NCBI GenBank assembly: GCA_964016885.1
Contig: OZ024753.1
Span: 12,586,001-12,650,000 of the forward strand
DNA from: Eledone cirrhosa
Taxonomy: Eukaryota
Reading direction: 5' to 3'
DNA length: 64,000 nucleotides
The position numbers and the translations under genes were made by a program. The notes under the pieces are model-generated. The model saw only the letters and a program-made list of their open reading frames with translations. It had not been told where the DNA came from and did not search any database. Shown here one piece after another: positions 1-64,000 of this stretch (position 1 is its first letter; the number at the start of each line of letters is the position of its first letter).

Positions 1-29
1 AAACAAGAAAGCCAGCACAGCCCAGCCAA

Positions 30-1442
30 ATGGAGATAGAGTTGGTCCTAAAAGACTATATGAAGAATATTCTCTTCATACGAAAGGACCGACTCTATGG
101 CAGCATTTCGGTCCTAACAAAAGACAAGGAAACGGCGGAGAAGCTTTCCATAAGCCCACTCTCATCGACAACATACAGCTTCTATCCCTCCTACATGGGT
201 AGAAGAACACAGAGAGTAAAAATACAAACAATGCTGCCCACAATGGACTTCTGGTGGGCTATTGCTGGCTTCATAGACATGGGCGAGGACACAGTGCTGT
301 CAATGGGGAAGGCATCCGGAGATGCGTTCCTGGGAATGGGCCTCGACCTACTAGTCCAAATGAGGCCCGAAAGAATAGCACAAATCCCGGATCGCATCTG
401 GCTGGATGAGCTCACCCCAATAGATATAATTGTAGAGGGGAGAAGACCAGCATGCTATTTATGCATGGAAAGGGGACACATTAAGGCTAACTGCCCGAAA
501 CGTGTCCCCCAAAAAGGACTATTGCCCATACCCACCACAAACAGTACACCAACACCACCCACCTCCAAAAATACACTAATACCACACACAGCAAACAAAA
601 TACAAACACCACCAAGCACATCACCACCACCAGCAGCAAACACAAGCTCGACACAAAAATCACCACCACCATCACCAACACAAACACCATCACCACCATT
701 ACCAACCACAAGCACGACACAAACAGCACCACCACCACTACAAAACGCATTCCAAACAAATAATAAAAAAAACAGCAACAAATCTACCCCTCCCGCAAAA
801 AAAAACCAGACACGACGTCCCTCCCACCTAGCGCTGAAGAGTTTCCCCCAACTTCTGAAGAAGAAGGAGGAGAAGCCTTCAGACAAGTTAAAAGAAAAAA
901 AAGAAAGCACACACCCAGCACACCACAAATAACCCACACACAAACACCAACTCCAATAAAAAACACCCCACCCTCAACAAACAAAAATAAATCTGCGCCT
1001 CCCCTCTCCGAAACATTGACAGCATCACAAAAAAAGACATTGCAATACACATATATAAATAAAGAAAACAAAAAACTGTTTAAATTAATAAACAATAGCC
1101 CTTTGGTGCAGACCGAAGGGCCAAACTTTATCTCAACAGAGAACTTCACCCATTTAAAAATGATAAAGGTCCCTCTGGACCTTTATCGTTCCTTAAAAGA
1201 ACAATTTAGACAGGACGTGAGCCCCCCCCCCCTGTTTAAAACCGTTAAATCGGGTCCTCTTGAAAGATTTCCCCATAACCTCCCCTCTCCCTGACACAAC
1301 TCCAAACACCCCAACCCAACCACACTCGGGCACCCCCACACCACCACAAAACATCCCTCCACCCAACACACCTGACGCCATGGAAATTACACAACCCGGG
1401 GAGGTAAGTGCTTTTCTTTCTTCACTTTCAACACCAAAATAG
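30..1442 (+). pseudogene. LINE ORF1 (nucleic-acid-binding, zinc knuckle), broken by frameshifts after ~790
   Basis: ORF 30..932 contains CYLCMERGHIKANC (CX2CX4HX4C) followed by a Pro/Thr-rich tract; Pro/Thr-rich coding continues in other frames (1016-1294, 1260-1442) across A/C homopolymer runs. Confidence 0.75.
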
Positions 1443-1447
1443 ATCAA

Positions 1448-4400
1448 TTGAGAGTTGGCTGTTTGAACGCGCGTGTCCTGGGCTCAGCTTGGAAGCAAGC
1501 AAAGCTACTAAGTGACCTCAGGTCACGAAGTATAGATGTGATGGTTGTTTGCGAGAGTCGGATCAGCAGCGTGCGACAGCTGGCTCCCGCCTTCGATGAA
1601 TTTGAGATGCACGCATCTCTCTGTCAACCCGGAGGCGGGGGGGGGGGGGGGGTTGCCGTACTGCTGGATAAACGTCTGGCTCTCGACGTACAGATTGTTC
1701 ACTCGGACCCGGGGGGTCGAATACTGGTGCTGGACGTCGGAGGCGGTGAAGGCGGGGCTTTCAGACTGGTCGGTCTTTATGCCCCCTTCGGGGCTGAAAG
1801 AGCCGACTTCTTCCAGCGTCTGGAGACTTTTCTAGGAACGTCGCGTTCCCTGCTTTTAGTGGGGGACTGGAATGGAATCCTAGATGCGCGTTGGGACTAT
1901 GCAGGGGCATGTCCCGATAGAGGGGGGTGTAGCAGCCTCAAGGGGTTACTCGATCGATTCGACCTGGTCGATAGATTTCGACTAGATTGTCCAACTGCGC
2001 CAACCTGGACCTGGGCAAACCGCAGTGGACAATCTAGATCGTACCTAGATAGGTTTTTGGTTAGGAGTAAGGATAGGGACGTATTTAGTTGTCCAGAATT
2101 GATCATGGTTGGCTATTCAGATCACAAATTAGTGACCTGCGTGGTCAACCTTGATAGAACGCATAGACAGGGTCCCGGTTACTGGAAGATGAACTTGTCC
2201 TTGCCGGCAAAGAAAGATTACAGGAACCGGATTAGTAGCTTAGTTAAGATGCGGTTGACGGGGGCGATTGTCAACAGTAGGTGGTGGGTATCTCTAAAGA
2301 GAGAGATTAGAGTAAGTTCGATAGGTTACAGTAAGGAACTAGCGGCGAATAGAAATAGGAAGGAAAGGGAGTTAACAGATAAACTAGAAGAGGCGATTAG
2401 GAGCGGAGACGTAGCCAGAGTGTTAGCGGCGAGAACGGCGTTGAGCCAGTTCTTCGACGCGAAGCACGAAGGCTGCGTTGTCCGAAGTAAAATACGTGCT
2501 TTAGGAAACGAGGGGACCAAAGCTGTGAGCTGGGCCCGCGTGACAGAAGCCAAGAGTGGGATTAAATCCACCATTCGGTCTTTGCGAGACCAGGATGGAC
2601 GGGTGATCCTTGAACCTGAGCGGATGTGCGAGGCCTTTCAAAGGCACTTTGCTCGACTGTTCGGAGGGGGCGGGGGGCCGGACGGGGATGTGGACTTCGG
2701 TCCATACCTCGACGGTCTACCGCGTCTTTCGAGCGGCGAAGCGGAGTGCTGCGAAAGGCCAATCACAGCCACTGAAATCGGGGAAGCGCTCAGCCAATGC
2801 AGCAGACGCAAATCTCCGGGTCTCGATGGTCTACCATACGAACTTTATTTAGCTATGCCGGTCTTGTTCTCCGAACTCCTCGAGGCTGTCTATTGCAACT
2901 GGCAACAGAACGGGAGAATTCCCTGTTCTGTGACCAAGTGCGTGGTCACGCTAGTGAGGAAGGACGAGAGCAAGGGGGACGACTTAAGTAACTTTAGGCC
3001 CATAACTCTGCTGAATGCAGAGTTACAGATTTTGGCCAAGGTGTTGGCGAAGAGGTTGGCGCTTGTGGTGGGTGGTTTGGTGGGAGACGCACAAACATGC
3101 GCTATCCCGTCCAGGTCCATTCACGACAAACTCCACCTCATGCGATACATCATAGAGAGGGTTGGCAACGAACCCGGCTTTGGTGGGGCCCTGATCAACT
3201 TGGATCAATCTAAGGCGTTCGATAGGGTCGACCATGGTTACCTGGATGCGGTGCTAGCGGCGGCGGGCTTCGGACCCGTTTTCAGGGGCTGGATTTCTGC
3301 CATGCACAGTGGCAACATCTACTCTAGGATTAAAGTAAACGGCTACCTCTCGGAGCCGTTTCAAATCACCCGGTCCATCAGACAGGGGTGCCCCCTCTCC
3401 TCCCTTCTGTACGTATTGACTCTCGAGCCACAGCTGCGGAAGTTGGAGTTGCTGCGGGGCATACCCCTGGAACCGGGATTGCACAAAGCGGTCTCGGCCT
3501 ATGCCGACGACGTAACAGTAATGGTGGCGGACGCCTCGGAAATCGGGGCGATCGCCATCCTACTGGAGGAATACGAAAGGCTGACGGGGGCTAGGCTGAA
3601 CCGGGACAAGTCAGTCGGTTTGCAACTCGGAACGTGGAGGGGCAAACCGATGCCGTTAGACGGTGTCGTCGGGCGGTGGACGGAGGGCCCGGTGAAGCTG
3701 CTCGGGGTCTGGTTCGGACAGGACCTCCAGGTGGAGAAGAATTGGGGCGAGGTGACGAGCAGGGTGTTTGCGCTGACCCAGAAGTGGGCCAAGTGCAAAC
3801 TATCACTGAAAGGTCGGGCGGAGGTGACGAACGCTTACATAGCGTCCGTCATCTGCTACCGCCTGACCGTCGTGCCTTGCCCCAAGGAAAAGATCACCAT
3901 CATGGAACGCATGCTCTTCCAGTTCCTCTGGAAGAAGCGGCCTCCCATGGTGAGGAGATCCATCTGCTGCCAGCACCCTTCGAAAGGAGGGCTGGGTATG
4001 CCGTGGCTGTTGATGCGTAGGCACGCATTGAGGCTACGGCATCTACAGGTATTCCTCACCGGTCAGCCGGTGTGGGCCCCGTTTGTGAGGCGAGCCTTCC
4101 CACAGCTCGTCTCGCTCACCGAGCTGCAATCCTGGGTGAAGCAAAGACCGAGAAAACTGGGCAACTGGCACACCGAGTGTGCCCAGGCGCTCACGGCTAT
4201 CTAGCAAGCGGACCCGACTGTCAGTGGAGAATCCACCTCGACATTCTATAGAGGGCTGGTGGCTAGCAGGGGCGACGACACCCTTGGAGAGTCGCTAGGC
4301 ATGGAGGAGGACGAACTGGCCAGCCTGTTCGGTAGAACTTTCGGCCCGGGACCCATGGACAACTTCCAGAGGTCCCTAGCCTGGCAGTTTTACCGGGGGG

Positions 4401-4882
4401 CTCTGCCCGTTCGAGAAAAGCTCTACAGACACGGGCGCCCGGGCAGGGATCCAGCGAAAAAGATCTGTCCCAGATGCGTGCGCGACGAGGAAACCGTTGC
4501 GCATGCACTGGTACACTGCCCGGGCGTTGGCGATCTGTGGGGCTACGTCGAACGACTGCTGTCGCGTGTGGAGCCGATTCGATTAACCGCCGAGTCTGTG
4601 GTGAACATCAAGCCGCCGCCTCCCTTCAGAAACGAAGCAGAGGCGGTCTTTCTGTGCGTAATAGCCATGATGAAAGAGGTTGTGTGGTGGACGCGCCTGA
4701 AAGGTCTGAGGTCGGGTGACTTTCTCTCCGGCCATCACCTGGTTTACTTCTTCCGATACCACTTCGGAAGAAGGATCAGGATGGAGAGAGAAGTGCTTGG
4801 CCCCAGACAGTTTTATGAAAGGTGGGTGAAAGAAGCGAGAATGGCTCGTGTAAATGGGCCTTCTCTCTACATTGTTCTGTAG
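1448..4882 (+). pseudogene. LINE ORF2: APE endonuclease + reverse transcriptase, one premature stop
   Basis: Motifs CLNAR, GDWN, YLDR, SDH (EN); SPGLDG, FRPITLLN, DQSKAFDRV, RQGCPLS, YADD (RT); CPRC..HALVHC. ORFs 1448..4204 and 4259..4882 share a frame; TAG at 4202-4204 corresponds to Trp in the related copy at ~44000 (ALTVLWQ). Confidence 0.92.
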
Positions 4883-5115
4883 GTGAAGAAGTGAAGAGGA
4901 AAGGGGGAGCGCCTCCTCTCTGGGCTTCCCCCGCGAAAAGGGTTGCACACTTTTCGGGGGTATGTGCAATCCCGAACACGCCCCCTCCCTTTTGAGGACT
5001 TTTTATTATTATATTATTATTGTTATTCCTTTTTCTTTACTCGATTTATGTAAACTCCCCCACTGTGTATTTGTCCCCTTCTTTTGTGCCCTCGTGGCAA
5101 ATAAATAGAAATTTA

Positions 5116-5210
5116 TCTATCTATCTATCTATCTCTCTATCAATATCTCTATGTATGTATCTATGTATGTATGTATGTATGTATCTATGTATGCATGTAT
5201 CTATGTATCT
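5116..5210. repeat. (CTAT)n/(GTAT)n microsatellite at the LINE 3' end
   Basis: Direct reading. Confidence 0.9.
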
Positions 5211-5212
5211 AA

Positions 5213-5793
5213 TGTCCGGTCACTCTCGAGTGCTACTGGTAACGTGTAACCCAGTACAACCTGTCGCAGTTTACTTGGCGAGGAGGGTGATTTTGGACAC
5301 TCTGCAGGAAAAATAACAATACCTGACAAAGGGCAGAAGAACTCATAAGAGTCAACGGCCATCCAAAAGTGTGTAAATATGTATATACACATGTACATAT
5401 GTGTGTATATGCATATGTGTATATACATGTGTGTATGTATATGCGCGGGGACAAAGAAATAGTCGGGCTGGATACCCAATCGCGCGGTTAAACCTCTGGG
5501 AGTGAAGGACCCCTTGGCTTTGTCAGGGCATTCTTCTAGGAGAAGGCAACTCAGGAAACGGGGATAACGCCAACATAAAACCTGTGGCTCAGTAGTTACC
5601 GATGATGTTGATCTTTTCTTCTCTTAGTGTTATAGCTACTGTCGCTCAGAGAGTGGGATTGGCTCAGTGCACAGTCTTTCCTCGCTTTAAAAAATATCTT
5701 CTCGCACAGGCATTGCACGATGGAATTAATTAATAATTATTAATAATGGTATATCGTGCAATGGCCACACTCGATAACGAGGGGGCAGCCATC
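5213..5793 (+). mobile_element. Non-autonomous bipartite RTE derivative (RTE 5' UTR plus short 3' end)
   Basis: Start ctctcgagtgctactggtaacgtgtaacccagtacaacctg matches the 5' end of the RTE at ~28945 (-); end actcgataacgagggggcagccatc matches the end of the copy at 52750-53340. Confidence 0.65.
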
Positions 5794-5942
5794 ATATATG
5801 TATCTACCGTTCTATCTATCTATACAATTTTATCTAACACCCCCAGCGTCACGTCTTGTAATGTTCTATTTATTGTGCGCCCATGTGGTAAATAAAGAAA
5901 CATTTCTATTTATTTATCTATCTACCTACCCCCTCTCACACA

Positions 5943-6075
<133 letters not shown>

Positions 6076-6221
6076 CAGTAATATGCTGAGGTTACATATA
6101 TCGTTTAATCATAATAATTATTTCGAGGGTTCTCCAAGCAATCTAGATGTCCTTCATGCATTTGCTGTTGATTATGTGTGTGTCTGTGTGTCTGTTTGTC
6201 TGTCAATCTATCCTTTATAAC

Positions 6222-6720
6222 GATCAAGCGGCCTGCCTCCCCCCTTCAAAAATGAAGGAGAGGCGGTGTTTCTGTGCATAATAGCCATGGTGAAAGAGGT
6301 TGTATGGTGGACGCGTTTTAAAGGACTGAGGTCAGACACCTTTCTCTCTGGCCAACAACTGGTCCTTTTCTTCCGATATTAGAAGGATCAGGATGGAGAG
6401 AGAGATGCTACACCCCAGCCAGTTTTATGAAAGGTGGGTGAAAGTGGCGAGAATGGCCCGTGTGAATGGGCCTTCTCTCTATATCAGCCTGTAGGTGAAA
6501 AAGATGGAAGAATAGGGGAGCATCCTCTCTTTGTGCTACTGAGAAGAGTTTCACACTTTTTCGTGGGTGTGTGCGACCCCCTAAAACGCCTCCTCCCTAT
6601 TGAGGACTGTATTGTTAATTTTATATTTTTTATTGTTTTTTTTTCCTCGTTCTTTTGTGTAAACTCCCCCCTTTGTATTTGTCCCCTTCTTTTGCGCCCT
6701 CGTGGCAATACATAGAAACA
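6222..6720 (+). mobile_element. 5'-truncated Tx1-family copy (ORF2 end + 3' UTR)
   Basis: Similar to 4607-5105 (gaggcggtgtttctgtgcataatagccatgg...tttgtatttgtccccttcttttgcgccctcgtggcaa); followed by tctatctatc. Confidence 0.88.
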
Positions 6721-6739
6721 TATCTATCTATCTGTCTGT

Positions 6740-7960
6740 CTGGTTTGGTCCAGACCTCCAGGTGGACAAGAACTGGAAGGTGATAAAGGGGGAAGGTGTT
6801 TGCACTCACCCAGAAGTGGGCTGAGTGCAAACTCTCCTTGAAAGGTCGAGTGGCGGTGGCGAACACGTATATAGCGTCCGTCATCTACTACCGTTTGACA
6901 ATCGTACCTTGTCCACGCGAATACCTCACCTAATTGGAACACCCACTCTTCAGGTTCCTCTGGAAGAAACAGGTTCCATTGGTGAGGAGATCCATCTGCT
7001 GTCAACACCATTCTAACGGAGGGCTGGGGATGCCGTGGCTGATGTTGCGCAAACACGCGCTGAGGCTATGCCATCTCCAGTTGTTCCTGACCGGCCAACC
7101 GGTGTGGCTGTGGTTTGTGAGACGAGCTCTTCTAGAACTCGTCTCACTAACTGGGTCAAGCGAAGACCGAAAATGGGCGCCTGGCACCTCGAGTGCCTTC
7201 ACGCGCTTACAGCCCTCTACCAAGCGGAAACGGCAATCAGCGGAGACTGCACTTCGACATTCTATAGGGGATTAGTGGCGGATAAGTGCGACGACGTTCT
7301 CGGAGAAAATCTAGGCATCGAGGAGGACGAACTGACCAGTCTGTTCGGGACGACTTTCCGTCTAGGGCCTATGGATAAATTCTAGAGGTCTCTGGTCTGG
7401 CAGTGCTACCGATGAGCTCTACCATTTCGAGACAAAAATCTACAGGTACGGACGCACTGGCAGAGATCCTGCCAAAAGGACCCGTCCAAGATGCGAGCAG
7501 AACATCGAAGTCGTTCTGCACGCAATTGTTCAGTGCCCAGGGGTGATCGACCTGTGGAATTATGTCGAACAGCTACTGTCACGTGTGGGACGCATCCAGT
7601 TGTCAGCCGAGTCCCTCGTGGGGATCACCCCGCCGCCTGCATTTAAGGATGAAGGAGAGGGGGTAAATTCGCTGAAAGGTGGGTGAATGGGCCGAGTGAA
7701 TGGGCCTTCTCTGTGCATAAACCTGTAGGTTGAGAAAGATAAACTGAGGGAAGACGGGAAGACCTACAAAACGAGTTCCTGGTGTTGAGGGTTGTTCTAG
7801 CCACGGTGTGTAAAACAACCCCGCAGTAACGGGACTTCGATTGTTTTATTTTAAATATAGTTTATTGTTATTCATCATTGTTAAAGATTTTAAGTAAAAC
7901 CCCGCCGTCACGTCTTGTAATGTCCCAATTGTGTACGCCCCTGTGGCAAATAAAGAAAGA
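6740..7960 (+). mobile_element. 5'-truncated, degenerate Tx1-family copy
   Basis: Translates to LFRFLWKKQVPLVRRSICCQH..GGLGMPWLML, homologous to ORF2 above; ends AATAAA followed by (CTAT)n. Confidence 0.88.
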
Positions 7961-8018
7961 TATCTACCTATCTGTTCCTCAAGTCCATCTCTCTATATAT
8001 CTATATCTACATGTCTGC

Positions 8019-8019
<1 letters not shown>

Positions 8020-8104
<85 letters not shown>

Positions 8105-8105
8105 C
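8020..8105. repeat. (CTAT)n microsatellite
   Basis: Direct reading. Confidence 0.95.
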
Positions 8106-8132
8106 CCTTCCTCGTTATCTCTTGTTGTGAAC

Positions 8133-8484
8133 TGGCAGTATCGGTAGAGGGTCGGACGCCATGCTTTCCAGCATAGTTACGTCCCTTTACGATCTGAGTT
8201 CAAATCCCGCCGAGGTTGACTTTGCCTTTCATCCTTACGGGGTCGATAAAATAAAGTACCAGTAATGCACTGGATAATTGCTGGCCTTGTGCCTAAAGTA
8301 GAAACAATTATCAGTAGAGAGTCGGACGCCATGCTTTGATGCAAAGAGTTACGTCCCTTTACGATCTGAGTTCAAATCCCGCGGAGGTTAACTTTGCCTT
8401 TCATCCTTACGAGGTCGATAAAATAAAGTACCAGCAATGTACTGCGTAATTGCTGGCCTTGTGCCAAAAGTAGAAGCAATTATT
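8133..8484 (+). mobile_element. Two tandem tRNA-derived SINE copies (Meta-domain-like core)
   Basis: A-box-like tggcagtatcgg, B-box gagttcaaatcc, core gactttgcctttcatccttacggggtcgataaaataaagtaccag; same family occurs at 41557, 42968, 52528 and 53725. Confidence 0.85.
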
Positions 8485-8861
8485 ATACATTCATTCTATG
8501 AATTATCACTCATTACGGTAAATTTCAATATTCCGTTGCTGATATAAACACACACGTATCTACACTGCTATCAAATTAACATCATTGTTTCTTCTGAACG
8601 GATATTTATAAAGAATAGCAGACACTACTAAATGGTAATTTAATTCATAAAAGTTTAAACCTACGTCATAGTTGGCTCTCACTTGTTTTATATTCAATTC
8701 TATATATATTTTTATATTTTCATATACACACACTACACCTATACAATCGCTCAAACACAATTTGTTTGTGACATTCAATTATATATTTATAAATATATAT
8801 ATATTTATAAATATATATAACGGGCGACAGCGCATTAACACACATAAGAGCGATCACTTAG

Positions 8862-9830
8862 ATGGAACCACCCGTAGCAAAAGTACAAGGACACGTAATC
8901 GCCACCGTAACGTCCTATGGTTCCCCCCCCCCCTACTCTCGGAGTGTGGCCTCCAACATACCCCGGATATTCTTCGAACCCTTAGAGAAGAACTTCCCGC
9001 CCAACCATAGGTATAGAAAAATTCTTAATAGGAACAATATAAAAATATCCTTCTCTACTACCCCTAACCTAGCAGACATCATAGGAACAACGAACCACAG
9101 TAAGATCACCAAGACACAGCACCTCGACACAGACGCACCTACACCTGACAATAACTATATCGGCCTTAACAACTCCCTGGCAGCATCCAATAGTGTTGGC
9201 AACGGCATCCGCAGACACAACCGGAATGACCGCGAAGTGACTGGAGAACATGCAGAACATGCCGTGCGGAATAACAATCGCACCATCCCGCGTGCTGTGG
9301 GTTGTAATTGTGCTAACGACAGCTGCGGTAGCGTAGGTAACAACGTAGGCAGCAACAATGATAGCCTTACCGTGGGAAATAGACGGAACCGCGACAGAAA
9401 TTGCAACTGCCGCGACAGAGGACGCTGCCCCCTTAGAGGATACTGCTTGACTGATAGGGTTATATATAGATGCACTATTACTAGCCACAATAGCGTTAAA
9501 CATTATATAGGGGCCACCTCCGGCCCGTTCAAAATTAGGTTTCGAACACATCTCCACTCTTTCACAAATAGAAAACTAAGACACTCCACTTCGCTCGCGG
9601 ACTACATCACATCACTAAAGGACTCAAACATCAGCTTCTCCACGCACTGGGAGATTGTCGGCAGGGCTGCACCGTACAACTTCAAGAGGAAATGCGATCT
9701 TTGCCTCATGGAGCTCTACCACATCATAACTGCACCCCACGGGCTCATCAACAGCAGAGCTGAAACAGCGATAAGTTGTACACATCGCTTAAAAATGTCC
9801 TTCTTTAGATGGGTTAAGGATGAAGAGTGA
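8862..9830 (+). pseudogene. Penelope-like GIY-YIG endonuclease domain (C-terminal part of the PLE ORF)
   Basis: CNCR..CPL.GYC...VIY...HYIG..SGPFKIRFRTH.HSF...TSL..YI..LK...W.I...A.PY....CDLC..E...INSR.E...C.H. Confidence 0.85.
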
Positions 9831-10127
9831 AATAGTACACTGGATCTCCCTGCAACAAGTCTTAACACCCCGGCGGGCAGGCGTTGCAAAATAACACCCA
9901 GAAAACAATCCTTGCATACCAGACCCGGCCTCAGACAAACGGATGCGGCAAAAAAAAAAAAAAAAAAAAAAAATTATCCGGGAAAGACTGCCCTAACACC
10001 GGCCAGAGTTACCTCCCTTGACCTGCTGCAAAATCAAAACAAGATATTTTTGCGAGCAATGAATCTTGATGTAGATTTAACCCCCAAAACTCTTTCCGAA
10101 CTATATATGGAACACTTGTGATTATTT

Positions 10128-10170
10128 ATGCCCTTGAGAAGCCCAACTGGGCGAAACGTACGTAGGTGAT
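10128..10170 (+). ncRNA. Minimal type I hammerhead-like ribozyme, U3-A8 core variant
   Basis: TTGAGAA - gccc/aact/gggc (stem II) - GAAAC - gtac - GTA^ggtg; palindromic ACGTACGT stem III; homologues at 45252 and 47200. Confidence 0.7.
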
Positions 10171-10381
10171 ATTTTAAATAAACATGTTTTAACGGTCTAT
10201 TCTCCGATGTTTTACTTTCCCACGTGCTTACGCTCTGATAACTCACTAGCCCACTAAATATTAACACTTCGAATATTTAATACTGCCGGCACTAGTATCG
10301 AGCACCTTTGGCATACGCTACTTGGCAAATAACTATATGTATCACCTATCCCTCCTTTTTCTCTCTTTCTCGATACGTAAA

Positions 10382-10906
<525 letters not shown>

Positions 10907-11214
10907 TAAATTGAAACAAAATGAAAACGAAATTTCATTTCTCACTCTTAGTATGGCACTTACTTAAATGTAAGTATGCATGTATACGTACATACATATA
11001 TGTATACAGACGTACAGTAGCATGCACATATATATATATATATACACATATATATACATATGCATACAGGTACACATACATATATGCACGTATCAGTTTA
11101 GCGGCGCTTATTATAACGTCGCTTTGTTCGTTTGTAAACAAACTGAACAGCCTGAATTTATGCCATACGGTGTTAAGGCAACCACGTCACCTTTTTGTTC
11201 AACACTGACACAGG

Positions 11215-11259
11215 AACGATGTACTAGTTTCAAGCTTGTTAGCTATCATCAGCACCGTT
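11215..11259 (-). ncRNA. Minimal type I hammerhead ribozyme (array unit L1)
   Basis: Reverse complement reads aacggtg CTGATGA t agct aaca agct t GAAAC ta GTA catcgtt. Confidence 0.88.
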
Positions 11260-11499
11260 TACCCATCTGCCAGATAGTTGAACGTTCGAAAGTTTATACT
11301 TTCCTTATGAAAATTAACGGCTGAGCAGCCTAATTTGCATATTGAGTGAGTTAAATCGGTCAGGCATACCGAAAACGATAAATTGAAACAAAATGAAAAC
11401 GAAATTTCATTTCTCACTCTTAGTATGGCACTTACTTAAATGTAAGTATGCATGTATACGTACATACATATATGTATACAGACGTACAGTAGCATGCAC

Positions 11500-11532
<33 letters not shown>

Positions 11533-11694
11533 TATACATATGCATACAGGTACACATACATATATGCACGTATCAGTTTAGCGGCGCTTATTATAACGTC
11601 GCTTTGTTCGTTTGTAAACAAACTGAACAGCCTGAATTTATGCCATACGGTGTTAAGGCAACCACGTCACCTTTTTGTTCAACACTGACACAGG

Positions 11695-11739
11695 AACGAT
11701 GTACTAGTTTCAAGCTTGTTAGCTATCATCAGCACCGTT
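11695..11739 (-). ncRNA. Minimal type I hammerhead ribozyme (array unit L2)
   Basis: Identical to L1. Confidence 0.88.
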
Positions 11740-11884
11740 TACCCATCTGCCAGATAGTTGAACGTTCGAAAGTTTATACTTTCCTTATGAAAATTAACGG
11801 CTGAGCAGCCTAATTTGCATATTTAGTGAGTTAAATCGGTCAGGCATACCGAAAACGATAAATTGAAACAAAATGAAAACGAAA

Positions 11885-14800
11885 AGTAAGTGCCATACTA
11901 AGAGTGAGAAATGAAATTTCGTTTTCATTTTGTTTCAATTTATCGTTTTCGGTATGCCTGACCGATTTAACTCACTCAATATGCAAATTAGGCTGCTCAG
12001 CCGTTAATTTTCATAAGGAAAGTATAAACTTTCGAACGTTCAACTATCTGGCAGATGGGTAAACGGTGCTGATGATAGCTAACAAGCTTGAAACTAGTAC
12101 ATCGTTCCTGTGTCAGTGTTGAACAAAAAGGTGACGTGGTTGCCTTAACACCGTATGGCATAAATTCAGGCTGTTCAGTTTGTTTACAAACGAACAAAGC
12201 GACGTTATAATAAGCGCCGCTAAACTGATACGTGCATATATGTATGTGTACCTGTATGCATATGTATATATATGTGTATATATATATATATATGTGCATG
12301 CTACTGTACGTCTGTATACATATATGTATGTACGTATACATGCATACTTACATTTAAGTAAGTGCCATACTAAGAGTGAGAAATGAAATTTCGTTTTCAT
12401 TTTGTTTCAATTTATCGTTTTCGGTATGCCTGACCGATTTAACTCACTCAATATGCAAATTAGGCTGCTCAGCCGTTAATTTTCATAAGGAAAGTATAAA
12501 CTTTCGAACGTTCAACTATCTGGCAGATGGGTAAACGGTGCTGATGATAGCTAACAAGCTTGAAACTAGTACATCGTTCCTGTGTCAGTGTTGAACAAAA
12601 AGGTGACGTGGTTGCCTTAACACCGTATGGCATAAATTCAGGCTGTTCAGTTTGTTTACAAACGAACAAAGCGACGTTATAATAAGCGCCGCTAAACTGA
12701 TACGTGCATATATGTATGTGTACCTGTATGCATATGTATATATATGTGTATATATATATATATATGTGCATGCTACTGTACGTCTGTATACATATATGTA
12801 TGTACGTATACATGCATACTTACATTTAAGTAAGTGCCATACTAAGAGTGAGAAATGAAATTTCGTTTTCATTTTGTTTCAATTTATCGTTTTCGGTATG
12901 CCTGACCGATTTAACTCACTCAATATGCAAATTAGGCTGCTCAGCCGTTAATTTTCATAAGGAAAGTATAAACTTTCGAACGTTCAACTATCTGGCAGAT
13001 GGGTAAACGGTGCTGATGATAGCTAACAAGCTTGAAACTAGTACATCGTTCCTGTGTCGGTGTTGAACAAAAAGGTGACGTGGTTGCCTTAACACCGTAT
13101 GGCATAAATTCAGGCTGTTCAGTTTGTTTACAAACGAACAAAGCGACGTTATAATAAGCGCCGCTAAACTGATACGTGCATATATGTATGTGTACCTGTA
13201 TGCATATGTATATATATGTGTATATATATATATATATATGTGCATGCTACTGTACGTCTGTATACATATATGTATGTACGTATACATGCATACTTACATT
13301 TAAGTAAGTGCCATACTAAGAGTGAGAAATGAAATTTCGTTTTCATTTTGTTTCAATTTATCGTTTTCGGTATGCCTGACCGATTTAACTCACTCAATAT
13401 GCAAATTAGGCTGCTCAGCCGTTAATTTTCATAAGGAAAGTATAAACTTTCGAACGTTCAACTATCTGGCAGATGGGTAAACGGTGCTGATGATAGCTAA
13501 CAAGCTTGAAACTAGTACATCGTTCCTGTGTCAGTGTTGAACAAAAAGGTGACGTGGTTGCCTTAACACCGTATGGCATAAATTCAGGCTGTTCAGTTTG
13601 TTTACAAACGAACAAAGCGACGTTATAATAAGCGCCGCTAAACTGATACGTGCATATATGTATGTGTACCTGTATGCATATGTATATATATGTGTATATA
13701 TATATATATATGTGCATGCTACTGTACGTCTGTATACATATATGTATGTACGTATACATGCATACTTACATTTAAGTAAGTGCCATACTAAGAGTGAGAA
13801 ATGAAATTTCGTTTTCATTTTGTTTCAATTTATCGTTTTCGGTATGCCTGACCGATTTAACTCACTCAATATGCAAATTAGGCTGCTCAGCCGTTAATTT
13901 TCATAAGGAAAGTATAAACTTTCGAACGTTCAACTATCTGGCAGATGGGTAAACGGTGCTGATGATAGCTAACAAGCTTGAAACTAGTACATCGTTCCTG
14001 TGTCAGTGTTGAACAAAAAGGTGACGTGGTTGCCTTAACACCGTATGGCATAAATTCAGGCTGTTCAGTTTGTTTACAAACGAACAAAGCGACGTTATAA
14101 TAAGCGCCGCTAAACTGATACGTGCATATATGTATGTGTACCTGTATGCATATGTATATATATGTGTATATATATATATATATGTGCATGCTACTGTACG
14201 TCTGTATACATATATGTATGTACGTATACATGCATACTTACATTTAAGTAAGTGCCATACTAAGAGTGAGAAATGAAATTTCGTTTTCATTTTGTTTCAA
14301 TTTATCGTTTTCGGTATGCCTGACCGATTTAACTCACTCAATATGCAAATTAGGCTGCTCAGCCGTTAATTTTCATAAGGAAAGTATAAACTTTCGAACG
14401 TTCAACTATCTGGCAGATGGGTAAACGGTGCTGATGATAGCTAACAAGCTTGAAACTAGTACATCGTTCCTGTGTCAGTGTTGAACAAAAAGGTGACGTG
14501 GTTGCCTTAACACCGTATGGCATAAATTCAGGCTGTTCAGTTTGTTTACAAACGAACAAAGCGACGTTATAATAAGCGCCGCTAAACTGATACGTGCATA
14601 TATGTATGTGTACCTGTATGCATATGTATATATATGTGTATATATATATATATATATGTGCATGCTACTGTACGTCTGTATACATATATGTATGTACGTA
14701 TACATGCATACTTACATTTAAGTAAGTGCCATACTAAGAGTGAGAAATGAAATTTCGTTTTCATTTTGTTTCAATTTATCGTTTTCGGTATGCCTGACCG

Positions 14801-15661
14801 ATTTAACTCACTCAATATGCAAATTAGGCTGCTCAGCCGTTAATTTTCATAAGGAAAGTATAAACTTTCGAACGTTCAACTATCTGGCAGATGGGTAAAC
14901 GGTGCTGATGATAGCTAACAAGCTTGAAACTAGTACATCGTTCCTGTGTCGGTGTTGAACAAAAAGGTGACGTGGTTGCCTTAACACCGTATGGCATAAA
15001 TTCAGGCTGTTCAGTTTGTTTACAAACGAACAAAGCGACGTTATAATAAGCGCCGCTAAACTGATACGTGCATATATGTATGTGTACCTGTATGCATATG
15101 TATATATATGTGTATATATATATATATATATGTGCATGCTACTGTACGTCTGTATACATATATGTATGTACGTATACATGCATACTTACATTTAAGTAAG
15201 TGCCATACTAAGAGTGAGAAATGAAATTTCGTTTTCATTTTGTTTCAATTTATCGTTTTCGGTATGCCTGACCGATTTAACTCACTCAATATGCAAATTA
15301 GGCTGCTCAGCCGTTAATTTTCATAAGGAAAGTATAAACTTTCGAACGTTCAACTATCTGGCAGATGGGTAAACGGTGCTGATGATAGCTAACAAGCTTG
15401 AAACTAGTACATCGTTCCTGTGTCAGTGTTGAACAAAAAGGTGACGTGGTTGCCTTAACACCGTATGGCATAAATTCAGGCTGTTCAGTTTGTTTACAAA
15501 CGAACAAAGCGACGTTATAATAAGCGCCGCTAAACTGATACGTGCATATATGTATGTGTACCTGTATGCATATGTATATATATGTGTATATATATATATA
15601 TATGTGCATGCTACTGTACGTCTGTATACATATATGTATGTACGTATACATGCATACTTAC

Positions 15662-15665
<4 letters not shown>
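11885..15665 (+). mobile_element. Right arm of hammerhead tandem array: eight 472-474 bp units; putative non-LTR retrozyme
   Basis: CTGATGA cores at 12069, 12541, 13013, 13487, 13959, 14431, 14905, 15379 (spacing 472/474); units differ only in internal (TA)n length and one A/G site. Confidence 0.88.
12062..12106 (+). ncRNA. Minimal type I hammerhead ribozyme (unit R1; same motif in R2-R8)
   Basis: Stem I aacggtg/catcgtt (7 bp, one G-U), CTGATGA 12069-75, stem II agct/agct with aaca loop, GAAAC 12090-94, palindromic ACTAGT, predicted cleavage GTA^ after 12099. Confidence 0.9.
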
Positions 15666-16820
<1,155 letters not shown>

Positions 16821-17153
16821 TCATCATCATCATCATCAACGTTTAACGTCCGTGTTCCACGCTTGCATGGGTTTGGACGGGGGTTTTCCCACTTGAGGCA
16901 AGAGCGATTGTCTTGCTCGCATAGGACTGTCTGGCAGGTTTTCAACAGCTGGATGCCCTTCCTAACACCAACCACATTTACAGTGTGGGGCTGGGAGGTT
17001 TTTACCGTGTTGCCTACACGGCCACATTACAGCGTGGACTGTCTGGCGGGTTTTCTACAGCTGGATGCCCTTCCTAACACCAACCACATTTACAGTGTGG
17101 GGCTGGGAGGTTTTTACCGTGTTGCCTACACGGCCACATTACAGCGTGGACTG
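16821..17153 (-). mobile_element. SINE 3' portion with (ATG)n tail and an internal ~110-bp tandem duplication
   Basis: catcatcat tail followed by ggatgcccttcctaacaccaacca; 16924-17035 is repeated at 17036-17153. Confidence 0.6.
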
Positions 17154-17416
17154 TGTTTTTTGTTGTGACACCTACACGATCTCATTTGTTTCGGCCTGGA
17201 TGTTGTGGCACCAACATAACTTTACATTGAAAGGGGTGGTGTGGATGGGGTGGGGGTGTGTTTAACTTTTGATAACAAACTGCCTGAAAGTGCCCTGGTT
17301 CTATGATACAAAACTGTTTACTTTAAAGAGTTTAAACCTTAGTTATTTATATATATATATTTATAGAATAAGGATAAGCGAAGTAGTTTCAGATGTTCAA
17401 GTCCTTTAATAATAAT

Positions 17417-17490
17417 GCTGTGATATATATTTCAATGACAACACTGGCCACTCTGTTCTGTGTGCGAGTGTCGTGTCATCATCAGACAGC
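17417..17490 (-). ncRNA. Type I hammerhead ribozyme (inverted copy)
   Basis: Reverse complement of 18717-18790 with a few substitutions in stem II. Confidence 0.78.
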
Positions 17491-18716
17491 TTGTTACATA
17501 ATAAGGTTATGTTTCCGAGGCAATCCAAATTGAATCGACATGGGAACGGATGAAGTTCGTACTTTTGGGTTTTTCATCCATTCCCTTGTGAGTACCAATT
17601 CACCTCCACCCTAATAATTTAGCTCCAATTAGTTGAGCGCTCTATGATGTAACCGATATGGTGGAGAAGAGAGGAACCAACCAAGAGCTACCCCGGAAAT
17701 TCCCTCTACCATGGGGATGAAAACCCCTGACACTGGACGGGCATAATAGTTATTTTCGGCAGGATTAATACGCGGAAACAAAAAATAAGATAAACCCCTA
17801 TTTTCCTGCACCAAATCGCATTTGAACAGAAGCCCCCTCAATTCAATCTATACATGGACAGATGGACAATCATATGGATCATTTTGCAGATATGTACTCT
17901 GTGTTTTTGCATTTATTCACTATTGGTTCTGTTCTTTTCTTTTCTTTTGTGTACTTTATGTCTGTTTTTCTTTGATTTTGTTCCATGCGATGGAAATTAT
18001 GACTGTACCAGATTGACTAATGCCTTGAACCCTGTAGTTTGCCCTCCGTTATAATGTACGGCACTGTCGTTCAATATGTGGATAAATTAACTGTGACAAT
18101 AGAATCCCTCTCAGAACTTTTTACTTAAACATCTCTCTCCATATTATTTACTCACTTCAATCTATATTTTTACTCAATCCGAATTATCACTTGAAAAATT
18201 TTTGAATTCCGAATTTTTGAATTTTTGAATTGTTTAATTTATAATCTCTGATATTTGATTTAGGATTTTAATTTTTAAATTTTATTTACAACTCTCACTC
18301 TTAACTTCCAATGTAAAAACATGGTACCTAGAATTAAGTTTATTTTCCCTTATGAGTTGATGGTCAGTCTTGCTGTCAACGCTTAGTGAAAGGTAGTATT
18401 ATGACCTATAAAAACTAACACCCTCCCATCCCCTCTGGCTTTCGGCTGACTGCCACAGTCGTGATGGGTAGCAGTAAACTTTGGTAGGGCATAGGTGGGC
18501 CATTGTTTTGGCTGAGAGGGTGAACTGATAGCCAATTTCGTTGAAATCTGCGGTGGCTAATGGTCAACTTTCTTCGGACATACGCTTGCGCAGACCGGTG
18601 GGGGTGAATTGGTACTCACAAGGGAACGGATGAAAAACCCAAAAGTACGAACTTCATCCGTTCCCATGTCGATTCAATTTGGATTGCCTCGGAAACATAA
18701 CCTTATTATGTAACAA

Positions 18717-18790
18717 GCTGTCTGATGATGACACGACACTCGCACACAGAACAGTGTGGCCAGTGTCGTCATTGAAATATATATCACAGC
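18717..18790 (+). ncRNA. Type I hammerhead ribozyme with long stem II
   Basis: gctgt CTGATGA tgac...gtca tt GAAA tatat ATC^ acagc; stem I gctgt/acagc is perfect. Confidence 0.8.
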
Positions 18791-18809
18791 ATTATTATTA
18801 AAGGACTTA

Positions 18810-19262
18810 GTTGTGCTGGCCATGTCATCCGCATGAGTGACGACAGAATTCCCAAAGACCTCATGTATGGTCAGCCTAGCAGCGGCAACAGGAGCGTTGG
18901 TAGACCATGGCTACGATATAAGGATAAGTTGAAATCAAATCTCACTGCTCTTGCAATCCCTTTCCGTGATTGCGAACACATTGCTGCTGACGGAAAGGAC
19001 TGGAGAGAAAGGTCCCATAGTGCGATCAAAAGCTTTGAATCCAGAGAAATTGCGTGTTGACCGAACAGGGACGAAGCAACGGGACTTGATACCTGCAAGA
19101 CTGTCCATATACTCTTGCTCTTGCGACCTTGGAAAAATTTCTTGCGACCTACGTGGCTTGGACTGTGGCTCAGTGGCGGGAGTGAAATGTCACATGAGAC
19201 ACCGATATCCAGAGAGTTGAACTTTTGTCGAACACTCATACCTTGGATATCGACGGGAGAGT

Positions 19263-19268
<6 letters not shown>
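18810..19268 (+). mobile_element. RTE-clade LINE 3' fragment
   Basis: MSDDRIPKDLMYGQ..G.RSVGRPWLRYKDKLK, homologous to MEDDRIPKQLLYGEL of the RTE at ~25550; ends in (TA)n. Confidence 0.8.
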
Positions 19269-19320
<52 letters not shown>

Positions 19321-19322
<2 letters not shown>

Positions 19323-19475
19323 AACGAGTAGGACCCCGACGGCTGAGCTCAAGCCGTTTCGACGGCTAATTCTCTGAGAATTAGCCGCCGTTCCTATTAC
19401 CCACTCTACTACCCTAAGTATTGAGTACATTGGTGCGTTATGGTCCACCTGGTTCCTTACCACATTTCCTTCGTT
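19321..19475 (-). repeat. Short dispersed fold-back repeat family (further copies ~21838-21955, 42150-42258, 56263-56439, 57735-57800, 58105-58192)
   Basis: Shared ggaaccaggtggaccataacgcacca.agtactcaatacttagggtag and gaccccgacggctgagctcaagccgtttcgacggctaattc; mostly next to (TA)n. Confidence 0.8.
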
Positions 19476-20691
19476 ATATATATATATATATATACATGCA
19501 TATGCAGACTGTTGCCTATATATATATATATATGTGTGTGTGTATGTGTGTATATATAATGTGTTTGTGTGTATAAAGTGAGAGAGAGAGAAAGAGAGAG
19601 ATAGAGAGAGAAGAGAGGGAAATACAGAGTTATAAAGAAAGTGACAACATGATTGTGTTGTGAAATCAATGGAAATGAAATTTTGTTATATCAACTGATG
19701 TTTTATCGTAATATACGCAAATATGAGATAATATTATCATTGGGTATATGTTAGTTTACCTGGAAGTTATTTCACTGTAGTATAAATAGTTTACAGTATC
19801 AATAAGCGTTGTATATTATGTAGCATTAGAAAAAACCTAAAAGCAATCACCCGTTAGTAATATATTCTAAATAACTTTTATGATTATTTTTTTCAGGAAT
19901 GGATATATGAATGAAAGCAGACAATATTGTGGATAGTTTACTTTAGATATTTGTTACAGTAAATAATAAAGTTGTCTATTTGTTTATGAGCACGCATAGC
20001 ACCTAACATCCGTTTCCAGCGGCGATGAGAGCATTGGTGAAAGGAAAGGAAGTGGGGAAAACATACGAAAGATATATGGGAAGAACTGAGTATCCATGCA
20101 CACAATACCTAAATATGTCATTTATAAATATTGACAAAAATCGCATTTACAAATATGTGGCAACGGTTGGAAAGCTATAAACCTATGCAAGGAATGGTTT
20201 GTGCGTCTTTCGAAAGAAATAATGGATTTTGCTTACAAACAGATGAATAGGTTTTAAAGCGTAATGTGTGTGTGTTTTTTTAAAGGAGACAGCTTCTTTC
20301 CATTTCCACAAACGCAATACATAAAATAATCTTCCTTGCAGATATGTAAATTCATGCTAAAGATTATATAGCGGGGATATAAGAATTTGACAAATGATAT
20401 GTACATTTTGTTTGCATATATGTTCAACAATATGCTTTATTAGAAATTCTGTACACAATGAAAGAGAATAATAAAAAAATGAAATTACGTTAAAAACATT
20501 TCTAGCGTATCAAAATACACAAAATTATGCAAAAGTAATGCCTAAAATAAAACCCTAATTTTTTTTCCTTCTTATCACTATCGTTATTTTATTCAAATAG
20601 ATTCTCAGGAAAGTCAGGTTTGTGTGCAAGAATATCAATAGTTCTCTGTTTCTACAACAAAAACTTATACTACAGAGAAACTGTGCTGAAG

Positions 20692-20764
<73 letters not shown>

Positions 20765-21249
20765 CGTTTATATATTTGTTCAGCAAGAATCTTGGAATCA
20801 TGATTTGAAATCGTGTGTTGAACCGATATTGTTATATTTGTGCATGGTTACTTTGCCAATTGAACGCCCACAACATATAACTCTAATTTATCTTTATTCT
20901 TCTGTCAAAGCTCTTTTGTCACACCAATCTCTAACCTCCTCAATGACTACATTACTATTTAATTTCGTCGTTATCATATACATATATATATATATATAGA
21001 GAGAGAGAGATGTACCGCTTCAGCGTTTTGTTGAATGACAATGGAAGAGATATATACTAGTGTTCGTCCACCATAATCGACAATTTTGTGGAAAGATTTC
21101 ACTTCATCTTATTTTCTCTTCTGTACCAACTAGCCACGAATTCACGGTTGAGACAATGAATATTTTCAGGACACAGGAGGGGGTTGTATGTAGGTATCGT
21201 TAACCCTTTAGCACTTACATTACTCTATATATACTATTGTCTTATATAT

Positions 21250-21318
<69 letters not shown>

Positions 21319-21324
<6 letters not shown>

Positions 21325-21690
21325 AGGTGAGTTTTATTGTAGCACTATAAAGCAATGCAAATATCGGATAAGTAGCACTCTACAGTTTGTAGGACTTGAG
21401 TATAAATAATATAAGATCAAAAGATGGTTAAAAGAGTTCCAAATATTTTATTATGCGCATTTCAAAAACAAATATCATCATGGGATGATATCTACGTTTT
21501 CATCAGATGAAATAGGGATACGTGATATGAAGCTTAAAAAACGCTTGTGAATAAAGTGTTTTTAAAGCTTCATATTCTGTATCCCTATTTTATCTCATGA
21601 AAACGCAGATATCATGCCATAATGCTATTTGTTTATGAAATGCGCATAATAAAATATTTGGAACTCTTTTAACCATCTTTTGATCTTATA
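21319..21690. mobile_element. Fold-back pseudo-LTR pair with hammerheads (21446-21512 on -, degenerate 21587-21653 on +)
   Basis: Palindrome centred near 21550; - strand reads tttcat CTGATGA..GAAA tgcgc ATA ataaaa; same family at 49445-49580 and 61099-61785. Confidence 0.75.
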
Positions 21691-22068
21691 TATATATATA
21701 TATGAAAAACAAGGGGAGAAGAATACTGCATGGTTGCACATGGATTACATATTATAAAATTAGTGCCTCATCAGTAATTTGCCAACCATCATTGGTATTT
21801 TATCGCATTAATATATATATATATATATATATATATTAGGAAGGAATTGTGGCAAGGAACCAGATAGACCATAACGCACCAGAGTACTCAATACTTAGGG
21901 TAGTAATAGGAAAAGGTATGACCCCGACGGCAGATCCCAAGCCCTTTCGACGGCTATATATATATGTGTGTGTGTGTGTTAGTGTGTGAGTCCCGGGTTC
22001 AATCGGGGGTGATCGTAGTAAGTAAGATACTGAATACATAGTATGTTATATATAAGATTTAACATAGA

Positions 22069-22171
22069 AATGGCTTTTACAGCGCTAGTACTGTTTCGTT
22101 CGAAGGAAATCACCAGGAAAGCCCTGATGATTTGCTTCGAATGAAACTGTTCTAGCGCAGTAAAAGCCATT
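22069..22171. repeat. Fold-back palindrome of two degenerate hammerhead motifs
   Basis: CTGATGA 22124-30, GAAACTG..CAGTA on +; CTGGTGA..GAAACAG..CTGTA on -; related motif at 50254-50304. Confidence 0.6.
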
Positions 22172-22441
22172 GGATTTTCACCCTGAAACTGGATATAAAC
22201 CCGGAGTTTACCTGAAATTCTACCAGTAAATCTTTTCGTATCACAGAAATTTTCTTTGGTCCTTGTATTCAATTATACCACGACTCTGTATCACTTTTTC
22301 TCTACTATAATCTTCTTACACCACCTTCTCCCCCGTCTAATTTTCACTCCCACCCACTACCTTCAACATGCCCAATCTCAAATCTTTTCTCCGCCAATTA
22401 CATCCCACCCGTCCCTTCAATCTATCTCATTCCTCATTCTT

Positions 22442-22477
22442 TCTTCTGATGAAAGACTAGCGTCCGAAACGTTGAGA
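22442..22477 (+). ncRNA. Minimal hammerhead ribozyme in a Penelope-type pseudo-LTR remnant
   Basis: tctt CTGATGA aagac tagc gtcc GAAAC GTT^ gaga; palindromic AACGTT; element ends in (CA)n at 22565. Confidence 0.65.
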
Positions 22478-22564
22478 CCAACTTCCCGCTTCTACAAGCG
22501 TTAACCTCATATATTCCTTCCATAACTGTACCGATTGTGTTGTTATTTCTGTTTACCTTTTACA

Positions 22565-22702
<138 letters not shown>

Positions 22703-23719
22703 GGCAGGTTCATTCTTGATATTATTATTAAAATATACATCTTAAATCATCCTCTCTTATCATATTGATGTGTTTTTAAATATAATTTGGTGTAAAACAT
22801 ACATTTGTCATGTAAAAGAAGACAACTGTAAATGAAATTAATTAATATTTACAATACAAAGATAGTGAATTAAATGTAAAGAATATTTAAGTGATAGTTA
22901 TTGATATATTGAGATGAGAATGTGTTGTTCTCGCTTTTAAGTGACATATGTTATTATATATTAAATATAGTTGTTCTTGCTTTTAAGTAATATGTTATTA
23001 AATGGGGTCGTCAGGTATGGAATTTGTAGAAAGCTGTTTTCTTTTTACAAAAGTCTACAAGTGTCATACTTGACGACGCAATATATGAAGTATATACATT
23101 TCAATAATTGTGCTCAGAATATCAGAGATGAATTCTGGTTTAAGTATTCATTAAAAAAAATCTTGATTGATAACATGTGCCTATTGATTGGTGTTAATGT
23201 GTCACTGGAAAGTGAACCGGAGCGTATGTCCAATTAATTATATTTAAAACTCAATATTTATAGCGAGGGCTTTAGACCGCCTAGTCAAATGGATAAACAC
23301 CAGCAATATCGATGACTACGCTAGTTTACAGAGATTATGTGAGAATGACTGAAATAACAACTAATAGAATCAGCAATACAGTTCAGAAAGATTACTTGAG
23401 AGATAGAGAGAGAGGGGGGAGAAAGAAAGTGTGAGAGAGAGTGGGAGAAAGAGATGGAGCAAGATAGAGAAAGAAAGAGGAAGAGAGAGGGAGGAGAAGA
23501 GAAAGAGAGAGAATGAAAGTAGTAGAGAGAAAGAAAGAAAGAAAAGGAAAGAGAAGGAGAGAGGAAGAGACTGAAATAGAAAAAGAGAGGGTTAAAACAA
23601 GGGTTAAAACGATGAAAGGAGTATGAAATAATCTTGAGTTACAAGGACATAAAGAATAGTTTATAATTTAACCATAATTCCGAGACAAAAGTTGGAACAA
23701 TGTATTGATAGAGACAGCT

Positions 23720-24730
23720 GACTATGGTCATTGGAACAATTTGACTGCCTCGTGTGTCTCAAGACATGGGATGTATTGGTGGAAGCTTATGATCGTGCTC
23801 CTTGGGACACTTTGACTGCCTCGTGTGTCTCAAGACATGGGATGTATTGGTGGAAGCTTATGATCGTCCTCATTGGAACAATTTGACTGCCTCGTGTGTC
23901 TCAAGACATGGGATGTATTGGTGGAAGCTTATGATCGTGCTCCTTGGAACACTTTGACTGCCTCGTGTGTCTCAAGACATGGGATGTATTGGTGGAAGCT
24001 TATGATCGTGCTCCTTGGAACACTTTGACTGCCTCGTGTGTCTCAAGACATGGCATGTATTGGTGGAAGCTTATGATCGTGCTCCTTGGAACACTTTGAC
24101 TGCCTCGTGTGTCTCAAGACATGGGATGTATTGGTGGAAGCTTATGATCGTGCTCCTTGGAACACTTTGACTGCCTCGTGTGTTTCAAGACGTGATGTAG
24201 CATTCAAAGTGTTCCAATGACCACGATCATAAGATCGTGGTCATTGGAACACGTTGACTCCCTCAGGTGTCTCAAGACATGGGATGTATTGGTGGAAGCT
24301 TATGATCGTGGTCATTGGAGCACTTTGATTGCCTCATAATTCAAGATGTAGGATGTATTGATAAGATACAACTGACCGTTGTCCTTGGAGCACTTTGGCT
24401 GACTCTTCTGTCTCAAGACGTGGGATGTATTGATAAGATGCAACTGACCGTAGTCATTGGAACTCTTTGACTGCTCCATGTGTCTCAAGACGTGAGCTGC
24501 ATTGATAAGATGCAACTGACCGTTGTCCTTGGAATACTTTGGCTGGCCCTTGTATCATAGGACTCGGGAGCTTCTAACTCTAAGTGAAGTTGAAACTACG
24601 TATTAATAGATGCAACTGACCACAGTCATTAGAGAATTTTGGCGGCCTCTGGTGTCTCAAGACGTGGGATGTATTGATAGATGCAATTGACCGTGGTCAT
24701 TGGAGTACTTAGGTTGCCTCAGGCCTCTCA
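23720..24730. repeat. 71-bp minisatellite: ~7 homogeneous units, then a short inversion, then ~7 diverged units
   Basis: Unit start ttgg(a/g)aca at 23731, 23802, 23873, 23944, 24015, 24086, 24157. Confidence 0.92.
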
Positions 24731-24899
24731 TGACGAAGGAGCTTCTAATTCCAAGTCGTTAGCATTGACAAAAGCTGATGTTATACAAGTAGTTTATTGA
24801 TTGAACTAGCTAGCATCTAGACATGCCTTATATATGCAAATTGCTTTAACGAATATAATTAACTCATTATTAATACTGTGTTATGCACATATACCAATC

Positions 24900-24952
<53 letters not shown>

Positions 24953-25104
24953 GTATATATATTATATATCCGTACACACCACAAACGCACTCATACACAC
25001 TCATATATATAAATATATATATATTCATATATTCATATATGTATATATTATATATATATATATATTTATATATATGTGTGTGTATGGGTTCGTTTGTGGT
25101 GTGT

Positions 25105-25136
<32 letters not shown>

Positions 25137-25139
<3 letters not shown>

Positions 25140-28100
25140 GTTGCCCGTGAACCCTCACAACACCGTGGAGATCATACTTCACTGGTTCTCTTTGAACATG
25201 GCTGCGACTGTGGCTCCTGAGACCAGATTTGCTCAAGCAAATTTTTCCACACTTAGGGCACTTCAATTCAATGGAGACACCGATTGTTTCGAGAGATACA
25301 CTAGGGCATTGCTTACGCACATCGCGTTTGATTTTCTCGTGCTCTATGCGTCTGTCCTCAACATTATGGACCCCATCATTCACCATTCCACGCTAAGTTT
25401 CTCTTTCAAGAGTTTCTATCTCCGAGTCAGCCATCATCAAACCAGTTTCTTTTAACGAGTCCTTAACACAATCCTTGAATCGGAGCTTTGGCTTGTGAGG
25501 TGCTCTCTTACCCTCTCAAAGCTCGCCATACAAGAGTTGTTTTGGGATTCGATCATCCTCCATTCTGCAGAGGTGTCCGGTCCATCGTAAACGCCGTTGG
25601 TGGATGATACTCTCAATGCTCCGACACTCACTTCTCTCAAAGACCTCAACATCACCCACATGCATCTGCCACTTGATACCGAGCATATTTCTGATACACT
25701 GCTGGTGAAACCGTTCCAGTCTGTGGATATGCTGTTTGTAGGCAACCCATGTCTCACATGCATACAGCAAAGCTGACAGTACACATGCAGCATACAGCCT
25801 CACCTTGGTTCTCATTGTGATTCCTCGCCTGCACCAAAGACGGTCGTTGAGCCTTCCAAATGACCCACTTGCCTTACTAACACGTAGACCAACTTCTGCA
25901 TCCAGAGAGCAGGTCACACTCAGACTACTCCCCAAATATACAAAGTGTCAGCAGACTTCAGCTTTTGACCGTATATGTGTATGGAGGGTTCATTGAAAAC
26001 TTTATCCGGAGCAGGTTGGTACAGGACGACAGTCTTCTTCAGACTGATTGTCAGTCCCAAAGCACTGCACGCATTGGAAAAAGAATCCATAAGGTGTTCC
26101 ATGTCACTCTGGGAGTGTGCAAAGAGATCACAATCATATGCATATACAAATTCTCTGATCAAGGTACTCAGTACTTTAGTGTTGACAGTGCGACGCTTAA
26201 GGTTAAACAGCCCGCCGGAAGTGCGATATCTGAGATAGATACCGTGTTGACAATCCTTGAAGGCCACGAAGAACACCATCGCGAAATAGAAGGCAAACAA
26301 AGTCGGTGCAGGTATATCACCCTGCTTGACAACATTTTCAACCCAGATTGGCTCTGACTGTTTACCTCCAACATTCACCCATGCCCGCATGTCATTGTGG
26401 AAGAGTTTCAGAATGTTCACAAACTTTTCAGGACAGCCCAATCTCTCCAAAATAACTCACAAAGCCTTCCGATTGACGGTGTTAAATGCCTTGGTCAGAT
26501 CGACAAAAACTTGGTATAAGTCCATGCGCTGCTCAATGCATTTCTCTTGAAGTTGTTTGGCCGAGAAGATCATGTCAACAGTGCCTCTGCCATTCCTAAA
26601 GCCACATTGGTACTCAGGAAGTACCTCAACAACAATGTGCTGTATCAATCTGTCCAACAATATCCTGCACAAGATCTTCCCAGCCACAGATAGCAGTCAT
26701 TGTTGCCACAGTCATCTTTGGCTCCCTTTCCTTGGTAAAGTACCACCATCAATTCATCTTTCCAATCCTGTGGCACATCTTCTTCATTCCAAACATTCAC
26801 AAAGAGATCAATGAGGCGGTTTAAGACGTTATCACCAGCACACTTGAAAATCTCGGCACTCAGTCCATCCATTCCAGGTGACTTGCCGCTGTTTAATTTG
26901 GCAATGCTCTTCGCGACCTCATTAACTGAAGGAGGGTCAGCCATTTCCAGCGTTGTAGGTCTGGATGGAATCAACCGGATAAACTCATCATCAAATTCTG
27001 ATGGTCTGTTGAGAAGCTCATCAATGTGGTCATGCAACCTGATCAGGATTTCCTTCGGATTTCTAAACAATTCCTTGCCGTCCCCGGAGCGAAGTGGTCG
27101 GATCGTACACCTCTCTGAGCAGACTGTATAGGAGCTTTGTATCATGTCTATCTGAGGCCTTCTGGATTTCATCAGCCTTTTGGCTCTACCAAGTACCCTG
27201 CATGGCTCTGAATCGATGTTGCAAACGTGCCTTGATCTGCCTGAAGATCCAGTCACTCCCGTCAGAACGTGCCTCACACAACAATGATGTCAGCACTTTT
27301 TGTTTCTCTTCAAGCAAGGTCTGGATCACTGGATCATTTTCATCGAACCAGTCTTCATGCTTTCTATTGGTATGACCCAGAACTCCAGCACTAACATCAT
27401 AGACGGTTTTCTTCAATGATTCCCAAGTGTTTTCACATTCCATGGACTCTAGGGACCTCGACAGCTCAGCTCTGATTTTCTGTTTTCAGACGAGCCACGT
27501 TTAGTTTATTTGGAAGTGCAACCTTGTTCCCCCTTACTTTAGGCTTCACAACAAATTGAAACTTGGCGCGCACCAGACGATGATCAGTCCAACATTCCGC
27601 GCCTCACAATACACGAACCAACGTGATATCCCTGACATCACGTCTTCTCGTTAAAACGAAGTCAATAAGGTGCCACTTCTTTGAACCTGGATGCATCCAT
27701 GTTGTCTTATATTTGTCTTTCTGTTGAAAGAGCGTGTTCCCAAAAAGATCCATCTAAGTGCACATCTGCAACAGAAGTAGGCCATTGTTATTGCACTTAC
27801 CTACTCCATGCCTGCCCATCACACTCCAAGCTTCCCAGTCATTACCAACACGTGCATTAAAATCACGAGGATGGCCATCTTGTCTGCATAAGGTATACCA
27901 TGGATGACCTTTCTCAAAGACATGTAGAAACTTAGTGTTTCATCATCACAAGCACACATAGTAGGAGCGTACACATTGACCAGAGTCACAAAGCGGTTTT
28001 GAATCAGAGGGACTCTCATGGACATTATCCGATCATTGAATACACAAGGAAGATTTTCCAGCTTTGAGACGATTCCATCCTGACTGCAAATGCGACCCCT

Positions 28101-28945
28101 GTCTTTCTCCTACAACCCTCTGCTCCACCACTCCAATACAAGGTATGTCCTCCCTTCTGTTCTCTGAATTGACCCTCACCTGTCAATCTCGTTTCGGAAA
28201 GAGCAACGATGTCCATGCTATAGCGATTGAGTTCCCTCGACACCAAAGCAGATCTTCTCTCATGGCGAGTTTTACTGCTGGAATCCAGTAAAGTTCTTAC
28301 ATTCCAACAACCAATATTCAGAGGTTTGAACCTCCTTGCAGTTGTAGGATGACGACTGGGCCCATGCTGCGGTGCCATGGGACACCTGCCGGGCCAGACC
28401 CCTTCACAATAAGTTCCAGAGCCCTTACTGCCATTGACCTCACGGTTATCATCTGTCATCATAGAGTTTGGTGCACTTTTAGGCTATCGCCAACCACACG
28501 AACCAGTAACAGATCCTGAACAAGCGATGCCTGTGCTTTTAAGGTTTTTTTAAGTGGAGAAAGGCCTTGCACGCGACCAATCCCACTCTCTGCGCATCGA
28601 AAACACTACTCGAAAAGGAGCATTGGTCAACATCCTCGGATGCTTCCAAAGCTGAGGGTTTTTTTTTCAGAGTTTGCCTCTGCCAAAAAGGTGTTGTGAC
28701 AAGAACAGGAGGCCCTTCACTCCCAGGTAAAAAGAAAACAAAAGTACTATTTGGATGGCCGTTGACTCTGCTGAGTTCCTCCGCCCTTTGACGGGTCTTG
28801 TATTTCATCCCGCAGTGTGTCCAAAGATAACCCTCCTCACCAAGCAAACTTGGTGGTGTTGCCGGTTTAGTCGCCGACGACCCGACCATGAGTCAGGTAG
28901 TACTGCGTTACATGTTACCAGTAACACTCGAGAGCGGCCAGGATG
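25137..28945 (-). mobile_element. Full-length but degenerate RTE-clade (BovB-like) LINE
   Basis: EN: LNIGCWNVRTLLD..ERRSALVSRELNRY..DIVALSETRL; RT: KSPGMDG, QCGFRNGRGTVDMIF, FVDLTKAF, KQGD..APTLF, YAYD; RRLRWTGHL; terminal CPKC..H..H; many frameshifts; 3' end in (TA)n. Confidence 0.92.
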
Positions 28946-29699
28946 TTTAGATGGTTCTGTAGCATGGCCAGGATACTTGGAATATGCGCATTGGGTTTCT
29001 AAATCTTGCGCTTGCACATTCTACTACATCCAAATCAAGAAAAAAAATGGCCATCAGTTCGTAGAATTTTACAAGCTTTACAAAACTCTTGCTAAATGGT
29101 TTAACATTGGACAATAGCAGCTTTCCGAAAGGTAACGTAGATTTTTATATTATGTTGAGATATTTTTGTAAATCTTTCCCTAGTAATCTCCTTCGTATGA
29201 TATACTATTTACACATACCTAGTTCTCTTGTTAACGTATTCGTAATGAAATACACACCCACATGTTTTGATACATTGCGAATATAATAAAATTTAACATT
29301 TTTTTATTAAAAAAATATGTATCTAGTATAGTTTAAAAATTCTTCCTGGGGTAGTTACTTTGTCTTTATCAAATCCTTCTGTCGACTATTTCTCTCCATC
29401 ACTATGCGGTTATCTTCCTCTCCAGATCTAAGTTATTCCCAATTAGCAATCGAAAGTGGTGGTTTGAAGTGTTCGAAGTTGCCCAGCTCTTGCGATCTTT
29501 CCGAGGTGCACACAATAAGTCCAGCTGTTCTCCATCTATGTTTTAAACCCTTTTTCTCCCATTTGACTTTGCCGATGGGGGGGGGGGGACTTATCTCCCG
29601 CCTTGTAATGTCGTACATTAAATTCTATACATCTAAGTTTTGTTTCCGTCTTAATAGGCCAGGAACAGAGTACGTCTGTTCTTCTGGTAATCATGGTCG

Positions 29700-30075
29700 A
29701 AGTATTGATCAGTGTTAACAGATCGATATCGATTAGCTTTTCCCCACGTGAATTCTCAATCATTAGGTCAGAGAGTGACATCCTGGGCAAGTGTCATCAT
29801 AGCCTTCAGTTGACCCATGGCCCGTCAGTGAAATTTAGTAGACAGAAACTGTCTGGAAGTGGTCTTCACTGGACCCTCTGCAACAAGGTACTTCTAATAA
29901 AACTTGTCATCGAACCAGTCTCTGTGTTTTGTCTTCCTAATATAAAGTTCATTAGCCTCAATACTATAAACTTGTGTTTTAAACTCTTCCCAAATTCCAC
30001 CAAAGATGACGCTGTCATGTGCATTTCTAAACTTTTCAGTTATGACACATCTATACGTTTTGGCACTTGTATACC
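29700..30075 (-). mobile_element. Old RTE-like LINE fragment (duplicated at ~34010-34215)
   Basis: WEEFKTQVY....L....TKHRDWFDD resembles WESLKKTVY....LG..NRKHEDWFDE of the RTE. Confidence 0.65.
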
Positions 30076-31779
30076 TGCTGCCTTCAATATATACACATAC
30101 ATATATATATATATATACACATTTATATATGAGCATAAATATATATATCTACATGCATACACACACATATATATATATACATACTCATATATTCACGCCT
30201 GTATATATATACACACACAGCATGTGCACGATGGGAGATTCAGCATATACATATACACACATTCGTAATAAAACTCTAATTACCAAAATAGGTATATGAA
30301 ATTATAATTACTAAAATCTAAGGTTTGCATCTTATTTCCAGAAACAGATCTACCTGTAATATATATGTTCACCAACTTGACATAAGTATATTTATTTCCA
30401 TAACATTTGTTCCGTATATCTGTTCAAAATTACTTTATATATAGAAACGGAATGAGAGATAACACACGAAATATATTTTGAGTGTGTTACCTCCCTTTCT
30501 TTCCGTTTGTATATTTTTTTATGTTTACAAAATTCTTCCAACTTTGTTTTTTATTATAGAGACATTAATGATTCTGAAGAGAGAAACTAAGAATGTAGAT
30601 GAAGTGTCTTAAGAAAGAAACTAAGAATCTAAATGAAGTGTCTCAAAAAAGAAACTAGGAAGTTTCTTTAGAATGAAAGTAAGAATGTAAATGAAGTGTC
30701 TAAAAATGAGAAACTAAGAATGAAGTGTCTTAAGAAACCAAGAATGTAAATGAAGTGTCTAAAAATGAGAAACTAAGAATGAAGTGTCTTAAGAAACCAA
30801 GAATGTAAATGAAGAGTAAAAAAAAAAATCTATATGAAATGTGTGATTTTGAAAGTGTAAAAAAAAAATCTATATGAAATGTGTGATATTGAAAGTGTAA
30901 AAAAAAAAAATCTATATGAAATGTGTGTTTTCGAAAGTGTAAAATAAATTCTATATGAACGTGTTTTAGAAAGTGTAACAAAAAAAATCTATTTGAAACG
31001 TCTGTTTTTGAAGTGTTTTGCTCAAGACCGGTCTGAAAATCGAACTCACGATTGTAAAGCCGAAGACTTTACATAAACACTTTGCGCATGCGCATTGCTG
31101 TGTACATTTTCGGCACATGCGTACTTAGGTAACTCTGTTTTGAAAAAATAAGGTGGCTGCTTGAAGAACTCCATGTTTTCCAACGCGGTTAAAAAAATTG
31201 GATTTTTACTATTTTTACGCAGGTAAAGTAAAGTTTTATTGAAACATTCTATGTTGATTTCCTTCCATAATGTCAACAATAATTGTTTAAACGGTAGGTT
31301 TGTTTAGTTTCTGCCATACCAAATAGCGTATTTTTTTTATTATTATTTAAGTTAGTAATTAATACATTTCTAGTTCCCTTCATGATATCGTCGTATTTTG
31401 TTGTCAATTCGTTTTGGAGGATTTGCTGCAGTCACACATGATGTTGATTGTTATATTCAGGTTATTAATATTAACCAGAATCTTTTGAGATCTGCCGTCT
31501 TTAGTCAGGGTAGATGTTACCCCCCTCTCATTTAGGTCATAAATCAAAAATTTTGAACGAATTTTTTTTAGACATAATCATCAAATATTAACTGTTGATC
31601 AGCTTTAATTAGATCGTTGTCACTTTAACTATTAACCTCCGTAACATAGAACCATTTACTGGCGATTTCCCGATGTTTATCGCTTTGATCGTTAAACCTT
31701 ATCTCATCAACGGTTGGATCATTCATTATCTCTGTTACAGTCTCCTTTGGCAGCAGTCCATTAATAATTTCCTCATCAT

Positions 31780-32390
31780 GTTTTTGAAAGTGTAAACAAA
31801 ATCTATATGAAATGTGTGTTTTTGAAAGTGTAAAAAAAATCTATATAACAAATGTGTGTTTTTGAAAGTGAAAAAAGAAATCTATATAACAAATGTGTGT
31901 TTTTGAAGGTGTAAAAAAAAATCTATGTAACAAATGTGTGTTTTTGAAGGTGTAAAAAAAAATCTATGTAACAAATGTGTGTTTTTGAAAGTGTAAAAAA
32001 AAATCTATATGAAATGTGTGTTTTTGAAAGTGAAAAAGAAAATCTATATGAAATGTGTGTTTTTGAATGTGTAAAAAAAAATATATATAACAAATGTGTT
32101 TTTGAATGAGTAAAAAAAAATCTATATAATATATATGTGTTTTTGAAAGTGAAAAAAAAATGTATATGAAATGTGTGTTTTTGAAAGTGTAAAAAAAAAT
32201 CTATATGAAATGTGTGTTTTTGAAAGTGTAAAAAAAAAAATCTATATCAAATGTGTTTTTGAAAGTGTAAAAAAAAAAATCTATATGAAATGTGTGTTTT
32301 CGAAAGTGTAAAAAAAATTCTATATGAAACGTGTGTTTTTGAAAGTGTAAAAAAAAAAATCTATATGAAACGTCTGTTTTTGAAGTGTTT
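31780..32390. repeat. ~38-41-bp AT-rich tandem repeat (shorter run at 30825-31010)
   Basis: gaaagtgtaaaaaaaatctatatgaaatgtgtgttttt repeated ~15 times. Confidence 0.9.
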
Positions 32391-32759
32391 TGCTCAAGAC
32401 CGGTCTCAAAATCGAACTCACGATTGTAAAGCCGAAGAGTTTACATAAACACTTTGCGCATGCGGTCTACCTTTTCGGCACATGCGTACTTAGGTAACTC
32501 TGTTTAGAAAAAATAAGGTGGCTGCTTGAAGAACTTCATGTTTTCCAACGCGGATAATAAAATTGGATTTTTACCATTTTTACGCAGGTAAAGTAAAGTT
32601 TTATTGAAACATTCTATGTTGATTTCCTTCCATAATGTCAACAATAATTATTGAAACGGTAGGTTTGTTTAGTTTCTGCCATACGAAATAGCGTATTTTG
32701 TTTATTATTATTTAAGTTAGTAAATAACATATTTCTAGTTCCCTTCATGATATCGTCGT

Positions 32760-34215
32760 GTTTTATCGCTTTGGTCGTTAACCTTATCTCATCAACGGTT
32801 GGATCATTCATCATCTCTGTTACAGTCTCCTTTGGCAGCAGTCCATTAATAATTTCCTCATCAACTACAGATGAGTTGTCAAACAGATCTTTAGTGTGTT
32901 CAATCCACCTACTTATGATACCTGATGGATCTTTGATGAGGAGGTTCCCATCTTAAATAAATATATGTATTTTTGAGCGTTGTGGCCCAATATCTGCCTT
33001 AGTGTGCTGTATAATGCCTTCAAGTCTCTTCAAATATAACCCCTCTGCATCTTGCTGAGTGATTTGGAGCCTCGTGAAATAAAGTGTCTTGCTCAAGAAG
33101 ACACCGCAAAGCCTGGTCTGAGAATCGATCTAAGGATGTCTTCACATAAATACTTTGCGCATTGATGTGTACTTCGTGTGACTCTGCTGCTCAGCACACT
33201 TCTCCATAAGCTGCCTGACTGAGAAAATCATGTCCATAGTACCCCACCCAGATCTGAATCCACACTGGGTCTCAGGGATGGGACCAGGGCAGAACCATTT
33301 TATTAGACGATTCAGCAAAACCTTGGATAAGATTTTCCTACCGATTTGAGCAGACTTATACCACGATAATCACCACATTCCGACTTGGAGCCCTTGCAAA
33401 TCGAGAGCAAAATTGCATCTACTCAGTCTCGCAGGAGGGGCTCACCATGCCATACAGATAAGACTAGCCCATGAATAGCCATAGTAACATTGTTTCCTCT
33501 AAAGCGAATCAGCTCAACAAGTATGCTATCCCAAATTGAAGATATCTCTTTGATAGTAAACCTTATCTCATCAAAGGTTGGATCATCCATCATCTCTGTT
33601 ACAGTCTCCCTTTGTGGCAGTCCCTTAATCATTTCCTCATCAATTACAGATGGGTTGTCAAAGAGATCTTTAGAGTGTTCAATCTCCCGACTCATGATAC
33701 CTGATGGATCTTTGATGCGGAGGTTCCCATCTTAAATAAATGTTTATACATATATATATTTGAGAGTTGTGGACCAAAACCCTGCCTTCAGGTCTCTTCA
33801 GTTTTACGCCTCTCCATCTCTGACAACCCATCTGTAATTGATGCGGAAATTATTAATGGACTGCTGCAAAATGAGATTGTAACAGAGATGATGAATGATC
33901 CAACCTTCAGATCTCTTCAGTTATAAGCCAGGTTCATCTTTGCTGAAACTTCAGACCATCATATCATCTTTACCTTTCGTGTTTTATTTTGCTTCTTTGA
34001 AGGCTTTCTCAAAAGTGGTCTTCACTGGACTCTCTGTAACAAGGTACTTCTGATAAAACTTATTCTTGTCATCGAACCAGTCTCTGTGTTTTGTCGTCTT
34101 AATATAAAGTTCATCAGCCCCAACACTATAAACTTGTGTTTTAAACTCTTCCCAAGTACCACCAAAGACGACGCTGTCAAGTGCATTTCTAAACATCTAT
34201 ACGTTTTGGCACTTA
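32760..34215 (-). mobile_element. Rearranged RTE-like RT fragments
   Basis: DLFDNPSVIDEEMIKGLPQRETVTEMMDDPTFDEI; PETQCGFRSGWGTMDMIFS at ~33220-33280. Confidence 0.7.
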
Positions 34216-37200
34216 AGGTTTGCATCTTATTTCCAGAAACAGATCTACCTGTAATATCTGTGTTACTAGCTTGACATAAATATATTTATTTCCATAAAAA
34301 TTGTTCCGTATATATGTTCAAAATTACTTTATAGATAGAAATGGAATGAGAGTGAGATAACACACGAAATATATTTTGAGGCGTGTTACCTCCCTTTCTT
34401 TCCGTTTCTATATATATATTTTTTAAATAAGCAAAATTTTACCTATATGTATCATTAATTTACTTAGTAGAATTGATGTTTGGCGTGGCGATGCGCGCAG
34501 CGGCTCGGACTGCGTCGCCTACATATGTATATGTCGTTTCCATACTATGTGTCGGAAGTTCGAATCGTTGTGGTGTGCACGTGGCTACGGCGGCTGGGAC
34601 TATTTGCAGGCTGGCTATATGCACGCGAAGAATCCGTCTTATCCCCTTTTGCTCAAAAATGTTATTAGAGTCATCTCCCCTCATGTAACTCTTCTCTTTT
34701 TTCAATTGACTTCCGGTTGTTTGAAAGAAAAACACTTTGGATATTTTTCTCATGTGAATAGGTACGTAATGTTTTCTTTGCTGTACACTAGGACTAATAT
34801 AAGAAACTAAACCTTCTCTCTACACACATACACTTTATAAGATACACACTTTATGTCAATAACTCTCTTTGCTGTATATTAGGACTATCTAAGAAACTAA
34901 ACCTTCTCTCTATACACATACATTTTATTAGATACACTCTTTATGTTAATAACTCTCTCTTTGCTGTATACTAGGACTATCTAAGAAAATAAACCTTCTC
35001 TCTATACACATACATTTTATTAGATACACACTTTATGTTAATAACTCTCTCTATACACATACATTTTATAAGATACACACTTTATGTCAATAACTCTCAC
35101 ATCTGGCATATCGTGTTCATGTGAAGAGGTATTTTATATTTTATTTAATGTGGCTTTCTGGCAAATCGACACATGCTTTCTTTTAAACTAAAAACTACAC
35201 ATACAAATGGTGTTACCTCTTCTAAAAACCATTCTAAGAAACGAAACTAAGCCATCTGGATAATATAGACATACTTTCTAAGAAGTATAAACCTCATATC
35301 TTTCTTTATTGTCAAAATTCGCAGATATTCTTGAAACACAAAACCTTCTTTTCTATACATATATATCTTTTTCCTTCCAAGAAACAAAACGAAATCTACA
35401 TTTTTCTTACACACGTGTCCATTCTACGTAGAGAGAAACATTTTGTTGTCAATAGTGGGTGTAGCTCCACTGATGTCTAATTAATTCCTACTGCTGAGTG
35501 ATTTGTAGCAACGTGAAATAAAGCGTCTTGGTCAAGAAAATCGAACTCACGATTATAAAGCCGAAAACTTCATATGTGTGTTTTTGAAAGTGTTAAAAAA
35601 AAAAAATGTATGTTTTTGAAGTGTCTTGCTCAAGACCGGTCTGAAAATCGAACTCGCGATTCGAAAGCCGAAAACTTCATATAAACACTTTGCGCATGGG
35701 CATTGCTGTCTACCTTTTCAGCACATGCGTACTTAGGTAACTCTTAGAAAAAATAAGATGGTTGCTTGAAGAACTTCATGTTTTCCAACGTGGATATGAA
35801 AAAAATTGGATTTTTACCATTTTTACGGAGGTAAGGTAAAGTTTTATTGAAACATTTTATGTTTATTTCCTTCGATAATGCAATAATTATTTAAATGTTA
35901 GTTTCTGCCACACACTACATTCTATTGTAGTACAAAACCACATATTTCTCGGCCATACTAAATAGCGTATTCTTTTTATTATTATTTAAGTTTGTAAATA
36001 ATATATTTCTAGTTCCCTTCAAGATATCCCCGAGCTTTGTTGTAAATTCGTCATGATCCTGTCACCCTGAATCTGCTAATTTATTTATTCTTCGTTCTGG
36101 CAGAATCTCCCAGCTACTTTAATGTGTCCACTTCTTTTCAAATCTTCCACATGATGTTGGTTGAATATTAGACCCGTATCGAAACTTAAGTTTTGAGCGA
36201 TTTTTATTTTCGAAACTTCATCCACATTCTGAATCTGCTAATTTATTTATTCTTCGTTCTGGCAGAATCTCCTATCTACTTTAAGGTGTCCACATGATGT
36301 CGGTTGAAAATTACACCCGTATCGAAACTTAAGTTTTGAAAGATTTCTTTTTAGAAACATCCTTTACCTTATTTAGAAACTTCATCCACATTTTTAGTTT
36401 CTTTCTTAAACTTTATTTACATTCTTAGTTTCTTTCATTAGACACTTCATTTATATTTCTAGTTTCTTTCTTAAGAAACTTCATCTACATCCTTAGATTT
36501 TTCTTTCTTTAGACACTTCATCCCTATTCTTCCCATTCTTAGTTTCTTTTTCTTTAGACACTTCATTTACATTCTTTCTAAAGAAACTTCCTAGTTTCTT
36601 TTTTGAGACACTTCATTTAGATGTTGTTTTTTTTCATTTATAGTTTCTTTCTTAAACTTTATTGACATTTCTAGTTTTTCTTAAGAAACTTCGTCTACAT
36701 TTTTACTTTCTTTCTTAAGAAACTTCATCCACATCCTTAGATTTTTCTTTCTTTAGACGCAACTACATTCTTAGTTTCTAACATTAACCAGAATCGTTTG
36801 AGATCTGTCGTCTTACTTCATTTAGATTCTTAGTTTCTTTCTCAAGAAACTTCCTCTACATTCTTAGTTTCTCTCTTCAGGCACATCAATGTCTATATAA
36901 TAAAAAACAAAGTTGGAAGAATTTTGTAAACATTCTTTTTATTGACAACGTACGTAAATGGCTTTAATAGATATTCTTATTTCATTTCTTTTTACAGATA
37001 TCCAGCCTCCTATGTCATGTGTTGTTTGCCGTAACAGGTGGGAATAACGAAGTCTCATTTAATAAAGAAAGTTTACAGATGTCCAGCCTTCTGCTGTATT
37101 GTTTGCTGTAACAAGTGGGAATGACGAAGTTTCTGTTAATAAAGAATATTTACATACTATATACGATTTGTCTTCAGTTTATTTTGACAAAAATGAATAA

Positions 37201-37736
37201 AGAAAGTTTACATATTATATACGAGTTATGTTCACTATATTTTGACAAAAATGAATAAAGAAATCAAGAGACTAAATGAAGAAACAAGGAAGTTCTTTGG
37301 AAAGAGTGTAAGTAAATTGTCTAAAAAAGGAAACAATGAAGTTTCTGAAGTAATGAAGTGTTTAAAAAAAAGGACTAGGAATATAAATGAAGTTTTTTAA
37401 GAAAGTAAGAGTGTAGATGAAGTGTCTTAGAAAAAGAAACTAAGAATACGAATGAAGTTTCTTAAGAAAGAATGTAGATAAAGTGTCTAAAAAGAAACTA
37501 AGAATCTAAATCAGGTTTCTTAATAAAGAATGTAGATTAAGTGTCTAAAAAAAGAATCTAAATAGAGTTTCTTAAAGTGAGAGTGTAGTGTCTAAAAAGA
37601 AATTAAGAATCTAAATGAAGTGTCTAAAAAAAGAAACTAGGAATCTAAATAAAGTTTCTTAAGAAAGTGTCTAAAAAAAGAAACTAAGAATGTAAATGAA
37701 GTTTCTTAAAGAATGTAGATGAAGTGTCTGAAAAGA

Positions 37737-40270
37737 ATCTATATGATATGAGTGTTTTTGAAAGGTCGAAAAAAATTTCTATATGAAATGTGTGTTTTTG
37801 AATAGTCAAAAAAAATTTCTATATGAAATGAGTGTTTTTTGAAAAGTCTAAAAAATAATCTATATGAAATGTGTGTTTTTGAAAAGTCGAACAAAATTTC
37901 TATATGAAATGTGTGTTTTTGAATAGTCGAAAAAAAAATCTATATGAAATGTGTGTTTTTGAAAAGTCGAAAAAAATTTCTATATGAAATGTGTGTTTTT
38001 GAAAAGTCGAAAAAAATTTCTATATGAAATGAGTGTTTTTGAAAAGTCGAAAAAAAAATCTATATGAAATGTGTGTTTTTGAAAAGTCGAAAAAATAATC
38101 TATATGAAATGTGTGTTTTTGAAAAGTCAAAAAAAATTTCTATATGAAATGTGTGTTTTTCAAAAGTCGAAAAAAATTTCTATATGAAATGAGTGTTTTT
38201 GAAAAGTCGAAAAAAATTTCTATATGAAATGAGTGTTTTTGAAAAGTCGAAAAAAAAATCTATATGAAATGTGTGTTTTTGAAAAGTCGAAAAAATAATC
38301 TATATGAAATGTGTGTTTTTGAAAAGTCGAAAAAAATTTCTATATGAAATGTGTGTTTTTGAAAAGTCGAAAAAATAATCTATATGAAATGTGTGTTTTT
38401 GAAAAGTCGAAAAAAATTTCTATATGAAATGAGTGTTTTTGAAAAGTCGAAAAAATAATCTATATGAAATGTGTGTTTTTGAAAAGTCAAAAAAAATTTC
38501 TATATGAAATGAGTGTTTTTGAAAAGTCGAAAAAATAATCTATATGAAATGTGTGTTTCTGAAAAGTCGAAAAAAATTTCTATATGAAATGAGTGTTTTT
38601 GAAAAATCAAAAAAAAATCTATATGAAATGTGTATTTTTGAAAAGTCGAAAAAAATTTCTATATGAAATGAGTGTTTTTGAAAAGTCGAAAAAAAAATCT
38701 ATATGAAATGTGTGTTTTTGAAAAGTAAAAAAAAATTTCTATATGAAATGTGTGTTTTTGAAAAGTCGAAAAAAATTTCTATATGAAATGAGTGTTTTTG
38801 AAAAGTCTAAAAAAAAATCTATATGAAATGTGTGTTTTTGAAAAGTCGAAAAAATAATCTATATGAAATGTGTGTTTTTGAAAAGTCAAAAAAAATTTCT
38901 ATATGAAATGCGTGTTTTTCAAAATCGAAAAAAATTTCTATATGAAATGAGTGTTTTTGAAAAGTCGAAAAAAATTTCTATATGAAATGAGTGTTTTTGA
39001 AAAGTCGAAAAAAAAATCTATATGAAATGTGTGTTTTTGAAAAGTCGAAAAAATAATCTATATGAATTGTGTGTTTTTGAAAAGTCGAAAAAAATTTCTA
39101 TATGAAATGTGTGTTTTTGAAAAGTCGAAAAAATAATCTATATGAAATGTGTGTTTTTGAAAAGTCGAAAAAAATTTCTATATGAAATGAGTGTTTTTGA
39201 AAAGTCGAAAAAAAAATCTATATGAAATGTGTGTTTTTGAAAAGTCAAAAAAAATTTCTATATGAAGTGAGTGTTTTTGAATAGTCGAAAAAAATTTATA
39301 TATGAAATGAGTGTTTTTGAAAAGTCGAAAAAAATTTCTATATGAAATGAGTGTTTTTGAAAAGTCGAAAAAAAAATCTATATGAAATGTGTGTTTTTGA
39401 AAAGTCGAAAAAATTTCTATATGAAATGCCTGTTTTTGAAAAGTCGAAAAAAATTTCTATATGAAAATGAGTGTTTTTGAAAAGTCGAAAAAAAAATCTA
39501 TATGAAATGAGTGTTTTTGAAGAGTCAAAAAAAAAAATCTATATGAAATGTGTGTTTTTGAAAAGTCAAAAAAAAATTCTATATGAAATGTGTGTTTTTG
39601 AACAGTCGAAAAAAAAATCTATATGAAATGTGTGTTTTTGAAAAGTCAAAAAAAATTTCTATATGAAATGTGTTGTCGAAAAAAATTTCTATATGAAATG
39701 AGTGTTTTTGAAAAGTCAAAAAAAATCTATATGAAATGTGTTTTTGAAAAGTCAAAAAAAAATTATATATGAAATGTGTGTTTTTGAAAAGTCGAAAAAA
39801 AAAAATCTATATGAAATGTGTGTTTTTGAAAAGTCAAAAAAAATTTCTATATGAAATGAGTGTTTTTGAAAAGTCGAAAAAAAAATCTGTATGAAATGTG
39901 TGTTTTTGCCAAATCGAAACAAATTTCTATATGAATTAAGTGTTTTTGAAAAGTCGAAAAAAAAAAATCTATATGAAATGTGCGTTTTCGAAAAGTCGAA
40001 AAAAATTTCTATATGAAATGAGTGTTTTTGAAAAGTCGAAAAAAATTTCTATATGAAATGTGTGTTTTTGAAAAGTCGAAAAAAAAATCTATATGAAATG
40101 TGTGTTTTTGAAAAGTCGAAAAAAATTTCTATATGAAATGAGTGTTTTTGAAAAGTCGAAAAAAAAATCTATATGAAATGTGTGTTTTTGAAAAGTCGAA
40201 AAACATTTCTATATGAAATGAGTGTTTTTAAAAGGTCGAACAAATTTTATATATGAAATTAGTGTTTTTG
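37737..40270. repeat. 40-bp satellite array, ~63 units
   Basis: gaaaagtcgaaaaaa(at)(ta)tctatatgaaatg(t/a)gtgttttt; period 40 visible in the line phasing. Confidence 0.95.
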
Positions 40271-41556
40271 GAAGTTTAGTCTCTTAAGTTAATTATCTTT
40301 CAAACATCCGGAAGTCAATTGAAAAAAAGAGAAGAGTTAAATAAGGGGAGATAATTCTAACATTTTTGAGCAAAAGGGGGTAAAGCGGATTCTCATCGTG
40401 GTCTAGGACGCAGGCCAGCATATAGCCAGCCTGCAAACATCCCAGCCGCCGTAGCCACGTGCACACCACAACGATTCGAACTTGCGATACATAGTATGGA
40501 AACGACACATACATACGTAGCCGACGAAGCCCGAGCCGTTGCGCGCATCGCCACGCACAAGCCGCAATTCTACTAAGTGAAATAGTCATACTTATAGGTA
40601 AAATTTTATTTATCTTTTTAAAAAAAAATATAGAAACGGAAAGGGAGATAACACGTCGCAAAATATATTTCGTGTGTTATCTCTCATTCCGTTTCTATAT
40701 ATATAAAGTAATTTTAAACGTATATACGGAACAATTTTTACGGAAATAAATATATTTATGTCAAGCTGGTAACATATATATTACAGGTAGAGCTGTTTCT
40801 GTAAATAAGATGCAAACCTTAGAATTTCATATACCTATTTTGGTAATAAGATTTTTATTACGAATGTGTGTATATGTATAATCTCCCAGCGTACACATGC
40901 TGTGTATATATATACAGGCGTAAATATATGAGTATGTATAAATACTTATGCACATACATACGTGTGTATGTATATATTGAGGGCAGCAGGGATACAAGTG
41001 CCGAAACGTATAGATTTGTCAAAATTGCAAAGTTTAGAAATGCACTTGACAGCGTCGTCTTAAGACACTTCATTATTCTTTAGAGACTTGATATACATTT
41101 TTAGTTTCTCTCTTCCGAAACGTTTAAATAATTTTTTAAACAGAGTTACCCGAAGTATGCATATACAAAAAAAAAGAAGACATCAATGCGCAAAGTATTT
41201 ATGTGAAGTTATCGGGCTTTACAATCGTGAGTTCGAACCTCAGACCCAAATCACTCAGTAGAAATTAGTGGCGTGGAGCTACAACTTAGAATGTAGATGA
41301 AAAGAAACTAAATATGAAAATGGTTCTATGTTACGTAGGTTAAAATTAAAGCGATAACGATCCAATTGATACTGATCAACAGTTAAACTTTGATAACGAT
41401 GATGATATCTAAAAAAAATAGCAATCAGCAAGTCCTCCAAAACGAATTCACAACAAAACACTAGGATATCATGAAGGGAACTAGAAATATATTATTTACT
41501 AACTTAGATAATAAAAAGAATACGCTATGTGGTGTTGTACTTCATTAGAATATAAT

Positions 41557-41732
41557 TGTTTCTACGTTTGGCACAAGGCCAGCAATTACCCAGTGCATTA
41601 CTGGTACTTTATTTTATCGACCCCGTAAGGATGAAAGGCAAAGTTAACCTCGGCGGAATTTGAACTCAGAATGGCAAGGGTCGTAACTCTATACGTCAAA
41701 TATGGCGTCCGACCCTCTGCCAATCCACCGCC
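41557..41732 (-). mobile_element. tRNA-derived SINE with 17-bp target-site duplication
   Basis: Same family as 8133; TSD cttcattagaatataat at 41540-41556 and 41733-41749. Confidence 0.9.
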
Positions 41733-42967
41733 CTTCATTAGAATATAATGTGTGGCAGAAACTAACATTTAAATAATTATTGCATATAAACGTAAAATAT
41801 TTCAATAAAACTTTACTTTACTTCCGTAAAAATCCAATTTTTGTTATCCACGTTGGAAAACATGAAGTTCTTCAAGCAGCCACCTTGTTTTTTCTAAACA
41901 GAGTTACCTAAGTTCGCATGTGCTGAAAAGGTAGACAGCAGTGTTTATGTGAAGTCTTTCGCTTTACAATCGTGAGTTCGATTCTCAGACCGGTCTTGAG
42001 CAAGACACTTTGCTCCAAATCACGCAGCAGTAGAAATTATTTAGTTTCGTTGGGTATGAAAGGAATAGAGAAGGTAATAAAAATGTTGCTGTATATAGAG
42101 GTTTCTTGTAAGAATAATACACAGATGCTGTGTGAATACATATGTGTAGTAAGGAACCAGGTGGATCATAAAGCACCAGAGTACTCTATACGGTAGGTAA
42201 TAGGAAAAGAATCAGGATCCCGACGGCTGAGCGCCGACCGTTTCGACAGCTAGTTCTGTGTATGTATATTTATAAATTAGATAGGTTTATAATAATACAT
42301 ATCTATATACAGCTATGCCTGAAGCTAAATCCTAATTCTATAGTTGAGCCAGCTTCATATGCAAATAAGATTAATCACCTCGTTTACACAGGCGAGAAAA
42401 CCAGACAAACGTCATATGTGAACCAGCCCCCGTAGAACGAACATACCGAGGGTTAAAGTGCTTTAAAAACTGAAATTAATTTACAACACTTTTAGATAAT
42501 ATTTAGCAAAAATTATCTAAGACCGATTTATATATATATATGGCACACATTTTATCAGGGTCTAAAACAACTCTTGGACGCGCTGGGAGAAGTTGTTGAG
42601 GAATCTGCTTTTACAACCCTCTCAGGAATATGTGGGCTGTGGAGCATATCGTTAAGACACCAGAGAAACCCCCGTAGAATCTGCTCCAGAATACAAAGTT
42701 AATTTGCTGCAGTTTCAGAAAATGCTTAACATTGCTGAAGAATCGAATGGATGTTAGTGCATGTGCATCTTTGTTAACATATAACAGATAAAACTAATCA
42801 TAATATAATAAAAGGAGGAGTGCGGAACTGTGTCCTGAATATATTTGTTTATCCCGTTAGTAAAATAAGTTGGATTACTTTGAATAAATAATCCATCTAC
42901 ATTCTATCTATCTGTTGTTCACTGTTACAAATTATGTAATATTCATTCATTACTTTGTATAAATAAT

Positions 42968-43109
42968 TGTTTCTACTTTAGGCACAAGGCCAGCAATTAC
43001 CCAGTGCATTACTGGTACTTTATTTTATCGACCCCGTAAGGATGAAAGGCAAAGTCAACCTCGGCGGGATTTGAACTTAGATCGTAAAGGGACGTAACTA
43101 TGCTGGAAA
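42968..43109 (-). mobile_element. 5'-truncated SINE with TSD
   Basis: Same family; gtataaataat on both sides (42957-42967, 43110-43120). Confidence 0.85.
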
Positions 43110-43190
43110 GTATAAATAATGAATGAATATTACATAATTTGTAACAGTGAACAATAGATAGATAGAATGTAACAGTGAACATTAGATAGA

Positions 43191-44943
43191 AGGTCTTTAT
43201 TAGTCACAAGGGGAAAAATACAAATGTGGAGTTTACATACAGGTAGATGAAAATAAAACTATTAATAAAATAACAATTGAAATACCCAATAGGGGGGAGG
43301 CGTTACACAAGGGTTGTACACACCCCGAAAAAATGTACAACCCTCATCTCCAGGAGCACCAATAGTGAGTACTCCCTTCCTATTTTCTCAACCTACAGGC
43401 AGGCTTATATAGAGAGAAGGCCCAACCACTCGGGCCATCTCTGCCACTTCCACCCACCTTTTATAAAATTTGCTGGGGTAGAGCACCTCGCTGTCCATCC
43501 TGATTCGTCTTCCAAAATGATATTTGAGAAAACGAATCAGATGCTCGCCGGAGAGATAGGTGTCTGACCTCAGCCCTTTTAACCTCTTTCACCATAACAC
43601 ATAGGAAAACCGCCTCTCCCTCGTTTTTGAAGGAGGGTGGCGGTTTGATCATGACAATGGACTCGGTGGTCAACTGGATTGGTCCCACCCCCGACAATAG
43701 TCGTTCTACATAGCCCGGACAGTGTACAAATGCGGCCGCGACAGCTTCCTCGTCGCGCACACATTTCGGACAGGTCTTTTTCCAAGGGTCCCTACCCGGC
43801 CGCCCGTGTCTGTAGAGCTCCTCGGTAGCACAGCCAGGCCAGGGACTATTAGTCCCGGGCGGAAGGTCCTACCGAACAGACTGGCCAGTTCGTCCTCCTC
43901 TACGCCCAGAGTTTCTCCGAGCGTGTCGTCGCACTTGCTGCGGACCAACGCTCTATAGAATGTCGAAGTAGAGTCTCCACTGATCGCCGGGTCCGTTTGC
44001 CAGAGGACTGTGAGCGCCTGAGCACATTCGATATTCCAGTCGCCCATTTTCCTCGGTCTTTTCTTGACCCAGGACTGCAGCTCGGTCAGCGAGACGAGTC
44101 GTGGGAAGGCTCGCCTCACGAACGGGGCCCACACCGGTTGTCTGGTGAGGTATACGTGGAGGTACCGCAGCCTGAGCGCGTGTTTGCGCATCATCAGCCA
44201 CGGCATCCCCAGCGCTCTGTTTGAAGGGTATTGGCAGCAGGCGGATCTTCTCACTAAAGGAGCCCGCTTCTTCCAAAGAAATTGGAAGAGCGCGCGTTCC
44301 ATTTTGGTGAGCATTTTGGCTGGACAAGGCACAACGGTCAAGCGGTAGTAGATGACGGACGCTATAAAAGTGTTCGCCACCTCCGCTCGACCTTTCAGGG
44401 ATAGTTTGCACTCGGCCCACTTCTGGGTGAGCGCAAACACCTTGGCCGTCACCTAGTTCCAATTCTTCTCCACCTGGAGGTCAGGACCAAACCAGACTCC
44501 GAGCAGCTTTACCGGCCCTTCCGTCCAGCGTCCGACGACGCCATCGGAAGGCATCGGTTTGCCTCTCCACGTTCCGAGTTGCAAAGCGACGGATTTGTGC
44601 CGGTTCAGCTTTCCTCCTGTGAATCTTTCGTATTCTTCCAGTAAGGTGCCGATCTTCCCGATTTGCGAGGTGCTCGACACCATTACTTTGACGTCGGCGG
44701 CGTAGGCCGACGCCGCTTTTCGCAGTCCCTGTTCTAAAGGGATGCCCTGCAATAGCTCCAACTTCCGCAGTAGTGGCTCCAGAGTCAGTACGCACAGAAG
44801 GGAGGAGAGAGGGCATCCCTGTCGGATGGAGCGGCTCCGAGAGGTAGCCGTTCACCTTGACTCTTGAGCAGTTGTTGTTATTGTGCATTGCAGAAATCCA
44901 GCCCCTGAACTCGGGACCGAAGCCTGCCGCCTCGAGCACCGCA
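43191..44943 (-). mobile_element. 5'-truncated Tx1-family LINE copy
   Basis: GRWTEGPVKLLGVWFGPDLQVEKNW and LSLKGRAEVAN match ORF2 at 1448-4882; flanked by tagatagaa at 43183-43191 and 44944-44952. Confidence 0.92.
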
Positions 44944-45049
44944 TAGATAGAATGTAACAGTGGACAGTAGATAGATAGAATGTAACTGTGGACATTAGAT
45001 AGATAGAATGTAACAGTGGACATTAGATAGAATGTAACAGTAAAGTAGC

Positions 45050-45495
45050 ACCCACAAATTAGTAATGGAAACCCACCATCATGTGAACGAGCAATAAGCC
45101 CTTTTGGGACAATTATTCAAACACCGACCAGAGTTACTCCCCTTGCGCTGTGTCAATAACAACGTATATGTTTGAACTAAGAATGAACTTTGATGTATGT
45201 ATCACTTTAAAACCCCTTCTGGGTCTTGTATCGAACACTCGGTAGTTTTCGATGCCCTTGAGAAGCCCGTTTCGGGCGAAACGTATGTAGGTGCTTTTAT
45301 ATAAACATGTTCTGACAGTATATATTCTCCTTTGTAACCGCTCTGCTTATCTTCTCGCCCATTAAATAGTAACGCTTCACATATTTAACCTTGTAGGCAC
45401 AAGTATTGAGCACTAAAGCACAACGTTTTGGCAACTAACTATATGTATCGCTTAACCCTTTACACCTCGTCTTCTCTCTCACGATACTGAAATAT
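45050..45495 (+). mobile_element. Penelope-like pseudo-LTR (3' end) related to 9990-10386
   Basis: Shared aacacc.accagagttac, hammerhead and ttggcaa.taactatatgtatc; ends in (CT)n(TA)n. Confidence 0.8.
45252..45294 (+). ncRNA. Hammerhead-like ribozyme, U3-A8 variant
   Basis: gccc TTGAGAA gcccg ttt cgggc GAAAC gtat GTA^ ggtgc. Confidence 0.7.
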
Positions 45496-45526
<31 letters not shown>

Positions 45527-45775
45527 TAAAGTTTGCTTAAAGCATTGTGGAATAATAAGATGTATTTAGCTCGTTTTGGAAGCCACAACAATGCAGATGG
45601 GTATTTCTCCGGGTAACAAGATCAGGTGGTGAAGAGAGAGATGTAAGTGAATGTAGAATGAGATGTAGAGTGTGTAAAAGAACGTAGGAAAGAGCGTAAA
45701 AACCAAAAATAATAACACGAGATAGAGTTACCTTGGGAGAGATTTAATTGTCCCTATATTTCGGATTCACATCCA

Positions 45776-47100
45776 TCAACTGCGGCGTTTTCCGGGATGG
45801 GGGGGGGGGTTATCAGTCGGATAGGCATGGCTTACTATAACATTAGTCCTGTGATGGGGTTGATTTCTAGAGTTAGCGTTAAGGACGTAGGAGATTCTTC
45901 GGTTAAATCCGGCATCTACCATGGCTTTATTGTAGTAGTCAGCCGCTTGGTTGAAGATATCCTCGTTGGCGGAGAGCCTCAAGATCCTATGGGATATGCT
46001 ATATACTATGGAGTTGAGAGTTGACTTAGGGTGGTTGGATGGATAATTAATATATGATAGAATCTCACCGGGTTTATGATATGGCTTGTAAAGGCCCGTA
46101 CCCAACTCCAGGGTCACGTCCAGGAAGTTGACTATCTGGTGGTTGAGGTCTATAGTTACGGATAAGCAGTATGACTTGAATAACCTGTAGATGCGCTTGT
46201 TAAGGTTCTCTATCCTGCGGGGGCTATGGTTTCTAACGGTAAATAGGGCGTCGTCCCTATATACACCTCCTTGTAGGACCGCTATCTCGTCCCTAAGTCT
46301 ATGGAGGAGGTATATTCCAGCCAGGTCGGTCACTTGAGCTCAGTCACTGGACCCAATCGTGATATCGAAGTTATCAGGACGGTTGGTTCTGGTCCAAAGG
46401 GAGCCCTCGAAATGTATAATAGTTCTACGCGCAACTAGTACTATATCTATCTCTTTTTTTTAGTGAGGCTTGTGTTAGACCTAGTTAAGATAAAGGCCTT
46501 GTTTAAGAGTATGGGGGAGATAGAGGCATAGTTGCTGTCTATGTCAAACTGGATGAACTTTAGAGTTGCTTTATCAGGCAACTCGGTGAACCATTTAATC
46601 ACCTGGTCGGTGTTGCTCCAGAGGCAGACCTTAGCTTTGCTATTAAGTTCAAGTATTACTCAATCCAGGATCACTTTACTAATCTTACCTATATCTGATG
46701 TAGAGGGACATATTAATCTAATAGAGCGGCTTTCATTGAAGTTACATTTGTGATCCTTAAGAGAGAATCTACCTGTCATAGGGACATATGGTTTGGTGTA
46801 CTTATCTATGTCTAAGCTGTTAACTATATCCTTCCCTACTCTATTAATGTCATTTAAGGTACTAATGGGTGTTTTTTAAAATAATTTTTGTGTAATTCTT
46901 TATAAATGAATTGTTTGTACTTGCTCACGTCCATCTTATACAGCTTCTTGGTTTTGTCAGAGGTAACGAAGATGTGTAGGTCCTTCTTGATGGTGGTGAT
47001 GAGTGCGTCCGGGGATGTTAGAATAGATTATTGCATCGGCGTTTATTCTTAAAATTAATGTTCTGATCAGCTTTAGCAGGTCCTCCTCAAAGGAGTCTAG
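45776..47100 (-). pseudogene. Penelope-like (Naiad-type) reverse transcriptase, disrupted
   Basis: LKDHK.NF, RLICPSTSDIGKISKVILD, FIQFDI, FDITIGS, GVYRDDAL, VNFLDVTL, YKPYHKP, YIN..SNHP. Confidence 0.85.
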
Positions 47101-47119
47101 CAAGGTGATGTGAGGTGGA

Positions 47120-47285
47120 TTTCGGTAAGAACGAACTTTGATGTATGTATCACTTTAAAACCCCTTCTGGGTCCTGTACCGAACACTCTATAGTTTTCTA
47201 TGCCCTTGAGAAGCCCTTTTCGGGCGAAACATACGTAGGTGCTTTTATATATACATGTTCTGACAGTATATATTCTCCTTTGTAA
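47120..47285 (+). mobile_element. Partial pseudo-LTR inverted relative to the PLE RT, with U3-A8 hammerhead at 47200-47242
   Basis: Near-identical to 45178-45337; gccc TTGAGAA gccc ttttc gggc GAAAC atac GTA ggtgc. Confidence 0.78.
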
Positions 47286-47314
47286 TCCTTTCATTTGTAT
47301 ATATTATATATATG

Positions 47315-47866
47315 AACTAGAAATAGATTGACACAGATATATAATAAACACATGAAACAATCTCAGGGAATAATTTGTAAAGTGTGTAAGCACTCATAGC
47401 TAGGTAGGTAACTAATTAAAGTGTAACTAGAACTTCAAATATAGATACCTTTTAAAATGATTAATCTCCTTTGTATATATTTCTTTAAATAAAAAATATA
47501 TTTCACCAATTAACCAGTAAATCACAGCGGTCAAATACTGGATGGTCAACAAAGGAGAAGATCCAACCATCTGTGTTTACACAGCGAATGCAAATCTGTG
47601 AATGACTCGAAACACGTGTTGCATTTTATAAAAAATACAGTCATCACACCGCGTCATCACAGTGGCGTGAATAGGATTATCGACAGCTAGAAATAGCAGC
47701 CGATTCCATTCAACTGAATTAGCTCTACAATCAAGGGGCCGTATATATATCCAAAATTAAATTAAGGTTGTCATGTCTGAGAGACATGCGCCATATTCAC
47801 TGAAGAATAAGCTCAAAGATTCCAATGAATAGATCCTAGCATTTTATATCAACTAGAAATAGAATG

Positions 47867-47898
<32 letters not shown>

Positions 47899-48145
47899 CA
47901 TAAACACATGAAACAATCTCAGGGAATTATTTGTAAAGTGTGTAAGCACACATAGCTAGGTAGGTAACTATTTAAAGTTTAACTAGAACTTCAAATATAG
48001 ATACCTTTTAAAATGATTAATCTCCTTTGTATATATTTCTTTAAATAAAAAATATATTTCATTGGAATCTTTGAGCTTATTCTGCAGTAAATATGGTGCA
48101 TGTCTCTCAGACATGACAACCTTAATTTAATTTTGGATATATATA
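47315..48145. repeat. Direct repeat (~47315-47505 / 47851-48060) interleaved with an inverted repeat (~47743-47829 / 48057-48145)
   Basis: actagaaataga..aaacacatgaaacaatctcaggg occurs twice; ccaaaattaaattaaggttgtcatgtctgagag and its reverse complement. Confidence 0.8.
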
Positions 48146-48169
48146 TGTATGTATATTTATATATATATA

Positions 48170-48204
<35 letters not shown>

Positions 48205-48889
48205 TTGGATATATGAGTGTATTTGTGTATTTATTTATATATGTGTATATATATATATGAATGAACAATGGCGAGCTGTGTTGTTGCAAATATGATATAT
48301 ATAATAAAGAATTAAAAATAGAAGCCAGGACTATCCATCATCAGTCGTCTACTAGCCATCATAGGTATTTATTCACATTACAGACCATATACCTAAGGCT
48401 AGGACGATACAATAACTAAATTAAGTTATTGGGATTAAAAGAGTTGGGTGGAGAAAAAGAGACAGGTAAACAAACACGAATGGTGAGGCAACGTAAAGAG
48501 ATGAGAAAATCAAGTTAATGAATCATTTTGAACATAAGAACGTGCGAATATTGACGAGAATGCGAGAGACACATCTTAACCGTGCGAATGTGAGCGAAGA
48601 AAGAATTTCGTACGGTGTGGGACGATGGAGAGTAGCAGAGAGTGAGTGAAAGTGTGAGTAAGAGGCTAGCCGAGAGAGGGTGACTAGCAGAGGGGTTGAG
48701 TGAAAGTAAGAAGGAGGAGAGGGAAGGGGGAGAGAGAAAGAGGATAGCAGTAAGGGAAAAGAAAACGACAGGTCACAGCAAAGGGGAAAGCATATATGAA
48801 TGAAAAATGTGTTGTTGCATATATGATATATAGTGTATATTTGTGTGTACGTATATATGTGTATGTGTCTATATGTATTGTATGTATGT

Positions 48890-48944
<55 letters not shown>

Positions 48945-48945
<1 letters not shown>

Positions 48946-49370
48946 TAGCAGCATTACCCAGCGTTGCCTGGGTAGGTAAATAAATATGAGCTTTGATGAA
49001 AGGGTGTTGATTTTATCGACTGCTTCTCGATGACTCATCTATGGCTACACCCAGGCCATGCAAGGGAGGGTGGTGATGACCTCTATCACTGAGAAACGCG
49101 GGTGACTGACGAAGGGGCATGCTGGGGGAGGGAGGTAATGACCTCACTAAACCAAATTTCCTCACGCTACTTGATTGTAAACCGATGAGATCTCAAATAC
49201 ACAACTAAAAGCTCGGCCGACGTCATTGGCCATTGTTTTGCCTTTGACCATCTATAAGATGTGCAATGACAGGTTCTATCGTAGTATAACAGTTGAACCA
49301 AATAAATTGATTTTGTGAGGTGGAGCCGAAGTTTCGAATTTGAACGAAATCGGTTGAAAAGTGTATATGT
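48945..49370 (-). mobile_element. Non-autonomous Helitron-like element (3' end clear, 5' end approximate)
   Basis: - strand ends acccag gcaacg ctgggt aatgctg CTAG|t: sub-terminal hairpin plus CTAG before T, the canonical Helitron 3' terminus. Confidence 0.6.
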
Positions 49371-49398
49371 ATATATATATATATATGTGTGTGGTGTG

Positions 49399-49447
<49 letters not shown>

Positions 49448-50933
49448 AGATCAAAAGATGGTTAAAAGAGTTCCATGTATTTTATTATGCGCATTTCAAA
49501 AACAAATATCATCATGCAATAACATTTGTGTTTTCATCTGCATTGCTTTATTGTACTACAATAAAACTCACCTCCTACATATATATATATGTGTGTGTAC
49601 GTGTGTATATATGTATGTATATGTGCACGTATGAATGTGTGTGTGCGTGTGTATGCATGAGAGTGTGTGTATATATATATATTGCGTATGTATGTACATA
49701 TATAAGTATATATGTATGTATATGTTTGTATATATGTATGTGTGTATGTACCATTATGTATGTGTGTTGTGTGTGTGCCTGCCTGGTGTGCGTGCGTGTA
49801 TCTGTGTGTACGTGTGTAAGTGGGTGCGTGTGTGAATGTGCTTGTCGACACCTGGAATATATATTAAGAGAAACTTCACAATAGGGGGAATCACCCCAAC
49901 ACTTGAATCTGTTGATGGGACCCTTTCTGCCATTGTCATCCTTATTCCAGCCTTAAAGAATTAGCTTCTAAAGGATTTCCCTTTTCTTTAAACCATTGAA
50001 CCCCACTCATCCTGTAGAGACCTGTCTTACAGCCATTTAGTCTAAGTGATAAACAAGGATTGGTATTCCAAATTTGAATTTGTTTACAGTATTCTTTCTG
50101 CCTTTGTTAATATTATAGCTTTAAATAATTAGCTTTTAATGACCTCCCTTTTCTTTACATCCTTCAACCAATGACCTCCACCCATCCCAATCCTCACCCT
50201 CTCCTACCACCAGAAAAGAAAAGATATAAATACCACCACTTACTTGGACAGCCAGCTTCCTGATGATTTCTCACGAATGAAACAGCTCTAGTCTTGCAGA
50301 AGCTCTTCTATATTAAAACTTTTATACTCTGCTATGTATTGAGTACCTTACTTACTGTGGTTACCTCTGATTCAACCCGGAATAACTTTATATATATATA
50401 TATATATATAAATATACATAGATTCTGAAGTGTACAGCATATTATGAAGATACAACATTGTTTAAGTTTTAGACATTTCAGAATCGCATAACTGAAGAAG
50501 ATATATGAAAATGCCCTTGTGCAGTTTATTTACACCTTTCAGAATAATTGGCTTATATAACTCCATCGTCAAGTAAACGACTATTTTTGCAGAAATAAAT
50601 TCACAAACACAATATTGAGAAGTCACCTGATTTCTCCTTTGTCATTTTATGCATTAATACAAGATCTTTATATTTCTCTAAAACTACAACGTTAGCCTAA
50701 ATATATGTTTCTTTTTATTTATTTTTTTTTTAATTTTTTTTATTTTATTTTATTTATTTTTTCTAAATATAGCGATACAATAAGTAGTAGAATATTATAT
50801 TGAAGCAAAAGACTGTTAACGCAACTCAAGTTTTAATGAACGAAAGACCAGGAACCAATGTATTATATAAACAAATATGTCTATGCCAAATGCGTATAAG
50901 CCTTTAGTAGTGGTGGCTTTGAAATATATATAT

Positions 50934-51092
50934 ATAAAACCAGACTGTCATACCAAGGGCAATATATATGCATGTCTGCACATTAATATACTTGTCAACG
51001 AAACTATATATATATATATAGTTTCGTTGACAAGTATATTAATGTGCACAGACATGCAGAAATATTGCCCTTGGTATGACAGTGTGGTTTTA
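50934..51092. repeat. Near-perfect ~160-bp palindrome centred on (TA)n
   Basis: taaaacca.actgtcataccaagggcaata...gaaac(ta)n gtttc...tattgcccttggtatgacagt.tggtttta. Confidence 0.88.
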
Positions 51093-52197
51093 GCTCAATG
51101 TAGGATAACTAGTATACTACAGAGCCGTTATAAGTTTAGGAATTACCAAAGAGTGCTGAGAAACACATTGTTTTATTTGCTAACAGTGTTTCATCCATAC
51201 TCTATGGCAGGAATCATCAGAGCTTATAAACAAAAATATATCAATGGTTGCAGGCTCCATCAAGTTCAGTCACTAGGACAAGTAGGGGGGTCCCAAGGCC
51301 AGCGCTATATAGAAAAACACACAATACATGACGCACATAATGTCATAAAAAATTACATCAAAAGTTTATTTAGATAAATGGTGAGAGAGGATAGCAAGAA
51401 AGGAGTGAGGGTGTTACTTAGCATGATCAAAAAACAACAAAAAACACAAGCAGTGCAAATACAGGATGTATAGGACAGAGTATGAAAGCTTGCAAGCATG
51501 AGTCCGTGAAAAGAAAAGTATGCTTAGCTGAGGTTTGTCTATAGGAAGGATGGTGCACTCCAGTCACGTCGCCTAGTAACAGGTCAATTTCTCCATATCA
51601 TACCAACACCTTCCATCCATCCATTGGTTCCAGTTCCAAACGTTAGGCGATATAATACTATGTTTCCAAAACATATACCCAGAGGATTTCTCCACATAGT
51701 CAGTCTGCAATAAACACCTTAAATATAAAATAAAGTAAAGTGCGATGAGGTGAAGCAAAGTAGGGTACATGTACAGCCGGCACTCCAGTGAAGAAAGTGA
51801 AAATAAGACAGGTCCGCAATATCTGCTATCTCCCAAGGTCTTCACGTTCGGTCACGCAACCCAACGTCCCATGTGAAATACACTGTATGGCCGAGTCGGA
51901 GTCGAACTAAAGTGCTATACCATATGCAAATGTAGCACAGTAAATGCTATTCGTAATGGCTAGTCAATCGCGAAGACAGAAAGCTTATATAGAAAACTCC
52001 GCTTACGGAATTACCTATATATATATAGTCGACTTTCGTTAAATCGGACCGGGGAAACAATGTTTCCGTTGGTCTTTCCAATTGCTAATACTTTCTATCG
52101 TCGCAACTCCAGGTAGAAGGAGCAACGTGAAATAAAGTGTCTTGCTCAAGGACATAACGCATCGTCCGGTCCAGGAATCGAATATATATATATATAT

Positions 52198-52508
52198 AGA
52201 GTAATAATAATAATAAATGTGAAGACTAAAATCCAAAGAGGGCTCGATAAGGATAAATATATATCAAATATAAAAGAAACCTAGAGCAAATATTTATTAA
52301 AATAACAGATTAAGTTTAAGCAAAGAATCGCTGCTTCACCCACCCTTAACAGGATCTTCTGAAACTCAGAAGGTCCCATTAAGGGTGACAGCAGCGAAAT
52401 CGCTGGTTTATTTTATTTGCTCTACGGTTTTTATATACATTTTCATATATATTATCCCAATAGAGCCCTCTTAGGATTTTAGTCTTCACATTTATTATTA
52501 TTACTATA
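52198..52508. repeat. Imperfect ~310-bp fold-back element (fragment also at 61390-61510)
   Basis: gtaataataataataaatgtgaagactaaaatcc versus ggattttagtcttcacatttattattattac; centre ttctga aac tcagaa. Confidence 0.8.
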
Positions 52509-52527
52509 ATTTATTGTTATGACTATA

Positions 52528-52650
52528 ATTCTGAGTTCACATCCCGCCAAGGTTAACTTTGCCTTTCATCCTTACCGGGTCGATAAAATAAAGTACCAGT
52601 AATGGACTGGATAATTGCTGGTCTTGTGCCTTAAGTAGAAACAATTATTA
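52528..52650 (+). mobile_element. Partial tRNA-derived SINE
   Basis: ctgagttcacatcccgcc..ctttgcctttcatcc..gtcgataaaataaagtaccag. Confidence 0.8.
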
Positions 52651-52651
52651 C

Positions 52652-52682
<31 letters not shown>

Positions 52683-52707
52683 ATGTATGTGTGTGTGTGT
52701 GTGTGTG

Positions 52708-52749
<42 letters not shown>

Positions 52750-52751
<2 letters not shown>

Positions 52752-53340
52752 TGCTACTGGTAACATGTATCCCAGTACAACCTGTCTCATGGTCGGGTCG
52801 TTGGCGACTAAACTGGCAACCCCACCAAGGTTTCTTCGTGAGGAGGGTGACTTTGGACATCCTGCAGGACTAAAAACAAAACCTGTCAAAGGGCAAAGGA
52901 GTTCTTAAGAGCCAATGGCCATCCAAAATCACCGGGAGAGATGACCCCTTAGCCTTTGTCAAGGCAGAATTCTAGGAGAAGGAAAACTCTGATATAACAC
53001 CTGCAACTCTGATGGTATCCAATGATGTTGACTTGTTCTTCTTTTTGGTAAATATCATCTTGGTTAAGAGAGTGGGACTGGCTTTGTGCAGTGCCTTTGC
53101 TCATTATAAAATCTTCACGGCACAGGCATTGCTTTGTATCTGGAGATCTCTGTACTTGTCGTCACATGGTACCATGGGCCTAGCACTATGTGTCAATAAT
53201 TGTCACAAGTGTAGTGTTTGTACCAGAGTTTTCAAGTCGCTGGCTGCTCTAAAAAGTCACATTCGTTCAGCGCATCGGTAGGGGTTCTCCTACATGGATA
53301 TAAAGTAGTGGCTGTACTCGAAAACGAGTTGGCAGCCACC
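52750..53340 (+). mobile_element. Non-autonomous bipartite RTE derivative
   Basis: 5' part matches the RTE 5' UTR (28560-28930, -); 3' part encodes [22 protein letters not shown], like the RTE terminal [21 protein letters not shown]; (TA)n on both sides. Confidence 0.72.
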
Positions 53341-53724
53341 ATATATATATCTACAGATGTATATATGTATACACACACATACGTATACATGTATATATAT
53401 ATGTATTTATATACATACATATATATATATATATGTACATATATATATATATATGTGTGTGTATAAATATACCTTTAAGTATATATACATACATATAAAT
53501 CTGTTCCTGAGTCCTGACACAATTATTACTATATATATATATATATATATGTGTGTATGTGTGTGTGTGTGTGTGTGTGTATAAATATACCTTTATGTAT
53601 ATATACATTCATATAAATCTTTTCCTGAGTCCTGTATTTTCGTTGCTGTGGTAATGCGGCTGGACTGCCGATCGCCATATTTGATTTGCTAAGCTGTCTA
53701 AACGTATTGTTATTACTCTGGGGT

Positions 53725-53893
53725 GGATTGGCAGTATCGGTAGAGGGTCGGACGCCATGCTTTAGCGCATAGAGTTACAGGCCCTTGCTATTCTGAGTTC
53801 AAATTCCGCTGAGGTTAACTTTGCCTTTCATCCTTACGGGGTCGATAAAATAAAGTACCAGTAATTGCTGGCCTTGTGCCTAACGTAGAAACA
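53725..53893 (+). mobile_element. Full tRNA-derived SINE with 16-bp TSD
   Basis: TSD gttattactctggggt at 53709-53724 and 53894-53909; A-box and B-box present. Confidence 0.9.
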
Positions 53894-54584
53894 GTTATTA
53901 CTCTGGGGTACTATTGCCATTCGAGTGCTAAAGCTACATACCGAATTTGCTTTCGTTAGCTTGGCCGCAAACTAAAGCTTCGTTAATGCTGTACTAAAAT
54001 GTGTACATATATATGTATGTATATATACATACACACACCCACACATGTATATACATAAATGTATATATAAATATACACATACATACACAGACACACCTAT
54101 ATCTATTTGTATTTGTCAGTGCATATGTGTATATATATTTGAGTGTGTATGTGTAAGTCCGTTTGTGTGTGACTAAATGTTCATCTATGTATTTACTCTG
54201 GGTTTTTAAAACATATAATGCGAGATTGCAATTTTGTGATGAAGACGATATATTTTTATTGGCTATTTATTTCACTTAAAATGGGTGTAATATTTGTTGG
54301 AAGCGTTTGCTCATTTAACGATCTTAGCAATAGGAACCGTTACATGCTAGAAGATACATCATTTATTTGCTCTTTCTTTACAAAAACAATCCATTATTGT
54401 CATTTTAATTACTTCGTTGCTAAGATCTAGTCTCAAACACATCATGTGCTTCGTTACAAGTCATTACACGGTAGGAGTCTTACTGAATGAAAATGAAATA
54501 AGTTTAGAATCCCTGGCATTTTAATACGTTCTCCATTTATCGACAGATATACATGCAGTAATACACGCAGTTGTAGATACACAC

Positions 54585-54885
54585 TCGTTCTCTCTCTCTC
54601 TGACACATACACACTCACCCTCTCTCTCTCACACACACACTTTCTCTCACACACACACACACACTTTCTCTCTCACACACACTCTCTCTCACACACACAC
54701 ACACACTTTCTCTCTCACACACTCACCCTCTCTCTCTCACACACACTCACACACTTTCTCTCTCACACACACTCTCTCCCCCACACACGCTCTCTCTTTC
54801 TCTTACAAACACACACATACTCACTCTCTCTCTCTCAGACACACACTTTCTCTCTCTCTCTCACACATACAGTCCACACACAAAT
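54585..54885. repeat. (CT)/(CA) compound low-complexity tract
   Basis: Direct reading. Confidence 0.9.
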
Positions 54886-56186
54886 GTCTCCCCCAGCAAT
54901 ATTTTCATTATCATTGGCAGGATCTTAATATCCGGAAGTATATTTTCGACAATGTCTATACCTCTGTTTCAGAACTACTCCAGCACATCAGGCGAATGTA
55001 TATGAAATACGAAGTCCCAATTACCTTTCCTTAGTGTAAATACTTCCATTAAATATCAGATTTCAATAGCAAATGTGCAGGGCTTTAATGTTATACTGTT
55101 AATGGTAATTAATTCACATTACTTTATGTTCCTAACGTTAATCATTCAGCGGATAGTTTGAAATTAACGCCATTGGAAAAAAATAATTCTAGCTGAATAT
55201 TCCACCATTCTATTGTAATATGTATTCATAATTTTATGATATTAACGTTTGTATTTCTTCATTGAAACATTAATGAAATACAAGAGCGAACATTTTGTCT
55301 AGGAAAAAGAAAAAAGATTCCTACAAGCTAGCACAATTGTAGGTGTAGTGATAACAGTATTCTCACCGATATAAATATTGAAGTAAAGGTAAGAGTAACG
55401 AATAAAATATTTGCGATGATACAAATTCTTTTCATAACAAGTTGTTGCCTCTTTTGAACTGATCCTTCACATAAAATTCCTTTTTATATTCCAACAAAGA
55501 GTTGTGCAATTTCGAGTTTATTGATTCCCTACGAGATACGAATTTAAAAAAAAAAGAAAATATGTATAATTTCTTTTTGTATATAGAAACCTCTAAATCC
55601 TTTTTATGTGAAAATATTTCAATAGAAGTTTTCTATTATACATTTCATTGGATATTTTATTGTTGTGGCAATATTACTTTCTTTGGGTATAAGAGATACA
55701 AAGAAATGTGGGAAATAATTGTAAAAAATACCTTATTTTAATATCAACAGTTATAAACACAGTAGAGTGGCGTAATTCTTTTAAACAGCTAAGTCAGTTT
55801 CCTACCTCTTATTAATTTCCGGTAAGCTTGTAATAAAGATATTTTAGCAATACAACCGCAAACAAAACTGTAGTGACATGGATTCAGAAAACTTTAATAT
55901 ATTAGTTATAATATTCATTTCGGATTCGACGTTCAGAACTCTCTTAGAAAATTAAATTCCACTTAAACATATATCTTGTAAAAACATTGGAAAATACAGG
56001 CCCAACATTAACAGCTACCAATATGTTCCTACTTTAATGCATTAAGTCGGTCTCTCCCGCCCTCACAGACATTAGACGTACCTGAAAAAGGAGCTGACTT
56101 CAACATGACAAACCATAAATAATTTACATAAAAAGAACACAAACCCATCATACACTGAAACTAAACTCATACACAAACGCTTTAAA

Positions 56187-56249
<63 letters not shown>

Positions 56250-56790
56250 CGGAAGAAATGTGGTAAGGAACCAGGTGGACCATAACGCACCAAAGTACTC
56301 AATACTTAGGGTAGTAGAGTGGGTAATAGGAACGAGTACGACCCCGACGGCTGAGCTCAAGCCGTTTCGACGCCTAATTCTGGACTGAATTAGCCGTCGA
56401 AACGGCTTGAGCTTAGCCGTCGGGGTCCTACTCGTTCCTATATATATATATATATGTGTGTGTGTGGGGGTGGGGGGTGGGGGGTTGCGTGTGGGTTAGA
56501 AATGCACAACCGGTAAAACTTAAAACCAAAACTGAATACTAACCAATACTATTACTAATTCTCACTTATTGCTAATTAAACTATTTTTTTCACTGTGAAC
56601 AATTTGTCAGCATTTTCTTTTCCGTTTACCTATCTATATATATATATAAGGGATAACAAAATATTGTTATAGGTAATCCAGTTAGTGTTCAGCAATTTTT
56701 AGACAATTTAATCAGTGAAACAATTGTTAGACTGTAAATAAAACCCTTTTTAGTACTGTTGACCATGTTATTCTTCACTCTTTCAACATG

Positions 56791-56828
<38 letters not shown>

Positions 56829-56870
56829 AAAATAAATAAGTCAAATATTTAAAATGTGGCTTCGTTTATT

Positions 56871-56925
56871 ACTGCTATATATATTTCTGTGACAGCCATC
56901 TTTGGCTGTGACCTCTTCAGGCAGT
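56871..56925 (-). ncRNA. Type I hammerhead ribozyme (left arm of palindrome 56830-57068)
   Basis: Reverse complement of 56973-57027 with one change at the base of stem II. Confidence 0.78.
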
Positions 56926-56972
56926 CCGAATTTGTGTGGTAGAGACGGGTACACAGTTGTACACCAATTCGG

Positions 56973-57027
56973 ACTGCCTGAAGAGGTCACAGCCAAAGAT
57001 GGCTGTCACCGAAATATATATAGCAGT
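56973..57027 (+). ncRNA. Type I hammerhead ribozyme
   Basis: actgc CTGAAGA ggt.acagcca aaga tggctgt.acc GAAA tatat ATA^ gcagt; stems I and II pair well. Confidence 0.87.
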
Positions 57028-57209
57028 AATAAACGGAGCCAAATTTTAAATATTTGACTTACTTATTTGATTTTACATTACTCCGGAGTAACCAAACCAA
57101 CCTGCGCACCTCGTCGAGTGCTCCATTCTGCATACTAGGCTGTCGGTAAACAACCAACATATACTCAAAATATATATAAATATATAAATATTTGAGATGG
57201 GTTTTTAAT

Positions 57210-57683
57210 TAGATACTGTGAGTAATAATCGAGTGGGTTGATAAAAAAAAACTGTGTTATTCTAATGTTATTACAATGTTAGTATTTTGTTAAATAACAT
57301 CTTTTATCTGATGTTCTGTTTGATTGCAGTTTTAGTATGTTTCTAAGCTGTGTTGTCTTTTATACTTTACCCGCAATCAAGTTCCTAATTTTATTGAAGT
57401 TATAATCCTACTTAATGCTATGTTCAATATGAGATAACATCGTGATCTTTTCCTTACTTTAGATGTAGCAATTATATAAGAGGATCCTTATTTCGGAATT
57501 CGGAACATAGCCTATTGGAAGTTTAGCTTTGTCTATAACGATTTTCAGATGGAAATTGAAATATAGGATTTTAAGAATATTTTAATGCGGTTTAAAGTGT
57601 AATTACGCGATTTACTCCATTTTAAACTTATGTATTTCATCGTTGTACTGTGTTGTTTGCTTTGTTGCTTCCGTTTACATGTG

Positions 57684-57726
<43 letters not shown>

Positions 57727-58054
57727 CAAAGAAAGTGTGGTAAAAATCAGGTGGACCATAACGCACCAGAGTACTCGATACTTAGGGTAGTAGAGTGGGC
57801 TATATATATATAAAACCAAATATTAATATGGTTCATTGATTATTCAATGAATATAGTTTTACAATAGATTAAAAGCACTCTACAGTGAGTTTTCAGGAAT
57901 TGAACTATCAAGACAGTTAAGGTATGTCATACATCAATTCATGTATTTTATCTGACGAGGACGTACTGAAAAAAACAGCACAGTACCTTCGAAATATAGA
58001 TAATAAAACATATATTTTGATTATGTGAATGTCTTCATTTATTATCATTCTGAA

Positions 58055-58097
<43 letters not shown>

Positions 58098-59310
58098 ATG
58101 TTCAAGACCCCGACGGTAGAGCTGAAGCCGTTTCGACGGCTAATTCTGGACCAGAAATAGTCGTCGAAACGGCTTGAGCTCTGCCGTCGGTTATCGAATA
58201 GAATTGACACCCGCTCGGTCGTTTTCATACAAAATGATTTCATTCAGTCTGTATTACTAGTATACAAACGCAACAAACTAGAATTTACACTTATACGTTA
58301 ATCAGTGAGAGGAACGACCTCGTGGGAGTAGGAAATCTTACAATGAATAGTTTTCAAATAAATGTGGTTCCTTGTTCTCTTACAAACCAATTTCTATTCG
58401 TGTGTTGCTGATAGCTTTTATACAATTCTACAGTTAATACCATTGCTGGGATTACTACTTTTTAGTATTATGACAGTTTTATTTACTATCATTGTTATAT
58501 ATTTGGTTACAGAAGCAATTATTACGCGTATTTCTTGGGATTACCTATTATTATTTATGTTATTTTCCCTAACGTAATTAAACCTATTTTTATCTGGTAC
58601 TGAAAACGTGTTTTTCTAACAATAGTTGTACTCAATGCTGCTAGATTTATATTTGATAGTTATGACATTGAATGCTTTGTTTTCGATACATTTCTTTGTG
58701 TTGTATCAAATTTCTGGGGGCTCTAATTATCCACCTTTTAAATTCCAGAGATCTTAATCGTCCTCCTATTTCATGCTACACTTGATATTTCTATTATCAA
58801 AAGTGATGTTATTGTTTTTTTATATAGTTGTGTTTAGAAATGTAATTGTCCGCTTACACTCTGTATACCTGTTGTTGTCAAAGGTGCTGTTATTGTTGTA
58901 CACTTTCAGGTAGGTTTGTAATTAAATACTGTGATTAATAATCGTGTGGGTTGATTAAAAAAAACTGTGTTATTCTAATGTTATTACCATCTTAGTATTT
59001 TGTTAAATAACATCTTTTATCTGATGTTCTGTTTGATTGCAGTTTTATTGTGTTTCTAAGCTGTGTTGTCTTTTATACTTCACTCGCAATCAAGTTCCTA
59101 TCTTTACTGAAGTTATAATCCTACTTAATGCTATGTTCAATATGAGATAACATCGTCATCTTCTCCTTACTTTAGATGTAGCAATTATATAAGAGAATCC
59201 TTATTGCGGTATTCAGAACATAGCCCATGGGAAGTTTAGCAGGTGGAAACTGAGATTTAGGATGTTAAGAATATTTAAAATAGGTTTTAAAGCAGAATAA
59301 CTTGTTTTAC
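57210..59310. repeat. Pair of ~380-bp direct repeats (~57210-57600 and ~58925-59310)
   Basis: atactgtga.taataatcg.gtgggttgat...aactgtgttattctaatgttattac occurs twice, ~1.71 kb apart. Confidence 0.85.
57946..58008 (+). ncRNA. Type I hammerhead ribozyme
   Basis: ttttat CTGACGA gga.gtactg..cagtac.ttc GAAA tatag ATA^ ataaaa; followed ~55 bp later by (TA)n. Confidence 0.8.
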
Positions 59311-59739
59311 TTCCATTGTACTATATCAGGCTTCTACTGATGTAAATTAATTTGTTGACTGATTAGAACGTTTCACTGCAGAAAGCAGCAAAATAAATAT
59401 CGCAATAGAATTTAGAGCAGCAAAGACAAATATTTCTTCTCCCTTAGGTGTCGCTTTCACATGGTCCCTCATTTATGTAATCTTTATTTTCTTTTCTATG
59501 TCTAGTATCTTTTAGTCTCATGCGTCATACAATGCTGTCACATGTGTTGTACAGATCCGGTTATGAGTTGTGTTTTACAGATCCGGTTAGCAGTTGTGTT
59601 TATTGAGAAATCCGAACCACCACCTTACTTCAGAATCAAAATTGGCGAGATTTTTCCTCTGTCGTATAGTGCAATCAAAGGAGCACGTGTCATGTACATG
59701 TCAAAATGGTTTGAGGACAGAAAGATCCGCTTCATCATC

Positions 59740-60220
59740 GTAGAGAGAGAGACAGGCAAAGAAGAGAGAGAGGAGAGAGAGAGGAGAGATAGTGGATAGA
59801 TAGGGGGAGAGATGGGGGGAGAGAGAGTGGAGAGAGAGGGGGAGAGATGGGGGAGATATAGGGGAGGAGAGAGAGAGAGGAGAGAGAGGGAGGAGAGAGA
59901 GGGAGGAGATAGATGGAGGAGAGGGAGGAGAGAGAGGGAGGAGAGAGAGAGGAGAGAGAGGGAGGAGAGAGAGAGGGGGAGGAGAGAGGGAGGAGAGAGG
60001 GAGGAGAGATAGAGGAGAGATAGAGGAGATAGAGAGGAGAGAGAGAGGGGGTAAAGAGGAGAGGGGCGGGGAGAAATAGGTGAGGGAGCGGGGAGAAATA
60101 GGTGAGGGAGCGGGGAGAAAGAGGAGAGGGGGCGGGGAGAAAGAGGAGAGGGGGCGGGGAGAAAGAAGAGAGGGGGCGGGAGAAAGAGGACAGTGAGGAG
60201 GGAGAGAGGAGAAAGAGATA
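59740..60220. repeat. Purine-rich (GA/GGAGA) low-complexity tract
   Basis: Direct reading. Confidence 0.9.
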
Positions 60221-60621
60221 AAGATCTGTGAAAACCGCAGTTGGAAGTGTGGAAAAGATGACTGCACAACACCAATATAAAATAAAGGTTATTTTTCTGT
60301 AATTCTGTCACAACACGTAAAGGGAAAGGAGTAATTTGACTACCTCATACTACTCCTCTCTCTTTACGTTTGCTAACTGTGTCAATAAATGTGTGTATAA
60401 AAGGAAGTCAGGGGATGGTGAAAACCTCGAGCAAAACAGCGACTGGCGCTTACATCCGTGAGTGTGTATATGTGTGTGAGTGTTATTATGTGTGTCACTG
60501 TTTATATGTGTGCGAATGTGTGTATGTGTGTGTGCACGTGTGTGAGAGTGTATATGTGTGTTCTCTCATAATTAGTGGTCTTCCTGGTTTCAAATCCGCA
60601 GACTCTTTCTAGCTCTCTCTG

Positions 60622-60784
60622 AATATATATATAATATATATATATATAATATATATATATATAATATATATAATATATATATAATATATATAATATATAT
60701 ATAATATATATATATATAATATATATATAATATATATATATATAATATATATAATATATATAATATATATATATATATATATAA

Positions 60785-60826
<42 letters not shown>

Positions 60827-61019
60827 TATATATATTATATATATATATATATATAATATATATATATATAATATATATATATAATATATATATATAATAT
60901 ATATATAATATATATATATAATATATATATATATATAATATATATATAATATATATATATATATAATATATATATAATATATATATATATATAATATATA
61001 TATAATATATATATATAAT

Positions 61020-61051
<32 letters not shown>

Positions 61052-61058
61052 ATATATA
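60622..61058. repeat. (TA)n/TAA tract
   Basis: Direct reading. Confidence 0.95.
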
Positions 61059-61098
61059 AGATGTTGATTTAAAACTGCAATATATATATAATATTTAA

Positions 61099-61355
61099 TA
61101 TGTTGATTTAAAACTGCACTATTCACATGTGTTTTTTAACCTTCATGTCATGTCTTCCTATTTTATCTGATGAAAACACAAATATTATTGCATGATGATA
61201 TTTGTTTTTGAAATGCGCATAAAAAAATACATGGAACTCTTTTAACCATCTTTTGATCTTATATATTATGTATACTCCAGTCCTACAAACTGTAGAGTGC
61301 TTCTTATCCGATATCTGCATTGCTTTATTGTACTACAATAAAACTCACTTCCTGC

Positions 61356-61386
<31 letters not shown>

Positions 61387-61785
61387 TATAGTAATAATAA
61401 TAAATTTGAAGACTAAAATCCAAAGAGAGCTCGATAAGGAAAAATATATATCAGATATATAAGAACCGTAGATTCTTTGCTTAAACTTTAATCTGTTATT
61501 TTAATAATATGTAATATATATATATATATGTAGGAGGTGAGTTTTATTGTAGTACAATAAAGCAATGCAGATATCGGATAAGTAGCACTCTACAGTTTGT
61601 AGGACTGGAGTATAAATAATATATAAGATCAAAAGATGGTTAAAAGAGTTCCATGTATTTTTTTATGCGCATTTCAAAAACAAATATCATCATGCAATAA
61701 TATTTGTGTTTTCATCAGATAAAACAGGAAGACATGACATGAAGGTTAAAAAACACTTGTGAATAGTGCAGTTTTAAATCAACAT
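61099..61785. mobile_element. Two ~255-bp inverted pseudo-LTR-like copies with hammerheads (61161-61227 +, 61658-61724 -)
   Basis: ttttat CTGATGA aaacacaaatat..atatttgttttt GAAA tgcgc ATA; arms 61099-61352 and 61530-61785 are near-perfect reverse complements. Confidence 0.8.
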
Positions 61786-62562
61786 ATGAAAAGTAGTTTT
61801 AGATTGATGTGTGATATTGGGAAAAAAATTGAGGGGGGGGGCTGGAAAGGATGAAAAAGAGGAGGAGATGAGAGTAAAAAGTGGAGGGGGAGGTGTATAG
61901 TGAGGAAGGATGAGCTAGGAGAGATGGGTGATAGAGAGAGAGAGAGATAGCTTTTATAACTGAGAAAAATATATTGTTTTACATAGAGAGGTTAAAAACC
62001 GTTGGAAGATAATATATAAATTAAAAGTATTTGAAAATTAACGAAGAGAAAAAATTTAGAATAATGTTAAATTAAGGTTTGTATATTGAAGGGTTTAATA
62101 ATATGTGCGATGAAAAGAAATTGTTAATATGTATTAAGAATAATATTTAAGGGTTTAATAATATGTGCGATGGAAAGAAATTGTTGATATGTATTATTAA
62201 AAAATATAAAAATATAACAATATAACAATAGTAATGTAATTAAGGATATATTGTGAAAAGAAGTAGAAGAGTGGATGAATAAATGTAATATGTATAAGTT
62301 AGATGAGCATGAAAGGGAGAAAAAAAATAATGAATTGAGGTTGAATAATCTAACGTCATTATTACCCACCACAATAAATCCTTATTTTATATCCCCTTGA
62401 AAATCCTTCGTAAACATAAACATTTTTTTGACGTTAGAATTCATACGTCAAGCAACTTGAGGACGATACTGGATGCACTGCGGAAGGACTGGCAAACGCT
62501 ATGAGAGACAGAGATGGATGGAGGAAACGTGTCGTAGAAGGCCGAGCAAGCTCTACCTGAGA

Positions 62563-62618
<56 letters not shown>

Positions 62619-62630
62619 TCTCAGGTTTCG

Positions 62631-62743
62631 CATGCTCTGATGAATAGACTGGTTATAACAAAGTATTGGTGATCGATTGACGCAAAAACAGGCGGGTAGC
62701 GATCTCTAGACCTACCAGTTCAGAGAAACAATTGTCACGGATG
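62631..62743 (+). ncRNA. Degenerate hammerhead-like motif with very long stem II
   Basis: CTGATGA 62637-43, actggt/accagt, GAAAC aatt GTC (palindromic ACAATTGT); stem I poor; then AATAAA and (TA)n. Confidence 0.45.
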
Positions 62744-62791
62744 TGAATAAAGCCCTTATTGTATAGCAAACCATGTCACTCTTCTTTCTTG

Positions 62792-62830
<39 letters not shown>

Positions 62831-62833
<3 letters not shown>

Positions 62834-63006
62834 GATATTAACAAATGGAAACTATATTTATAAAACCATATTTATTTCATTATACATATTTCAAGGATAC
62901 CAAGTTAAATTATGGTATGCCTTCATAATTTAACTTGGTATCCTTGAAATATGTATAATGAAATAAATATCGTTTTATAAATATGGTTTCCATTTGTTAA
63001 TATCGT
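62831..63006. repeat. ~175-bp near-perfect palindrome
   Basis: acgatattaacaaatggaaac...gtttccatttgttaatatcgt. Confidence 0.88.
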
Positions 63007-63118
63007 ATATCTACTCCAAATACTTGTCGAGTGCTTTATATCAGTTATAAAAATATTTGCTTGTTGTATCCCAACAATTTAAATAGAACTATTGCATATA
63101 CATATATATATATAGTTG

Positions 63119-63167
<49 letters not shown>

Positions 63168-63198
63168 ATGTATATATATATATATATATATATATTTG

Positions 63199-63235
<37 letters not shown>

Positions 63236-63270
63236 ATGTATATACGTATGTATATTTGTATGTATATACG

Positions 63271-63302
<32 letters not shown>

Positions 63303-63304
63303 CG

Positions 63305-63347
<43 letters not shown>

Positions 63348-63348
63348 G

Positions 63349-63380
<32 letters not shown>

Positions 63381-63382
63381 CG

Positions 63383-63427
<45 letters not shown>

Positions 63428-63828
63428 AATAAATATATATACCCGATATATTGAATATCTTATCTGGTGTATCTGTTTATTTGTCGCATTTCCCCCACCG
63501 CCTTCCTGCTTGAATTTATAAAATCACGGCAAAATTTTAATAAGACTCTCCTCGAAAGTATAAATAAAGAGTAAATTATTCAACAGTAGACAGTCCGGCG
63601 ATAATTGAGTAACATATTGCCTACTTTCATACATACAGTATGTTCATGGTGTTTTATAATTAGATAATAGTTACACAGTCACTGCTGTCGTCATCATCAG
63701 AATCATTAGATGTACTAGCAGAAAAACCATCCCTCGAGTAGTCTTCTGTTAGCATGTGTAGTGTGTATATTGGATATTATACGCAAGTATATATACATGT
63801 AGATATGATACGTCAAATAAAAAAAAAT

Positions 63829-64000
63829 GATGGTGGTGGTGGTGGAAGTGGTGTTGCTGGTGGTGGTAGTGGTGGTGTTGGTGGTAGTGTTGGTGGTGTT
63901 GGTGTTGGTGTTGTTGGTGTTGGTGGTGTTGGTGGTGGTGGTGTTGGTGTTGGTGGTGGTGTTGGTGGTGGTGTTGGTGGTGTTGGAGATGTTGGAGCTG
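63829..64000. repeat. (GGT/GTT)n trinucleotide repeat
   Basis: Direct reading. Confidence 0.92.

Follow-up and report, generated by a model that had tools for sequence, protein, structure and literature searches.

A two-armed array of hammerhead-bearing units

The window, by which we mean the whole 64,000-nt stretch of DNA analysed here, contains ten copies of a non-coding unit at 10906-15666, directly downstream of a truncated Penelope-like element (PLE) that we call PLE-A (Table 1). The array is one insertion made of two divergent arms, 8.0 units on the plus strand and 2.06 units on the minus strand, that meet in a head-to-head inversion at 11884. Unit identity is 98 to 100% across the ten copies, GC content is about 0.36, and unit length ranges from 472 to 480 nt, with a single minus unit at 480 nt. 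The longest ATG-initiated ORFs in a unit trimer encode 48 aa on the plus strand and 114 aa on the minus strand. Both 3' ends run into (TA)n, and the ends are internal sites of the unit joined directly to these tracts, with no LTR-like layout. A16G, a difference found only in plus units 3 and 7, recurs with a four-unit period.

These values agree with the original prediction of almost identical units that lack a credible ORF. Its ten-unit tandem survives as ten near-identical units, though not as a single head-to-tail array, and its size of 472-474 nt matches the cut-to-cut spacing on the plus strand but not the 480-nt minus unit. That first reading had missed that the two arms are inverted, that the target is (TA)n, that the 3' ends are fixed at two sites, and that there is a link to Hydra-clade PLEs.

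Table 1. Positions in the window of the array, its ribozyme motifs, and the neighbouring element. S and L denote the short and long start sites.
Feature	Position	Strand	Remarks
PLE-A, separate element, 5'-truncated copy, Hydra clade by motifs	8820..10385	+	directly upstream of array
PLE-A ORF with GIY-YIG end	8862-9830	+	
PLE-A hammerhead variant, U3-A8 core	predicted cut after 10164	+	
PLE-A's own S site and L end	10225 (S), 10385 (L)	+	
Left (TA)n tract, insertion target	10385..10908		common to 3' end of upstream PLE-A copy
Minus arm, 2.06 units	10906..11884	-	unit position 290 to 316; 3' end 10906 = L start site
Two minus hammerheads	11213..11743	-	core starts 11732, 11252; predicted cuts 11702/11701, 11222/11221
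Head-to-head junction of arms	11884		one base common to both arms
Plus arm, exactly 8.0 units	11884..15666	+	unit position 257 to 257; 3' end 15666 = S start site
First plus-unit type I hammerhead with extended helix I	12058..12108	+	CUGAUGA core 12069; predicted cut after 12099 (GUA)
Remaining plus core starts	12541, 13013, 13487, 13959, 14431, 14905, 15379	+	
Predicted cuts of the eight plus hammerheads	after 12099, 12571, 13043, 13517, 13989, 14461, 14935, 15409	+	spacing 472 or 474
Predicted cut-to-cut monomer, 472 nt, non-coding	12100..12571	+	strongly self-paired, z -8.7, TA hairpin contributing
Degenerate (TA)n long hairpin within unit	12232..12354	+	length differs among units and copies
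59-nt tail, S site (unit position 257) to L site (316)	12357..12415	+	bounded by the two putative reverse-transcription starts
Rare variant A at unit position 400 (u400A)	12499	+	present in all ten units, both arms
Right (TA)n tract, other target half	15666..16821		

The ribozyme motif and its conservation

All ten units carry AACGGTG-CTGATGA-T-AGCT-AACA-AGCT-T-GAAAC-TA-GTA^CATCGTT, in which ^ is the predicted cut. A type I descriptor matches the window exactly at these ten sites and gives 0 matches in 20,000 Markov resamples of the unit, confirming the complete type I hammerhead that had been proposed for every unit. Helix I has 6 to 7 bp plus an extension, helix II has 4 bp, and helix III is short and palindromic; these sequence features place the ribozyme among the canonical metazoan type I hammerheads as PMC4209133 defines them. 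The earlier label "minimal" does not fit: the PLE "min-HHR" described in that paper has no helix III, a helix II of 7 to 8 bp, and a short helix I.

No hammerhead reaches the gathering level in Rfam (best match Hammerhead_HH9, 18.5 bits, E = 0.11, gathering score 52), and the miRNA-like matches were set aside as noise from the TA hairpin. When folded in isolation, the 44-nt motif does no better than shuffled sequences (z = -0.79). The case for a hammerhead therefore rests on the core motif and on its conservation in the family. In a linear 307-nt context, the active fold lies 2.2 kcal/mol above the minimum.

For conservation, we scored variants that recur in at least four of 63 loci picked independently of the motif. 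Such variants occupy 0 of 12 core positions, 1 of 22 stem positions (a G-C to G.U change), and 76 of the 285 remaining ones (Fisher p = 0.001, with positions that are not independent), a pattern that indicates that the ribozyme core is under selection. The preferential conservation of the core looked for across the family is present, and 96.7% of cells are paired. Stem covariation is thin: one pair has changed on both sides (G.U to U.G), a count reached by 247 of 500 shuffles.

Weak cleavage activity is to be expected from the U.U pair that forms the foot of helix II and from a helix III that is almost absent. Both have parallels among axolotl ribozymes, helix III in HHR_Amex1, which is palindromic and dimer-dependent, and the U.U base in HHR_Amex2 (PMC7229834). 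Among Xenopus dimers, only one of nine is reported as cleaved in vitro (10.64898/2026.07.22.740005). Array L064 has a predicted non-cleavable GUG site and yet comprises at least 11 units.

Insertion ends across the family and the link to Penelope-like elements

The hammerhead core has 11,797 exact matches genome-wide, so that at least that many hammerhead copies exist, and the tail motif has 23,296; controls gave 0 for each. Copies are dispersed as monomers, dimers, and multimers, with arrays on many contigs, and about 800 insertions are young and near-identical. The array almost certainly belongs to a non-LTR retrozyme family, as first proposed, with a non-coding tandem unit, one conserved type I hammerhead in each, and thousands of dispersed copies. 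It shares with the metazoan non-LTR retrozymes of PMC7229834 a low GC content and a self-paired monomer besides these traits. Cleavage and circles are shown for the retrozymes of that paper; in the present family both are predicted from genomic sequence.

Insertions of the family end at two fixed internal sites, unit positions 257 (S) and 316 (L), one per arm; we counted 830 L-end and 718 S-end junctions. When 41 two-arm junctions were taken in, 16 could not be classified, and 24 of the 25 classifiable insertions combine one S end with one L end, the last being an S+S pair. For 51 of 100 young L ends, a divergent S partner lies no more than 12 kb away; L-L, S-S, and other arrangements do not occur, and the remaining 49 L ends have no exact-match partner. 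Wherever an arm opposite a young L end is visible, it stops at 251-257 (10 of 10). The young paired insertions have a median length of 1,286 bp, about 2.7 units. An inverted, 5'-truncated arm together with a tail on one end is, as read from these sequences, the "tail" anatomy of PLEs.

Two PLEs of this genome share the setting. The 927-aa ORF of PLE-A and the 821-aa ORF of PLE-B contain RWK (RWT in PLE-B), DKT, a CxCX5C linker, and CxxC and CxH around conserved E and N, and both elements have a GIY-YIG endonuclease at the C terminus, a hammerhead, and (TA)n as target, as found at both ends of retrozyme insertions. Compared by motif with the descriptions in PMC8557442, they are Hydra-clade PLEs; a Pfam search returned no match for either. 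PLE-A carries its endonuclease at the C terminus, and the label "Naiad" was dropped for that reason. The PLE-A RT domain, used as a query, matched the PLE-A family only. The sole relative of PLE-B with a name is a protein from Argonauta hians, with 36% identity. PLE-B is young and abundant, with 45 copies identical over 128 aa, 15,740 hammerhead matches, and an intact copy at L208. The S+L anatomy occurs in PLE-A (4 of 4 pairs) and in the PLE-B loci L208, L211, L212, and L213, L207 having no clear assignment. Tails measure about 90 nt in PLE-B, 160 nt in PLE-A, and 59 nt in the retrozyme.

At 4 of 113 independent loci, the retrozyme is directly fused to PLE-B or a PLE-B-like element. L102 joins a retrozyme S end to a PLE-B L end, and L105 does the reverse; the fusion at L011 can be read in more than one way, and at L243 the fused partner is another element with a hammerhead. 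Such fusions could also stem from nested insertion plus deletion. Further PLE neighbours were not accepted as fusions and were counted as nested, with (TA)n in between at L029, L044, L056, L076, L120, L152, L155, and L156, and other sequence in between at L083. The unit resembles neither PLE-A nor PLE-B above the level of shuffles; at least four other PLE families are known as fragments. PLE-A was rejected as the parent of the retrozyme, with neither sequence similarity nor fusions to it, but because it is about 25 times rarer than PLE-B (640 versus 15,740 matches) the absence of PLE-A fusions says little.

The Hydra-clade PLEs described in PMC8557442 and PMC11167929 likewise insert into (TA)n, form partial tandems, and have an inverted arm that is 5'-truncated, a tail at only one end, and two internal reverse-transcription starts with a hammerhead upstream of them. 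The retrozyme differs in having no ORF, in its start sites 257 and 316 nt after the predicted cut, and in its 59-nt tail, against the 30-40 bp described as typical. The start site was equal between strands in vitro (PMC11167929), but in the present family the arms of an insertion nearly always differ in the site they use. Integration of the PLE type is very likely on these grounds, and PLE-B is the leading candidate for the helper, at about even odds.

Template and mechanism of insertion

The array itself bears on the template. The variant u400A occurs in 17 of 10,473 matching copies genome-wide, the other 10,456 having T, and outside the array of the window it is confined to seven single units at seven loci, with no multi-unit source elsewhere in the assembly. 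Its presence on all ten units in both arms favours repeated copying of one monomer. Across the family, 213 pieces cross the predicted cut site, and of 100 arm 5' starts not one coincides with it; nor do 5' ends pile up there, the nearest of 27 starts in the young set lying at unit positions 465 and 4. Of the 51 young paired insertions, 44 exceed 600 bp, compared with the 573 nt obtainable from single passes over cut linear monomers. The template was probably a monomer, either a circle or one re-copied end to end. The recent reverse-transcription origin of the original prediction is upheld by the two-arm ends joined to (TA)n, the L- and S-end junctions, and u400A; for its rolling-circle part, u400A in ten units and arms that run through the cut site are indirect support.

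We consider it unlikely that the same PLE machinery, with the same start sites, instead copied a linear multimeric RNA, left uncleaved, that an array already present had produced, with no circle needed and a hammerhead that acts at another step or is rarely used. The free crossing of the cut site fits such a template equally well, a weak helix III and a U.U pair suggest slow cleavage, and a lizard PLE used mainly unprocessed RNA in vitro, with cleavage dispensable and hammerhead mutants inserting normally (PMC11167929). The four-unit period of A16G in the plus arm, which one monomer cannot give, also fits multimer copying. This account, however, needs a source of at least eight u400A units, and the assembly has none outside this array; array-wide variants, moreover, recur in the young arrays L220, L228, L230, and L235, and the ribozyme core is under selection.

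A less probable account is that a short PLE-type insertion of one to four units per arm grew by DNA-level duplication, through unequal crossover or slippage, so that the eight-unit arm is a young satellite. One doubling of a four-unit block would explain both the exact 8.0 units and A16G in units 3 and 7, only 3 of the 51 young paired insertions reach 4.7 kb, and such a model has been proposed for retrozyme arrays (10.64898/2026.07.22.740005). Near-identical young insertions are nevertheless multimers as a rule, each of the inverted arms here is multimeric and carries the rare variant, and differences among units of older arrays are mostly singletons; duplication could explain part of the length but not the origin. 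An assembly artefact in repeat number or inversion, or a chance motif in a satellite, is very improbable despite the near-perfect array, its long TA flanks, and the lack of a significant Rfam match, given that the array's ends coincide with the two fixed sites of the family, one S and one L as expected, that the units differ slightly, that thousands of copies are dispersed, and that the descriptor never matched a resampled unit.

We therefore favour, with a probability of roughly 65%, a non-autonomous retrozyme that a (TA)n-targeting Hydra-clade PLE mobilises in trans. Tandem retrozyme copies would be transcribed, and hammerhead pairs joined through the palindromic helix III would cut the RNA into 472-nt monomers that are then circularised, a step suggested by the selection acting on the motif and by the parallel with retrozymes of mussel and axolotl. 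The PLE protein would cleave a (TA)n tract on both strands, and the 3' ends so freed would prime reverse transcription within the RNA, one from site 257 and its counterpart from site 316. Here the fixed ends, the one-to-one pairing, and the TA target come from genomic DNA, and the enzymology comes from the lizard PLE in vitro (PMC11167929). Each enzyme would then lap the monomer, in this insertion 8 and 2 times, and the two cDNAs would be linked head-to-head at a point that varies. The genomic copies do have multimeric arms that read through the cut site, and a rare variant spans this whole insertion; a circular template may be behind these features.

A more specific version is tentative. The ribozyme circle, with no detectable kinship to its helper, may bring its own two start sites to replace those of the Hydra-clade Penelope protein. 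The protein may form an asymmetric pair whose subunits start at different sites, the first at the short and the second at the long one. Each would lap a single circle several times, and the protein would sometimes switch between its own mRNA and the circle, leaving S+L hybrids. If so, the genome holds a record of rolling-circle reverse transcription and names the enzyme that performs it.

By its sequence, the family is of a known kind, the animal non-LTR retrozymes already described from a mollusc (mussel, PMC7229834), here with unusually clear mechanistic footprints. A literature search found neither a cephalopod retrozyme nor this insertion anatomy in any retrozyme, although the family may already be catalogued in Repbase or Dfam; the giant squid genome has 235 Rfam-type hammerhead matches (PMC6962438). 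In PMC7229834, whose main text lacks the words "inverted" and "cephalopod", we saw no two-arm insertions, two fixed 3' ends, or (TA)n target. That paper proposed PLEs as the mobiliser of retrozymes, and both the circular template and the PLE helper are proposals there and in 10.64898/2026.07.22.740005. In the latter, arrays of vertebrate retrozymes co-occur with endonuclease-bearing PLEs whose machinery they are proposed to use. The PLE link there is pLTR similarity, in that known elements, PLEs in nearly every case, have homology to 24 of the 57 Xenopus families, whereas here it consists of insertion anatomy and fusions; that study included no mollusc, and its text contains neither "tail" nor "template". 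Non-autonomous elements of the Chlamys type, MRC1 among them, are similar at the 3' end to their autonomous partners, and that clade is described without hammerheads (10.1101/2021.04.23.441226).

The near-strict pairing of one short with one long end constrains models of Penelope integration generally, and the family offers test material in its two mapped start sites, its target, a young intact candidate enzyme (PLE-B), and its many young insertions. The unit had been called longer than known ones; at 472 nt it is somewhat longer than the 150-450 bp given in PMC7229834 but lies within the 51-972 bp range of 10.64898/2026.07.22.740005.

Anatomy of the window insertion and its fixed ends

The repeats in the window, G000:C13:12586001-12650000, were originally predicted to form a ten-unit tandem array with one hammerhead per unit. 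All ten motif copies are present, but not as a simple tandem: eight plus and 2.06 minus units head away from a one-base junction (11884) as two arms. Unit positions are numbered from the predicted cut, with 12100 as position 1. Differences among the ten units are limited to TA-tract length, two minus-arm changes, and A16G (unit position 16), which is carried by plus units 3 and 7.

Features of the window
Feature	Position	Strand	Remarks
Plus arm	11884-15666	+	eight units; starts and ends at unit position 257
Minus arm	11884 down to 10906	-	2.06 units; starts at unit position 290, ends at 316
(TA)n tracts	10385-10908; 15666-16821		one beyond each arm's 3' end
PLE-A, truncated copy	8820-10385	+	directly upstream of array; S end 10225, L end 10385
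PLE-A-related RT fragment	45776-47133	-	older, broken; 63% identity
Hammerhead-like cores	22124; 22446; 50260; 51220	+; +; +; -	isolated; unrelated to array
L1/Tx1-like LINE	1376-4882	+	942-aa frame, endonuclease and RT domains; possible ORF1 before frame
Degraded L1/Tx1-like relatives	7017-7385; 43706-44851	+; -
Broken LINE	25516-28483	-	several frames; presumably RTE-like
Minisatellites	23731-24735; 30573-32388; 36372-40270		71-bp array and 39-40-bp arrays; 39-40-bp array at 37738-40270 has 63.6 copies, strong G skew

Exact genome-wide matches number 11,797 for a 32-nt core pattern and 23,296 for a 26-nt tail motif, against 0 for controls in both cases, and scored family copies are 82 to 100% identical. 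Family 3' ends fall at unit position 257 (short, S) or 316 (long, L), mostly joined to (TA)n, and the young subfamily that includes the window array has 718 exact S-end and 830 exact L-end junctions. Of 41 divergent junctions in 67 loci, 16 were unclassifiable; of the 25 with two assignable ends, 24 pair S with L, and one, with a degenerate second end, is S+S (L100). In 30 loci seeded on the young L end, the opposite end is visible in 10, three of them already in the 67-locus set, and lies at 251-257 in 10/10. Further, when the first 100 young L ends on contig C1 were compared by coordinates only, 51 faced a divergent S end no more than 12 kb away and 49 lacked an exact-match partner; L-L, S-S, and other arrangements each numbered 0. 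These 51 paired insertions span a median of 1,286 bp, and 3/51 reach 4.7 kb.

The part of 10.1101/2021.04.23.441226 consulted describes the same pattern in Penelope-like elements (PLEs): one arm is inverted and truncated, and only one of the two ends bears a tail. The in vitro work of PMC11167929, in the sections seen, attributes it to a pair of internal start sites together with both-strand cutting of AT-rich DNA.

The predicted hammerhead and the class of the element

A type I descriptor recovers exactly the ten units (0/20,000 resamples), as originally predicted. By the definition in the available text of PMC4209133, the motif sequence corresponds to a canonical metazoan type I ribozyme, not a "minimal" one. 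Rfam gave zero gathering-level matches and, for the hammerhead, only a sub-threshold HH9 match of 18.5 bits. Folding of the isolated motif is no better than that of shuffles, and the computed active fold lies 2.2 kcal/mol above the minimum. With its palindromic helix III, the predicted hammerhead would need a dimer. At the base of helix II, the U.U pair resembles that of axolotl HHR_Amex2, as presented in the part of PMC7229834 consulted.

Conservation was scored over 63 loci chosen without regard to the motif, counting variants that recur in at least 4 loci. Such variants affect 0/12 core, 1/22 stem, 6/18 free or wobble, and 76/285 other positions (Fisher p 0.001, with positions non-independent owing to subfamily structure), and the single stem variant is G-C to G.U. 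Pairing is kept in 96.7% of cells across 34 distinct sequences (35 aligned, mostly from 58 variants of the conservation set). Stem covariation is weak, however, because one pair alone changes on both sides. The four isolated cores in the window failed the strict type I descriptor and are probably ends of other PLE families.

The proposal of a candidate retrozyme holds: the element shows all the testable characters of metazoan non-LTR retrozymes set out in the text of PMC7229834 consulted, and therefore belongs to that known kind, already reported there from a mollusc. A PLE origin of such retrozymes has recently been argued for (10.64898/2026.07.22.740005, seen in part). The literature searched yielded no two-arm, two-site anatomy in a retrozyme, no retrozyme hybrid with a named PLE, and no insertion-wide rare variant as a monomer-template sign, although supplements, Repbase, and Dfam could hold records.

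Template of reverse transcription

Single passes over cut linear monomers would give at most 573 nt, whereas 44/51 paired insertions exceed 600 bp. The cut site is crossed by 213 aligned pieces, and 0/100 internal 5' starts fall on it (some loci overlap). The template was therefore circular, a monomer copied more than once, or a multimer left uncut. Position 400 is A in 17 matches genome-wide and T in 10,456; ten of the 17 u400A matches are the window units, in both arms, and the other 7 are single units at 7 loci. Because the assembly holds no multimeric u400A donor outside the window array, sequence comparison favours repeated copying of one monomer, although such a donor could be absent from the assembly. 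Within each of the other arrays, the units belong to one subfamily, and most of their differences are singletons. Against a monomer template, the four-unit A16G period points to a subsequent doubling or to a template of four units, the long array L064 has a non-cleavable site, and a lizard PLE did not need cleavage, according to the sections of PMC11167929 seen.

The L064 array (L064:3879-9831, G000:C3; at least 11 units, cut site GUG, predicted inactive) begins directly after a hammerhead fragment of PLE-B. A short two-arm u400A insertion (L023:1437-1848, G000:C4), identical to the window array over the searched 225 nt, is possibly its daughter or sibling.

Penelope-like elements and fusions

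PLE-A and PLE-B ORFs both show, by motif reading, the Hydra-clade motifs in section 11 of PMC8557442 (seen in part). PLE-A is an active PLE with a 927-aa ORF, and its two-arm copies found are S+L in 4/4. Its tail is 160 nt, and a U3-A8 pair replaces C3-G8 in its hammerhead, apparently family-wide; a motif just downstream has 640 exact matches. PLE-B is a very young Hydra-clade PLE with an 821-aa ORF and a hammerhead (15,740 matches), an S end about 43-47 nt and an L end 134 nt past the cut, and 45 copies identical over 128 aa. Many intact 820-821-aa ORFs, with 3' UTRs of 1.1-1.25 kb, occur in L208:3628-7615 and relatives. Its one named relative is an Argonauta hians protein (36% identity). A search with the PLE-A RT domain returned 42,058 RT candidates genome-wide, tblastn of all fetched loci found several PLE families besides PLE-A, PLE-B among them, and Hydra-clade PLEs seem to make up a large part of the genome.

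The unit resembles PLE-A and PLE-B no more than shuffles do. At 4/113 independent loci, however, it is fused to PLE-B or a PLE-B-like element without intervening TA. At L102 a retrozyme S end is combined with a PLE-B L end, and at L105 the reverse. At L172 the retrozyme sequence is of an old subfamily and is joined to an old PLE-B-like ORF (77% identity); the case of L011 is ambiguous. Our reading of these fusions is that the template was switched inside a single particle. For L105 and L011, a nested insertion with a subsequent deletion is about as good an explanation. At L243 the retrozyme is fused to a different hammerhead-bearing element. That third, TA-ending element (L243:1260-1568, oriented copy) has a long helix II and lies head-to-head with a retrozyme L arm. 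An RT fragment with a YVDD motif, which we take to be probably a PLE of another clade, adjoins a retrozyme array at L065:6600-7260.
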